A stretch of DNA of 64,000 nt from an uncultured Chloroflexia bacterium. GTDB taxonomy: Bacteria; Chloroflexota; Anaerolineae; JAAYZQ01. Of this stretch, positions 1-64,000 are shown piece by piece. Position numbers and translations under genes: made by a program. The notes beneath the pieces were generated by a model. It had not been told where the DNA came from, made no database searches, and worked only from the letters and a program-made list of their open reading frames with translations. The DNA lies in the NCBI GenBank assembly GCA_963700285.1, contig CAVOXA010000010.1:576001-640000 (forward strand), read 5' to 3'. Position 1 is the stretch's first letter. Each line of letters begins with the position of its first letter.

Positions 1-1336
1 TCTTGTTCTCTCGCAGGACCAGACTCAGATCATACTGCGCTGTGCCTCCCTGAGCGTCAAAGTCACCAGTACTAAGGCCTGGCAAGCGCAGGGCTTGGTC
101 TGGCGCATTCTGGAGGACCAGCATTGCCTGAAACAGCGGGGTATAGCTCGGATCACGGACGGGCTGCAGTTCTTCTACCAGTTTCTCAAAGGGCAGTTCC
201 TGGTGGGAGTAGGCTCCCAAACAGGTTTCTCGGACCTGGCTCAGAAACTGCCGGAAAGTGGGATTGCCGGAGAGGTCGCTGCGGAGGACAAGGGTATTGA
301 CAAAAAAGCCGATCAGACCCTCGACTTCTGTTCTCGTGCGGTTAGCGATAGGCGAGCCGACGACGATGTCGGCCTGCCCTGTGTAGCGATGCAGCAATAC
401 CTGAAAGGCAGCCAGAAGCGTCATAAAGAGGGTGACGTCTTCCTGCCAGCTCAAGCTCATGAGCGCGCCTGTCAGGCTTTTAGGCAGCATTGTGGCCTGT
501 ACCGCGCCCTGGTAGGTCTGAGTACGGGGTCGTGGGTGATCGCTGGGCAAGTTTAGCAGTTGGGCAACCCCCGCAAGCTGCTGTTTCCAGTAGTCAAGTT
601 GAGCATCTAGTGTGCTCCCCTTGAGCCATTCCCGCTGCCATAGGGCATAGTCGGCGTACTGGATGGGAAGTTCGGGTAGCGATGATGGCTCGCCAGCGGA
701 GAACGCCTGGTAGAGCGCAAAGAGTTCGCGGAACAGGACATCCATTGACCAACCATCAGACACAATGTGATGCATGGTGAGCAGCAGTATGTATTCATCT
801 TCTGCGAGCCAGAGCAAGGTCGTCCGAAGAAGCGGCCCCTGGGCCAGGTCGAAGGGTTGTCTGGCCTCCTTGTTTGCCAACCGCTGGGCCTCGGACTCCC
901 GCTCATCCTCGGGCAACGATCGGAGATCGATCACCGGCAACGCCAAATCCTCGATGGGCATTTCGGCCCCCCTGAGGGAGGGCGCTGGGGCAAGGACCTG
1001 TACCGCTTGTCCGTGGACGGCCACGAACCTAGTGCGCAGAGTTTCGTGGCGTCGCTGGATCTCGAGTAGGCTCTGCTCAAGGGCGCCAGGTTTGAGCATA
1101 CCCGACAAGCGTACCGCCCGGGCGATATTGTACGCTGGGTTGCCGGGTTCCAGCTGATCGAGGAACCAGAGCCGTTCCTGGGCAAAGGACAGTGGGGCTC
1201 TGTCCTGCCGTCGTCGGGGAATAGACTCTGATCCTGCAAGCGAGGGCGGCGCACCCTGAGACCACTTGTCAAGCAGAGCTTGTTTTTCAGGGGAGAGCTT
1301 GGAACGCCGCCTCGCGAGATCCGTTCCTCGAGTCAT
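1..1336 (-). CDS. Non-ribosomal peptide synthetase, N-terminal part (docking-like N-terminus + condensation domain); runs off the window
   Basis: Manual translation from ATG 1336: MTRGTDLARRRSKLSPEKQALL...APLSFAQERLWFLDQLEPGNPAYN...MHHIVSDGWS (HHxxxDG)...QYADYALWQ...IGFFVNTLVLR...HQELPFEKLVEEL. There is no stop before position 1, so it is absent from the ORF track. Confidence 0.93.
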   Translation of the reverse strand, partial: MTRGTDLARRRSKLSPEKQALLDKWSQGAPPSLAGSESIPRRRQDRAPLSFAQERLWFLDQLEPGNPAYNIARAVRLSGMLKPGALEQSLLEIQRRHETLRTRFVAVHGQAVQVLAPAPSLRGAEMPIEDLALPVIDLRSLPEDERESEAQRLANKEARQPFDLAQGPLLRTTLLWLAEDEYILLLTMHHIVSDGWSMDVLFRELFALYQAFSAGEPSSLPELPIQYADYALWQREWLKGSTLDAQLDYWKQQLAGVAQLLNLPSDHPRPRTQTYQGAVQATMLPKSLTGALMSLSWQEDVTLFMTLLAAFQVLLHRYTGQADIVVGSPIANRTRTEVEGLIGFFVNTLVLRSDLSGNPTFRQFLSQVRETCLGAYSHQELPFEKLVEELQPVRDPSYTPLFQAMLVLQNAPDQALRLPGLSTGDFDAQGGTAQYDLSLVLRENK

Positions 1337-1351
1337 CTTCCCGTCACCTCG

Positions 1352-3229
1352 CTACGACTGTCCGGCACGCCGTGCTTCCTCTTCACTCAAGCTCTCCAAT
1401 CTGCTCAAGATGCTCTCCTCGATAATCAAGGCTTGGTCAGCCAAAACAGGCTCTCTAAATACTGAGGTCAGCGGCAACTCCACGGAAAAAACCTCTCGTG
1501 CTCGGGATACCAACCGGGTGGCCGAGATCGAATCACCGCCCAGGGCAAAGAAATTATCATAGGCTCCCACCTGGTCGAGGCTCAGCACCTCGGACCACAG
1601 CTTCGCCAATCCGGTCTCAAGAGCGGAAGACGGCGCAACGAAAATGGGGCTCAGCTCCTTGCCGAGTATCTCTGCAACTCGACGGCGTTGTACTTTTCCC
1701 ATCGAGTTTGTTGGCATCTGGTCGATAATGAGCACTTGACTGGGGACCTTGTGATCTGCTAGCCGCGCAAAGGCCCATTCCCGGAGTTCTTTCTCCGTGA
1801 CCATGGCGCCTTCCTGCAACACCACGGCAGCGGCGATATCTTCGCCAAGTGTTGGATGGGGTGCGGCAAAGGTGACAGCCTGGGATACGGCAGGGTGGTC
1901 CAGGAGGACATCGTCAATCTGCTTGGGTGCTATCTTTTCGCCGCCGCGGTTGATAATCTCTTTGATGCGGCCAGTGAAGAATAGATAGCCGTCCTCGTCC
2001 AAGTAGCCCTGATCCCCGGTTCTGAACCAGCCGTCGACGAAGGAGTTTCTGTTGGCTTCTGGATCATCCTCGTAGCCCCGAAACACGTTTTCCCCACGGA
2101 CAACGATCTCGCCGGTCTTGCCTGCTGCCAACAGACTTCCGCCTTCATCCATGATGGCCAGCTCGGGACCGGCAGCCTTTCCGGCGGAGCCATGCCTGCG
2201 CCTATGGGGAGGGAGGCGGTTGCCAGCCACGTGAGACGAAGCTTCAGTCAGGCCGTAAGCCTCGAGGGCAGGCACACCGAATACCTGTTCCAACCCTGCC
2301 ATGACCGGATGTGGCAGGGCGGCCGAGCGAGAGCAGATGAACCGCATGGGACGGCGGGAAATAACCTCCTGATTGGCCTCTGCCTCACCGAGTATGGCCA
2401 GATGCATGGTAGGAACTGCCGTGTACCACGTCGGGCTGAAAGCATCTACCCACTCGAAGAAACGGGAGGCATCAAAGCCTGGAGTACAGACAACGCTCCC
2501 GCCAGCTACCAGTGGAGCAAGGAGCGCAACGGCCAGGCCATGGATGTGATAAAGGGGCATGATGTTTAGGCATCGATCATCTGCGTCGAGTTCATAGGTA
2601 TCCCTCATGTGAATAGCCGAGGTCCCAAGATTGGTGTGGGTCAAGGGTACAAGCTTGGGCCGGGAAGTAGTCCCCGATGTATACAGCGCCAGGGCAACAT
2701 CACTGGGTTGGACGGTACCACATTTGGGCTTTCGGCGTCGATCGTTACTCTGGATCGTGAAAACGCCGGCTTCTGCCTCCAATGTGGGTGATAGCTCCAC
2801 GATAGGGATGCCCTGGGCTCGGGCCACGACCCTGGCTGGCGAATCCATGCCAGATCCCACAAGCAGCGCCTTTGCATGCAGATCGGATAGGTAGAATTCA
2901 AACTCCTCGCTACCATAGGCAGGATTAAGCGGTGCACTGGTGGCGCAGGATGACACCGCCAGGAAGGCTGCGGCCGTCTCCGGTCCGTTGGGCAGTACCA
3001 TCGCCACGCGGTCGTGGCGCCCCACACCTAGCGACTGCAGTGCACATACTGCATATTCGACTTGAGTACATAACCTGCGGTACGTCAGGGGCTGGCGGCT
3101 GGGCGACGCAATAGCCACAGCGCTAGGGCGGCGCTCTGCGTGGCCCTTGACGAGATCATAGATTGTCTCATGAGACCTTGCGCTTGCGTCAAGGCTCCCT
3201 TGTGCGGGCTGCTGCTGTGGTTGTATCAT
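1352..3229 (-). CDS. Acyl-CoA ligase-type adenylation domain (oxalate-CoA ligase AAE3/PCS60-like) fused to a C-terminal carrier protein (PCP/ACP)
   Basis: YTSGTTSRPK, PLYHIHG, WYTAVPTMH, EAYGLTE, WFRTGD, INRGGEKI, GKVQRR; carrier motif DNFFALGGDS. Likely start is ATG 3229 with a GGAG RBS. Confidence 0.88.
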   Translation of the reverse strand: MIQPQQQPAQGSLDASARSHETIYDLVKGHAERRPSAVAIASPSRQPLTYRRLCTQVEYAVCALQSLGVGRHDRVAMVLPNGPETAAAFLAVSSCATSAPLNPAYGSEEFEFYLSDLHAKALLVGSGMDSPARVVARAQGIPIVELSPTLEAEAGVFTIQSNDRRRKPKCGTVQPSDVALALYTSGTTSRPKLVPLTHTNLGTSAIHMRDTYELDADDRCLNIMPLYHIHGLAVALLAPLVAGGSVVCTPGFDASRFFEWVDAFSPTWYTAVPTMHLAILGEAEANQEVISRRPMRFICSRSAALPHPVMAGLEQVFGVPALEAYGLTEASSHVAGNRLPPHRRRHGSAGKAAGPELAIMDEGGSLLAAGKTGEIVVRGENVFRGYEDDPEANRNSFVDGWFRTGDQGYLDEDGYLFFTGRIKEIINRGGEKIAPKQIDDVLLDHPAVSQAVTFAAPHPTLGEDIAAAVVLQEGAMVTEKELREWAFARLADHKVPSQVLIIDQMPTNSMGKVQRRRVAEILGKELSPIFVAPSSALETGLAKLWSEVLSLDQVGAYDNFFALGGDSISATRLVSRAREVFSVELPLTSVFREPVLADQALIIEESILSRLESLSEEEARRAGQS

Positions 3230-3248
3230 CGCGATCTCCCGAGCACAG

Positions 3249-6200
3249 CTATTCTCCGATCTCCCAAGTACCGTCTGCATATAGGACATGGACTTCACCC
3301 CGGGGGCCCACGAACAATTGTCCGCCAGCGAAAGGCTGGGCCATCGTCTCGAAACCCTGCTCCTCGACCAGCGCCCAGCCGGTGTTTGCCCCCGGCCCGC
3401 CCAACTGCTCCCGCCATATCTTGCCAAAGCCCCGCACCGGCTGCAGCAAACCTGCTGGCGGCGTCAAAGCCGGGTCGTCTGGCGGCTGGGACTCGTCCCA
3501 GGTGTCGGGGTAGCGCGCCCAGCTACCATCCGCCTCCAGAACATAGATCGCCTTTTCGTCAGCCCGCCAGAACATCAGCCCATACTCGAAGGGTTGGTAG
3601 GCCGCCGCGCTGCTGGCCGCACCGTCGGCGGGGCAGCGCAGCCTGGCTGCGATCTCTGTGTCTTCGTAAGTCCTGGCAAAGGGCCCAGCATGCGGTATCG
3701 CGCAGGGAGTTGCCCTGGCTCTCGCCCGCGGTGCAGGAGTGGGGACAGGCAACGCTGGCCACGCAACCGGACTGAGATCCAATGCAGTGGGGTCCACGCG
3801 AGCAGCACCGTTGTTGGTGCCGAACCACAACCAACCATCAACATCCTGGTTGATCGAGGCCACGTCGTTGGCCGGTAGGCCGTCCTGGGCCGTGAATTGT
3901 CGCCAGGATCTACCGTCGTAGCGGAAGGCTCCCGCGTGGGTGCCCACCCATACGGCGCCGTCGGCGTCTATATGCAGGGCCGACGCGCTCAGAGCCTTCT
4001 TTTCCTGGAGCGGCGGCAGTTCGCTCCACTGGCCCCCGGCACGGCGCCACACCGCTGCGTCAGAATGCAAGAGATAGGCTGTACCCTCGGGGCCAAGCTC
4101 GACCGCAGTGGCCTCCTGCCCTCCCCCACCGGTCCAGCCCTCCTCGCCGTAGAATACCAGCCCTCCGGCCGTGGCGGCCCACACGGTGCCCTACATCGTC
4201 GATCTCGATGTCGTTGATCCGCCAGCCGGTCAGCCCTTCAGGATCGGAGATGACTTCCCACTCCTGCCCATCCCAGCGCAAGAGTCCTGGCGCCTGGGCG
4301 CCGGCCCACACAGCTCCGTTGCGGCCGGCAGCGATGTCATACACAGCTCCGACAACATCCTCATCCGGGAAGGGCCGGGATGTCCAGGTACCCCCGTCAA
4401 AACTGGCAATGTCCGGGGGCAGGTCGCCACCAGCCCACAAGGTAGCGTCTGGGGCTACAGCGACGGCGCCAATGTACTGGCTGGGCAGGCCATCCGTGAT
4501 GGTATAGTGAGCCCGGATCGCACCTTCAGCATAGCGGGCCAGGCCGCTGCCCCAGGTACCTAGCCAGATGTCGCCGTTGGGTGTTGTCTCTATCTCGCCC
4601 ACCCACTCGCCCTCAAGAACCGTAGGCCACTGCTCCGTAGTGTGAACCGGCTCCCAGGACAGTTGCTCCGGATCCAGTGTCCAGAACTCGCCGGCATAGG
4701 TACCGACGAAGAGTCTGATGCTGTCCCATCGGGCAGGGCAAAAGTCGCGGCGGTTGCCAGCTTGTTGGTATAATCACGCCCGGCCAGGCGTTCGTCGCGC
4801 CAGCGTTCCCAGGTCTGGCCTCCATCGGTGGTGCGGAACAGGTCGAACTCGGTTAGGACGTAGGCGGTGTGATCGACGGCGAATGTGGGCGATTTTTGGA
4901 TGGACTGGACATAGAACTCGGGCTGGCCCGTGATGACCAATGGCTCCCAAGTCTGTGCGCCGTCGAGGCTGCGCTCTATCTGCTGACCATAGTCAGCGAT
5001 GCGGAATTGGACAGCAGGCTGGGCCCTGGCGGCTGGCAAAAGTTCCTCTGGCGGCGGCAGATCCGCAGCCTGCGAGTTAGTCATCACCAGTGTCCAGCTC
5101 AACCCTCTGTCAGTGGAACGGAATACGGAGGCGCCGCCTTGCCAGGGATTGATACGTTGGTAGTTGCTATAGGCCAGCAGTGTACCATCGGCGGCATAGT
5201 TGGGTGACACGGCAACATCCTGGACGCGCAGGTGAACGAGGTCTTTCCACACCGGTTGCCAGGTATCGCCGCCATCTGTAGAACGGTAGACGCCTTCGCC
5301 CCAAAACTCACCTTGGGCGCCGCCGGCAAACAAGGTTTGGTCGTTGGCGAAATCAGGCGAGAGTGCCAGGTCCAGCGTCAGGTACTGGCTCGAGGGCAGG
5401 CCGCCTCGCAGTTGGACCCAGGTTTGGCCGCCGTCGGTTGAGCGGTACACACAGCCGCTGTCCGCAGTCACAAAGAGTGTATGGTCCCGCGCATAGTCTG
5501 GAGAAGGCTGGATCGAGACTATCTTGCCTGCTGCCAACAGGTCATCGGGTTGCGGGCCAGGCTGGCCGGTAGATACTGGTTCAGGCCACCCACCCGTTTC
5601 CGAGAGCACAACCAGGTCACCACCGGCAAAAGCGTAGATTCGTCCCTCCTCTGTGTCCAGTGTATGGATACAGAGGGGGGAAGCGTACCGGCCGGTGTCA
5701 GTGCTGCCAGGTCGACCACCAGCATGTCATCGCCATGGGGGACGTACATCTGGCCGGTGTTGGGATTGGTGACACCTAGGCCAAGTCCGTCGCGCCAGGT
5801 CTGCAAGCTGCCTTCCAGATCGGAGACCAGGAGGTTGTTGTAGGATACGTAGCGGCTGTAGCGCTCGCCGCGGTAGATCAGGCCGTGCACTGCCTCGGAC
5901 AGCATCAGCTGCTGCCGGCAGCTGCGTTCCACAGACGGTGTCTGAGCCGGGTCGATGATCTCTGTGAGTGTGGTTGCGTCAAAGAAACGAGGCGCTGGTT
6001 CAGAACCCGGGCCCTTGCCTGCGGACAGGATGGTGACCTCTACAACCAACAGGTTTCGATCCGGATAGATGTGGGCGTCGGTCGCTGCCAGGCAACCATT
6101 GCACCAGGGCAGCGGCTGCTCCGTGATCTCGGGCAGAAGGTCACCGGTAATCCGCAGCGTGTCCGGATCGGCGATGTGAATCGAGTAGGCGACGATGTAA

Positions 6201-6925
6201 AGTTCGTCGCGAAGCGGATTGTAGACCGGGATGCCTGGCTGCGAGACTGTACCTACCTTGATCAAGGTCTCAGCGTCGTAAACGCGAACGTCGCCCCCAT
6301 GCTGATCGGTCATGACGGACACCGGATTGCCTACGTAGAGGCGTTCCCGCTTGCTGTCCAGCGCGACGCGGCCCCCAGGTGGGATGGTCCCCACAACTGT
6401 CAGATCTTCCGTGTCCACAACCGTCAGCTCGCCCTCGCCCTGTGGGGGTGAGACATAGAGCCGACTGTGGTCAGGGTCGAGTATCAGATTGCCAGATCCA
6501 GGCAAGCTGGCGACTTTCTGGTAGGTAGCCGCATCGAGGACGTGCAGTTGTCCCGAGGTATCGGTGACGTAAAGACGACCGGCAGCGCTGTCCAGCAGCA
6601 GATCATAGAGATAAGCATCGACCGGAGCCAAGGAGATGCGGGCCAAGGTTTCTGGTACCAGACCAGGCCCACCTGCGTGCGCTGGCGGACTAGCGGTTGG
6701 CTCGGGGGGCACCGTAGCAGGGGGTGAGGTGGGCACCGGGGTTGATGCGGATTCAGGGCTGGGAGGTACCGTTGCCGTGTCCACGGACTGGGGTATGGCA
6801 GAGGTGGGGGTAGGTGTGCCATGTGCCTCTGAAGTTGATGCCGGTGTTGCCTGATTGCAGGCGGCCAGGAAGAGCGCAGCCAGCAGCCAGAGGAGGATCC
6901 AAGGAGTCCTGCCCGTCCATTTCAT
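3249..6925 (-). CDS. Large lipoprotein with YncE/YVTN-like, BNR/Asp-box and two-component-regulator propeller repeats; split by three apparent indels
   Basis: Lipobox LFLAAC and a Pro/Thr linker; repeats RSTDGGxTW, DGLPS/DGLPAN and WFGTNNG. ORFs 5519-6925, 4590-5609, 4060-4602 and 3249-4184 join after removing single bases near 5675 (G6 run), 4720 and 4193. Confidence 0.75.
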
Positions 6926-6938
6926 GATAGAACCTCAT

Positions 6939-7583
6939 CTAGCCCTGCAGTAAGGGCGCCAGTTTCTCCCGCAGTAGAACCAGGGCCTGCTGGATCCGGG
7001 CCTGGTTCTCCGGCAGGTTGGGCCAAAGGCTGGCGCCTGAGGGATGGGGTAGGGGCAGGACCTGCCGTCCGTCCACTTTAAAAACCTGCCCCACGGCCTC
7101 GTCCAGGCGAATCTTTTGCCCAAGGAGGGTCTCTATGGCCAGGCCACCCACGGCCAGAAGCACACTGGGCGAGACCATTGCCAGTTCGCGGTCCAGAAAC
7201 GGCCTGCAGAGCTTTTGCTCGGCGCGGCTCGGTTTGCGATCACCTTTGCCACTGGGGTGTTTGCCAGGGTAGCACTTGGTCACGGCCGTCATATAGTATC
7301 GGGTCCGAAAGTCCACCTCTTCAAAGCCAACTTCACCCAGCCATTGGAACAGTCGCCGTCCCGATGAGGCATTGAATGGACGTTGAGCCTGGACTTCGGT
7401 CACGCCTGGCGCCTGGCCCACAAGCATCAAGGGCGCTGGCGCCGGGCCCGAAAAAATGGCCCCCGGTATGATGTCGTACCCGGACTCCAGGCACCTGCGG
7501 CAGGCGCGCATCTCGCGGCCCAGGGTTTCGACCGAAGCGGCCCCGATTGGGGCGATCTGGCCTTTGGCGTGCCCGTCTGTCAT
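6939..7583 (-). CDS. Uracil-DNA glycosylase superfamily protein
   Basis: CRRC, LVGQAPG, RPF, TAVTKCYP and LPHPSG motifs. Confidence 0.88.
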   Translation of the reverse strand: MTDGHAKGQIAPIGAASVETLGREMRACRRCLESGYDIIPGAIFSGPAPAPLMLVGQAPGVTEVQAQRPFNASSGRRLFQWLGEVGFEEVDFRTRYYMTAVTKCYPGKHPSGKGDRKPSRAEQKLCRPFLDRELAMVSPSVLLAVGGLAIETLLGQKIRLDEAVGQVFKVDGRQVLPLPHPSGASLWPNLPENQARIQQALVLLREKLAPLLQG

Positions 7584-7622
7584 CGAACCATCGTCCCCTT
7601 CCTCTTTGCCCGGACTGGGTGG

Positions 7623-8021
7623 CTAGCCCTCGTTCACGACGCGCACGGTGGATTCGACCTCGGCTGAAAGACTGGCATATACTGAGCAGTATTTCTCCTC
7701 CGAAAGATGGACCGCGTCAGAGGCCGCCTTCTGGGTCATGTTTGGACCTTTGATCACCCACTCTACTTCGATCTTTGTAATGCACCAGGGAGGATCAGGG
7801 TCGTTCTGCTTACTGACAGAGGCCTCGATAGCGGTGATCTTTTTTCGCTTTTTCTCCAGAATGCGTACGACATCGATGCCGGCACAGGTCACCAGTGAGA
7901 CCAACAAGAGCATAGGAGGTTTGAAACCCTGCCCCTCGCTATCGGTTACGACTACGTGCCCCGCTTCGTCGGTAGCCAAAAACTGTGCTCCACCAGTCCA
8001 TTTGACGTTTACGTCTGCCAT
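7623..8021 (-). CDS. OsmC/YhfA family protein
   Basis: KPPMLLLVSLVTCAGIDV and SEEKYCSV (two conserved Cys); GGAGG RBS. Confidence 0.88.
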   Translation of the reverse strand: MADVNVKWTGGAQFLATDEAGHVVVTDSEGQGFKPPMLLLVSLVTCAGIDVVRILEKKRKKITAIEASVSKQNDPDPPWCITKIEVEWVIKGPNMTQKAASDAVHLSEEKYCSVYASLSAEVESTVRVVNEG

Positions 8022-8151
8022 GCTGCCTCCATAAAGGTTCTATTTTCCACGTCCCAAGCCCAGTGAGCAGGGAGCAGGATGAGGAACGGGTATCGAATCG
8101 GCGACGACTCGGATTCATGTCCTTTCCGTTGCGACTTGGATCCCCTTTGAG

Positions 8152-9165
8152 TCATGGTTTCAGGTAGACCATGCCGACGCCGAGCGCTTCCAGGGCTTCC
8201 TGGGCATAGTAACGGACGAGGTAACTTGGGTCCTCCAATGTGCCAAAAAGGGGAGTGATGGCGCTTTGGGATCCGATGCGACCCAGAGCTCGCACAGCCA
8301 GCAACCTGGCGTGAGAGCTGTCATCGGCCAACATTGCTGCCAGGGACTCAACGGCTGGCTCGCCGATCATGGAAAGGGCGTCGGCAGCGATACTGGCCAC
8401 AAAGGCACTCTCATCAGCCAGCAGGGCGGCCACGGCTGGCGCGGCCTGTCCATCGCCGACGCGCCCCAGGGCCAGAGCCGCGCAGGCGCGCATATCTGGA
8501 TCCGGGTCGGCCAGTGCGCTGGCCAAAGGTTCCACTGCGGCATGCCCTCCGACCTCAGCCAGCGCTCGCGCGGCCCACCAGCGGGCATCGGCGTCGTCCA
8601 TGACCAGCATCTCTGTCAATGGACCTATGGCAACCGGACCTAACCGGCCGAGAGCCAGGGCAGCCGCCTCGCGGTCTTTGTCGTTTCCAGTGCCCAGTGT
8701 TTGCAGGAGTTCCGCCAGTTGGTCACTCTCCATGTCTATCCTTCCCGCGCCAAGCATGTCAGAAAACCAATCGTCGCCGGGTAGCACTGGTACATGCACC
8801 AGGTGGGCTGGGCATCGGCAATCAGAAGCACCAAAGCCCGGCGCTACGATCTCGGCCTCAGGCAGGCGATGCAATGCAGAAGCCCAGAGGCACTCCAGGC
8901 GTCGCTGGGAAGACTGGCCCCAGGCGCCACCCCAGGTGCAATGCTCTCGCAGATAGTCGATGTGCCAATGTGCCCGTTTGCCGCTTTCTAGCCGGCGCCG
9001 ATGTCGCTTCAGCCGGGCCCGCAGCCCCCCGGGTCCCAGAGCGCTACCCACGTAGAGATACCAGCCCGCCGGGAACTCGATCTCGCCCAGCCGCCCGACA
9101 GAGGTGTCCAGATCGCTCCCTAGCCGCAGGGCCAAGATGTAGGTTCCAGGTTTGCGCCAATCCAT
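8152..9165 (-). CDS. GIY-YIG nuclease (DUF123/Uri-like) fused to HEAT/PBS-lyase repeats
   Basis: GTYILAL...GWYLYVGSALGPGGLRARLKRH...HWHIDYL...GFGASDCRCPAHL, then repeated R..AA.ALG.IG HEAT units. Likely start is ATG 9165. Confidence 0.8.
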   Translation of the reverse strand: MDWRKPGTYILALRLGSDLDTSVGRLGEIEFPAGWYLYVGSALGPGGLRARLKRHRRRLESGKRAHWHIDYLREHCTWGGAWGQSSQRRLECLWASALHRLPEAEIVAPGFGASDCRCPAHLVHVPVLPGDDWFSDMLGAGRIDMESDQLAELLQTLGTGNDKDREAAALALGRLGPVAIGPLTEMLVMDDADARWWAARALAEVGGHAAVEPLASALADPDPDMRACAALALGRVGDGQAAPAVAALLADESAFVASIAADALSMIGEPAVESLAAMLADDSSHARLLAVRALGRIGSQSAITPLFGTLEDPSYLVRYYAQEALEALGVGMVYLKP

Positions 9166-9238
9166 TCGCCCGGTCGAGTACTCCACCCTTCCCCAGTAGT
9201 TCAGCCTAACACTGCCGGGAGTATAGCAGATTTCCGGG

Positions 9239-9763
9239 TTGTTGGCAATAGCCGCGTCAATCTCGCGCACCTCCTGGCAGATTCTCAGCTTTTGTGGCAT
9301 AATGGGTCAGTACATAGCGCTGGGTACTCTCCCGGCTTCCCACGAGGAAGGAGTATGGCTCGTGTTATACAACCTCATTGCAAGCGCACCGGCTGGGGAA
9401 ACTATTCTGGGATGGATAGACTTTGCAGCACTGGTCATCGAGATCCTGGCCGTATTGATCATAGTGGTGACCATCTTTTACGCCCTGGCGCACTATATGA
9501 GCCAGGCAATTCGCCAATCAGAACTTGGAGGCCACTATCAAGAGCTAAAGGTTCGCCTGGGCAAGGCTTTGTTGCTGGGCCTGGAGATCTTGGTGGCAGC
9601 CGACGTCGTCCGTACCGTGGCGCTAGAGGCAACCATGGAAAGCGTCTTGGTTTTGGGCTTGTTGGTACTCATCCGGACTTTCCTGAGTTGGGCGCTGGTA
9701 GTCGAGATCGAAGGGCGCTGGCCGTGGAAGGTTGGCCCTGGAGGGAATGAGTTGGAGACCTGA
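9239..9763 (+). CDS. DUF1622 family membrane protein (true start probably near 9362)
   Basis: LGKALLLGLEILVAADVVRTV...LVLIRTFLSWAL..EIEGRWPW. Confidence 0.85.
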   Translation: MLAIAASISRTSWQILSFCGIMGQYIALGTLPASHEEGVWLVLYNLIASAPAGETILGWIDFAALVIEILAVLIIVVTIFYALAHYMSQAIRQSELGGHYQELKVRLGKALLLGLEILVAADVVRTVALEATMESVLVLGLLVLIRTFLSWALVVEIEGRWPWKVGPGGNELET

Positions 9764-9856
9764 GCCTTTGGCCGATTTGCCAAAGCCTGCCAAAGATCGG
9801 ATAATGCCTGCAAGGACCATGCCGTTCAATCCACACTCAACGAAAGAGGAGAAATC

Positions 9857-11260
9857 ATGGCACGCGAAAATCCATTTCTGGAGACCGACCAGCGTATCAT
9901 CGGTGACGTGTACACCAGTACCGAGACCATGGACAATCTGGAGATTCTCTGCGACGAGTTTGGCTCGCGCTTTGGCGGTACTGAGGGTGAGCGCCTGTCC
10001 GCCGAGTTCTTTAAGGCCAAGATGGAAGAATACGGCCTGAGCAACGTTCGGCTGGAGCCCGTCGAGTACGTAGGCTGGATCCGGGGCGAGGCCAAGTTGG
10101 AGATTGTGAGTCCCATCCAAAAAGAGATCCCCTGCATCACGCTGCCCCATTCCCCTCCCGTGGAACTGGAGGGCACGATTGTCGACATGGGCGATGGTGC
10201 GCCAGAGGACTTTGATCAGCGGGCAGAAGAGATCGAGGGCAACATCGTTCTGACTACCAGCGTCGTCAACCCCAAGGGGGGCAGTCGCTGGATCCATCGC
10301 GGCGAGAAGTATGGGCGCAGCGTGCTGGCCGGGGCCAGCGGCTTTATCTTTGTCAACCACTACCCTGGCTTTGGCCCGGCTACCGGCGGCATCGGCCACG
10401 ACGGCGAGGGGCTCATTCCCGGCATCTCGGTCTGCTACGAGGACGGGGCCTTTATCCGGCGGCTGGCCAAGCGCTGGGGCGAGGTCAAGATCCGGCTGAC
10501 CACGACCGACCGTTGCGAGCCCATGATCTCCTGGAACATCGTCGGCGATCTTCCCGGCTCGCTGTATCCGGAGCAGGTCGTCATGTTGGGCTGCCACTAT
10601 GATGGCCATGACATCTCCCAGGGGGCAGGGGATCCCGCATCGGGTGCTGTGGCCGTTCTGGAGGCGGCTCGCGTACTGGCCAAGTACACCCCCGACCTGC
10701 CGCGCACGGTGCGTTTTGTCCAATGGGGTGTAGAGGAGATTGGTTTGTTGGGCTCCCGAGAGTACGCCAGGGTCCACGCCGATGAGCTGTCTGAGATTCG
10801 CTTCTACTTGAACATGGACGCTGCTGGCAGCAAGACCAACAATCGGGACATCATTGTCAACGAATGGCCTGATCTTGAGGACACATTCCAGGCCTGGAGC
10901 GAGGAGATGGCACTGGGCTTTGCTGTTGGCCAATCAGTCAACGCTCACTCAGACCATTTCCCCTTCTTCATGGCTGGCGTGCCCACGGGCGGCATCCAAT
11001 CGGTCGAGGGGATGTCGGGTGGACGGGGCTACGGCCACACGGCATACGACACGGTGGACAAGGTCGACATGCGAGGTCTACGTGAAGCGTCGACGCTGGC
11101 GGCCAGAGTGGCGCTGCGGGTCGCCAGCGACGAGGCCTGGCCGGTGAGCCGCCGGACCGAGGAAGACGTCCTGGAGCTGCTGGACAGCCCCGACCAGCGG
11201 GATGAAAAAAAGTATCGAGATCGCCTCGACGCCTACTATGTAGAGGTGCGGCAGCAATAG
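9857..11260 (+). CDS. M28 family metallopeptidase with PA domain
   Basis: GCHYDGHD, GAGDPASG, GVEEIGLLGS, LNMD, SDHFPF and GHTAYDTVDK Zn-ligand motifs; no signal peptide. Confidence 0.9.
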   Translation: MARENPFLETDQRIIGDVYTSTETMDNLEILCDEFGSRFGGTEGERLSAEFFKAKMEEYGLSNVRLEPVEYVGWIRGEAKLEIVSPIQKEIPCITLPHSPPVELEGTIVDMGDGAPEDFDQRAEEIEGNIVLTTSVVNPKGGSRWIHRGEKYGRSVLAGASGFIFVNHYPGFGPATGGIGHDGEGLIPGISVCYEDGAFIRRLAKRWGEVKIRLTTTDRCEPMISWNIVGDLPGSLYPEQVVMLGCHYDGHDISQGAGDPASGAVAVLEAARVLAKYTPDLPRTVRFVQWGVEEIGLLGSREYARVHADELSEIRFYLNMDAAGSKTNNRDIIVNEWPDLEDTFQAWSEEMALGFAVGQSVNAHSDHFPFFMAGVPTGGIQSVEGMSGGRGYGHTAYDTVDKVDMRGLREASTLAARVALRVASDEAWPVSRRTEEDVLELLDSPDQRDEKKYRDRLDAYYVEVRQQ

Positions 11261-11306
11261 CGGGACGCATCCCATCCACCGCGTGAGCTGACTCGGGGTA
11301 AGCACT

Positions 11307-12497
11307 GTGACTGACAGAGAAGAGTACCAGCGATTATTGGTTGGACCTATTGAACGGTTCGACCAGCGGAATGATATGTTCCGGCGCACACGCTACGACC
11401 CGGAGTGGGTGAAGCGGGCCGGGGAGTTCTATGGCCCCATGCGGCCGCGCGACAAGGCCGGCTACCGGCTGGAGGAGCAAGCGCTGGCCGATGCGGCCTG
11501 GCACGTCGAGGATCAGTGTGCTCACGGCTGCCAGGGTTCGGGCCACCCGGGTCTGTATGCGTGGGAGGTTGTACCGGCGGAGCCTCCGCAAGTTCAGACC
11601 CACGAGGGACCCCGTGCCCAGCCCGGCGGAGCCACCAGTACCACACCTGATCTGAAGGTTGATGCATCCGACCCGGAAGAGGTCACAAAGAAGATCAAAC
11701 GCGCAGCCCGCTTCTTTGGGGCATCCCTGGTCGGCGTGTGTGATCTCGACCAGCAGTGGCTCTATTCCCACGTCAGCGACGATACGAACGGAGATCACCT
11801 GCCACTGGAGTTGCCGGAGGGGATCCACTCAGCGGTGGTTATGGCCGTCGAGATGGACTATGACCTGATGCAGACCGCGCCCACCGGCGGCGCGGCAGCG
11901 GCGACTGGGCTGGGCTACTCCAAGATGGCGTTCCTGGCCGGGCTGGTAGCCCAGTTCATCCGCAATCTGGGCTACCAGGCCCTCCCCTGTGGCAACGATA
12001 CGGCGCTCAGCATCCCCCTCGCGGTCGAAGCCGGGCTGGGGGAACTGGGCCGCAACGGACTGCTGATCACGAAGCCGTTTGGTCCTCGGGTGCGGCTGTG
12101 CAAAGTCTTTACCGACTTGCCCCTGGTACCCGACGAGCCCCGTTGCTTTGGCGTGAACGAGTTCTGCCGGATATGCAAAAAGTGCGCCGACGATTGTCCT
12201 TCGCGAGCCATCTCTTTTGGTGATAGAACCACGGAGGCGCTGAACATCTCTACCAACCCGGGAGTGCTCAAATGGCCTGTGAACGCGGAGCAGTGCTTCA
12301 AGTACTGGGCGGCCAACGGCCTGGATTGCTCAACCTGCATCCGGGTCTGTCCCTTTAACCAGGCGGCAGGCTGGCTCCACGATGGGGTACGCCTGGGGAT
12401 CAAGTACACTCCATGGCTGGACAGGTTGTTTCTTTGGTTCGATGGGATGCTGGGCTACGGCAAGCAGCGCGACCCCGAGGCGATCTGGGGCGGCTAG
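11307..12497 (+). CDS. rdhA: Reductive dehalogenase-family cobalamin/2x[4Fe-4S] protein lacking a Tat signal
   Basis: IKRAARFFGASLVGVC, GYSKM...FIRNLGYQA, PLAVEAGLGELGRNGLLIT..FGPRVRL..VFTDLPL, FCRICKKCADDCP and CSTCIRVCP. Confidence 0.82.
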   Translation: MTDREEYQRLLVGPIERFDQRNDMFRRTRYDPEWVKRAGEFYGPMRPRDKAGYRLEEQALADAAWHVEDQCAHGCQGSGHPGLYAWEVVPAEPPQVQTHEGPRAQPGGATSTTPDLKVDASDPEEVTKKIKRAARFFGASLVGVCDLDQQWLYSHVSDDTNGDHLPLELPEGIHSAVVMAVEMDYDLMQTAPTGGAAAATGLGYSKMAFLAGLVAQFIRNLGYQALPCGNDTALSIPLAVEAGLGELGRNGLLITKPFGPRVRLCKVFTDLPLVPDEPRCFGVNEFCRICKKCADDCPSRAISFGDRTTEALNISTNPGVLKWPVNAEQCFKYWAANGLDCSTCIRVCPFNQAAGWLHDGVRLGIKYTPWLDRLFLWFDGMLGYGKQRDPEAIWGG

Positions 12498-12517
12498 TAG
12501 AAACTGAAGGGGATCCA

Positions 12518-12552
12518 GGCTGGTCCGATCTCGAGATTGGACCAGCCTTTCT
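12518..12552 (+). terminator. Intrinsic terminator after the rdhA-like gene
   Basis: Hairpin GGCTGGTCCGATCTCGAGATTGGACCAGCC followed by TTTCT. Confidence 0.65.
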
Positions 12553-12586
12553 CAATCCAGCACGATTGGCGGAGGAATTGTGTTCC

Positions 12587-12868
12587 ATGGCAGATATCCA
12601 GGTTGCACAGTCGGATCGTGAGGACGGCTACGAGTTTCAGGTGACCGTCAAGGACCGTCGTAGCGAGACCCACCACCGTGTGACCTTGCGCGAGGCTGAC
12701 TACCAACGCCTGGCTGGCGGCGAGGCCAGCCCTGGGGAACTGGTGACAGAGTCCTTCCGCTTCCTTTTGGAGCGCGAGCCCAAGGAGTCGATCCTGCGCT
12801 CCTTTGATCTGACCCTGATCGGCCGCTACTTTCCAGACTACGAGCGCCTCATCCAAAAACGAGTGTAG
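12587..12868 (+). CDS. Small conserved hypothetical protein
   Basis: GGAGG upstream of ATG 12587; motif SFRFLLEREPKESILRSFDL..I.RYFP.YE. Confidence 0.75.
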   Translation: MADIQVAQSDREDGYEFQVTVKDRRSETHHRVTLREADYQRLAGGEASPGELVTESFRFLLEREPKESILRSFDLTLIGRYFPDYERLIQKRV

Positions 12869-12939
12869 CACGGTGCCTTTCCGGCTTCCACGACCAGGTC
12901 CTGGGTCTAGTTCTTCTTCCTGCCCACAAGTCCGAACGC

Positions 12940-13401
12940 ATGCAGACGATCCAACTCCGACCATACGGCCCAAAGGATCTTGAGCCACTTGTCGCCATGT
13001 GGCACGCTAGCAAGCGACAAGCCTTTCGCTATGTTGAGGCCCAGCAGCGCCACACGCTGGAGGATGATCGGGACTACTTTCAGAGGATGGTTCTGCCTGG
13101 AGGGGACGTGTGGGTTGCGCAAGGAGAGCACGGTCTGCTGGGCTTTATGGCTCTGCAATCCGACCTGATCGATCTGCTCTTCGTTGCCGTGCAGGTTCAG
13201 GGTCAGGGTGTTGGAACCGTACTGGTGAACAAGGCGAAGGCGCAGTCGCCCTACGGGTTGCGTGCCTACACTTTCCAGAGGAACAAGGTTGCCCGAGCCT
13301 TCTTCAAAAAACAGAGTTTTACAGAGATCGGATTTGGCGTGAGTCCCCCACCCGAGGAGGAACCGGACGTTGAACTCGTGTGGGTGCCGGGCATGGCTTG
13401 A
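12940..13401 (+). CDS. GNAT family N-acetyltransferase
   Basis: LFV...QGQGVGT (QxxGxG) and N..ARAFF.K..F. Confidence 0.85.
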   Translation: MQTIQLRPYGPKDLEPLVAMWHASKRQAFRYVEAQQRHTLEDDRDYFQRMVLPGGDVWVAQGEHGLLGFMALQSDLIDLLFVAVQVQGQGVGTVLVNKAKAQSPYGLRAYTFQRNKVARAFFKKQSFTEIGFGVSPPPEEEPDVELVWVPGMA

Positions 13402-13455
13402 ACATGATCGTCGAGCTATTCGATAGCATCTTGGTTTCGTATCAGGAGGAGTACA

Positions 13456-13716
13456 ATGGTCGCCTATCTTGAGCACGCGAATATCACGGTACCAGATATC
13501 GATGCAGCAATTGCCTTCCTTCAGGTAGTAGAGCCAGCTTTGACCGTGCGTCACGATGCAACGCCAGAAGGCAGCTATCGGTGGGCTCACGTCGGAGCAG
13601 GCAATTGCTACATCGCATTGCAGGAGCCCCAGCTTGACTCCAGCCCCAACGATTGTCACCGGCCATACAAAGACCATGGTGTGAATCACAAGAGAGGTGT
13701 CTACAGTGCTAGATGA
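13456..13716 (+). pseudogene. VOC/glyoxalase family protein, C-terminally truncated
   Basis: LEHANITVPDIDAAIAFL...WAHVG...YIALQE...GVNH, after which similarity stops abruptly at the RBS of the next gene. Confidence 0.65.
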
Positions 13717-14549
13717 ACTCATCCAGGACCTGAACGCGGTCCTGCCCTATGCGCCGCTGCTATTTGGATTGGCCTTGCTCATCTCGTCCAGTAGGCTTTT
13801 ATCGTGTGGTGTACTTTATCAGCATCGGCTACGCCTTCTCCATCGTGGCCATGGCCTTGGCCACTGCAGTCATGCTGCGTCAGAATCTCACCTGGGCCTC
13901 CGTATTGCAGAATCTCCTCCTAATAGTCTGGGGGCTTCGGCTGGGCCTATACCTGGTTCGACGTGAATCCCGGTCTTCCTATCGCAGAGAATTGGAGGAT
14001 ACGCACGAGCGCAGCGCCGGGATGAGCTGGTTGCAGAAGGCCCTGATTTGGGTCAGCGTTTCGGCTCTGTATGTCCTGATGTTCTCTCCCAGCTTGTTCA
14101 GTCTCACCGCCACTTCTCGCGCTCCGGGCGCGCTGACCATGGCGGTTCAATCTCTCGGTTTGCTGCTGATGGGCGGCGGCCTGCTCCTGGAAGCTGTGGC
14201 GGATAAACAAAAGTCTGACTTTAAGGCCCACACCCCAGGTCGATTCTGCGACGTGGGTCTGTACCGGTGGGCAAGATGCCCCAACTACCTGGGCGAGATC
14301 ACTTTTTGGATCGGCAATTGGGTAGTGGGCCTGCTGTTCTACACTTCTCTGCTGGGATGGATCGCCAGCTCCATCGGGCTTGTTTGCATTGTGTTGATCA
14401 TGATAGGCTCTACAAAACGGCTGGAAAGTTCTCAGGGCGCGCGATATGGCCATCTGCCCGAGTATCAGGAGTATATTCGGTCAGTACCAGTGCTTTTCCC
14501 TTTTGTTCCCATCTACACGTTAAAGAACGTCCGTGTCTTTCTAGAGTAG
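13697..14549 (+). CDS. DUF1295 (steroid 5-alpha-reductase-like) membrane protein; one apparent extra base near 13790
   Basis: VGFYRVVYFISIGYAFS, WGLRLG..L..RE, EAVADKQKSDFK and GLYRWARCPNYLGEI; the N-terminus lies in a different frame. Confidence 0.8.
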
Positions 14550-14664
14550 GACACAGTAGAGCAGTGAGGAGAATGGCATGTTCAGTTTCGTGATTGTTCT
14601 CCTGCTGGTCGGTATATGATTTGATCGGTGAGAGGTACCGGTAAGGAAGAAAGGAGACGGGCCA

Positions 14665-16002
14665 ATGGAAGAAAGGCTCTCGGTCAAGACCAAACTGTTC
14701 TACGGCGTGGGCGATGTGGGCAACGCCATGGTCAACTCGGCCATCTTGTTCTTCCTACTGGTTTTTTTCACGGATGGAGTGCTCATTGCGCCAGCCCTGG
14801 CCGGGAGCGCGTTGCTGGTGGGCAAGATCTATGATGCCGTCAACGATCCGATCTTTGGTTGGATCTCGGACCGGACGACGTCGCGTTTTGGCAAGCGCCG
14901 GGTATACATGATCTTTGGCGCGCTGCCCCTTGCCCTCTCCATAGCATTGTTGTGGCGCATGCCATCAGGTCTGTCGGAGGTGGCCGTCTTTGCCTGGATC
15001 GTCGCCACTTTTGTCTTCTACGATACCATGAATACGGTCACCAGCGTGCCCTACTATGCGCTCACAGCCGAGCTGACCGACGACTATGACGAACGTGCTG
15101 GACTGACAGCCTATCGTATGATCCTGGGGGTGCCGGCCTACCTGGTTGGTGCGGCCTTGACCCCTGTCATCGTCGGCTTGTTCGCTACCAAGCGGACGGG
15201 CTATGAGGCCGTAGGCCTGATCTATGGCGCTGTCGCGGCGGCAGTGCTGTGGATCTCTGCCTCAGGCATCCGGGAGCGCAAGGAGATTAGCCAGAGCAAG
15301 TCAGAGACGCCGCCGCTGCGAGCCTTTACTACCACTTTCCGCAACCGGCCCTTTGTCCAGTTGATCGCGGCCTACCTCATCGCCGCCATTGCCTTCGCCC
15401 TGACCCAGACTCTGATGGCCTACTATGTCACCTATCAACTGCGGATGGAGGGCCAGGTCCCGCTGGTGATGGGTTTGCTGCTGATTACCGTCGGCCTGTT
15501 TCTATTTCCTTGGAAGTGGCTGGCGCAGCGCTGGAACAAAGGGCCAGCCTATGCCTTGGGACTGACCATTGCCGGCCTGGCCGTAGCAGCCACGTTCTTT
15601 CTCCCACCCCGGCCGACGCCCCTGATCTACCTCATCGCCTTCGTCGCCGGCATCGGCTTTTCGGCGCAGTGGGTCTTTCCCTGGGCCATGGTTCCCGATG
15701 TAGTGGAATACGACCGCCTGGAGACCGGTGAGCATCGAGGCGGAATGTACTATGGGGTGTGGGGTTTTACCTCCAAGTTGACCGGGGCCCTTGGCGTCGC
15801 CCTGACGGGCTGGATCCTGCAGCTCTCTGGCTACGCGCCCAACATGGAGCAGACCGCCCAGGCTCTGTTGGGCATCCGGCTCTTCTTTGGACCGGCTCCG
15901 TTGGTGATCTTGCTGGTGGCCTTGCCATTGCTCTTCCGTTACCCTATCACCCGCCAGAGTCACGCTGATCTGCTGCAAAAGCTGGATGCGATGGATGCGT
16001 AA
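14665..16002 (+). CDS. Glycoside-pentoside-hexuronide (MelB-like) MFS cation symporter
   Basis: YGVGDVG, DAVNDPIFGWISDRTTSRFGKRR, VPYYALTAELT.DYDER and MVPDVVEYD. Confidence 0.92.
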   Translation: MEERLSVKTKLFYGVGDVGNAMVNSAILFFLLVFFTDGVLIAPALAGSALLVGKIYDAVNDPIFGWISDRTTSRFGKRRVYMIFGALPLALSIALLWRMPSGLSEVAVFAWIVATFVFYDTMNTVTSVPYYALTAELTDDYDERAGLTAYRMILGVPAYLVGAALTPVIVGLFATKRTGYEAVGLIYGAVAAAVLWISASGIRERKEISQSKSETPPLRAFTTTFRNRPFVQLIAAYLIAAIAFALTQTLMAYYVTYQLRMEGQVPLVMGLLLITVGLFLFPWKWLAQRWNKGPAYALGLTIAGLAVAATFFLPPRPTPLIYLIAFVAGIGFSAQWVFPWAMVPDVVEYDRLETGEHRGGMYYGVWGFTSKLTGALGVALTGWILQLSGYAPNMEQTAQALLGIRLFFGPAPLVILLVALPLLFRYPITRQSHADLLQKLDAMDA

Positions 16003-16015
16003 GCAGACCGTTCAG

Positions 16016-16486
16016 ATGACATCCGTCATCCGCTCAGACTTTGACCGGATTGCACTGCTCCAAGATGAAGGCTGGGACCACAACAGCCACTACCATGGCT
16101 TTCTCCTGAGGCAGCTACCAGCGTATTGTGATTATGCGCTGGACATAGGCTGTGGCACAGGCTCCTTTTCGCGCCTCCTGGCAGATCGCTCGGATCGAGT
16201 GCTTGCCCTGGACCTGTCGTCGCAGATGATCGGTGTTGCCAGGAAGCGCTCCCGTGGGTACATCAATATCGAGTACCGCGTTGCCGATGCCGCGGTGTGG
16301 GAGCCTTTTGAGGGGCAGTTCGACTGTATTGCCTCCATCGCTACGATGCATCACCTACCCATGGAGGGAATGCTGGCCAAGATGCGGAGAGTGTTGAAGG
16401 CGAATGGCAGGGCGGTATTCGCTTGTGTGGAAGAAGAAGCCTTATTCGAGATAGCAGTCAGGGACAGATGTGGGAAATGGACATAG
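16016..16486 (+). pseudogene. Class I SAM-dependent methyltransferase, probably truncated at the C-terminus
   Basis: WDHNSHYH, ALDIGCGTG, DLSSQMI and FDCIASIATMHH; similarity fades after LKANG. Confidence 0.65.
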
Positions 16487-17298
16487 TGGAAGTCAAGACA
16501 ACATACCGATCGCCGAATCAGGGCGAGTATCCTGAGCTGGCCGGTTATTCACAGGAGCAGATCTACGATGGCTGCATGGGGGGTGGCGCTCTGTACCTTG
16601 CCGCCCAGATGGCCCGAACCATGGATCTGAAGGAAGGGGACATCGTCCTGGATCTGGGCTGTGGCCCGGGGACGACTTCTATCTTCCTGGCAGAAGAGTT
16701 TGGTGTTCGAGTGGTGGCGGTTGACCTCTGGACCTCGGCCACATCCCTGGCTGCCAGATTCTTCAAGTGGGGATGCAGGGATCAGATTCTGCCCCTGAAC
16801 CTGGATGTGACGGACCGCCTGCCCTTTGCTGACGCCTACTTTGACGCTATCTTTTGTATGAACTCACTGAGCTTCTACGGTGGGAGTGTAGAGTTCCTGC
16901 ACCATCTGCTCAAGCACGTCAAGAGAGACGGGCAGATCTGCGTGGGCATGGAGACTTTTAGCCAAGAGTTCTCTCCAGAAGCCTTTAGCAGCCCTCCGCC
17001 GGTATTCAACTATCACCTGCCCCCGCCCCACGAGACCGTAAACGTATGGGAGGACGACTTTTCCAAGATGCATTCTCCCCCCTGGTGGAAGAAGCTCTTT
17101 GAGAGATCAGGCATCTTGGAGGTCGAGCACTGTCGTGAATTGGAGGATGCCACCATCCTCTACGAAGACTTGGTCCTGTATCAGATTGAACATGATCTGG
17201 ATCCCGAGGACGTCAAAAGATCGATTGCCCAGTTGGAGTATGGGCGGGAAAACATGCCTTACAAGACCCTGTTTGTCCTCACAGCCCAAAAGCTGTAG
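16477..17298 (+). CDS. Class I SAM-dependent methyltransferase
   Basis: VLDLGCGPGTTSIFLAEEFG, AVDLW, LPFADAYFDAI and HS..WW..L. Confidence 0.85.
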   Translation: MDIVEVKTTYRSPNQGEYPELAGYSQEQIYDGCMGGGALYLAAQMARTMDLKEGDIVLDLGCGPGTTSIFLAEEFGVRVVAVDLWTSATSLAARFFKWGCRDQILPLNLDVTDRLPFADAYFDAIFCMNSLSFYGGSVEFLHHLLKHVKRDGQICVGMETFSQEFSPEAFSSPPPVFNYHLPPPHETVNVWEDDFSKMHSPPWWKKLFERSGILEVEHCRELEDATILYEDLVLYQIEHDLDPEDVKRSIAQLEYGRENMPYKTLFVLTAQKL

Positions 17299-17307
17299 CG
17301 GCCAAGA

Positions 17308-17910
17308 TTGAGATTGAGGGAGGTGGAGGTGCTGACACTAGAAGAAGTAGCCCGGCGGCTGGATAGGGCTGGCATCAAGTGGGCCGTCTTTGCCGGAGTG
17401 GCGGCGGCCGCATATGGGGCGACACGGCCTCTGACGGACGTGGATATCCTGCTGCCGGCCGCCGAGAGGGAGCGGGCGGTAGTGCTATTCCCCGAGGCAA
17501 CGGTGGTGAACTATGAAGGCGGCTCCCATGCCCAATTGCTGCTGCCCGGCATTGACATCCTGGCCGGGCTGGCCCTGATGGACCTGGACGACGAGATGGC
17601 CAAGCGGTTGACGCGCCACGAGATCGCTGGCATCACCGTGCCCGTCATCCCGCCCGAGGACAACATCCTGCTCAAGGCGATGTGGGGCCGGGGTGCTGAG
17701 GAGGGCAAGCATGACTGGGAGGATGTGGAGGCCATGATGGCCCACCTGGAGACGATTGACTGGGAGTACCTGCATTGGCGGGCGGCTGGCCTATCCCCCA
17801 GGGCGCTGGTGGAACAGGCCCTGCAACGGCTGGACCGGCTCTGGGAGAAAAAAGCTGACACCGGACAGAGGCAAATAGCAGGATCGGAGGAAATCGATGG
17901 CCAGAATTGA
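17308..17910 (+). CDS. Nucleotidyltransferase-family protein
   Basis: WAVFAGVAAAAYGATRPLTDVDIL and VIPPEDNILLKA...KHDWED. Confidence 0.72.
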   Translation: MRLREVEVLTLEEVARRLDRAGIKWAVFAGVAAAAYGATRPLTDVDILLPAAERERAVVLFPEATVVNYEGGSHAQLLLPGIDILAGLALMDLDDEMAKRLTRHEIAGITVPVIPPEDNILLKAMWGRGAEEGKHDWEDVEAMMAHLETIDWEYLHWRAAGLSPRALVEQALQRLDRLWEKKADTGQRQIAGSEEIDGQN

Positions 17911-18880
17911 TGGTTTTGGAGAGACCCAAGACGTAGAGATCACCGTACTGGTCGACAACCGGGCAGACCTGCTGGTCAAGTCGACAGAGACAGTGAAGCG
18001 CTTCACCGAGGAACCTTTGCTTGCCGAACATGGCTTTGCGGCGCTGGTTGATCTCAAGGATGCCGGCCTCCGGATCCTCTGGGATGCCGGCATGACCGAT
18101 GTAGCGCTGCTGGAGAATGCCCGCCGACTCAAGATCGATCTGGGCTCGGTGGACAAGATCGCTTTGAGCCACGGGCACGGGGACCACTATGCGGCCATGA
18201 CCAAGGTGATCTCGGCGAGCGCCCAGTCGCCAAGCCCGCGGGAGTGGGCCAGGGATGCCTCCGTGGAGGAGATTCGTGTCTATGTCAACGGCCGCCGGAC
18301 GCCGGTCATTGTTCACCCCGCCGCCTTCCGGGAGCGCTGGGGGATCGACAAAGATGGCAAGAAACATGGACCCAACCTCATGCCTCGCGACGAGTGGGAA
18401 GCCGCTGGGGCGGACATTGTTCTTGCGGACGGTCCTTACCAGTTGGGCCCCGGCTGCTGGACCACAGGCAGTGTACCACGCTTGAGCTTTGAGAAGGCCG
18501 GTATCTCTCCCCGGATGGCCTACTGGCAGGGAGGCGCCTTCGTCCGCGATCATTTGGAAGACGATCAGTCCATTGTCATGAACCTGAAGGACAAGGGCCT
18601 GATCGTCCTTACTGGCTGTGCTCACTCGGGCGTTGTCAACACTGTCAACTATGCCAAAGAGATCAGTGGTGTGGACAGGGTGTGGGCGATCCTTGGAGGG
18701 TTCCACCTCGCTCCGGCGGAGGATGAGGACATCCAACGAACGATTGACGAGATCCAAAAGCTGGCGCCAGCGCTGATCGCTCCTACCCATTGCAGCGGCT
18801 TCAAGGCCATCAGTCAGTTTGCTGGCCGGATGCCGGACGCCTTTGTGGAAGGGGTTGTAGGGACGACCTACCTGTTCTGA
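17897..18880 (+). CDS. MBL-fold metallo-hydrolase
   Basis: AEHGFA, LSHGHGDH, DDQS, TGCAHSG, GGFHL and PTHCSG. Confidence 0.88.
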   Translation: MARIDGFGETQDVEITVLVDNRADLLVKSTETVKRFTEEPLLAEHGFAALVDLKDAGLRILWDAGMTDVALLENARRLKIDLGSVDKIALSHGHGDHYAAMTKVISASAQSPSPREWARDASVEEIRVYVNGRRTPVIVHPAAFRERWGIDKDGKKHGPNLMPRDEWEAAGADIVLADGPYQLGPGCWTTGSVPRLSFEKAGISPRMAYWQGGAFVRDHLEDDQSIVMNLKDKGLIVLTGCAHSGVVNTVNYAKEISGVDRVWAILGGFHLAPAEDEDIQRTIDEIQKLAPALIAPTHCSGFKAISQFAGRMPDAFVEGVVGTTYLF

Positions 18881-18889
18881 GGGCAGGCG

Positions 18890-20059
18890 ATGACATATAC
18901 CATTCTCACAACGTGCCCCAACTATGGCAGTCGCAATGTGGGCGACAAGCTGATCGAACAGCGGACCAGGGAACTCGTTATTTGCGAGAAAGGACCTGTG
19001 CAGTTTCTCACCATCTTTCGTGAGGAGCCACTGGACGATCGACTGACAGAGATCAACGCTTCACGTGCTTTGCTAATGCCGGCCTTCCCCATCCGTGATA
19101 CACCGATGTACCCCGGAACCTACCGCCTTGTCGATGATCTGAGCGGTATCCGGGTACCCATGATTCCCATCGGCGCCAATTGGAACGTCTACCCGGGCGA
19201 TGCCCAGAGCCGGCGTGATGTCCGCTACTCCGAGCAGACGGTTGCTTTCCTGCACTACATCGCCGACCAGGTGGATCGGATCTCCTGCCGCGAGCATCTG
19301 GTCCGCCGGGTACTGCGGAAGCATGGCATCCATAACACGGTCATGACCGGCGACCCGGCTTTCTTTGATCTGCTCCGCCTGGGAAAGCCAATGGCCCGCC
19401 CCTCCAGCGTGGAACGGCTGGCCTTCAGCCCACCATTGAGCCCCTTCTTTGTGGAACAAGCCGAGTCTGTCATGGAGATGCTGGCCGACCTGTTTCCCAC
19501 CGCGGAGCGGTTCTGTGCCATGCACCTGGCAGACGCGCACACGTCCCCTACTCTGCAGAGCGAAAACAGCGCGGCGATGCGCCCCGAGGTTGCAGAAAAG
19601 AACCGGCGCATCCGCCACAGGGCGGCGCAACTGGGGTTCGGATGCCTCGACCTGGCGGGCAACCTGGAAGCCATGTCCACCTATGATACCTGCGACCTGC
19701 ACGTGGGCTATGAATGCCACGCGCACCTTTACTTCCTCAGCCATCGCCTGCCCAGTGTACTGATCGCCGAGGATGCCCGCGGCGTGGGCTTTAACTACAC
19801 GCTGGGGGCAGGGGGCATCACCGGCTTTGTGCGGGCTCAGAGAGATTCGCGGGAAGTGCGCAAAAAGCATACGTCCGGCTACTGCACGTCGCTCCGCGAG
19901 TTGGCCCTGGCGCCGCCGCGGGCCGATGTACCTGAAGTGGTGAAGGGATTCCTGGAAGAGGAATTGGATACCGCTTTCCGGCGTTTCGTCGGGCTGTCAG
20001 CCTATCTGGATGAACTGTACGAACAGGTGATGCGTCCATTCATCCGATCCCTGCCCTGA
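18890..20059 (+). CDS. Polysaccharide pyruvyl transferase-family protein
   Basis: NVGDKLI, ISCRE, MTGDPA, DLHVGYECHAHL and EDARG. Confidence 0.7.
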   Translation: MTYTILTTCPNYGSRNVGDKLIEQRTRELVICEKGPVQFLTIFREEPLDDRLTEINASRALLMPAFPIRDTPMYPGTYRLVDDLSGIRVPMIPIGANWNVYPGDAQSRRDVRYSEQTVAFLHYIADQVDRISCREHLVRRVLRKHGIHNTVMTGDPAFFDLLRLGKPMARPSSVERLAFSPPLSPFFVEQAESVMEMLADLFPTAERFCAMHLADAHTSPTLQSENSAAMRPEVAEKNRRIRHRAAQLGFGCLDLAGNLEAMSTYDTCDLHVGYECHAHLYFLSHRLPSVLIAEDARGVGFNYTLGAGGITGFVRAQRDSREVRKKHTSGYCTSLRELALAPPRADVPEVVKGFLEEELDTAFRRFVGLSAYLDELYEQVMRPFIRSLP

Positions 20060-20109
20060 TCCTTTATCAATGAACCCAGACTTCGGCCACGATTCGGAGT
20101 GACAGATTG

Positions 20110-20244
20110 GTTAAAGCTGCCGCAGACGAGTTCCTAGACATGCTGACGACGGAAAAACTACAGGCTCATCTAGCGTGGAAAGGCGAACCCTGGCGAGAGA
20201 CCATCGGTACCATGCTGTACCGGAATGTGTACCAATATTCGTAA
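20110..20244 (+). pseudogene. Fragment of a DinB-family-like gene, broken at about 20233
   Basis: Manual translation VKAAADEFLDMLTTEKLQAHLAWKGEPWRETIGTMLYRNVYQYS*. It resembles the segment before the conserved His helix of DinB-like proteins. Confidence 0.45.
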
Positions 20245-20550
20245 TCACAATTGGCAGAACAGCCTCGTCGATCATGCAGCGCACATAGGCGATCTTCGTC
20301 ATTCTCGACTGCAAGTGTTGCCCTGACATCCAATAGCTCAATGATGCGCCTTCTGGCATCAAAATCTTCCTCAGCTCTCACCAGGCCCAACCCAACCTCT
20401 TCAGCAAAGTCAACAACTGTTGATATCTGCTCGTCGGTCAGGGCCTGCGAGTCAATCTGGACTGACAGCTCGGCCCGCTCTTGCTCCAATCCTTGTATCG
20501 TCGCCCCCAGTCGCTCTCGGTTCTCGGCTAGTACTTTTTCGGAAAAGTCC
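20230..20550 (-). mobile_element. C-terminal remnant of a large serine recombinase
   Basis: Coiled coil (LEQERAEL) followed by DFDARRRIIELLDVRATL, a typical large-serine-recombinase tail. Confidence 0.55.
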
Positions 20551-21221
20551 CCCGTACCTCCTCCCATCCCAGGACGCTCGCTGTACCGCAACCACATCCC
20601 CCTCCGTCCATTTTCCATCGATGGTCTGATACTCCACTATCCGCCCGGTATGGGAGATGCGACACACTACATGTTCTTCCTGTTCCCAAATCGTGCGCCA
20701 GACGGCCACATCATCGAAGCCGTGATCGACGATCCAGCTCACTGCCATGCGCTCTTTCAGAGGACGCACAGCCTGGCTGACTTTTTTCAACCCCCCGCTG
20801 CACTTCCAACGGTTCGCCTTCAAAGTCCTCTGCCACACTGGAGAACAGCCGGTGATACAGGATGCCCCGCCGGCCTGGTGTCACCTCCAATACATGCAGA
20901 GTCCGATAGCCGGGCACCAACTTGCCGTCCAAGTCTTTCACCTGCATCAGATCCGGCATCTCGCTGGCATACGGCTTCCGCAAATCCGATGGGTCTGCAA
21001 TCAGCCATAGTTCCTCTGTCTCCGACTCGGCCAGTTGTGCCACTCCGCGCTGACAAAGCGCCGCTGTCAAATGCTCTGCGTCCACCAATCCATCAAAGTG
21101 ACCGAGATACTCTGCAAATGGGCCTTGCCGAGTCATCTCTTCTGTCATCAATGTAATACCTCCTGAGCGTGATCTGTGCCTACTATACCAGACTGCTCTC
21201 GGAGGCATTTATGACAGAATG
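20550..21221 (-). mobile_element. Degenerate DDE transposase (IS4-superfamily-like) with a putative left end
   Basis: WLIADPSDLRKPYA..MP.LM.V, GILYHRLFSS and WIVDHGFDD in two frames. Upstream are CATTCTGTCATAAA, TATAGT and GGAGG. Confidence 0.65.
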
Positions 21222-21261
21222 TCAGTCAGAGAGGATATTGAGACCACACCTCCATTGATAG

Positions 21262-21570
21262 TCACTGCCTATACCAGCGTCGGAATAGCCTGCCCATCCC
21301 GTCCTTAACCTGATCGCCGACCTCAACGAGTACGCCGGCCAATACCCCGCCGGTCTCAAACCCGATGGTGACTTCGCTGGCTGGAACCAAGGTCCCAGAA
21401 CCACTGGCGGTGTTGACCGGGTCGCCCCGGGTCGCGGTGTAAGTCGTGAGGACTTCCTCCTCGACCGGTTCCTGGGCCTGGAGGTAGCCACCGCTGTAGA
21501 CAAAGTAGCTGCTGCCTCCTGCTATCAGCACCAGCGCAATCGTGACAATCCAGAACAGCTTGCGTAACAT
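21262..21570 (-). pseudogene. N-terminal fragment of an efflux RND/MacA periplasmic adaptor
   Basis: Transmembrane anchor, TATRGD..NTASGSGTLVP and GVLAGVLVEVGDQVKDG, then truncated next to the IS. Confidence 0.7.
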
Positions 21571-21814
21571 GTCGTTTGCCTCCTCTGTTCTTTCAGCTTA
21601 CTCTTAGCTTTCCCTCAGCATCTTCTCAGGTGGTTTCCCTACAATGGAATCGGCAGACCGCGGGGGTGGCCTCTGGCCAATGGGCACGGTGATGGCTTTA
21701 CATGGATGTCGAACGACGGTATAATGGCGGTGGAAAGGCAGCCGTGAGAGTATTTTAGAGCCGGAACTATCCACATAGACCATAGCAAGTCTCGAGTGTG
21801 CGAAAGGAGTCGCA

Positions 21815-23428
21815 ATGAGCGATACAGAACGACCGAATGTCATCCTAGTCCTGGTGGATGACATGGGCTTTTCCGACCTGGGCTGCATGGGGTCCGAGAT
21901 CCGGACGCCCAACATTGACGCCATGGCCCGGGAGGGAGTCTTGCTCTCCTCCATGTACAACTGTGCGCGCTGCTGCCCCACCCGCGCCTCGGTGTTGACC
22001 GGGCTCTACGCGCAGCGGGCGGGGATCGGGCAGATGGGGGCCGATCTGGGCACACCGGCTTATCAGGGCTACCTGCGTGACGATGCCGTCACCATTGCCG
22101 AGGTGCTGCGAGAGACCGGCTACCGGACCCTGATGTCGGGTAAATGGCACGTCGGCGGGGAATACGACGCTCGCGTCATCGATACCTGGCAGGTAGGCGC
22201 TCCCAACCGGCCCACCCCCCAGCAGCGGGGCTTTGACCGCTTCTTTGGCATCATCGACGGCTGCACCCACTATTTCTCTCCCCACTATTTGATGGAGGAT
22301 GGCGCGCGCATCACGTCGTTCGACGACGATTTCTACATGACCGATGCCATCGCTGACAAGGCCATCGAAATGCTAGAAGAGGGCCAGGACGACGACCGGC
22401 CCTTCTTCCTCTACCTGGCACACGTCGCCCCGCACTGGCCCTTGCACGCTCGAGATGAGGACATCGCCAAGTACGAGGGCGCCTACCTCAAGGGCTGGGA
22501 CGCCATCCGCACGGCGCGCCACGAGGAGATGCTCTCGCGGGGGGTCCTGCAGCACAAGTGGGAGATCTCGGCCCGGGATCCCGAGGCGCCGCCATGGTCA
22601 GAGGTTGATCTCTGCGACTGGGAGTCCCGCCGTATGGCGGTCTATGCGGCCATGATCGACCGCATGGACCAGTCCATCGGCCGGGTCTTGGAGGCCCTCA
22701 AGCGGCTGGGAGAGTATGACAACACGCTGATCTTGTTCCTGTCGGACAACGGCGGCTGCGCCGAGCTGATGGCCGAGGACGGCTGGGCCAAGTTCTTCCC
22801 CGACGTGACCCACGACGGGCGACAGATGACCATGGGCAACCGGCCCGATGTGGAACCTGGCGGCCCCCTGACCTACATGAGCTATGACCTGCCCTGGGCC
22901 AACGTCTCCAACACGCCCTATCGCAAGTTCAAGCACTGGGTGCACGAGGGTGGCATCTCCACGCCGCTCATCGCTCACTGGCCCAAGCGGTTTCAAACCC
23001 CCAGTGTGCACCATGCACCCTGCCATGTGGTGGACCTGCTGCCTACGATTCTGGATGCCGCCGGGGCCGAGTATCCCGCGGAGCTGGGCGGGCACGAGAT
23101 CCAGCCAAGGGACGGCGAGAGTTTTCTGCCCCTGCTGGACGGGGAGGCGTGGGGGCGCGAACAGCCCATCTTCTTCGAGCACGAGGGCAACAGCGCCATC
23201 CGGCTGGGCAGCTTTAAACTGGTGCGCGAGTTTGGCCGGCCCTGGGAGCTCTACGACATGGAGCAGGATCGCACGGAACTTCAGGACATCATCGGCAAGA
23301 ACAAACTGCTGGCCCAGCGGCTCGTGCACGAGTACGATGCCTGGGCCGACTCGGCCGGTGTGGTTGACTGGAGCATCCTGCTGCCCCGGCTCCAGGCCAT
23401 CTGGCAGATGGACGATATCCATGGCTAG
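21815..23428 (+). CDS. Arylsulfatase (formylglycine-dependent)
   Basis: PNVILVLVDDMG, CCPTRASVLTG (CxPxR), GKWH, PHWPLH, SDNG and HEGGISTP. Confidence 0.93.
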   Translation: MSDTERPNVILVLVDDMGFSDLGCMGSEIRTPNIDAMAREGVLLSSMYNCARCCPTRASVLTGLYAQRAGIGQMGADLGTPAYQGYLRDDAVTIAEVLRETGYRTLMSGKWHVGGEYDARVIDTWQVGAPNRPTPQQRGFDRFFGIIDGCTHYFSPHYLMEDGARITSFDDDFYMTDAIADKAIEMLEEGQDDDRPFFLYLAHVAPHWPLHARDEDIAKYEGAYLKGWDAIRTARHEEMLSRGVLQHKWEISARDPEAPPWSEVDLCDWESRRMAVYAAMIDRMDQSIGRVLEALKRLGEYDNTLILFLSDNGGCAELMAEDGWAKFFPDVTHDGRQMTMGNRPDVEPGGPLTYMSYDLPWANVSNTPYRKFKHWVHEGGISTPLIAHWPKRFQTPSVHHAPCHVVDLLPTILDAAGAEYPAELGGHEIQPRDGESFLPLLDGEAWGREQPIFFEHEGNSAIRLGSFKLVREFGRPWELYDMEQDRTELQDIIGKNKLLAQRLVHEYDAWADSAGVVDWSILLPRLQAIWQMDDIHG

Positions 23429-23443
23429 CAAGGAGGGCCGGCG

Positions 23444-24330
23444 CTGATCACCATACTCGTGGCCGATGACGACCACAAACTGCAAAACATGCTCCGCCGC
23501 ACACTCACCTACGAGGGATGCCGCGTCGTCACGGCCAGTGATGGCCAGGAGACCCTGGAGCAGGTCGATGCCAAGAAGCCCCAGGCCATCGTGATAGGTT
23601 GGATGATGCCCGAGCTGGACGGCGTGCAGGTACTGGACCACCTGAGGGCCGCAGGCGATGAGACGCCCATCCTGATGTTCACGGCCCGCGGTGCCATTGA
23701 GGATAGGGTCCAGGGCCTGGAGGGGGGCGCTGACGACTACCTGGTCAAGCCCTTTGCCGCCGTCGAGCTCGTGGCCCGGCTCAACTCCCTGCTACGCCGG
23801 TCGGCAACGGCCTAGTAGGAAAAGCCCCTGTCCCTTGGCTTGCGCCGATGCCTGGCCGCCTCTGCCGCGGGTACCGGTCCCCATCGAGCCGATCATCACA
23901 GAGGTATGCCGCCAGGCCCGCTTGCTTGCTCCCGGCCAGATGATTACCTGTGGCTCACCCCCGGACTTGGCTGTATGGGGTGAGGCCGACGCTATCAAGC
24001 AAGTCCTGTTGATCCTGCTGGATAACGCCCTCAAGCATGGCGACGGGCCGATTGCCGTTACGGGCAAGGCGCAGGGCGAACGAGTGGCAGTGAGCATCCA
24101 TGATGCCGGTCCCGGCATCGAACCCGATCTGCTGGCTCATCTCTTTGAGCGCTTTTCCCGGGGCAAAATGGTGCCGGTAGAGTCAGGCAGCGAGGCCGGC
24201 TCGGGGATCGGCTTGGGCCTGGCCATCGCCAAGGCATTGGTCGAGACGCAGGGCGGCACTATCGCCGTGGAGAGCCAAGTCGGGCAAGGCAGTGTATTCA
24301 CGGTGACTCTGGTTCAGGTGTCTGCTCTCT
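23444..24330 (+). pseudogene. Decayed two-component pair: OmpR/MprA-like receiver remnant plus HATPase remnant
   Basis: The receiver has its phospho-Asp replaced (VIGWMMP) and no DNA-binding domain. It is followed directly by LLDNALKH, DAGPGI, LFERF and GLGLAI with no His-phosphotransfer domain. Confidence 0.75.
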
Positions 24331-24429
24331 TGATCGGCGCGGACAGGTACTACTTGAAGGCCGACAGAGGTCGGGGACCGCTGTTGCGAAAGAACGACGC
24401 GTTCATCTGCAGCTTTCGGATAAGGAAGG

Positions 24430-24458
24430 CAAAGGGGGTGGACAGTCCACCCCCTTTG
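24430..24458. terminator. Bidirectional terminator-like hairpin between convergent genes
   Basis: Perfect inverted repeat CAAAGGGGGTGGAC-A-GTCCACCCCCTTTG. Confidence 0.75.
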
Positions 24459-24474
24459 AAGTTCAAAAGACCAG

Positions 24475-27451
24475 CTAATGTGTGACTGTCTCTGCACACG
24501 TGCCGTCAGGCTGCGCTACACAAACCTGGATCTGGAACTCCTCCGCGGGTCCGGCCTGAAGGGCCCGCTCTGAAGAGAGCCCTTCACTCAGTACCCCAGT
24601 GACAAAGTTCGTCGGGCAAGCAGGTTCGCCGTCCAGGTAGGCAGCCACCAGGTCGTCAGACCGGGATGTGACAAAGACCCGCAATGTCGTTGGTTCAAAG
24701 GCGATCCCTTCCTGTGGTTCCTTGATAGCTTGGGCGTAAGCCCGGGCAAAGTACTCTGGCCAGCCCTTGGGCAGCATCAGAAACTTGTCCCAGCCCCCAT
24801 CCGCCTCCGTCGTGGTGACAAAGATGTGACCGGATGTACCAATGAGCGGGTTGACGGCGATCATGCGCAGTGGCACCGGCTCTCCGGCTGGCATGTGCCG
24901 GATCTCGGCCCAGCCCAGGAACGTGTCGGTATTGCCGTCGATGGCCACGATGCGGTAGCTTTCGATGGTGGCCACATAGACCAGATTGCGCACGGCATCT
25001 ACGGCGATGCCATAGGGGCCGCTGCTGTAGATGTCGATTTTGGTCACATCCCCCGCGCTGTCGATCACGGCCACCTTGCCTTCCCCGTGCAACGAAACGT
25101 AGGCCTTGTTCGTGACAGGGTTGATGGCCACCATCGAGGGCGCATTGCCAACGGCGATGGTCCGGTTGACCGTGTCAGTCACCCCATCGATCACCGATAC
25201 CGTGCCGCTGCCATAGTTCGCTACATACACCCGATTGGTGTTCGCATTTGCGGCAATACCATTGGGCTGCTGGCCGACTCCGAGGGTTTTGGTTGATCTG
25301 GGATCACTGGCTTTCAGCACGGTGATCGTGTTCGCCCCGCCATTGGCAACATAGATCCTGTCGTTGGCGGCGTTGTAGGCCACGCCGTTGGGCCCAGTCC
25401 CCACGGGTGCTGTATCCACCGCTGTGTAGGTCTCGCTGTTGATGATCGAAAGTGTGTCGTCATCGTGGTCGGTCACATAGAGCCGTTTCGCAGCACTGTT
25501 GGCCGCCACGCCGTGGGGCGCTTTGCCCACATCGACCGCTTGTTGGAACTGTGGAAAACAATCCGATGGGCCAGGGGGCGGGGTCGGCGTAGGTGGCACC
25601 GGCTCGCCGTCACAGACTTCTACCGATACGTCGTCCAGGTAAAAGCCGGTCACCCCGTTCTCGTCGCCATCATTGTACGCATTGAAGTAGAGCGTAATCG
25701 TCCGGCCGGCGTAGCCGCTCAAGTCGTAGGTCATCCGGGTCCACGAGGCGGTGTTGGCATTGGTCCGCATCAGAATGGCCAGGAGTTGGTCGTGCTCGTT
25801 CAGGAGGAGCGCCTCCTGGCGGTCGCCATCGTCCAACCCAGAGATGGGATAGTACCAGAAGGTCAGCGTCGCTTTGGCAGTATCGGCTGGGAGGGTAATG
25901 GCCTGCCGCACCGACGAGTAGCTGCGAATGTCAGCCTCGCCAGTCTTGAGGCCAAGCAGCAGCCGAACGGTCGCCGGTGTGTACCTGTTCAGTGGTGTAG
26001 CGGGCCGGGCGCGGCGTGATGCCTCTGAGCCAGGCCGTGTTGTCCTCAAAGCTTCCGTTCCGAACCAGTTCCTCGCACTCGGGGCCGACATGCGTGTAGT
26101 TTCTCAGGATGATGGGCAGGTAGAGGTAGCCCTGAGGATGCCGAAAGTAGACCGGCTCGGAGTCGCAGGCCGCGCCGGCACAGGCGGTCACCTGGGCAGT
26201 GCCAGGTATGGTCCCAGACGTCAAAGTGATGGTGGACACGCCACCGCTCGTCAGGTAGGCGCCATTGCGGTTGTGTCCGAACACGCCAAAGGCATCCACC
26301 ACAAGGTAACTGTCTGCCGAGTCGGGGTTCTTTTCCCCTGTGACCACCACTTCGATCAGGTGCGTGGCATAGGGCAGGTCTGTGGCTATCTGCTCTTCCT
26401 GTTGATGCAAAGTGCCCGTACCCGTGCCATCGTCCCAGTACGTGTCAATCCTTCGGAACAGCTCGCCGTCCACATAGACCTCGGCAATGCCGGCGTTGAA
26501 CTGCTTCTGGAAGAAGACCGATGCCATCGTGCCGACAAACTCGTAGGTCACCTTGTCGCCCACTGTGTTGGAGTAGACGCCCTTGCCGCCACTGGCCAGC
26601 GCGTCGCTGTATTCGGTCCAGTCTCCCACCTTGTTCACTGTGGCGCTCTCCGCTTCGGTCGTCAGTGCGCCGATGGGAACCGGGGTGAAGCTAAGCCCGC
26701 CCGGGAAGGTACCCAGGTCCGTTGCATAGACCACCACGGTGCCATCATCCACTGGATCACCCAGCTCGCTGTCTACCTCGGCTGTGAGTGTTGAGGTCGA
26801 GGTACCATCAGCCTTGATGGCACTTGGAGCTGCGCTGAGTTCCAGGGAGTGGGGCTGATGAGCGTCGTTGGTGATGTTGACCTGCCCGTTCCCCAGCGTG
26901 ACGTCAATGGGTAGTCCATCCGGATCGGAGAATGGATCGGTGGTAAGGGTCAAGGTGCTGCTCTCCCCAGCCGTACCCACCGCCTGGAAGGTGATCTCTG
27001 CCAGCCGAGGGTCTCCCGACACGCCGCTGGCAGAGATTGCCGTAAAGACCACCTGGTCCGGCGCTAGCTCAAAGTTGCACAGCGCCGTGTCGAAGAGATG
27101 GCCCGGATCGGCTGTACAGTCCGTGGCTTCCAGCACCGTGGGATCGTACTGGATCTCGATCGTGGTTGCGCCCAGAACCTCGCTGCCCAGGCTGGTATCT
27201 AGAGGAACCATGATGGTGTCCCCAGACGCTACGTTGCCCGAACCGATGGTCAACGTAGTGCCATTGAGCAACCCCGTGTTTGATAGCATGGCTCCCGCTG
27301 CGCTTGGTTCCGCTACGGCGGGCAAGGTCAGTACCAGTAGACCGGCGATCAAGGTGAGGAGGGGAAGCAGCACGCCAACCGATGCCATGTGCTTGGTGTC
27401 GCGCCACGGCCACCACCGCTGAGCCCTGATCACTGGGGGTTTTGACTTCAT
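24475..27451 (-). CDS. Secreted modular protein of about 990 aa: cohesin + Ig-like/invasin with inserted jelly-roll + CBM-like + YncE/YVTN beta-propeller; one apparent extra G near 25965
   Basis: Hydrophobic signal; cohesin at about 26870-27260; IKADGTSTSTLTAEV (Big_1-like); internal YLYLPIILRN; LVRNGSFE...YLDDVSV; repeats VG..P.GVA.N...RIYVAN. ORFs 25931-27451 and 24475-26091 join at TCG-G-CTG. Confidence 0.8.
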
Positions 27452-27533
27452 GTTTTACCTCCTTGCAACGCGAAGCAGGGATTCGGAGCGAAGCTACCTA
27501 AATCCCATAGAAAAGGACCGTCATCTTATACTG

Positions 27534-27600
27534 ATTATAAGACAAACTGACTAGAGAAAACAACCTCTTTAGAGAGGAGTTTAGGGAGGATTTTTTCGCT
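27534..27600 (-). promoter_or_regulatory. Sigma70-type promoter with upstream operator (copy 1)
   Basis: Minus strand: AAAATCCTCCCTAAACTCCTCTCTAAAGAGG-TTGTTT-N18-TATAAT. Confidence 0.7.
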
Positions 27601-27744
27601 ACGATGGGTGTAGACTGAAGCACAGGCCATGGCGGAACCACAGAGGCAGAAACCAGAGTTCTGGGTCATGGACTTTGGATTCCCTGTGCTCTCCGCCTCG
27701 GGGATGAGAACGGGCGCTACAGCGAGAGCCCTATCAAATGCCTC

Positions 27745-30700
27745 CTAACGAGGGGATTCCTGATGGCTGCGCAGGACGAGTGGCAGGTGGAGGCGGTGAT
27801 CCCCCCTTGCACGGACATCGATCTGCCCATTCTGCAAGGCAACCTCGATAGCGCGAGCGCTGGGGTCGGCGAAGGGATCGGCTGCCAGAAACAGCAGGCT
27901 GGTATCTCCTTCGACGCCAGTGGCTTGGAAGTTGATCTGAGCCAATACCACGTCGCCAGATATGCCCTTGGCCGAGACGGCCGTGACACCCACCTTGCCG
28001 GCTGCCATGTCTGCGTTGCACACGGCCAGATCAAAGGCGCTGCCTGGATCTTCCGTGCAACTGGTGACAGCCAGAATATCCGGGTCGTACTGGATCTCGA
28101 TGGTGGCTGCGCCCAGCACATGGTTTCCCAGATTGGTCGTCAGCGGCACACCCAAGCGTCCCCCTGGCGCAAGGCTACCTGAACCGATCCCCAGGGTCGC
28201 GGCAAGGGGCGAGCTGAGCCCCTGCCCAGATTCTCTGGCCATGGCAGCCGGGGGGCAGAACCCGTTGGTCAAGCCAACTTCGCATTGCAAGATGAACATG
28301 GCATCGATAGCATTGCAGGAACCATCGCCGCTCACGTCGCACCCGGCCAGGTATAGTCCAGCTGCTGGCGGCGGGCAGGTAGTGCTGTGGTTGGGGCGCA
28401 GACCGACTTCCCGCTGGAGGATGAACAGAGCATCAATGGCGTTGACGCTGCTATCACAATTCACGTCGCCGGTGGCGGCACGGACCCAAACTTCCCCGTC
28501 ATGGACGCCAACAGCCACGGGCTCCCCGCCGGGTCCGGCAAAGGTCGTGACCACGGCGTCCAGGACTGTACGGTCCCCATCCCAGCCCACGCCGCCGAAG
28601 GTGATCTCGGCCAGAAGCGAGTCGCCGGGCACACCTACGGCGGATATGGCCGTGAGACTCACACTGCCTTCCCTACTGTTGCACAGCGCAGAATCGTAGG
28701 CGTCCTCCGGATCCGGGGTGCAATCGAGCACCTCCACGACAGCCGGGTCAAAGTGGATCTCGATGGTGGCTGCGCCCAGACCGTCGCCGGGTATACCCAA
28801 GATCTTCACCGGGACCCTGATGGTCCCGCCAGGGGCGACCGTGCCACTGCCCACCTGTACCATGGCACTTCCATCTGGGGCGTAATGGGCGGCAGCTGTA
28901 TGCGTGCTGGCGGGCATCGTCAGGCCGCTGCTGGCCGGGTCGCCGGTGCCGGTAAAGTGGTCGAGGTGATGGCCTGTTGCTGGGTGCGGCGTCAGCGTGA
29001 TCGATTCGCCCGCGACATATTGACTGTTTGCACAGCCATCTGAATTGGTGGGGTTCGCAGTTGGATCACCCCCTTGACCCGTGTGGTCCAACGTCAGACG
29101 GTAGCAAGGCATGCCTGTATCCTGGTTCAGCCAGATCTTGTTGGCCACGGGACTGGTTGCAACAAAGGCATCGAGGTCACCGTCGCCATCCAGGTCACCC
29201 AGGGCCACATCCCTGCTCGAGGGAGCGGCTGCGAGCGTGATGCTATCCGGCTGACCTAAAGCCGCAGCTGAGCTGGATGACGTCCCCAGAATCTGGCCGC
29301 TGTCACCAAAGTGGCCGGGCGTTCCGTCCTGGGCGCCACCGGCATTGATCCAGACTCTATCGGCCTGGCCGTCCGTGTTCCCAATGAAGGCATCAAGGTC
29401 GCCATCCCCATCAACATCTCCGAGAGCCACCGCATAGCTCTGGTAGCGACCCAAGCTCTGACCGCTGTTGCGAAAGATGCCTGGTACACCACCTTGAAGG
29501 CCGCCGTCATTGAACCAGACTGTGTTGTCCTCATCGGTGACACGGTTTGCGATCAGGGCATCGAGGTCACCGTCGCCATCCACGTCTCCCAGCGCCACGG
29601 ACACACTGTGCGAGGAGCCCAGATTCTGGCCGCTGTCTCTGTAGCGGCCGGCCGTTCCACCCTGGGCGCCTCCGTCATTGACCCAGATCCGATTTGCCTG
29701 GCCACCGGTGTTTGCCACAAAGGCATCCAGGTCCCCATCGCCGTCCACATCGCCAAGGGCCAGCCCGTAGCTCAGCGAACTGCCCAGGCTCTGGCCGCTG
29801 TCACTGAATGTACCGCCTTCGTTCAGCCATACCTTGTTGCCCGTGCCACTATTGCCCACAAAGGCATCCAGGTCCCCATCGCCGTCCACATCGCCCAGGC
29901 CCACGGCCGCGCTTGTGGCGCTGCCCAGACTCTGTCCACTGTTACTGAACACACCCCTATCATTCAACCATACCTTGTTGGGCTGGTAGTTCAGGTTGGC
30001 CACAAAAGCGTCCAGATCTCCGTCCTCATCCAGGTCACCCAGGGCCACAGCAAAGCTCTGCGCGGTCCCCAGGCTCTGGCCGCTATCGTTGAATCGGCCC
30101 CCATCGTTCAGCCAGACTCTGTTCCCTTGACTGTGGTTCCCGACGAAAGCATCCAGGTCGCCATCACCGTCCAAGTCGCCCAGAGCCACGCCAAAGCTGT
30201 TGGAACTACCCAGGTTCTGGCCGCTGTCGTCAAAGGCCCCAGTGCCACCCGAGACGGCAGACCGGAACTGCCAGGCGTGGGGGATCAGCGGAGTGCCGTC
30301 TGGCGCCTCTACGCCAGGGCTGAGGTTGACCACAATCTCCTCGCCGGGCCGGAACTCGTTGCTGGCCTTAAATTGGACCGAATCCTTGACGAGGCTGTAG
30401 ATTCCCTGATAGCTGCCTGTCTGCTGGCCCCGGACAGCAAAGGTACCGGTGTTCACTGTGCCCAGGTCGACTGTCCGGCTGAATGTCGCAGAGATGGCTT
30501 CGCTGGAAGCTGTCTCGAGCCCGTTGCCCGCAGGGTGGGTGCCTATCACTTCCAGGGGACCCGCGGCGCGGTAGCCCTGGTCATAGTCGCCAAAGTCGCT
30601 GCAGCGGCTGGCGCTACAGGCCGTGACCCAGTAGTAGTAGGGACTGTCGGCCGGAACAGACGGGTCGTCGTAGGAGGCGCCGCTGAGATGGCCCATCTCT

Positions 30701-33072
30701 TCTCTGGGACCGGTGGGTGCAGTACTCCGGTAGACCTTGTAGGACTCGACGTGAGTGGAACTGTTCCAGCTGACGCGGATCTTGTCGGTATAGGTTCCAT
30801 CGCTGGCCTGGATATTGTTGGGAGGGGCTGGCGGAGTGTCGTTGGTAATGGTTCCTCCCTCGTATACCGGAGACCACGCCGCCGTTCCATCGTTCTGCCT
30901 GTCGTCATCGGCATCATAGGCCAGGGTCCGCCAGTAGACAGTGTGGCCGAGCCTATCCGGCCCGATGTCGATGGTTCCAGCATACCACGAGCCGTCCCAA
31001 CGAGCATCGAGATAGCTATCATGTTGTGTCGCATCGATCACGTCGCTGTCCCACCGCAGATAGATGCGGGGGTATTCGGCGTCATCTAGAATGCCGCTGG
31101 GATCGTTCAGCCTGGTCTTGAAAGAGTAGGTGCCTGGCGCCACGTCTCCGCTATCAACGTGGTCTGTCACAACTGGCCCTGACACGTCATCATCCTCAAC
31201 CTGGAACGAATCTAAGGATGGTCCGTGGCTGTCTCTGGTCAACGTTGGCTTTGGCATGTTAAAGGGGGTATTGTTCCCCCCTCTGTCATCCAATACCGAG
31301 ACGGTTTCTTGATCGTGCCAGCGGTCATCCTGATCATAGACCCACCACGTGGTCCGAAGCTGAATGTCGCCCAGCGCCTTGGGAGCGACGCGAAAGGATG
31401 CACCTCCATGCTGTCCATTCTCGGGTATCGAATGTGTGGCGATAGAGATGGTGCTGCTGGGAAGCGCAGGGCTGTAGGCGGCCAAGTCGCCCAGGTCCAC
31501 CGGTTCCGAGATCGCCCCCTGGCCTGGATCCGTCAGTGCTACAGACATGCCGCTGTCATAGGCCTGGCCGAATGAGTCGTACTGGGCCGCGGTACCGTCC
31601 TGAAGCACACCCAACGAGATGTTGAAGACACGCTCCGTTTCGCCATCATCGATGGGTCCGGAGACCTGGATGCCCGTGTTGCCTACCTGCGCAAAGCAGT
31701 TATCGCCAGGGATTCCGGCGACCATTCCCCGCCGACTGGCTGCGGCCGGGGAGTTTGCCTGGCCAAAGAACTCTCCCTCCCAGGCCACGTTCCATTTCTT
31801 GTCAAACAGTGCATAGGATACGGCCAACTCGTGCATTCGCTCGCCGCTGTGTCCTGGCCACCAGTTTGAATACCAGGGATCGTGGATATAGACGACACCG
31901 TCGCTGTCCAGGTCATCGTACCCGATCACCAGGATGGCGTGATTGGCCTCGCCATTCCCGCCGGTATCGACAAAGGCGATGACCGGAGCCTGTAGGGTCG
32001 CGAGCCACGTCTTGGGATCGTCATTGAATCCGCTGGGTTCTCCCACTGCAAATGCTTTGCCCTCGCCTTTGTAGGTCGTGGCAAAGCCCTCATAATCCGG
32101 GTCTATGCTGTCCCAGTTCTGTACGACACGATGGATCTCGTCCGCAGAACCACCAGCGCAGGTGACCTTTCCCTTGGTGTAGCGCACAAGCTCAGATTGC
32201 TGGCTATAGCTGTTGCCTAGGCGTACCGGTGACCACCACTGGTGGAGCATCGACAGCGAGGCTGCCCAACACCATAGGTCGCAATCTTGCTGGTAGTAGG
32301 GAACATCGTCGACCATGGAGACGACGGCGCTCGTAATGGCTGCCAGGCCCGTGGCGAACTCTCTGTTGCCAGCGCCTGGCGGGGGCTCCAGGCGCTCCAC
32401 TGGGCTGGAAGGTAAGGGGTTGGTCTCGATGACAAAGCCGTCCGGTCCTTCCTCCTGTGGTAGCTCGTCCAACCCGAGGGCCGATTTTTGGCCGACGGGT
32501 ATAAACTGGGACTGTGGGACGCCTGTACCGGTACTGGAGACGTACCAGTAGCTCTGTCCGTGGGCATAGATCAGCTTGGTATCCTCAGGGCGGATCCCTG
32601 TGGCAGACGTGCCAGAACGCGCGATGGCAGTGGCTATCTGGTCAAGGCCGGGCTGGCCCGGCAATTCCGCAGCCGGCGACACATGATCCAGGCGCCAGCC
32701 AAACTCGCCCGTCTGGGGGTCGATGCCGATCAGACCAACCATCTCTCCATCGTGCTCGACGGGAACGAGGATGTAGCGGGGGACAATCTCGTACCCCGTT
32801 GCCTCAGAACCGGCGAGTTGGTACTGCAACAGCGGTTGGCCTGCGGTCGCTCGCTCCCATAGCGCGGCCGAGTCCCCGCGGCCCCTGCGGGCCAGTGCTC
32901 GCGCTGCGCTGGGAATGTATTCCATGTTCACAAGGCGCGCCGCTTCTGACAAGGGGATGGCCGCGTCGTCTTGTGCCTGCACGTTGCTCGCTATGATGGT
33001 TAGAAGCATAAGGCAGATGAAGCACAGGAGCATGGCCTTGAGCATTCGCTGGAACATAGGTTTCTGTTGCAT
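27745..33072 (-). CDS. 1775-aa secreted protein: C39-like cysteine peptidase, FN3/Ig-like domains, 7x FG-GAP/VCBS propeller, cohesin-dockerin-cohesin, C-terminal LHLPLVLR motif
   Basis: Signal peptide ending VQA; VPYYQQ...WCWAAS, HAILVIGYD and YIHDPW; seven LGD(L/V)D(G/E)DGDLDA repeats; dockerin GDVNCDSSVNAIDALFILQ / CDVSGDGSCNAIDAMFILQ flanked by two cohesins. Confidence 0.88.
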   Translation of the reverse strand: MQQKPMFQRMLKAMLLCFICLMLLTIIASNVQAQDDAAIPLSEAARLVNMEYIPSAARALARRGRGDSAALWERATAGQPLLQYQLAGSEATGYEIVPRYILVPVEHDGEMVGLIGIDPQTGEFGWRLDHVSPAAELPGQPGLDQIATAIARSGTSATGIRPEDTKLIYAHGQSYWYVSSTGTGVPQSQFIPVGQKSALGLDELPQEEGPDGFVIETNPLPSSPVERLEPPPGAGNREFATGLAAITSAVVSMVDDVPYYQQDCDLWCWAASLSMLHQWWSPVRLGNSYSQQSELVRYTKGKVTCAGGSADEIHRVVQNWDSIDPDYEGFATTYKGEGKAFAVGEPSGFNDDPKTWLATLQAPVIAFVDTGGNGEANHAILVIGYDDLDSDGVVYIHDPWYSNWWPGHSGERMHELAVSYALFDKKWNVAWEGEFFGQANSPAAASRRGMVAGIPGDNCFAQVGNTGIQVSGPIDDGETERVFNISLGVLQDGTAAQYDSFGQAYDSGMSVALTDPGQGAISEPVDLGDLAAYSPALPSSTISIATHSIPENGQHGGASFRVAPKALGDIQLRTTWWVYDQDDRWHDQETVSVLDDRGGNNTPFNMPKPTLTRDSHGPSLDSFQVEDDDVSGPVVTDHVDSGDVAPGTYSFKTRLNDPSGILDDAEYPRIYLRWDSDVIDATQHDSYLDARWDGSWYAGTIDIGPDRLGHTVYWRTLAYDADDDRQNDGTAAWSPVYEGGTITNDTPPAPPNNIQASDGTYTDKIRVSWNSSTHVESYKVYRSTAPTGPREEMGHLSGASYDDPSVPADSPYYYWVTACSASRCSDFGDYDQGYRAAGPLEVIGTHPAGNGLETASSEAISATFSRTVDLGTVNTGTFAVRGQQTGSYQGIYSLVKDSVQFKASNEFRPGEEIVVNLSPGVEAPDGTPLIPHAWQFRSAVSGGTGAFDDSGQNLGSSNSFGVALGDLDGDGDLDAFVGNHSQGNRVWLNDGGRFNDSGQSLGTAQSFAVALGDLDEDGDLDAFVANLNYQPNKVWLNDRGVFSNSGQSLGSATSAAVGLGDVDGDGDLDAFVGNSGTGNKVWLNEGGTFSDSGQSLGSSLSYGLALGDVDGDGDLDAFVANTGGQANRIWVNDGGAQGGTAGRYRDSGQNLGSSHSVSVALGDVDGDGDLDALIANRVTDEDNTVWFNDGGLQGGVPGIFRNSGQSLGRYQSYAVALGDVDGDGDLDAFIGNTDGQADRVWINAGGAQDGTPGHFGDSGQILGTSSSSAAALGQPDSITLAAAPSSRDVALGDLDGDGDLDAFVATSPVANKIWLNQDTGMPCYRLTLDHTGQGGDPTANPTNSDGCANSQYVAGESITLTPHPATGHHLDHFTGTGDPASSGLTMPASTHTAAAHYAPDGSAMVQVGSGTVAPGGTIRVPVKILGIPGDGLGAATIEIHFDPAVVEVLDCTPDPEDAYDSALCNSREGSVSLTAISAVGVPGDSLLAEITFGGVGWDGDRTVLDAVVTTFAGPGGEPVAVGVHDGEVWVRAATGDVNCDSSVNAIDALFILQREVGLRPNHSTTCPPPAAGLYLAGCDVSGDGSCNAIDAMFILQCEVGLTNGFCPPAAMARESGQGLSSPLAATLGIGSGSLAPGGRLGVPLTTNLGNHVLGAATIEIQYDPDILAVTSCTEDPGSAFDLAVCNADMAAGKVGVTAVSAKGISGDVVLAQINFQATGVEGDTSLLFLAADPFADPSARAIEVALQNGQIDVRARGDHRLHLPLVLRSHQESPR

Positions 33073-33283
33073 AGCCCCTCCCTTGATACCTCAATGCGGC
33101 TGCCTGCCCGCAAAGCAAAAGCCCTCAGTCCATGGGCAGGCAGACCCGCTTTTGGTGGGTCATTTCTATTTGGGGTCTGGAAGCAATGATGGGACAGAAG
33201 ATCTCGAGTTCCTGGCAAGGTGAAGTGGGAATTGCGGGCGGAACGACCTGAAGCCGGCAGAAAAGGACTGTCGCCATGCTCCC

Positions 33284-33348
33284 ATTGTAGATCAAGGGGC
33301 GTGGACAAAACAAGCCCTTTTGAGAGGATTTTTGGGAGGATTTTCGCT
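33284..33348 (-). promoter_or_regulatory. Sigma70-type promoter with upstream operator (copy 2)
   Basis: Minus strand: AAAATCCTCCCAAAAATCCTCTCAAAAGGGC-TTGTTT-N18-TACAAT, homologous to 27534-27600. Confidence 0.7.
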
Positions 33349-33464
33349 TCCCTTGGGGGGTAGGCCAGGGAAAAGCACCACATTGTCATTTTCCATCACT
33401 GGCCTCCTGTCTAATTGGTACGCTTGATGCCTGTTGCTGCAGGAACTAGGCGCACTTGAGCTGG

Positions 33465-35051
33465 TCATAGCGAAGAGCGCCGATAACGTACATGCCTCCA
33501 GACTGCCCGGGGTTCCGCGGCGCCGATGGCCAGCGAGACCGCTGCGTAGACTGCCGCCCCAGCCGCCACGGCCACACCAACTGTGAGCAGGATGGGGAAG
33601 CCTGCCAGCAGTGATGCCAGCGCCCCGGACACACCGCCCATCACCAGCGCGGCAAAAGCCATCCGCCCCAGCGAGCCGGCCATGCGCCGCCCTTCCAGCC
33701 CCTTCAATCGACGGCGGAGGATGCCCAGCAGTACGACCATCTCGACCGTCGTCGCCATCGAATTGCTCAGGGCCAACCCGCCAGTCGCCATCAAGCCCAA
33801 GGATTGAAAGATCTGGATAAACAGCAGGCTGAGAACGATGTTGAGTCCCATGGCCCCGATGCCCACGGCCACCGGTGTCCGCGTGTCGTGCAGGGCGTAG
33901 AAAACCCGGACCGTGATCTCGACCACCGAGTGGGCAGGCAGCCCCAGGGCAAAGAATCCCAGCGCCCAGGCTACCCTCTGTGTCGACAGGGCTGTAAACT
34001 CTCCGCGCTGGAAGACGAGCTGCACCAGCGGCACGCGGAGCACGATCAGGCCAACCGCCGCGGGCACAGCCAGATAGAGTACCGCTCGCAGGGTGGCTGC
34101 CAGCGTGCTTTGCATCTCGGCCCGCTGGTCCTTGGCTGCCTGGGCTGAAAAAGTGGGAAAAGCCGCCGTGGCCACTGCCTGGGCAAAGACTCCCTGCGGC
34201 AACAACATCAGCAGCCAGGCATAGTTGAGCGCGGCCAGGCTGCCGGGGGCCAGGCCGGAGGCCAGGATGGTGGTCACCAGAAAGTTGAGCTGTACCGCTG
34301 CCAGGCCCACCATCCGCGGCAGCATCAGGCGCCCTACTTCGTGTACCCCGGCATCTCGCAAACCCAAGGTCGCCGTGTAACGCATCCCGTAGCGTACCAG
34401 CCCGGGTATCTGAACCAGCAGGTGGCCCAAGGTCCCGACCGCCACGCCCACCGCCAATCCGTATACACCCATGGCCGGCGCAAGGAACACCGCCCCGGCG
34501 ATGATGCCCAGGTTGTACATGACCGGCGCCAGGGCCGGCAGCAAAAAGTGCTGCCGGGCGTTGAGAATGCCCATCACCACACCGCTCACGCCAAAGATTA
34601 CGGGTGTGAGCAGCATAAGGCGCATCAGATCGGCGGTAAGAACCTGGCGCGCCGGACCAAAGCCGGGGGCGATGATGGTCCGTACCAGCCAGGGGGCCAT
34701 GATCGCGGCCAGGGCTGACAGGAGCGTGGTCAGGATCAGCACCAGGTTGATGACCGCGCTGGCCAGCCGCCATGCGCCGGCCTCATGGTCCTGGGACCAG
34801 TAGCTGGCAAAGGTGGGGATAAAAGCCGAGGCCAGCGCCCCCCCGGCCACGACCTGGAACAGGATGTCGGGCACGCGAAAGGCGGCCAGGTACGCGTCCA
34901 GATCGCCGCCGGTGCCGAACTGGTGGCTGATGACCATCTCGCGCAGCAGGCCCAGGGCCCGGCTCGCGACGAACAGGGCCATCACCAGCCCCGCTGCCCG
35001 GGCGATCTGCGCCTTGTCAGCGGCGCCCTGCTGTTCGCGCTCTGCGGTCAC
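33465..35051 (-). CDS. murJ: Lipid II flippase MurJ (MviN)
   Basis: SRALGLLRE...FG...DAYLAAFRVPD, GGALASAFIPTF, LMLPRM, LNYA..LM.LP.G and FYALHDTRTP. Confidence 0.95.
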   Translation of the reverse strand: MTAEREQQGAADKAQIARAAGLVMALFVASRALGLLREMVISHQFGTGGDLDAYLAAFRVPDILFQVVAGGALASAFIPTFASYWSQDHEAGAWRLASAVINLVLILTTLLSALAAIMAPWLVRTIIAPGFGPARQVLTADLMRLMLLTPVIFGVSGVVMGILNARQHFLLPALAPVMYNLGIIAGAVFLAPAMGVYGLAVGVAVGTLGHLLVQIPGLVRYGMRYTATLGLRDAGVHEVGRLMLPRMVGLAAVQLNFLVTTILASGLAPGSLAALNYAWLLMLLPQGVFAQAVATAAFPTFSAQAAKDQRAEMQSTLAATLRAVLYLAVPAAVGLIVLRVPLVQLVFQRGEFTALSTQRVAWALGFFALGLPAHSVVEITVRVFYALHDTRTPVAVGIGAMGLNIVLSLLFIQIFQSLGLMATGGLALSNSMATTVEMVVLLGILRRRLKGLEGRRMAGSLGRMAFAALVMGGVSGALASLLAGFPILLTVGVAVAAGAAVYAAVSLAIGAAEPRAVWRHVRYRRSSL

Positions 35052-35111
35052 GCTGCCATCCTGCGGGCAGCCGAAAGACCAGACTTGGCTGTGCCGTCGG
35101 TGCTGTACCCT

Positions 35112-35148
35112 TCGGTTCTCCGTGTCTCCTGTGCCTCTGCGGTGAACT
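35112..35148. repeat. REP-like purine/pyrimidine short repeat element
   Basis: TTCTCCGTGTCTCCTGTGCCTCTGCGGTGAA. Related CACAGAGGC/GGAGACACGG words occur at about 27637, 46323, 56851 and 62989. Confidence 0.4.
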
Positions 35149-35159
35149 GGATCATGGCG

Positions 35160-36542
35160 TTACCGGAGTGACGAAACAACCAATGGCCACAACATCTCTT
35201 CCTGCTCCGGCAAGACCGTGCGGGGATCCAGTACCAGGCGGCCATCCTCGATGCGGGCGATCACCGGCGGCTCCCCGGTCCGCAGATGGGCTGCGGCTGC
35301 GTCAGGCGAACCGACCATCAGCGCCACCAGCCATGTGGGCAGCGTCTCGCCAGGCACGCTCCCCCCACCAACTGTCGAGCGCCCGCGTACGATCTCCGCT
35401 CCTATCCCCACCCTCCTCAGCTCGCGTACCCAGGTCGAGGCTCGCTCCTCCAGCATATCTTCCGATTGGCTGATCATGCGCCACACTGGTACCTTTTCCG
35501 TCGCTTCACCCAGCAAGTAATGGCGCAGCGTGGCTTGCAGCCCGGCCAGCGTCGTCTTGTCCACGCGCAGCGCGCGGGTCAGCGGGAATCGCTTCAAACG
35601 GCTGATGAGGTCTGTTCTGCCCAAGATTAGACCCGCCTGGGGGCCACCCAGGAGCTTGTCGCCGCTGCATGATACCAACGATGCCCCGGAGGCCACACTT
35701 TCCTGGATGGTTGGCTCGTGGGCCAGGCCATACGGCGCCGTATCCAGCAGTGTGCCGCTGCCCAGGTCGTCAAACAGGAACAAGTCCCGTTTACCAAGCA
35801 GTGCTACTAACGCTGCCAGCGGCGGCTCGTGGACAAAGCCCATCAGCTGGAAATTGCTGCGATGGACGCGCATCAGCGCCGCGGTATTCTCGGTGATGGC
35901 TGCCTCATAGTCGCTGGCATAGGTGCGATTTGTAGTGCCTACTTCGACCAGCGTGGCGCCGCTCTGGCGCATCACGTCGGGAATGCGAAAGCCACCGCCG
36001 ATTTCCACCAACTGACCCCGGGAGATGATCACTTCCCGTCCCTGGGCAAAGGCCATCAGGATGAGCAGGACGGCAGCAGCGTTGTTGTTGACCACCAGCG
36101 CCGCCTCAGCGCCCGTCAACCGGCAGAGGGTCTCCTCGGCATGGACGTAGCGCGAGCCCCGCTGTCCTGCCTCGAGATCATACTCGAGGTTGGAGTAGCC
36201 CAAAGCCACGGCGTCCATCGCGGCGCGTGCTTCTGCGCTCAGCGGAGCGCGGCCCATGTTGGTATGGACGATCACCCCCGTGGCGTTGATGGCTGGCCGT
36301 AAGGTAGGCCGCAGCCGAGCCGCCAACCGCTCGTGTACTCCTTGGGCCAGCATCTCGTCGGACGGGCATAACTGGCCATCATGGATGTCTTGCCTCGCTT
36401 CCTCCAGCGTCTCTCGAATGGCTTCCACCGCCAGTTCGTGGCTCCAGCGGGCGGCCAGCGCCGCCACCTGCTCCGCCTGAAGCAGGCGGTCTACACTGGG
36501 CAGCTTGCGAAGTTCTTCCTGTTCGTTCGTTGAACCCTTCAT
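35160..36542 (-). CDS. selA: L-seryl-tRNA(Sec) selenium transferase
   Basis: INATGVIVHTNMGRAPL, YSNLEYDL, VNNNAAA, SRGQLVEIGGGFRIPD, EVGTTNRT and SGDKLLGGPQAG. Confidence 0.96.
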   Translation of the reverse strand: MKGSTNEQEELRKLPSVDRLLQAEQVAALAARWSHELAVEAIRETLEEARQDIHDGQLCPSDEMLAQGVHERLAARLRPTLRPAINATGVIVHTNMGRAPLSAEARAAMDAVALGYSNLEYDLEAGQRGSRYVHAEETLCRLTGAEAALVVNNNAAAVLLILMAFAQGREVIISRGQLVEIGGGFRIPDVMRQSGATLVEVGTTNRTYASDYEAAITENTAALMRVHRSNFQLMGFVHEPPLAALVALLGKRDLFLFDDLGSGTLLDTAPYGLAHEPTIQESVASGASLVSCSGDKLLGGPQAGLILGRTDLISRLKRFPLTRALRVDKTTLAGLQATLRHYLLGEATEKVPVWRMISQSEDMLEERASTWVRELRRVGIGAEIVRGRSTVGGGSVPGETLPTWLVALMVGSPDAAAAHLRTGEPPVIARIEDGRLVLDPRTVLPEQEEMLWPLVVSSLR

Positions 36543-36600
36543 CCAGTACCTTGTCCTTTCCGGCTACCAGCAGAAGGCGCCCTGCGCCGCTCCAATCTCC

Positions 36601-36972
36601 CTACGAGTCGCCTCCCATCCGCAGAATGAATACTTCGATGGCCAAAAAGATCAAGGCGATGATGAATGCAAAACCCAGGTTGAGGACACGGTGTGTCTGC
36701 AGCCAGGCATATGACGTCAGGCACAGCGCTCCCCAGACACTGTGCCGCAGGAAGCGCCAGGGGCTACGTGCCGCAGGATTGGTCCCAAAGCGATGGTTCA
36801 GGTAGGCCGTCACTGGGGCCAGTGTGGCGGCCAGCGACAGAAAGAGCAGGATGAAAAAGGATAGCCGGGATCCAGGCTGTTCCGGCCCGACCTGGCTCGT
36901 GAGCTGAAAAAGGCCCCACCAGCCAGCTACGGCCACAATGACCGCAAGCAACAGCACAAATCTGGTGCGCAC
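36601..36972 (-). CDS. Small four-TM hypothetical membrane protein
   Basis: Four hydrophobic segments; GAAGGAAGG RBS; co-oriented with selA. Confidence 0.7.
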   Translation of the reverse strand: MRTRFVLLLAVIVAVAGWWGLFQLTSQVGPEQPGSRLSFFILLFLSLAATLAPVTAYLNHRFGTNPAARSPWRFLRHSVWGALCLTSYAWLQTHRVLNLGFAFIIALIFLAIEVFILRMGGDS

Positions 36973-37204
36973 CTGCCCCTTCCTTCGCGGTCTGCCATGG
37001 TGGGCGGATCACTGTTGGCTACCTGGTTCCCACCGGGCACGTCGTACCATGCCTCGCTACAGCCCCATTATACCCCAGAACGGCACAGGAGACCAAGAAG
37101 CCAGACAGACCTGCAGGAAGACACCGAGATTCGGGTTTTTGTACCCCGTGTGGCATAATCTGGAGGGTACCATCCAGTATCCGGTCATGGTGTCTGAATA
37201 ACGG

Positions 37205-37440
37205 ATGTCACTGGACGAGGTAGCGCGCATCTTGCTCGATGTGCTCGCTGGATTGGACTATGCCCACAGCGAGGGCATGATCCCCCGCGATGTCAAGCCC
37301 GCCAATATCCTGCCAAGCCGCCGTGGCCAGGCCGTGCTCACCGATTCTGGCATTGCCCAGATCGTCGGCGGCACGCGCTACACAGCCTCGGGTGCGTTGA
37401 TGGGTACCTTGAACTACATGTCACCCGAGCAGGGCCTGGC
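37205..37440 (+). pseudogene. Ser/Thr protein kinase internal fragment
   Basis: LDYAH..G.IPRDVKPANIL (HRD changed to PRD), LTDSGIA (DFG changed to DSG) and GTLNYMSPEQ; no N-lobe. Confidence 0.8.
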
Positions 37441-37759
37441 TGTGGCCTATGGAGCTGCTGGCCCTGGCCTCAGGCTTCTTGTTCGCTGCCATCTATATGC
37501 AGAGTATCTGGCTGGTCATCTCGGCCATCATTGTCGGACTCAATGCCCTGGCCTTCCAGTTCTCCGCCATCACCGGGCTGTGACACTGGTGGCCGGTGGG
37601 GCTTTTGGGACCCGCTATACTCCTGCTCTCGGGCTCTGTCCTGCTGGCATGGGGGATGGCGCGCTACCTCTTGCTGCCCAGATCTGCGCTAGAGTGATAT
37701 CAAGCCAGACATGAGACACAACTGGCCCATGACGACGACACCCACGATCATGAGTTGGC

Positions 37760-39700
37760 TCAACCGAGGCCAAATACAAAGAACCAGAGAATCACGACGC
37801 CAAAGGACACGACATAGGTCAGGGGATATACCCAGTCCAGCACGTTATCAATTCGCTCCGCCAGGTCAGCTTTGTCCTGCATCTCCAACCGCCGCAGAAA
37901 CACATTGTAGACGATCACAAAGGCGTTGACAATGAACATGATGACCATCACCGAGTCCAGAAAGGTCAGATAGCCCAATCGGGGAAAGTCTTCGGCCAGG
38001 CTCCAACTGAAGGCGATGAACAGCAACAGGTTGGCGCTGGCAACCTCGATCCGCCGGCCATAGTCCCGGAGGAAGAATGTGACCCATGACACGACAATGA
38101 TCAGCAGGATGGGGACAAAGACGCGCAGGATATAGTAGCCCAAGTGGCGCGGCGCCTCAAAACTGAAGGTGAAACGGGAGGTCGTGGGGCCGCCCCTGGT
38201 TTTTTCGCTGGTGATGCTGGTCTGAAAGTCCGTCAGGGCATACTCGTCCTCGCCGTGCTCCGGGCTGATCTCGGTAAAGCCCTCCAAGTCGGCATAGTGA
38301 TAGTACTCCTCGGGGTAGAGCGCGTCAACCCGGATCACAAACTGCTGGGTATCAAAAGGATACTGCCTAAAGTCGAAATCGACCTGAAAATCCGTCGTGA
38401 AGCGTTCAAAATAGCTGGCACGCCCGTCGGCAAAAACGACCAGGTCCCGGTTCTGGATCCAGCGGTTGCCCTGCTGGTTCTGCAGGCTGAAAGCAGGCCA
38501 TCTCCCCCCAAACTCATCCAGAAATTGGCTGAAGGTTTCCTGGGTATAGGTCTTGAGAACGCATTGGCAGGTGTCAGGACTAAAGGCAAGGGTCGGGTCG
38601 GCCCATTCCATCTGCAAGCTGGATACCGCCGTGAAAAACTCCTGCTGCGAAACCACATCGATGATCTGTTCCACGCGCATGCCGACCTGGACCTCTACGG
38701 GCGCTCGAATCACCACCCGCCCATCGGGCTCTGCCTGTCCAGCCATCACTTCAGGCACGTTGATGCCCACCAGCAGGCGATAGTCGCCACTGGTCACACG
38801 TTCGTCCCCGCAACAGCTGGTGATCTCGAGCCTGTAGTTCTGGGCTGCTTCAGGAAAGGTGTACTGCAGGCTGGCCCGAGGCTCGCTGCCGCCCAGGTTT
38901 CCGACGCGGATCGGCTTGCGGGCAAAGTTCTGCAGCTCGATGATGGGCGCCAGATCCCCCGACGTCGCTTCGACAAAAGCATACAGGGTATCCCCAGGTC
39001 GAAGGCCTTGTAGCTCCACAAAAGTGGACCTCTTTTCCGGCGTGAGGGATCCAGAGACCTCCTGGACACCGGCCCCGAGCGGTGTGGCTTCGGCGTCCAA
39101 CACCGCAATGGTGTCGCCGGTGGACATGGTTTCGCCATTGGGCGTTTCCCCGCCGGCCAGGACATCTGGAACGTCCAGCCCGATCAGCAGATGGTACTCG
39201 CCAAAGGTCTGCCCTCCAGCTACTGCCAGTGCTCCGGTGACCAGCAGCCGGTAATCGCCGTCAGTCGGTACCTCGAACTCGAGGGCCGCCGACAGCCCCC
39301 CACCGCTATCATCATCCCAGGCCAACGTGAACTCGTCGCGGACTTGGTCCAGCGCTTCCAGTGGGTCTAACCCACCGGCGACAGCCTCATCCAGGGCAGT
39401 TTCGGCTGACATTTCCAGCGCCGCGGGATCGGCATCCGTCTCTACCACACCCATGATGGGGTCCAAGTTGCCTGATATGCCATCCACTCGAACGTAGAGC
39501 GTCTGGCCCGCCTGAAGATCGGGTAGACGATACAACACAATCTCCCCGGGCTCGATCCTACCGGTCAGCTCTTGAACCGGCCCATCGCCCTGAGCCAAGG
39601 CTGGACCCATGCCGAGGGTCAAGGTCAGCCCCACAAGTAGAAAGGGCAACAGCCACTTTGGACAGCGGCCAGAGATAAAGCGGTAGTCAATCCTTTGCAT
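37760..39700 (-). CDS. Pentameric ligand-gated ion channel with two N-terminal jelly-roll/PPC-like domains (DeCLIC-like)
   Basis: Signal peptide; two repeats (SGNLDP/SGDLAP...GDYRLLV); WADPTLAF; Pro-loop DFRQYPFDTQ; M1 YILRVFVP; M2 SANLLLFIAF; PRLGYLTFLD; M4. Confidence 0.9.
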   Translation of the reverse strand: MQRIDYRFISGRCPKWLLPFLLVGLTLTLGMGPALAQGDGPVQELTGRIEPGEIVLYRLPDLQAGQTLYVRVDGISGNLDPIMGVVETDADPAALEMSAETALDEAVAGGLDPLEALDQVRDEFTLAWDDDSGGGLSAALEFEVPTDGDYRLLVTGALAVAGGQTFGEYHLLIGLDVPDVLAGGETPNGETMSTGDTIAVLDAEATPLGAGVQEVSGSLTPEKRSTFVELQGLRPGDTLYAFVEATSGDLAPIIELQNFARKPIRVGNLGGSEPRASLQYTFPEAAQNYRLEITSCCGDERVTSGDYRLLVGINVPEVMAGQAEPDGRVVIRAPVEVQVGMRVEQIIDVVSQQEFFTAVSSLQMEWADPTLAFSPDTCQCVLKTYTQETFSQFLDEFGGRWPAFSLQNQQGNRWIQNRDLVVFADGRASYFERFTTDFQVDFDFRQYPFDTQQFVIRVDALYPEEYYHYADLEGFTEISPEHGEDEYALTDFQTSITSEKTRGGPTTSRFTFSFEAPRHLGYYILRVFVPILLIIVVSWVTFFLRDYGRRIEVASANLLLFIAFSWSLAEDFPRLGYLTFLDSVMVIMFIVNAFVIVYNVFLRRLEMQDKADLAERIDNVLDWVYPLTYVVSFGVVILWFFVFGLG

Positions 39701-39884
39701 ATGTACAGTCCAAATCTGTTCCCAGGTAATGCCGGGACTCTCAAACGAGAGCCTTTGAGTCCATCGTACTGTCTCTCAATGCGAAGCGGTGAACTCATGA
39801 TACCATGAATTAGCCCGCTGGGCAAAGGCTCGGCGTAGGGACAAGAACTGTCCTCGAGTGCTGCCTGCACGGGATCTGCAGAAT

Positions 39885-39926
39885 GCAAAACGCGAGACGT
39901 GATTTCACGCCTCACGTCCTCGCGTT
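39885..39926 (-). terminator. Intrinsic terminator downstream of the DUF1269 gene
   Basis: Hairpin AACGCGAGACGTGA...TCACGTCCTCGCGTT with a T-run on the minus strand. Confidence 0.55.
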
Positions 39927-39996
39927 CTACACTGTCAATCCGCCTCCAGGTACGGTAGGATCTTCCGGTTGCCTGGAAGCGTACAGAAGAACTTAT

Positions 39997-40761
39997 CTAG
40001 GCTTCCTCCCCCGCGTCCGCCTCTTCCGCTTCTTCGACTTCGACGACCTCTTCCTCAGGTACGGAAGCGCCGACGGCATAGACCGTGCCCTCTTCGGTGG
40101 CGATCAGGGCCTCGCCCACGGTGCCGTCTTCAGTCGTGACCATGTTGCCGGCGATGAGCCCGTCCTCGGTAATGATCAGACGGCTGGACTCAACCCCATC
40201 CTCGCCCGTGGACACCCGGGCCGCGGCAAAGGCATCGGTTGTACTCAGCGCGGTGTAGGCAACCTCGCGCCCGGCGTCGAGCTGGGCGGAGACGTCGGCC
40301 GCAATCTCCTCGGTAAAGACGTCCGCGTCGGCCTCGGCCATCTGTTTCTCCAACTCGGCCACCCACTTGTGCTCGACGATGGCGATGATGGCCGAGGTGC
40401 CGGGCTTGAGCCCTTCGCCCACTTTTTTCAGCCGCTCGTCGGAAAAGCCTGAATCGCGCAGCTTGGCGGCCAGCCCGCCGATCAGAGCGCCAACTGCGCC
40501 GGTCACCAGGGCCCCCGGGCCGAGCAGGATGCCAGCGGCAGCGCCGATGGCGCCCCCAGCCACGGCGCCCTTGCCACCACCCCAGTCGCCTGTCTCCTTG
40601 ATGTGGAGCTTGTTCTTTTCGTCGCGGCGGATGACAGCGGCATTCTGGATGCCTATCAGGCCCGCCCACTTGGCTTCCTTCAACTCCTGCAGGGCCTCGT
40701 CGGCGGCCTTTTCCTCGTTGAACGCAGCAATGAGCATCTGAACTGGAACATCACTCATCAT
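39997..40761 (-). CDS. DUF1269 family protein (glycine-zipper) with acidic C-terminal extension
   Basis: AAVIRRDEKNKLHIKET, GAVAGGAIG...GALIGGLAAKLRDSG and LKPGTSAI. Confidence 0.85.
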   Translation of the reverse strand: MMSDVPVQMLIAAFNEEKAADEALQELKEAKWAGLIGIQNAAVIRRDEKNKLHIKETGDWGGGKGAVAGGAIGAAAGILLGPGALVTGAVGALIGGLAAKLRDSGFSDERLKKVGEGLKPGTSAIIAIVEHKWVAELEKQMAEADADVFTEEIAADVSAQLDAGREVAYTALSTTDAFAAARVSTGEDGVESSRLIITEDGLIAGNMVTTEDGTVGEALIATEEGTVYAVGASVPEEEVVEVEEAEEADAGEEA

Positions 40762-41101
40762 AGAACCTCCCTTTGAAATAGTGATTGTTTTCTGGTCTTA
40801 TTGTAGCACGAACGCCGCAACCGCACATCAGCCGATCGTACAGTCTTTTACCTATACAAATGTACAGTCTTTCGTTGGAACGAGCTTTTTGCCTCCTTGG
40901 ACGGCCTCATTGTGTTCAGTGTGACTGGGCTTCACCCCCCCAGAAAGTGGGCGCATTGACAACCACTACAAACCGTGATACGGTATCTCTGCTGATCCGC
41001 CGTAGGCAACGCACTGTTATGTCAATCATCCGGAACTACAATCCGGCCTCCGTGAACTTGATGGAAGCGGATTGGACTGAAAGCTGAAAGGTGGTCCGAA
41101 C

Positions 41102-41356
41102 ATGATGACATTGAAGCCACACCCTCGTACTCGTAATGCATGGCTGCGAAACGACATGCCCTTGGTCGTCAAGGCGCCGCATCTCAACGGCGATTCTGTA
41201 CCGGCATCGGTGGGTACGGCCCTCGACTTGTTGGGTGGCCTGGAGAGGACGATTCGGCCAGGCGACGAGGTGATGATCAAACCCAACTTGAACTGCTCGT
41301 ATGCCCTGCCGCTTTCGACGGAACTGGGCTTTTTGGCCGCGATGGCATCATCGTGA
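41102..41356 (+). pseudogene. DUF362-like N-terminal fragment truncated next to an IS end
   Basis: ALDLLGGL...IRPGDEVMIKPN. Confidence 0.6.
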
Positions 41357-41367
41357 AGGCTGAGGCC

Positions 41368-41985
41368 ATTGGTCACAAGTTAAGGATCTGATGAATCTGT
41401 CAAGTCGAGCAGCTCAAGTGGAGACGGTCGATGTTTCCGTTTGCGTTTGACAACCCCGAGCAACTTTGCATTGTCGGCCAGGTAGACGACGGGGTCGTCC
41501 GTTTCGCCCCGATGGTACGCTTGGGCGAAGTAATAGATGCTCCGGTAGACCATCTCCATAGAAATCGCTGCAAACGGCTTGTTCAGATGTTCGGCGATAG
41601 CGTCCGTCAAGTCGACCAAAATAGCATACAACAACCAGGTGGCCCACAACTCAAGCTCGACACCGTTCTGCGAGCCAACCCAGAAGTATGCCAGACCCAG
41701 CAACCGCTTGACGATGTTGTACGCATCTTCGATTCGCCAGCGCTGCCAGTAAAGTGCCACCACGTAGGGCGCCGGCAAACGCTCCGTATCCAATTCATTG
41801 GTCAGGTAGCGGTACCACTTGCCCTGGTACAGAACCTGGATGAGGCGAACCAACTTCCGGTCGTCGCCCTTGCCAATCCAAACCAGGATTTCGTGGACTT
41901 GGGCAGTCCGCTGCAGATAACGTTCGACCTCATAGGCCAGGTTACTCTTGGCTCGTGTCACGAAAGTGATGCCTGCCGTCGTCAG
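41368..41985 (-). mobile_element. IS4-family transposase, C-terminal half with right terminal repeat
   Basis: ITFVTRAKSN, YLTN.LD and LYWQRWRIEDAY..VKRLLG (YREK motif); putative end sequence CATTGGTCACAAGTTA overlaps the stop. Confidence 0.85.
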
Positions 41986-43931
41986 TAGTAGGTCCCACTC
42001 ACGTTCCAGACGCGGATCGCATACTGGTCCGGAGGTGTGACCCGGGAGGAGCCGGGCTCCCCATTATCGGTGACGTCTACCTGGAACTGGTAGTTGCCGC
42101 CGATGCTGCATAACACGCCGGTCAGCCGGTCCACGGCCTGGACAGTGTTCTTGCCGGTAATGGTGGCCTTGCAGCCGCCGGTGGTGTTCGCGCGGCAATC
42201 ATAGATGTTCAGGCCCTGCATGGCGTCGCTCTTGATGATCCAGTCATAGGCCCGCTCACCCGCTGGCGCGTTCGGCAAGATCGTGCTCAGGTCTGTGGTG
42301 ACGCGGTAGACGAAGAGGCTGTTGCCCTGGACCCGGCCTTTTTTGAGGAACTTGGCTGCAAAGCCAAAGTTGACGCGGCCGCTCGTGATCGGGTCGATCA
42401 ACCAGCCTCCGCCGGCGGCCATCCCCGTGCTCGGGTCGTTCACCAGGACGATTACTGTCTCAAATGGGGCCGCATAGTAGGGATTGACTACCAGGCTGAC
42501 CTTCACCTGGAAGGGATCTGACGCAGGGAGGTCCACGGTACAACTGCCATACCCTTTCCCATTGGCGACGTTGCCTATTTCTGCCGTGCACCCGGCCAGG
42601 GGCGTGATGAAGGTCGTGTCGTCGAAGCCAAAGACCTGGAGCAGGACTCCCTGCCCGCTGAGATGGTCGCCCAGTGAGCCGTCCTGCTGCTCCTCCAGAG
42701 TGGCAGCCAACGTCACCCTCGCCCTGGCCCCTTCTCTGGCAGTCGTGACCTGCGTATCGCCAGTGTAGGCGATTTCCGCACGCTCCTTGGTGTTCTCGAA
42801 GGGATCCGAGTCACTGCTTCCCAGGTACAGGGCATCTTTAGCAAAACTCGACACCACATCCAGCGCGCCGCCCGGCTGGCCCAGCAGGATGCTGCCCTTG
42901 GCCAGGCCGACGGCATTCGTGGTGGCGGAGGTCGACTGCGTGCCGATGGTGAAGCCGATCGTCTTGCCAGCGAGAGGTGCGCCCTGAAGACTGCCGCCGC
43001 CGTCGTCGGTCAGTATGGCCTAGACGACGGTCGAATCGGAGTACTGTGTTGAAGTGCTGCCGCTGTAGACGAGGGCTGTGGGCCGCTTCTGCACAGTGAT
43101 CTTGATCGCCTCCTCATCGCAGAGCGGGTCCGAGACGTCGCGTGTTGCACCGTTGTCGCAGACCTTCACCGTGAGGGTGCGATCCCCGATCTGGCTTGAG
43201 GTAGGCGTCCAGGCGAAGGCGCCGCCTGCCGTGATGCTGGCGCCGGTTGGGTCGCCCGCCAGGCTGAAGGTCAGCGCGTTGGCCGGGCGGTCTGGATCGG
43301 TAGCCGTGGCGCTGAACGTGAGCTTGTTGCCCCAGGTCGCCGACGGTGTCGAGGGCGGGTGGGCTGTTGACCTCGTGCACAGTCACGGCAATGGTCTCGC
43401 TGTCGCACAGCCCAGGCGCCCCGTTGTCGCAGACCTTGACGGTTAGGGGGTAGCTGCCAGGCCCCTGCTCCTCCGTCGGGGTCCAGGTGCCGGATAACAG
43501 CCCGCAGACCGTCGCATTCAGGACGCAGGTCTCGTACTCGATGGCGTTGCCGGTGTACGTGCCGCCCTGCGGCATATAGGTGCTCCGCAGTGGTTGCGGA
43601 TCGTGCCGTCGTTGGTGATCGTCCCTTGGAGAGCCAGCAGGGCATAGGTTTCAAAGACACCGGTCCCGGTGTTGTGGAGCGTGGTGCCGGCGGGGATGGT
43701 CAGGTCGGCCATGATTGGAATCGGGTTGACTGGTCGCCAGGCACTTCCCCCACCCGCCACTGTGCAGGTCTTGGAACCCTTGTTCCAGGTGCCGGGTAGC
43801 GCCGCGCACGAGGTCGCATCAAGGGTCGTGGCTTGCGCCGAGACAGGTTCAGCCAGCGGTCCGGCCGAGACGACTGGCAATAATCTTGCTGACAATAGAG
43901 CAACTACGATGCTTGGCCCCAAGTGTTTCAT
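41982..43931 (-). pseudogene. Internally deleted paralog of the 51215-56210 surface protein
   Basis: Same signal/head (ATTLDATSCAALPGTWN), last Ig repeat and C-terminal domain; large internal deletions, stops and a missing C-terminus. Confidence 0.88.
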
Positions 43932-44074
43932 GTTCTTTCTTCCTTCTCCCTGTCTCTGTATCTCCCCTTCTTTGCCGGCCGCATCCGTCACAAAGAACTG
44001 GAACAACTCCGCCAACCCGGCAAGGCGCCGCCCCGGGTCCTTACCCACTGATGCCGTTGCGAACTGACGCTAGA

Positions 44075-45647
44075 TCATGGGACCAGCTCGATCTCGCTGG
44101 GCTGCCAGGTTTTGTCGAAGAATGGCTCCAGCGGGCCGTAGAGGCGCAGGAGCACGAACCAGCCCCTGCCGGGGATGGTCTGGATCCAGTTGCCGCGCGC
44201 CACGCCATCGGGCTGCTCGGGAGCAAAGTATACCGTCGTGGAGCCGTCGGCGTTGGGCTCGGCGGCGGGCGACGGATAGCTCTGGCTGCCGGCGCGCGGA
44301 TAGCGCTGCGGCGTGTCGAGCATGGAGCGCGTCTGGTTGTCGTAGAGCGTCAAGGACCAGAAGTTCGCCGCAGGAATGTCCTCCGGCAGCGTCACCTTGT
44401 AGGTCTTGGCCCCGTCAAAGTACGCCTTGTTCGCATCCACCGTGGCCATAAGATATTGCGAGCCGATTCCGCTCAGGAGCATGCCCTCGGCCGGGCTGAC
44501 CATGATGACGCCGTAATGGAAATTGGTTCGAGCATCCAGCATGCGGTAGCCGGTGGGCGGGAAGGTCTTGACGCCTTCGGGCGTGCGCACGCCGTCCTGG
44601 ACCGGCCCCTCGATCACCGGAGGCGGGGTCTCGAAATCGTAGCCGCTGATGGTCAGCGTCAGCGGCATCCAGGCCGAGCCGGGGTAATAGTACCAGCCCG
44701 GATCGCGAGGACTCATGAAGAGGCTGCGCGCGGTGGCGTTGGCGACCTCGACCGCTTCGGTGAGGATCCTCTTCATCCGGGCGTCGGGCGCAAAGGGCTG
44801 GCCCTTGACGATGCCGATGGCGGCGATGGAACCCATCAACTCGGGGTCCAGCGAGCCGGCCGGCTGCTGCTGCACGACCTCGTTGAGCATCTCGTAGTAG
44901 CTAAAGTCGTTGGGCGGGATGGTGTTCATCACCTTGCCGCTGACGTCGTGGAAGACGGTCTCGGGCGGCGGCGTGATCGATCCGAGTTGCAGCCTCGCCG
45001 CGCAGGAACGTGGCGAAGGACGTGCCGACCCCGCCGGCCTCGTAGGGATAGATCTTGAGGAGCTTGCGGATCTGCTCGGCCGCCGGCTTGGGATCGTTGT
45101 TCTCCAGGAACATGCGGCCAAACCACATGACGTACGTGGTCTCGGCTTGGGCGATGAAGAACCCGCCCTCCGGCAGCGGGCCGTCGTAGCCGGGCGGCAG
45201 AATCAGGTATTTCCCGCCCAGACCGCGATCGGGACCGGGCCCGCCAAGGTCGATCACCCAGCGGAACCAGTAGTCGTTGATGGCGCCGAGGTACTTGGGT
45301 GGTGCCTCCAGCACCATGGGGCCACCGGTGAGGTCGAGGAAACCACCGGTATAGACCGTGTCCGCGTTGGTCGTCAGGATCACCGACTTGGCGTCCATCA
45401 ACTCGGAGAAGATGAGGGCCTCGTTGTCCGCCACGCCGGCCTCGAGCCAGCCCTGGTGCATGGCGTGCATGCTGACGCCCTGTACGGCGTTGACGAACGC
45501 CTCGAAGGCGTGTGTAAAGTCCAGGTTGTCATAGACCCTATCGAGCGTCTCCTGGCTCGGCATGCCGTCGGTGAACTCCAGGGTGCCGATTCGGGACTCG
45601 AACTTGTCGGGTGTCGTGATCCTCGACGGATAGATCGGATGCTTCAT
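44075..45647 (-). CDS. DUF1254/DUF1214 family protein; one apparent extra base near 44990
   Basis: ITTPDKFESRIGTLEF.DG.P, LTTNADTVY, GPDRGLGGKYL, GSQY, FWSLTLYDNQTRS, NWIQT.PG and LRLYGPL..FFDKTW. Confidence 0.85.
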
Positions 45648-45796
45648 CGTTTCCTCCTTGTTCGTCTTGCAGAATCTCTACGGGGCGTCCAATCTCCCCA
45701 GGGTCAGAGCGCTTGCGCTCTTGGTCGCGTTCTTTCCTCAGCTCCTCAGAACCGTTGGCGTCTTGATGTATTCAGGCTAGCAACTGCGCTCTCCGC

Positions 45797-46177
45797 CTAT
45801 CCCTCTACCTCGAATGGTTCGGACCCTGCGTCTTCTTCTCCCTGCCCTCGCCTCTCTCCGGCGGCGATCTGGCGGATCTGGTTCAGTGTCAGCGATTGGG
45901 CTGCCCGCCCTGAAAGCAGCACCGCCTGGTTGTGCTCTGTGTCCAGGCCGACCATTAGCGGGGGCGGGTCCTTGACCAGCAGCGGCAGGACGTGGCTTTC
46001 ACTGGTGCCGGTCCGGTCGAAGATGAGCACATCGGGCGTATGCTCGAGCAGCCGCTGCCCGGCCTCTGCCCACGTCCTGGCCCGCTCTACTTGCACTCCT
46101 GGAACCTCAGCCAGGCCCGCGGCCACACCCGACAGCAACAACGACTGGCCGTACAGCAAAACCGTTCGCGCGCTCAT
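45797..46177 (-). CDS. Atypical stand-alone receiver-like protein, copy A
   Basis: MSARTVLLYGQSLLLSGV...PDVLIFD; close paralog of 56313-56705. Confidence 0.75.
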   Translation of the reverse strand: MSARTVLLYGQSLLLSGVAAGLAEVPGVQVERARTWAEAGQRLLEHTPDVLIFDRTGTSESHVLPLLVKDPPPLMVGLDTEHNQAVLLSGRAAQSLTLNQIRQIAAGERRGQGEEDAGSEPFEVEG

Positions 46178-46370
46178 GCTTTCGGTATAGCAGTTGACGA
46201 GGCGTTTGTAACCTACCCGCGGGGATAGAAAAAGGATAGTCTCGCCAGCCGTGAGACTATCCCTGGGGATAGGGAGGGATAGGGCCGACTTTTCCTGGGG
46301 ATGGGGGCAGAGGGGGTGACAGGGAGACACGGGGACACGGAGACGAACAGACGCGGAGGAGGTCTCCCTA
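46178..46370 (-). promoter_or_regulatory. Cassette promoter, copy A (degenerate)
   Basis: 7-2-7 boxes at 46213, 46257 and 46289; -10 altered to TATACC, 6 nt before the ATG. Confidence 0.65.
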
Positions 46371-46424
46371 CGCCCGAGGCGCCCTGCCACTCTCTCCCAG
46401 TGTCTCTTTGTCTGAGTGTTACCC

Positions 46425-46540
46425 CATCGCTGCGCCCATCCGCTGTGGTGGGCGTAGGTGACCACCTGCTCGCGGTCCTTGAGGTGCAGGCGTTGCAGCA
46501 CCTCGCCCATGTGATACTAGACTGTGTGCTCGCTCAACTG
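46425..46540 (-). pseudogene. C-terminal HTH remnant of a NarL/LuxR regulator, copy A
   Basis: LSEHTV*YHMGEVLQRLHLKDREQVV matches the ends of the regulators at 56952 and 63069. Confidence 0.8.
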
Positions 46541-46591
46541 GGGCCAAAGATCCTGAGATTCAGGCCTCTGTCTGATCAATTCTGATCCGCT

Positions 46592-46631
46592 ATCAGGTGC
46601 CCGGCACCCTGCCGGGTGCCGGGCACCTGAT
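46592..46631. repeat. Perfect 18-bp inverted repeat (REP-like or terminator)
   Basis: ATCAGGTGCCCGGCACCC-TGCC-GGGTGCCGGGCACCTGAT, 4 nt after the stop of the 46636 gene. Confidence 0.85.
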
Positions 46632-46635
46632 GCAG

Positions 46636-51117
<4,482 letters not shown>

Positions 51118-51214
51118 CCTTTCCTCCTTTGTCTGTTGCTTCTTCCAAGTTCTGGGTCTGGTTAGGTCCTGCAGGCAAGTAGCGCTGGTTTTCTGGCCCC
51201 GAAAGGTGCCCTCC

Positions 51215-54200
51215 TTACTTCTTGGCTTTCACCTGGATATTGCCGCCCTCGATATCCAAGGGGGCAAGCAGGCTCCCCTTGCCATCATAGGTATTGCCCA
51301 ACTCGTAGTAGGTCCCAGTGACGTTCCAGACCCGGATCGCATACTGGTCTGGACTTGTAACCCGGGAGGAGCCGGGCTCCCCATTATCGGTGACGTCTAC
51401 CTGGAACTGGTAGTTGCCGCCGATGCTGTATAGCACGCCGGTCAGCCGGTCCACGGCCTGCACGGTGTTTTTGCCGGTGATGGTGGCCTTGCAGCCGCTC
51501 GTGGTCTTGTTCTCGCAGTCGTAGATGTTCAGGCCCTGCATGGCGTTGCTCTTGATGATCCAGTCATAGGCCCGCTCTCCCGCCGGCGCGTCCGGCAGGA
51601 TCGTGCTCAGGTCTGTGGTGACGCGGTAGACGAACAGGCTGTTGCCCTGGACCCGGCCCTTTTTCAGGAACTTGGCTGAAAGGCCAAAGTTGACGCGGCC
51701 GCTCGTGATCGGGTCGATCAACCAGCCCCCGCCGGCGGCCATCCCCGTGCCCGGGTCGTTCACCAGGACGATCACGGTCTCAAATTGGGCCGCATAGTAG
51801 GGATTGGCTACCAGGCTGACCTTCACCTGGTAGGGATCTGACGCGGGGAGGTCCACGGTGCAACTGCCATACCCCTTCCCGTTGGCGACGTTGCCTATTC
51901 CCGCCGTGCACCCGTCCAGGGGGGTGGCGTAAGTCGTGTCGCCGAAGCCAAAGACCTGGAACAGGACCTGCTGCCCAGCGAGCTGGTCGCCCAGCGAGCC
52001 GTCCTGGCGCTCCTCCAGCGTAGCAGCCAACGTCACCGTTGCCCTGGCTCGCTCCCTTGCGGTCGTGACCTGCGTGTCGCCGGTGTAGACTATCTCCGCG
52101 CCCTCCTTGATGAGCTGGAACAGGTCTGAGTCACTGCTGCCCAGGTAGAGAGCGTCCCCGACAAAGCTGGACGCCACAGCCAGCGCGCCGACTGGCTGGT
52201 CCAGCAGGATGCTGCCCTTGGCCAGGCCGTTGGCGTCGGTGGTCGCGGAGGTGGACTGCGTGCCGAGGGTGAAGCCGATGGTCTTGCTTGCGAGCGGTGC
52301 GCCCTGCAGGCTGCCGCCGCCGTGGTCGGTCAGTGTGGCCTGGACGGCGGTCGAATCGGAGTACTGCGTTGACGTACTGCCGCTGTAGACCAGGGCCGTG
52401 GGCCGCTTCTGCACCGTGATCGTGACGGCCTCCTGATCGCAGAGCGGGTCCGCGACGCCCCGCGTCGCGCCGTTGTCGCAGACCTTCACCGTGAGGTTGT
52501 GATCCCCGATCTGGCTTGAGGTAGGCGTCCAGGAGAAGGCGCCGCCCGTCGTAATACTGGCGCCGGTTGGGGCGCCCACCAGGCTGAAGGTCAGCGCGTT
52601 GGCCGGGCGGTCGGGGTCGCTCGCCGTGGCGGTGAACGCCAGCTCGTTGCCCCAGGTCGCCGTTTGGTCGCCGAGTGGGTCGAGGGCGGGTGGGCTGTTG
52701 ACCTCGTAGACGGTTACGACAATGGCCTCGCTGTCGCACAGCGGAGACGAGCCGTTGTCGCAGACCTTCACGGTGAAGGGGTAGGTGCCGGGCCCCTGGT
52801 CCTCCGCCGGTGTCCAGGAGAAGGCGCCGCCCGCCGTGATGCTGGCGCCGGCCGGGGCGCCCACCAGGCTGAAGGTCAGCGTGTTGGCCGGCAGGTCGGG
52901 GTCGGTGGCCGCCGCTGTGAAGGTCAACGCCGTCATCTCATCCACCGACCTGGAGCTGATGTCGCCGAGCACCGGCGCCCGGTTGACCTCGCGGACGGTG
53001 ACGGTGAGCCCTTCCTCGCCGCAGAGGGCTGGCGACCCGTTGTCACAGATCCTGACCTTGAAGCTGTAGTCGCCGGGCCCCTGGGCTTCGGTCGGCGTCC
53101 AGGAGAACTCGCCGTTGTCCGTGATGGTGGCGCCTGCCGGGGCGGCCACCAGGCTGAAGGCGCTCAGGGTGTTGGCCGCACCTGTCCCGCTGTCCGGGTC
53201 GCTCGCCGCCGCGGTAAAGGTCAGCGCGGTCATTTCATCCACGGACCTGTCGCTGATGGGGACAATGACCGGCGCCCGGTTGACCTCGGCCACGGCCACG
53301 GTGATCGCCTCCTCGTCGCACAGCGCAGGCGTCCCGCTGTCACAGACCTTGACGGTGAGGGGGTAGCCGCCGGCGCCCTGGGCTTCGGTCGGCGTCCAGG
53401 AAAAGGCCCCGCCCGCCGTGATGCTGGCCCCGGACGGGGCGCCCACCAGGCTGAAGGTCAGTGTGTTGGCCGCGCCCGTCCCGGTGTCCGGATCGGTCGC
53501 CATAGCGGTGAAGGCCAGCGCGGTCATCTCGTCCACGGTCTTGTCGCCGATGGCGTCGAGCACCGGCGCGCGGTTGACTTCGGTCACGGACACGGTGATC
53601 GTCTCCTCGTCACATAGGACAGGTGTGACATGGTCGCAGACCTTGACGGCGAAGGTATAGGTTCCGGCGCCCTGGGCTTCGGCCGGCGTCCAGGAGAAGC
53701 TGCCCCTCTCCGTGATGCTGGCGCCGGACGGGGCGCCCACCAGGCTGAAACTCAGTACGTTGTCGGGGTAGTCGGGATCGGTAGCTGTGGCCGTGAAGGT
53801 CAGCGCCGTCATCTCGGCCAACGACTTGTTGCCAATGGCGCCCAGCGCCGGGGCCTGGTTGACCTCGCGCACGGTCACGGTGATTTCTTCGCTGTTACAC
53901 CCGGTAGGATTCCCGTTGTCGCACACCCTGACCCTGAAGGTGTAGTCGCCGGGCCCCTGCTGCTCCGTCGGCGTCCAGGTGAAGGCGCCGCCCGCCGTGA
54001 TGCTCGCGCCGGCCGGGGCCTCCACCAGGCTAAAGGTAAGCGTGTTGGCGGCGCTGTCCGGATCGCTGGCCGTGGCCGTGAAGGTCAGCGCGGCCAGCTC
54101 GTTCACACCCTTGCCGCCGATGGCGCCCAGCACCGGGGCATCGTTGACGCAGGCCACCGCGATGCTCACCGTCGCCACATTGCTGTACAGCGCCCCATCA

Positions 54201-56210
54201 TACGCCTTGTAGGTGAACGAGTCGGAGCCGCAGTAGTTCGCCGCCGGGGTGTAGCTGAAGGAGCCATTGGCACTCAGCGTCACGCTCCCGTGCGCCGGGT
54301 TGGCGACCTTTGCCGCGGTCAGCGGGTTGCTCTCGGCATCGGTGTCGTTGGCCAACACGCCGGCGGCCGCGGCTACGCTCATCGGGGTGTCCTCCTTGCC
54401 GCTGCAGTCGTCGTTGTTGGCCACGGGGGCGGTGTTGCAGGCGTTGGCGATGGGGTTGCCGGTGAAGGCACCCTCGCCCCCGTAGGTTGCTCCGCAGTAG
54501 GCGTTGATCACGCCGCTGTTGTTGATCGTTCCCTCGTTGGCCAGCACGGCATAGTTTTCGATGACGCCCTGCGCGGTGTTGTCAATCGTGCCAGGGTAAG
54601 TGGAAGCCAACGGCATCTCAATATCCATGACCGCGAAGTGGGCCGTCGCCTGGCCAGCGGATCCGTTCACGATGGTGCCGGCGTTGGTCAAGGTGCCTCC
54701 CAGGACCCCGAAATCGTGGTCATTGTCCACCAGCCCGTTGTTGGTGAAGGCGCCGGCGCTGAACACCCCCTCATTGTGGACGGTCCCGTTGTTCACCAGT
54801 TCAGCTATATTGCTAAACGTGGCCCCAGATGCGACGTGGAGGGTCGTACCGGCGGGGATGGTAAGGTTGAGGGGAATTCCCGGCGGCTGCCCCGTGATCG
54901 TGCAGGTGCTGGACGCCGCTTCCCAGGCGCCGGGCAGCCACCCGCAGACGGTCTCATTCAGGAAGCAGGTCTTGTACTCGATGGGGGTGCCGCTGACGGT
55001 GCCGGTGCCCGTAACCATCGCTCCGCAGTAGCTGTAGATCGTGCCGCTGTTGGCTATCGTGCCGCTGTTGTCCAGATAGTAACGATGGTGGACCGTGCCG
55101 CTGTTGTTGAGCGTCCCCTGGTTGAGCAACCAGGCATAGTTGTGAAAGGCACCGCTCGCGGTGTTGTTGAAGGTGCCTGATTCGATTAGGAAGTGGGAGT
55201 CTGTCTGGCCAACGGCGCCATTGTTGATCGTGCCGGTGTTGGTGAAGGTGCCCCCCTCTGCTTGGACGGTTCCGTAGTTGGTCAGAACCCCGCTGTTGGT
55301 AAAGGTCCCGCCGTACCACGTCGGCCAGAGGGTGCCCTCTACGAGGATCGTCCCCAGGTTGACCAGGTCGACCTGATTTTGATTGCCCACCGTGGCGCCG
55401 GAAAGGATGTGGAGCGTGGCGCCGGCGGGGACGGTCAGGTCGAAGGGAACCAGATTGGTGCCACTGGCTACCGTGCAGGTACTGGACGCCGCGTCCCAGG
55501 TGCCGGATAACATGCTGCAGACGGTCGCATTCAGGTCGCAGGTCTCGTACTCGATGGCGTTGCCGGTGAACGTGCCGCCCTGCAGCATATAGGTCGCTCC
55601 GCAGTGGTTGCGGATCGTACCATCGTTGGTGATCGTCCCTTGGAGAGCCAGCATGGCATAGTTTTCAAAGACACCGGTCCCGGTGTTGTGAAGCGTGCCG
55701 CCGGCAGCGATCCCAATGCCCACATTTTCTGCGATCACGCCAGGGGCGCCGTTGTTGATCGTGCCCGAGTTGGTGAAGGTGCCCCCGTCCACACTGGTGA
55801 GCCCATGGTTGGTCAGAACCCCGCTGCTGCTGATGCTGAAGGTGCTGCTGAGGGTGCTGCTGGAGAACACGGCGAGGAAGGCGCCCTCAACGAGGATCGT
55901 CCCCTGGTTGACCAGGTCGGCCCCATTGATCACGCCTCCCGACGATGTGATGTGCAGCGTGGTACCGGCGGGGATGGTGAGGTCGGCTATAATCGGCACT
56001 GGCGAGGTTGGCGGAAAGGTATTCCTCCCCCTGCGTCACGGTACAGGTATTGGAGCCCTCGTTCCAAGTACCGGGTAGCGCTGCGCACGAGGTCGCATCA
56101 AGGGTCGTGGCTTGCGCCGAAACGGGTTCAGCCAGCGGTACGGCCGGGATTGCCAGCAACAGTCCTGCCAGTAGCAGACCAACCAACATGCATCGCCTTT
56201 GGTGCACCAT
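51215..56210 (-). CDS. Giant secreted protein of about 1665 aa: three beta-solenoid head modules, Big_9, six cadherin/He_PIG-like repeats, shared C-terminal domain; extra base in the C5 run at 56027-56031
   Basis: Signal peptide from ATG 56210 (AGGAG RBS); NTAPVANND; six VNxAP.L..I repeats; C-terminus GGGWLIDP...NFG...DNGEPG...GGNIQVKAKK. Confidence 0.85.
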
Positions 56211-56312
56211 GTTCTTCTCTCCTTCTGGTTGTGGGTAGCTGACGTGCTTCATGATTTCATCCGTCTCACGAGGGATCTTGAACGGTTACGGATTGCCTTT
56301 CCGTCTTTCTCC

Positions 56313-56705
56313 CTACTTCGAGCGGTCCAGACCCTGCCGCTTTCTCCGCGTCTCTCCTTCTCCCTGTTCCCGCATCTCCCTCTCTCCGGCGACGATCTGG
56401 CGGATCTGGCCGAGTGTGAGCGATTGGGCTGCCCGCCCCGAAAGCAGCACCGCCTGGTTGTGCTCTGTGTCCAGGCCGACCATCAGCGGGTGCGGGTCCT
56501 TGAGCAGCAGCGGTAGGATGTGGCATTCACTGGTGCCGGTCAGGTCAAAGATGAGCACATCCGGCGTATGCTCGAGCAGCCGCTGCCCGGCATCTGCCCA
56601 CGTCCTGGCCTGCTCTACCTGCACTCCTGGAACCTCGGCCAGGCCCGCGGCCACACCCGACAGCAACAACGACTGGCCGTACAACAAAACCGTTCGCGCG
56701 TTCAT
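56313..56705 (-). CDS. Atypical stand-alone receiver-like protein, copy B
   Basis: Receiver-like beta/alpha pattern with PDVLIFD but no N-terminal acidic pair. Confidence 0.78.
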   Translation of the reverse strand: MNARTVLLYGQSLLLSGVAAGLAEVPGVQVEQARTWADAGQRLLEHTPDVLIFDLTGTSECHILPLLLKDPHPLMVGLDTEHNQAVLLSGRAAQSLTLGQIRQIVAGEREMREQGEGETRRKRQGLDRSK

Positions 56706-56900
56706 GCTTTCAGTATAGCAGTTGGCGAGGCGTTTGTAACCTACCTGCGGGAATAGAAAAGGGATAGTCTCGCCAGCCGGGAGACTATCCCTGGGGATAG
56801 GGTGGGATAGGGCCGACTATTCGTGGGGATAGGGGGAGAGGGAGTGACGGGGAGACACGGGGACAGGGAGACGAAAAGACGCGGAGAAGGTCTCCCTACG
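56706..56900 (-). promoter_or_regulatory. Cassette promoter, copy B: extended -10, leaderless start, three 7-2-7 boxes
   Basis: TGCTATACT-N6-ATG; boxes at 56741-56756, 56785-56800 (perfect CTATCCC-TG-GGGATAG) and 56817-56832. Confidence 0.75.
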
Positions 56901-56951
56901 TCCGCGCAACCCGTCTCACTCTCCCCGCGTTTCTATCTGGGCGTCATCCCA

Positions 56952-57495
56952 TCACGGCGCCAAACCGCTGCGGCGGGCGTAGGCGACCACTTGCTCGCGG
57001 TTCTTCAGGTGCAGGCGTTGCAGGACCTCGCCCATGTGGTATCTGACGGTGTGCTCGCTCAAGTTGAGCGCAGCGCCGACCTCCTTGTAGCTCAGTATAT
57101 CGGCCACGAGGACAAGGATCTCGCGCTGGCGAGGGGTGAGCACGGGGGCCGGTAGTCCGCCGCGAAGGTCGGCGGCCGCCTGCTCGTCGAGCGCGGCAGC
57201 CTGCTGGGCAAACTCGCGCAGCAGGCGGGCGGAGAGCTCGCGGGATAGCTGCGCATCTCCCCGGGAAAGCCCGGCCAGGTAGTCGAACAGGTCGTTGGGC
57301 TCCAGGTTCTTCAGGAGATAGCCGGTGGCCCCGCTCTTGATGGCTTCAAACCGGTCGGCATCTTCCGCCGAAGTGGTGGGCATGACGATCTTGCACTCGG
57401 GCATCTCGGCCTGGATCAGTCGCGTGGCGGCCAGCCCGTCGCAATTCGGCATGCGGACGTCCATCAGGATCACATCCGGGTGCAGGGCGCGGGCC
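56952..57495 (-). pseudogene. NarL/LuxR response regulator, copy B, 5'-truncated and fused to unrelated sequence
   Basis: Nearly identical to the 63069 gene from ARALHPDVILMD onward; the first ~40 codons are replaced. Confidence 0.82.
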
Positions 57496-58140
57496 ACGGT
57501 GCCCAGCAGCAGGTGGGCCGGTCGCAGGGCGAAACTCATGCCGCTGACCGGACCCGGCAGGGACAGCCCATAGCCCCACGGCGAGACCAGGCACTGAAAG
57601 GGATAGACAAAGTGGCTGTCATAATGCAGGTAGCCCTCCAGCAGGCGGGACACCTGGATCCAGTCCCGCTCCAACAGGGCCGGCGTCACCGTTGATAAAT
57701 GCCGATGCAGTTTGGCACTCGTCGGACCATCGGCACCGGCTCAGCACGAGTTCGAGGGAACTCTGGTCATCGGGCCGGGGATGATCCAGGTCGAGACTCT
57801 GCCGGACTCTGGCGGTGAACGCAGCCAGGACCCAGTGGAATTCTCTGTCGACGTTTTCACCTTCGAGGACTTTCTGGTGCGGGTGGAGCCCGGCACCCCG
57901 AATGAGGATCAGCCACCTGGAAGCTGGGATTTCGTCTTTTCTCCCGGTAGCGTGTGGTCAGAGCCCGCCGACGGCGGACCAGAGAGTATCTCTCATGGGA
58001 GGAGAGGCGCAGCGAACCTGGAGCCGTTCGCCTCGCGGGGCAGGGCCAGCGCTACCGCCAGGCCTGGCTCCCGCAGTTCCCTCTGGGCGGGCCTGAAGGA
58101 ACCGAAGGCGCTACTGTCGTGCACTCACACGGTACGCACA

Positions 58141-58173
58141 GAAACCCGGCCCCCTTTCGCAGCGCCGGGTTTC
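58141..58173 (-). terminator. Possible terminator hairpin after the 58201 gene
   Basis: GAAACCCGGC...GCCGGGTTTC. Confidence 0.45.
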
Positions 58174-58200
58174 CTTCCATCTGGCGGCATCACCGCGCTG

Positions 58201-61200
58201 TTACTTCTTGGCTTTCACCTGGATGTTACCGGCCCCAATGTCCACGGGGCTGAGCAGCATCCCATGGTCATCGTAGCTATTGCCCAGCTCGTAGTAGGTA
58301 CCGCTGTTGTCCCAGATGCGGATGGCATACTGGTCCGGACCCGTCCCAGACGAGCCGGGCTCCTGGTTGTCAGTGACGTCCACCTGGAACTGGTAGTTGC
58401 CGCCGATGCTGTACAGCACACCGGTCAGGCGGTCGACGGCCTGGACCGTGGTCTTGCCGGTGATCGTAGCCTTGCAGCCGCTGGTGGTGGTTTTGTCGCA
58501 GTCGTAGATGTTTAGGCCTTGCATGGCGTTGCTCTTGATGATCCAGTCATACGCCCGCTCGCCGGCCGGCGCGTCCGGCACGATCGTGCTCAGGTCGGTG
58601 GTGACGCGGTAGACGAACAGGCTGTTGCCCTGGACCTTGCCTTTCTTCAGGAACTTGGCCGTGAAGCCAAAGTTGGCACGGGAGCCGCTATTGGGGTCGA
58701 TCAGCCAGCCGCCGCCGGCAGTCATCCCTGTCCCCGGGTCGTTGACCAGGACGATCATGGTCTCAAATTGGGCCGCATGGTAGGGATTGGTTACCAGGCT
58801 GATCTTCACCTGGTAGGGATCCGACGCAGGCAGGTCCACCGTGCAACTACCATACCCTTTGCCGCTAGCGATGTTGGTTATCTCTGCAGTGCACCCGGCC
58901 AGGGGCGTGGTGTAGGTCGTGTCGCCGAAGCCAAAGGCCTGGAACAGGACCTGCTGCCCGGCGAGCTGGTCGCCCAGCCAGCCGTCCTGCTCCTCCTCCA
59001 GGGTAGCGGCCAACGTCACCGTTGCCCTGGCTCCCTCCTTTGCCGTCGTGACCTGCGTGTCGCCGGTGTAGGTGATCTCGGCGCCTTCTTTGCTTACCGT
59101 GAACGTGCCCGCGACGTAGGTGATCTCATAGTTGGGGGCGACGCCGCCGGAACAGGTGATGGGGTAGGCACCGGCCGGGCTGAGGCGCTCACGGGTTGTC
59201 TGGCACGACGGCGCGGCGGTCAGGTACGGATTCGTCGGCCCCTCGCCCTCGATCCAACCACTGTACTGGAAGGCAAACGCGGGCGGGTTGGGTTCGGTGT
59301 AGTCCAGTTCCCAGTCGTCTGGCGTCACGGTCAGCGGTGCAGGCTCGATGGTCAGGGTACCGTTGGCCTTGGTCACGTTGTAGTTGGGGGTGGAGCCCAC
59401 GGCCACCACGATCGGATAGCTGCCCACGCCCGAATACTTGCCTGCCGTCGTGGACAAGTTGAAGCCGATGGCATCGCAACCCGACGCTTCGCCGATCACC
59501 GTCGCCGTCAGCTCCGGGTTGTCCTGGCCGTAGGTCTTGGTCTTGGCGTCCGCCGTGACCGAGGCAGCTTTCGTGTCGACCGTCAGCGTGGCGTTGGTCG
59601 TGGACACGTTGTAGTTGGGGTTGGCGCCCAACTCCACCACGATGGGATAGTCACTGGCGTTCGAGCACTTGACGGCTGTCGTGGACAGCGAGTAGTTGAC
59701 GCCCACTGAGCACACTGCGCCGGCCGCCGTTGCCGTCAGCACCGGGTTGTCGTCGCCGTAGGCCTTGCTCTTGTTCGCTGCGGTGACCGAGGCCGCCTTC
59801 TTGTTGACCGTCAGCGTGGCGTCGGTCGTGGACACGTTGTAGTTGGGGTTGGCGCCCAACTCCACCACGATGGGGTAGTCACCGGCGTTCGAGCACTTGA
59901 CGGCTGTCGTGGACAGCGAGTAGTCGATGCCCACAGAGCACACTGCGCCGGTAGCTGTGGCCGTCAGCGCCGGGTTGTCGTCGCCGTAGGTCTTGCTCTT
60001 GTTCGCCGCCGTGACCGAGGCCGCTTTCTTGTTGATCGCCAGCGTGCCGTTGGTCGTGGTCACGTTGTAGTTGGGGTTAGCGCCCAGTGTCACCGCAATC
60101 GGGTAGTCGCCAACGTCTGAGCATTCGACTGAAGTCGTGGACAGCGAGTAGTCGATGCCCACAGAGCACACTGCGCCGGTAGCTGTGGCCGTCAGCGCCG
60201 GGTTGTCGTCGCCGTAGGTCTTGCTCTTGTTCGCCGCCGTGACCGAGGCCGCTTTCTTGTTGATCGCCAGCGTGCCGTTGGTCGCGGTCACGTTGTAGTT
60301 GGGACTCGAGCCCAGCGTCACCAAGATCGGGTAGTCACCGACAGCCGAGCACTTGGTCGCCTCTGTCGACAGCGAGTAGCTGATGCTTGTAGAACACACC
60401 GCGCCAGCCGCCGTCGCCGTCAGCACCGGGTTGTCGTCGCCGTAGGCCTTGCTCTTGTTCGCCGCGGTGACCGAGGCCGCCTTCTTGTTGATCGCCAGCG
60501 TGGCGTCGGTCGTGGACACATTGTAGTTTGGGTTAGCGCCCAGTGTCACCGCAATCGGGTAGTCGCCAACGTCTGAGCATTTGACTGCCGTCGTGGACAG
60601 CGAGTAGTCGATGCCCACAGAGCACACTGCGCCGGTTGCCGTGGCCGTCAGCACCGGGTTGTCGTCGCCGTAGGCCTTGCTCTTGTTCGCCGCGGTGACC
60701 GAGGCCGCCTTCTTGTTGATAGTCAGGGTGCCGTTCGTCGTGGACACGTTGTAGTTGGGATTCGAGCCCAGCGTCACCACGATGGGGTACGAGCCGGCGT
60801 TCGAGCACTGGTTCGCTGCTGTCGACAGCGAGTAGTTGATGATGTCTCCACCCGCCGCCTGGCCGACCACCGTGGCCTTCAGGGCCGGGTTGTCCTGACC
60901 GAAGGTCTTGTAGGTGTCCACCGCCGTGACGGAGGCAGCTCTCTTATTGATGGTCAGTGTGCCGCTGGCGCTGCCCTGGTAGTTGGCCTCGTTGATCGTG
61001 GCCACCACAGCGTAGCTGCCAGCGTTGACCGGCGGCGCTGCCGAGCCGTTGTAGGTCACTTCTACTTTCAGGCCGGCCGGGTCGGTGGTAACCGTGACCG
61101 CTTTGGGCTGGCCGTCATAGGTCTGCGTGAGGTTGCCGAGTGTCACCGTGGCTGGCTGCAGACAGGCATTGACGATGGGGTTGCCGGTGAAGGTACCGCC

Positions 61201-62412
61201 CCCTGTGTAGCTGGCGCCGCAGTAGGCGTTGATCACACCGCTGTTGTCGACGGTGCCTGTATTGTTCAGCACCGCAGAGTTCTCGATGACACCGCCCGCG
61301 GTGTTGTGCAGCAGGCAGCTCGAACCGATCCCGAAGTAGTTTCGGTTGGTGATGGTACCGCTGTTGGTGAAGGTGCTGCCCTCATACAACTGGATCTGAT
61401 CATTGTTGATCACAACCCCGCTGTTGATGAAGGTCCCGGAACTCGAATCTGAGTAGAGGCTACTGTCATTGATGAGGGTCCCCGCGTTGATCAGCGTGCC
61501 CCAATTATCCATGGACGTGTTACTTCCGATGTGGAGCGTGGTGCCCACGGGGATCGTGAGCGTACTGTCTCTGCGGATCATAGCCCAGTCGACCAATATC
61601 GTGCACGTGCTCGACGCCGCGTCCCAGGCGCCGTTCAAGACCGTCCCACACGTGGCTCCATTCAGCTCATCGGGGGCGCACGCCACCACCTCAATGGCGT
61701 TGCCGGTGAAGGTACCGGTGCCCACATAGCTGGCGCCGCAGTGGGCGTTGATCACACCGCTGTTGTTGACAATCCCGCCGTTGTTCAGCACGGCGTAGTT
61801 CTCGACGACGCCGTCCGCGGTGTTGTTCAGCGTGCCGTTGGTAACGAACTGGAGCTCGCTCAGGTTACTGATCGTCCCCTCGTTCTTGATCGTTCCTGTG
61901 GTGTACAGCAAGGCATAGTTCTCGATGACGCCGCCCGCGGTGTTGTGCAGCAGGCAGCTCGAACCGATCCCGAAGTAGTTTCGGTTGGTGATTGTACCGC
62001 TGTTGGTGAAGGTGCTGCCCTCATACAACTGGATCTGATCATTGTTGATCACAACCCCGCTGTTGATGAAGGTCCCGGAGCTTGAATCTGAGTAGAGGCT
62101 ACTGTCATTGATGATGGTCCCCGCGTTGATCAGCGTGCCCCAATTATCCATGGACGTGTTACTTCCGATGTGGAGCGTGGTGCCCACGGGGATCGTGAGC
62201 GTCCTGTCCCTGCCGATCATGGCCCAGTCGACCGATATCGTACACGTGCTCGACGCCGCGTCCCAGGTGCCGTTCAAGACCGTCCCACACGTACTCGCAT
62301 CCAGGAGGTACTCGTCCGCCGATACCGGCGCAGCCAACGGGCCACCCAGGAGGGCCAACGCCAGTCCCAAGAACAACAGACCAACCCATATGCAGTGTCG
62401 TTGGTGCCTCAT
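58201..62412 (-). CDS. 1403-aa secreted protein: two beta-solenoid head modules, about nine MBG-type repeats, shared C-terminal domain
   Basis: Signal peptide; 76-aa repeats INKKAASVTAANKSKxYGDDNP...NPNYNV; C-terminus GNIQVKAKK. Confidence 0.9.
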   Translation of the reverse strand: MRHQRHCIWVGLLFLGLALALLGGPLAAPVSADEYLLDASTCGTVLNGTWDAASSTCTISVDWAMIGRDRTLTIPVGTTLHIGSNTSMDNWGTLINAGTIINDSSLYSDSSSGTFINSGVVINNDQIQLYEGSTFTNSGTITNRNYFGIGSSCLLHNTAGGVIENYALLYTTGTIKNEGTISNLSELQFVTNGTLNNTADGVVENYAVLNNGGIVNNSGVINAHCGASYVGTGTFTGNAIEVVACAPDELNGATCGTVLNGAWDAASSTCTILVDWAMIRRDSTLTIPVGTTLHIGSNTSMDNWGTLINAGTLINDSSLYSDSSSGTFINSGVVINNDQIQLYEGSTFTNSGTITNRNYFGIGSSCLLHNTAGGVIENSAVLNNTGTVDNSGVINAYCGASYTGGGTFTGNPIVNACLQPATVTLGNLTQTYDGQPKAVTVTTDPAGLKVEVTYNGSAAPPVNAGSYAVVATINEANYQGSASGTLTINKRAASVTAVDTYKTFGQDNPALKATVVGQAAGGDIINYSLSTAANQCSNAGSYPIVVTLGSNPNYNVSTTNGTLTINKKAASVTAANKSKAYGDDNPVLTATATGAVCSVGIDYSLSTTAVKCSDVGDYPIAVTLGANPNYNVSTTDATLAINKKAASVTAANKSKAYGDDNPVLTATAAGAVCSTSISYSLSTEATKCSAVGDYPILVTLGSSPNYNVTATNGTLAINKKAASVTAANKSKTYGDDNPALTATATGAVCSVGIDYSLSTTSVECSDVGDYPIAVTLGANPNYNVTTTNGTLAINKKAASVTAANKSKTYGDDNPALTATATGAVCSVGIDYSLSTTAVKCSNAGDYPIVVELGANPNYNVSTTDATLTVNKKAASVTAANKSKAYGDDNPVLTATAAGAVCSVGVNYSLSTTAVKCSNASDYPIVVELGANPNYNVSTTNATLTVDTKAASVTADAKTKTYGQDNPELTATVIGEASGCDAIGFNLSTTAGKYSGVGSYPIVVAVGSTPNYNVTKANGTLTIEPAPLTVTPDDWELDYTEPNPPAFAFQYSGWIEGEGPTNPYLTAAPSCQTTRERLSPAGAYPITCSGGVAPNYEITYVAGTFTVSKEGAEITYTGDTQVTTAKEGARATVTLAATLEEEQDGWLGDQLAGQQVLFQAFGFGDTTYTTPLAGCTAEITNIASGKGYGSCTVDLPASDPYQVKISLVTNPYHAAQFETMIVLVNDPGTGMTAGGGWLIDPNSGSRANFGFTAKFLKKGKVQGNSLFVYRVTTDLSTIVPDAPAGERAYDWIIKSNAMQGLNIYDCDKTTTSGCKATITGKTTVQAVDRLTGVLYSIGGNYQFQVDVTDNQEPGSSGTGPDQYAIRIWDNSGTYYELGNSYDDHGMLLSPVDIGAGNIQVKAKK

Positions 62413-62455
62413 CTTCTTCTCCCCTTTCCTGGCAGGAAGCGCGGCCTTCTTTTCC

Positions 62456-62842
62456 CTACTTTGCGCGGCGCAATGCCTGCCGCCTTCTGCCCATCGTTCC
62501 TTTTCCCCGTGGCTCCCTCTGTCCGGTAGCGACCTGCCGCATCTGTTTGAGTGCCAGCGACTGAGCCTCCCGCCCCGAAAGCACCACCGCCTGGTTCTGC
62601 CCGCTGTCCAGGCCGATCATTGTCGGGTGCGGGTTTTCCAGCAGCAAGGGCAGGACGTGGCTTTCGCAGCTGCCCTTCAGATCGAAGATCAGAACATCAG
62701 GCATGTGCTCGGCCAGCATCCGGCCGGCATCAGCCTAAGTCCTGGCCCGTGCCACCTGCAGACCCGGCACCTCGGCCCGTGCTGCGGCCACACCCGACAG
62801 CAATCGCGATTGCCCGTACAACAAGACCCTTCGCGCGTTCAT
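62456..62842 (-). pseudogene. Atypical receiver-like protein, copy C, with an in-frame TAG
   Basis: ATG at 62842. The Trp codon of copies A and B (ARTW) is TAG at 62735-62737. Confidence 0.8.
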
Positions 62843-63035
62843 AGTTGCAGTATAGCAGCTGGCGGCGGGTTTGTAACCTCCCTGCGGGGACAGAAAAAGG
62901 ATAGTCTCGCTATCCGGGAGACTATCCCTGGGGATAGGGAGGGATAGGGTCGACTATTCCTGGGGATAGGGGCAGAGGGGGTGACGGGGGAGACAGGGGG
63001 ACACGGAGACGAAAAGACGCGGAGAAGGTCTCTCA
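62843..63035 (-). promoter_or_regulatory. Cassette promoter, copy C
   Basis: TGCTATACT-N6-ATG; 7-2-7 boxes at 62878, 62922 and 62954. Confidence 0.75.
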
Positions 63036-63068
63036 CTCCCCGCGTCTTCTTAGCCGGGCGTCATCCCA

Positions 63069-63731
63069 TCACCGCGTCAATCCGCTGCGGCGGGCGTAGG
63101 CGACTACTTGCTCGCGGTTTTTGAGGTGCAGGCGCTGCAGGACCTCGCCCATGTGATACTTGATCGTGTGCTCGCTCAGGTTCAGCGCCGTCCCGATTTC
63201 TTTGTAGGTCAATCCATCGGCCACGAGGACGAGGATCTCGCGCTGGCGAGGGGTGAGCTCGGGGGCCGGTGGTCCGCCGCGCAGGCCGGCGGCCGCATGC
63301 TCATCGAGCGCGGCTGCCTGCTGGGCAAACTCGCGCAGCAGGCGGGCGGAAAGCTCGCGGGACAGCGGCGCCTCTCCCCGGGCGAGCCCGGAGAGATAGT
63401 CGAACAACTCGTTGGGCTCCAGGTTCTTCAGGAGATAGCCGCTGGCCCCGCTCTTGATCGCTTCGAACAGGTCGGCGTCCTCCGCCGAAGTGGTCAGCAT
63501 CACGATCTTGCACTCGGGCATCTCGGCCTGGATCAGTCGCGTGGCGGCCAGCCCGTCGCAATTCGGCATGCGGACGTCCATCAGGATCACGTCCGGGTGC
63601 AGGGCTCTGGCCAACTGGAGGCCCTCCAGGCCATCGTGGGCGGCGCCGACCACCTGGTACCCGCCGGCACGGAGCAGGTTCTGCAAGCCCTCCAGGAAGA
63701 GGCTGTGGTCATCTACCAGCAGGATCTTTAT
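63069..63731 (-). CDS. NarL/LuxR-family response regulator, copy C (full length)
   Basis: KILLVDDH, DVILMDVRMP, MLTTS, GYLLK and LTPRQREIL...KEIG HTH. The apparent first codon is ATA, overlapping the kinase stop. Confidence 0.92.
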   Translation of the reverse strand: MKILLVDDHSLFLEGLQNLLRAGGYQVVGAAHDGLEGLQLARALHPDVILMDVRMPNCDGLAATRLIQAEMPECKIVMLTTSAEDADLFEAIKSGASGYLLKNLEPNELFDYLSGLARGEAPLSRELSARLLREFAQQAAALDEHAAAGLRGGPPAPELTPRQREILVLVADGLTYKEIGTALNLSEHTIKYHMGEVLQRLHLKNREQVVAYARRSGLTR

Positions 63732-64000
63732 GATGTCCCTCCCATGTTCCCGTCCAGCCGCACGCGCACCTCCACCAGGGTGCCCTGGCCGGGTGACGAA
63801 TGCACGGTTAGTTGCCCGCCGATGCGCTGGGCGCGCTGGCGCATGACCTGTAGCCCAAAATGCTGGCCGCCCGGGCCTGCCAAGGCCGGGTCAAAGCCGG
63901 CGCCGTTGTCCACGATCGCCATTTGCAACTGGCCGTCACCGGCCCCCATCCGCACACCGACCTGGCTGGGCGATCCGGCGTGCTTGCGCACGTTGGCCAG
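63728..64000 (-). CDS. NarX/LiaS-type sensor histidine kinase, C-terminal HATPase part (starts outside the window)
   Basis: ANVRKHA, DNGAGFDP, HFGLQVMRQRA and SPGQGT. Confidence 0.9.
   Translation of the reverse strand: MANVRKHAGSPSQVGVRMGAGDGQLQMAIVDNGAGFDPALAGPGGQHFGLQVMRQRAQRIGGQLTVHSSPGQGTLVEVRVRLDGNMGGTS

Follow-up and report, generated by a model that had tools for sequence, protein, structure and literature searches.

An old, partly broken tandem array of control regions, receiver-like genes and giant surface-protein genes in an Anaerolineales genome

How can several giant surface proteins be brought under the control of one sensor? Anaerolineales, which are filamentous, abound in sediments and sludge; to our knowledge, little is known about the control of their huge surface proteins. 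The window analysed here, 64,000 nucleotides from an uncultured member of the Chloroflexia, raises this question because its last third was predicted to hold a portable regulatory module, amplified by tandem duplication, which would put a repertoire of variant adhesins under one two-component system. The features concerned are listed below in the direction of transcription; C, B and A denote the three repeated units.

63728 to 64000, minus strand: 3' end of a sensor histidine kinase gene (Pfam HisKA_7TM 5.5e-33, PAS_4, HisKA_3 1.5e-10, HATPase_c 2.7e-14)
63069 to 63731, minus strand: regulator C, full-length response regulator of NarL/FixJ type (Pfam Response_reg 7.4e-24, GerE 2.5e-16)
62843 to 63068, minus strand: control region C (sequence reading; palindrome, hairpin and promoter scans)
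62456 to 62842, minus strand: small gene C, with TAG at codon 36 (62735-62737)
58201 to 62412, minus strand: adhesin C, 1403 aa, intact (Pfam MBG_2 5e-114, MBG_3 1.1e-45)
58141 to 58173, minus strand: G+C-rich hairpin just 3' of the adhesin C stop (sequence reading)
57497 to 58200, minus strand: unique spacer of 704 nt between units C and B, with no second copy in the genome by blastn or tblastx
56952 to 57496, minus strand: regulator B, 5'-truncated, matching Response_reg only from profile position 38
56706 to 56951, minus strand: control region B (sequence reading; palindrome, hairpin and promoter scans)
56313 to 56705, minus strand: small gene B, 130 aa, intact (homologues, AlphaFold2 model)
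51215 to 56210, minus strand: adhesin B (Big_9 3.7e-57, Cadherin_4, He_PIG; tandem-95 repeat 1.1e-55)
46636 to 51117, minus strand: TSP3-repeat surface protein, 1493 aa, intact (Pfam TSP_3)
46428 to 46537, minus strand: regulator A, a 3'-end remnant of 110 nt with an in-frame TAG
46178 to 46427, minus strand: control region A (sequence reading; palindrome)
45797 to 46177, minus strand: small gene A, 126 aa, open (87% identical to P0002)
44075 to 45647, minus strand: DUF1254-DUF1214 gene with a frameshift near 44991 (Pfam, sequence)
41982 to 43931, minus strand: remnants of adhesin A in three frames (self-blastn, comparison with adhesin B)
41380 to 41961, minus strand: transposase fragment (DDE_Tnp_1, Pfam E 1.4e-4, below the curated cut-off)

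Self-blastn of the window places the three copies where they had been predicted and in one orientation. The minus-strand segments 62445-63613, 56301-57496 and 45831-46537 are mutually alignable at 78-88% identity (E <= 4e-167): 83.2% over 1199 nt between 56301-57496 and 62445-63613, 88.5% over 713 nt between 45831-46537 and 56353-57062, and 78.3% over 687 nt between 45851-46536 and 62516-63178. The conserved intergenic region, the small gene and, by Pfam, the named cargo domains were all found. The cargo is not separate from the repeat as had been supposed, since the adhesin 3' ends are repeated too (41985-43487 against 51305-52818, 87.5%; 51215-52109 against 58201-59092, 85.5%), as are the adhesin 5' ends of units A and B. 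The copied unit is a terminator, a promoter, a small receiver-like gene and a related giant surface-protein gene. Tandem amplification thus stands in so far as there are three paralogous units, but it was neither recent nor that of a regulator-bearing cassette set before foreign cargo. That the array is an assembly artefact, with strain or species variants of a single unit strung together, is barely credible. For such an error speak the metagenome type of the assembly, with 22 contigs and 6.5% contamination, and a search for a run with the source reads that found none; however, the copies are 12-28% divergent, their stalks, flanks and truncation points all differ, the units are separated by the unique spacer and by the TSP3 and DUF1254 genes, small genes A and B belong to a different clade from small gene C, each with relatives elsewhere, and the locus is within a 2.15-Mb contig of the 7.05-Mb genome.

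Tandemly duplicated families of large repetitive adhesins have conserved ends and variable stalks. The adhesins of the array resemble such families: by alignment they are paralogues with shared ends, a signal/head part and a C-terminal domain, on unlike stalks, made of MBG repeats in one case and cadherin-like/tandem-95 repeats in the other. Over the C-terminal 300 aa identity is 84-88%, and the difference is confined to the stalks. Adhesin C has a signal-like N-terminus (assigned by eye), two head modules, the MBG repeats and the shared C-terminal part, with a sub-threshold post-COAP-1 match; the hairpin behind its stop is terminator-like but has a weak T-run and was missed by the mechanical scan. 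Adhesin B shows a one-base frame change somewhere within about 55990-56040, where five G stand in a row at 56027-56031, so that its signal-peptide segment, with the ATG at 56210, is out of frame with the remaining 1594 aa. The TSP3 gene lies 97 nt 3' of adhesin B with no terminator seen between them; its product has its own signal-like N-terminus, about 24 tandem repeats of 99 nt in the gene, and a head 24-27% identical to that of adhesin B. The DUF1254 domain predicted as cargo is present, in unit A only and between the small gene and the adhesin, but it belongs to a DUF1254-DUF1214 gene that a frameshift has split; at 44990-44992 the contigs of relatives are one base shorter. Adhesin A resembles adhesin B with large internal deletions, and the transposase fragment abuts its cut 3' end, from which the last 30 or so codons are missing. 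Unlike in such adhesin families, each copy here carries its own control region, small regulatory gene and piece of a regulator.

The prediction of a NarL-type regulator three times over holds for unit C alone, as the copy in B is 5'-truncated and that in A is a remnant of about 110 nt. The kinase gene upstream has an intact reading frame (P0106 is 85% identical) and encodes 569 aa; its 5' end lies outside the window, at about position 65437 of the same numbering (L033:728-2437). Among the three regulator copies, only regulator C matches Response_reg (84.5 bits, cut-off 30.2) and GerE (59.5 bits, cut-off 23.5) over its full length. Its receiver has the acidic pair, the phospho-acceptor Asp, the Thr/Ser and the Lys (LLVDDH, DVILMDVRMP, VMLTTS, GYLLKN), assigned by eye against the usual receiver pattern, and it is 80% identical to the orthologue in G022, a genome of another genus. 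Its start codon, which overlaps the kinase stop TAA and is accompanied by a Shine-Dalgarno-like GGGAGG, reads ATA; the homologous codon is ATG in the seven loci with a readable start, while L026 and L037 also matched the pattern yet show no ATG at that codon. Little translation is expected from an ATA start, and no in-frame ATG, GTG or TTG was found upstream of 63686. Regulator B is homologous to regulator C solely from 'ARALHPDVILMDV' on (490 of 545 nt identical, 88% at the amino-acid level); the first 65 codons of its reading frame, 56952-57689, are unrelated and are encoded by the final part of the spacer. As only the 3' 545 nt are retained, the receiver lacks strands and helices 1 and 2, and a complete receiver domain is absent from copies B and A alike.

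What, then, would a single regulator recognise? NarL/FixJ (LuxR-type) regulators use paired inverted heptamers, in the case of NarL '7-2-7' sites. The array agrees with this pattern in that regulator C combines Response_reg with GerE and the control region has two 7-2-7 inverted repeats, together with direct copies of the heptamer reaching the -35 element. The heptamer, CTATCCC, is not the NarL consensus and is a candidate site. In control region C the inverted repeats are at 62954-62969 and 62922-62937, followed by -35 GTTACA and -10 TGcTATACT within 62849-62877. Control region B has a terminator-like hairpin 3' of the regulator stop (56873-56895), CTATCCC repeats over 56750-56832 that include a perfect palindrome at 56785-56800, and a promoter at 56712-56740. 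Control region A has a perfect palindrome (46257-46272) and a -35 element (46206-46211), but its -10 (46184-46189) is TATACC, with the final T lost; a mechanical scan for promoters returns just those of B and C and misses A. The perfect 16-nt palindrome CTATCCCnnGGGATAG occurs three times in the 7.05-Mb genome, all in the three copies, where 0.03 would be expected. A palindrome with no more than one mismatch precedes the small gene in 11 of the 17 related loci L016-L032. From -10 to ATG the gap is 6 nt in all three window copies and in 12 of 16 related loci (8-9 nt in the other four), and the small-gene transcript is predicted to be leaderless because the -10 is too near the ATG for a Shine-Dalgarno leader.

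The same region contains a hairpin. Those at 62899-62928 (followed by T5), 56762-56791 (followed by T4) and 46234-46263 have the sequence characters of a predicted intrinsic (Rho-independent) terminator, and a stem of 11-15 bp with a T-run is predicted in most of 19 sequences, the T-run being missing in the L022/L024/L029 group. Pairing is seen in 88.7% of cells against 38-50% in slid controls, three pairs are changed on both sides, and the covariation score was reached by none of 500 shuffles. Unlike in NarL sites, half of the strongest inverted repeat is the 5' arm of this covarying hairpin, and some of the conservation may thus reflect a role in termination instead of protein binding.

The small gene behind each control region encodes a receiver-like protein. 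Copy B is intact; in copy C, TGG has become TAG, with L13R and L22R at family-invariant positions, and the open reading frame 62456-62719 that had been predicted as the gene is merely the tail behind this stop. For copy A, the listed 237-aa frame 45797-46510 was rejected as the gene, as it only reads on through control region A. The family comprises more than 100 sequence clusters of about 110 aa and has no Pfam or NCBIfam model. All 102 homologues are stand-alone proteins of 86-152 aa with no output domain and no Pfam domain, and no longer form was found among 1694 candidates, a null result that weighs lightly. To judge from the AlphaFold2 model of small protein B (pLDDT 80.6; helix 4 short or absent), the fold is receiver-like, of (beta/alpha)5 type: receiver-type entries fill 49 of the top 50 rows of a VIA-align search, receiver domains scoring Z 10.5-12.2, and the best match is the ArcA receiver (Z 12.2, rmsd 2.6 Å over 100 residues). 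The Foldseek match is weak (E about 6e-3). In sequence searches the protein had no Pfam match at E <= 0.01 and nothing significant by BLASTP against the receiver of regulator C; of 27 members, 3 matched Response_reg (E about 0.02) and 8 matched VpsR, and a family profile reached CheY, PhoP and DesR in the PDB at a non-significant E of 0.7-1.6. The acidic pair after beta1 is absent, replaced by Y9 (kept in at least 90%) and an invariant G10, a register confirmed by the CheY alignment. At least 90% of the family retain D54, the residue at the end of beta3 that aligns to the phospho-acceptor of CheY. No Lys, after beta5 (strand 5 reads AVLLSG) or elsewhere, is invariant or near-invariant in the alignment, and neither is any Cys.

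As had been anticipated, the same synteny occurs in related genomes, the module being found in single copy in another genus and on metagenomic contigs. In G022 the regulator gene is followed by the same control region, then by the small gene and by a gene for a secreted protein exceeding 2020 aa. The core conserved among other Anaerolineales is a 7TM-PAS kinase, a NarL-type regulator, a hairpin with T-run, CTATCCC repeats, a promoter, an ATG 6-9 nt after the -10, the small receiver-like gene and a variable secreted cargo. By locus, this cargo is InlB-B/TSP3, cadherin-like, NHL, Big_1 with an alkyl-sulfatase dimerisation domain, or collagen. The portability that was claimed is supported by the recurrence of kinase-regulator pair, control region and small gene before unrelated secreted proteins in other Anaerolineales contigs; in the array itself, two regulator copies are fragments.

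It could be argued that the intergenic block is no more than the intrinsic terminator of the upstream operon next to a constitutive promoter, with the regulator acting elsewhere and the small protein serving the surface proteins, for example in export or folding. The hairpin with its T-run covaries and includes G-U pairs on the sense strand, while the 7-2-7 palindrome itself covaries little; L027 has the block and small gene behind a surface-protein gene with no regulator within 1.4 kb, and the second small gene of L024 is without a palindrome. We nevertheless consider this unlikely. The sequence of a terminator stem is not normally conserved across genera, and here 3-5 copies of the heptamer lie outside the stem and reach as far as the -35. 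A regulator or kinase lies directly upstream of the small gene in nine of the ten loci with at least 700 nt of upstream sequence, G021 has at least four complete paralogous sets of kinase plus small gene, and the modelled receiver-like fold points to signalling partners.

The copies are old, with dS between them of 0.12-0.60, rather than a fresh innovation, and the array is partly broken. Divergence is uneven: dS is 0.29 for regulators B and C against 0.60 for small genes B and C, and 0.12 for small genes A and B against 0.33 for the adhesin C-termini A and B. Small gene C clusters with the orthologue of the other genus (98/97 support), apart from A and B, and monophyly of the three has an AU p of 0.027; regulator B, by comparison, is closer to regulator C than C is to its G022 orthologue. 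This mismatch of affinities suggests past gene conversion. One might go further and suppose that recombination arms, formed by the control region with the small gene on the 5' side and by the conserved last 0.9-1.5 kb of the adhesin genes on the 3' side, shuttle stalks between an expressed unit and silent, broken ones. Conserved ends on unrelated stalks, the uneven dS and the signs of conversion all agree with such cassette variation, but we hold it to be highly improbable: the arms are just 84-90% identical, which does not favour homologous exchange at a high rate; apart from the IS fragment, the stretch 41-65 kb showed neither a recombinase nor an invertible element; and the alternative joints come from short contigs of relatives, not from the same strain.

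A more serious doubt is whether units B and A, or perhaps the whole locus, are pseudogenised relics of ancient duplications, with at most adhesin C and the TSP3 protein still made. Each unit has at least one lesion: the TAG in small gene C, the frameshift in adhesin B, and in unit A general decay and an adhesin cut by the IS fragment. At positions conserved in regulator C and G022, the changes L>P, L>R and G>I are seen in regulator B. Searches of G001, a 90% complete genome from the same genus, gave no small gene and no kinase orthologue, so the locus is dispensable. Against this, dN/dS is 0.29-0.39 between the small-gene copies and 0.2-0.39 across small genes, regulator B and adhesin C-termini, which indicates purifying selection over most of the divergence; small genes B and A, adhesin C, the TSP3 protein and the kinase are all open; the palindromes and promoter elements are perfect in B and C; and the indel lesions may be assembly errors. 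We consider the relic explanation doubtful, though of some weight. As to the predicted repertoire under one two-component system, there are indeed three promoter/repeat copies beside a single intact kinase gene, but with lesions in every unit, including the change from ATG to ATA at the start of the sole full regulator, a working repertoire is doubtful.

The reading we put forward, at about even confidence, is an old tandem array of three paralogous units downstream of one 7TM-PAS kinase and one full NarL-type regulator, which would probably bind the repeats and turn on every promoter copy at once. The phosphorylated regulator would bind the CTATCCC repeats just upstream of the -35 and activate a sigma-70-type promoter; the transcript would start at or beside the small-gene ATG and be leaderless; the small protein may feed back on the kinase; and the hairpin with its T-run would end transcription arriving from the upstream gene. 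As it stands today, the array is probably in decay and not a fully functional repertoire.

Two known systems make the feedback step plausible. Osp of Rhodobacter sphaeroides is a single-domain, response-regulator-like inhibitor of the kinase CckA; it retains the Asp but not the two acidic residues or the Lys, and is activated by the regulator of its own system (PMC9430884). FixT of Caulobacter and Sinorhizobium is a receiver-domain feedback inhibitor of FixL; it is induced through the two-component pathway to which it belongs and inhibits autophosphorylation of the kinase, and in Caulobacter it carries a four-Cys Fe-S motif (PMC7078487). Compared with Osp as published, the small protein likewise keeps the beta3 Asp without the acidic pair after beta1 and the beta5 Lys, and its gene likewise lies behind a promoter with the cognate regulator's presumed motif near the -35, a layout that amounts to a feedback loop in Osp and is predicted to do so here. 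Unlike what is described for Osp, the small gene heads a unit that continues into surface-protein genes, its transcript is predicted to be leaderless, and the kinase is of 7TM-PAS-HisKA_3 type, where that of Osp is the hybrid CckA. With FixT the small protein shares its modelled single-domain receiver type, but the Fe-S motif of the Caulobacter protein is absent, as the family has no conserved Cys.

We speculate, well short of expecting it to hold in full, that the locus represents an undescribed modular switch for surface proteins in Anaerolineales, in which a 7TM-PAS kinase and NarL-type regulator act on a terminator stem that also serves the regulator as its set of binding repeats, with feedback on the kinase by a pseudo-receiver made from a leaderless transcript. 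Copying of the control block and pseudo-receiver without the kinase-regulator pair would then leave several adhesins under one sensor, with arms that allow stalk exchange. The locus and its relatives define a conserved and testable unit, in which a sensor kinase with its regulator goes together with a precisely conserved promoter region that carries a short repeated motif, and with an unannotated receiver-like family. If the reading is true, feedback by a regulator-induced pseudo-receiver would extend from Alphaproteobacteria to Chloroflexota, and the locus would show how families of adhesins can expand and yet stay under one sensor.

The array in 40-64 kb is made of three copies of one unit, in which a NarL-type regulator (whole or in part), a control region, a small receiver-like gene and a giant adhesin gene follow one another, and every gene concerned lies on the minus strand. 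Self-blastn of 40-64 kb aligned unit B with unit C (56301-57496 with 62445-63613, 83.2% over 1199 nt), unit A with B (45831-46537 with 56353-57062, 88.5% over 713 nt) and unit A with C (45851-46536 with 62516-63178, 78.3% over 687 nt), which confirms three copies where the original prediction had placed them. Genes of these units include:

63069-63731, minus strand: regulator C, Response_reg and GerE domains, 80% identical to its orthologue in G022, a genome of another genus
56313-56705, minus strand: small B, 130 aa, intact
45797-46177, minus strand: small A, open
minus strand: adhesin C, 1403 aa, MBG repeats, intact

The regulator itself had been taken to be present three times. Unit B has only the 3' 545 nt in common with C (490 identical); the first 65 codons of its ORF (56952-57689) are unrelated and derive from a unique 704-nt spacer, so that its receiver lacks the first two strand-helix units, and L>P, L>R and G>I changes stand at positions conserved in C and G022. 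Unit A retains 110 nt of the 3' end, with a TAG inside. There is thus one full regulator, that of unit C, and its start codon is ATA, with ATG at the homologous codon in seven loci with a readable start and no in-frame ATG, GTG or TTG upstream of 63686. Upstream lies a 569-aa kinase with HisKA_7TM, PAS_4, HisKA_3 and HATPase_c domains, whose start falls outside the window and whose cytoplasmic part covers residues about 340-569. At 63728-63731 a single base stands both in the middle of the kinase stop (TAA) and at position three of the regulator start (ATA); one G>A change here would retain the former and abolish a canonical form of the latter.

The adhesins had been regarded as cargo separate from the repeat, and this view does not hold because their ends are themselves repeated. 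The same search, beyond the copies originally listed, aligned the 3' ends of the adhesins (41985-43487 with 51305-52818, 87.5%; 51215-52109 with 58201-59092, 85.5%) and the 5' ends of A and B (43669-43947 with 55947-56226). Adhesins B and C are 84% identical over their last 300 aa and 38-42% in their head modules, and fragment A3, one of the remnants of adhesin A, is 88% identical to adhesin B. On sequence grounds, these common ends and head modules indicate that the units were copied together with their adhesins, and that the difference is confined to the stalks. Adhesin B (Big_9, cadherin-like, He_PIG and tandem-95 domains) carries a one-base frame change at about 55990-56040, where there is a G5 run (56027-56031), that severs the signal-peptide part; 97 nt past it, with no terminator seen between, starts a 1493-aa TSP3 protein whose head is 24-27% identical to that of adhesin B. 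Unit A has, after its small gene, a DUF1254-DUF1214 gene with a frameshift near 44991 and then the adhesin fragments, which stop at an IS fragment.

The stalks are themselves repetitive: in adhesin C, six 228-nt repeats (59484-60923, 68-88% alike) make up the MBG domains; in adhesin B, five repeats of about 290 nt (52582-54036) make up the cadherin-like units; and in the TSP3 protein there are about 24 head-to-tail 99-nt repeats (46961-49550, 76-87% alike), each a 33-aa Cys-rich DxDxDG-type unit, some of which are left out or duplicated at joints in relatives' short metagenomic contigs. The IS remnant at the cut in adhesin A (41380-41961 and 40785-41376) resembles the C-terminal part of a DDE transposase, below the Pfam cut-off. 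Plus-strand ORFs overlapping the adhesins were dropped, as they have no Pfam hits and lie in high-GC sequence.

The small gene encodes one of a family of proteins (102 homologues, 86-152 aa) with a Pfam domain in none of them; the small protein has no NCBIfam match, and longer fused forms were absent among 1694 candidates. The window copies have dN/dS of 0.29-0.39. Small C has lost the family-invariant Trp36 to a stop (TGG>TAG, 62735-62737) and is also altered at L13 and L22, which are likewise invariant; a 237-aa ORF at 45797-46510 was dropped as a genuine longer form of small A, for it merely reads through the control region. Structural alignment of an AlphaFold2 model (pLDDT 80.6) to receiver domains gave Z 10.5-12.2 (best match 2.6 A rmsd over 100 residues); Foldseek gave weak E-values, sequence matches to receiver profiles were not significant and BLASTP against regulator C returned nothing. 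The register taken from the receiver-profile matches places Tyr-Gly where the acidic pair would be, with the acceptor Asp retained and no conserved Lys. Given the receiver-like model and this residue pattern, the original label of pseudo-receiver is a fair one. PMC9430884 describes the same pattern (Asp retained, the two acidic residues and the Lys lacking) in Osp, a kinase inhibitor switched on by the regulator of its own system, and PMC7078487 a comparable feedback loop for FixT. By analogy, a feedback role would be our preferred prediction for the small protein, tentative and rather doubtful as it is. Among the papers searched we found no account of a pseudo-receiver with a response regulator in Chloroflexi, and those that combined at least three of Anaerolineae, adhesin, two-component and MBG domain were unrelated.

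About 245 nt separate the regulator stop from the small-gene ATG; over the proximal 133 nt the copies share 87-92% identity. Control region B reads, 5' to 3' on the coding strand:

element 1: terminator-like hairpin directly past the regulator stop
element 2: imperfect 7-2-7 inverted repeat
element 3: single CTATCCC
element 4: perfect 7-2-7 palindrome, CTATCCC-CA-GGGATAG
element 5: hairpin GGGATAGTCTC-N9-GAGACTATCC, then T4-5; the right half of the palindrome forms its 5' arm
element 6: further CTATCCC
element 7: GTTACA, 17 nt, TGcTATACT, then six bases and ATG

The genome contains the perfect palindrome at three places, all of them in these control regions (0.03 expected). Elsewhere in the genome about 30 near-matches with two mismatches stand against 25 expected; as this is chance level, a wider regulon is not indicated. 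The layout recurs in G022 and in related metagenomic or MAG contigs (L017-L032), with the palindrome at no more than one mismatch in 11 of 17 related loci. Of 16 loci, 12 have 6 nt between the -10 box and the ATG and the other four have 8-9 nt. A box so near the start codon gives a leader no room, and the small-gene transcript is therefore predicted to be leaderless; the promoter scan overall was without enrichment (4 found, 2.9 +/- 1.6 expected). Compensatory changes maintain the hairpin, in which 88.7% of cells are paired, as against 38-50% for slid partners, with three pairs altered on both sides and G-U pairs on the sense strand. The 7-2-7 palindrome is paired as highly (86.4%), yet scarcely covaries. 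We infer that the hairpin with its T-run would act as a terminator for whatever precedes it and that the repeated heptamers are likely regulator sites; part of the conservation may be purely structural.

The array is old: dS between copies is 0.12 for small A and B, 0.29 for regulators B and C, 0.33-0.44 for the adhesin C-termini and 0.60 for small B and C, and every unit is damaged somewhere, the start codon of the sole regulator being among the lesions. A careful tree built from 32 small proteins unites small C with G022 and with seven sequences from metagenomes in one clade (support 98/97), to which small A and B, with eight others, are the sister group; a tree constrained to unite A, B and C is worse by 23 log-likelihood units (AU p = 0.027, for a group named after the first tree was seen). 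Since regulator B is nearer to C (88% at the amino-acid level) than C is to the G022 regulator (80%) whereas small C groups with G022, the units appear mosaic, probably through gene conversion. No second copy in the genome was found of the 704-nt spacer (57497-58200), of the 97 nt before the TSP3 gene or of the 149 nt after small A, and the duplication junctions are therefore not reconstructable. G001, a genome of the same genus, lacks both the small gene and an orthologous kinase, and a further genome, G021, carries four or more complete sets of kinase plus small gene. On other contigs (L024:3544-3885 and L027:2-1162) small-gene units can come after different cargo genes, there with no regulator between; at L024's second small gene the -10/ATG arrangement is present and the palindrome absent.

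Misassembly of strain variants into three units is unlikely in view of the divergence of the copies, the unique spacers and the separate clades. The assembly (7.05 Mb in 22 contigs, 89% complete, 6.5% contamination) places the window in the interior of a 2.15-Mb contig, and the sources of homologues and related contigs have names indicative of Anaerolineales/Chloroflexota. No public run held more than 13% of sampled words of 54001-64000. Four runs compared with 44001-64000 gave short contigs only (151-356 nt); window-identical ones, such as those in 56483-56644 (small B), 54378-55985 (adhesin B) and 59003-59377 (adhesin C), came from two DNA runs and one metatranscriptome library, and the others are mostly those of relatives. 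Because such libraries may contain DNA, the matches say nothing on transcription, and these short contigs are neither proof of the assembly nor a sign of transcription. Relatives' intact regulator genes are the origin of loose ends at 57496 and of a joint 57485>63888, which were rejected as evidence on the strain sequenced here.

Further giant surface proteins are encoded downstream on the same strand (27745-33072 and 25931-27451), with no copy of the control region upstream of either; one, of 1775 aa, has C39-like peptidase, FG-GAP, cohesin and dockerin domains, and a second cohesin protein has 506 aa. Nearby is a 646-aa ORF (37760-39700) homologous to Cys-loop-type receptors (Neur_chan_LBD, neurotransmitter-gated ion-channel ligand-binding, 1.3e-10). 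A SelA (selenocysteine synthase) gene at 35160-36542 (6.8e-141) makes it probable that the organism uses selenocysteine, so that in other places certain in-frame TGA codons may be decoded.

The original observation was largely right and its domain calls good. Its interpretation holds in spirit, as one sensor system with several promoter copies before varied surface proteins; it fails on a triplicated regulator, on cargo lying outside the repeat and on the age and damage of the array. The main product is a conserved, undescribed module, defined by its repeat motif, by a start predicted to be leaderless and by a family of Osp-like pseudo-receivers.
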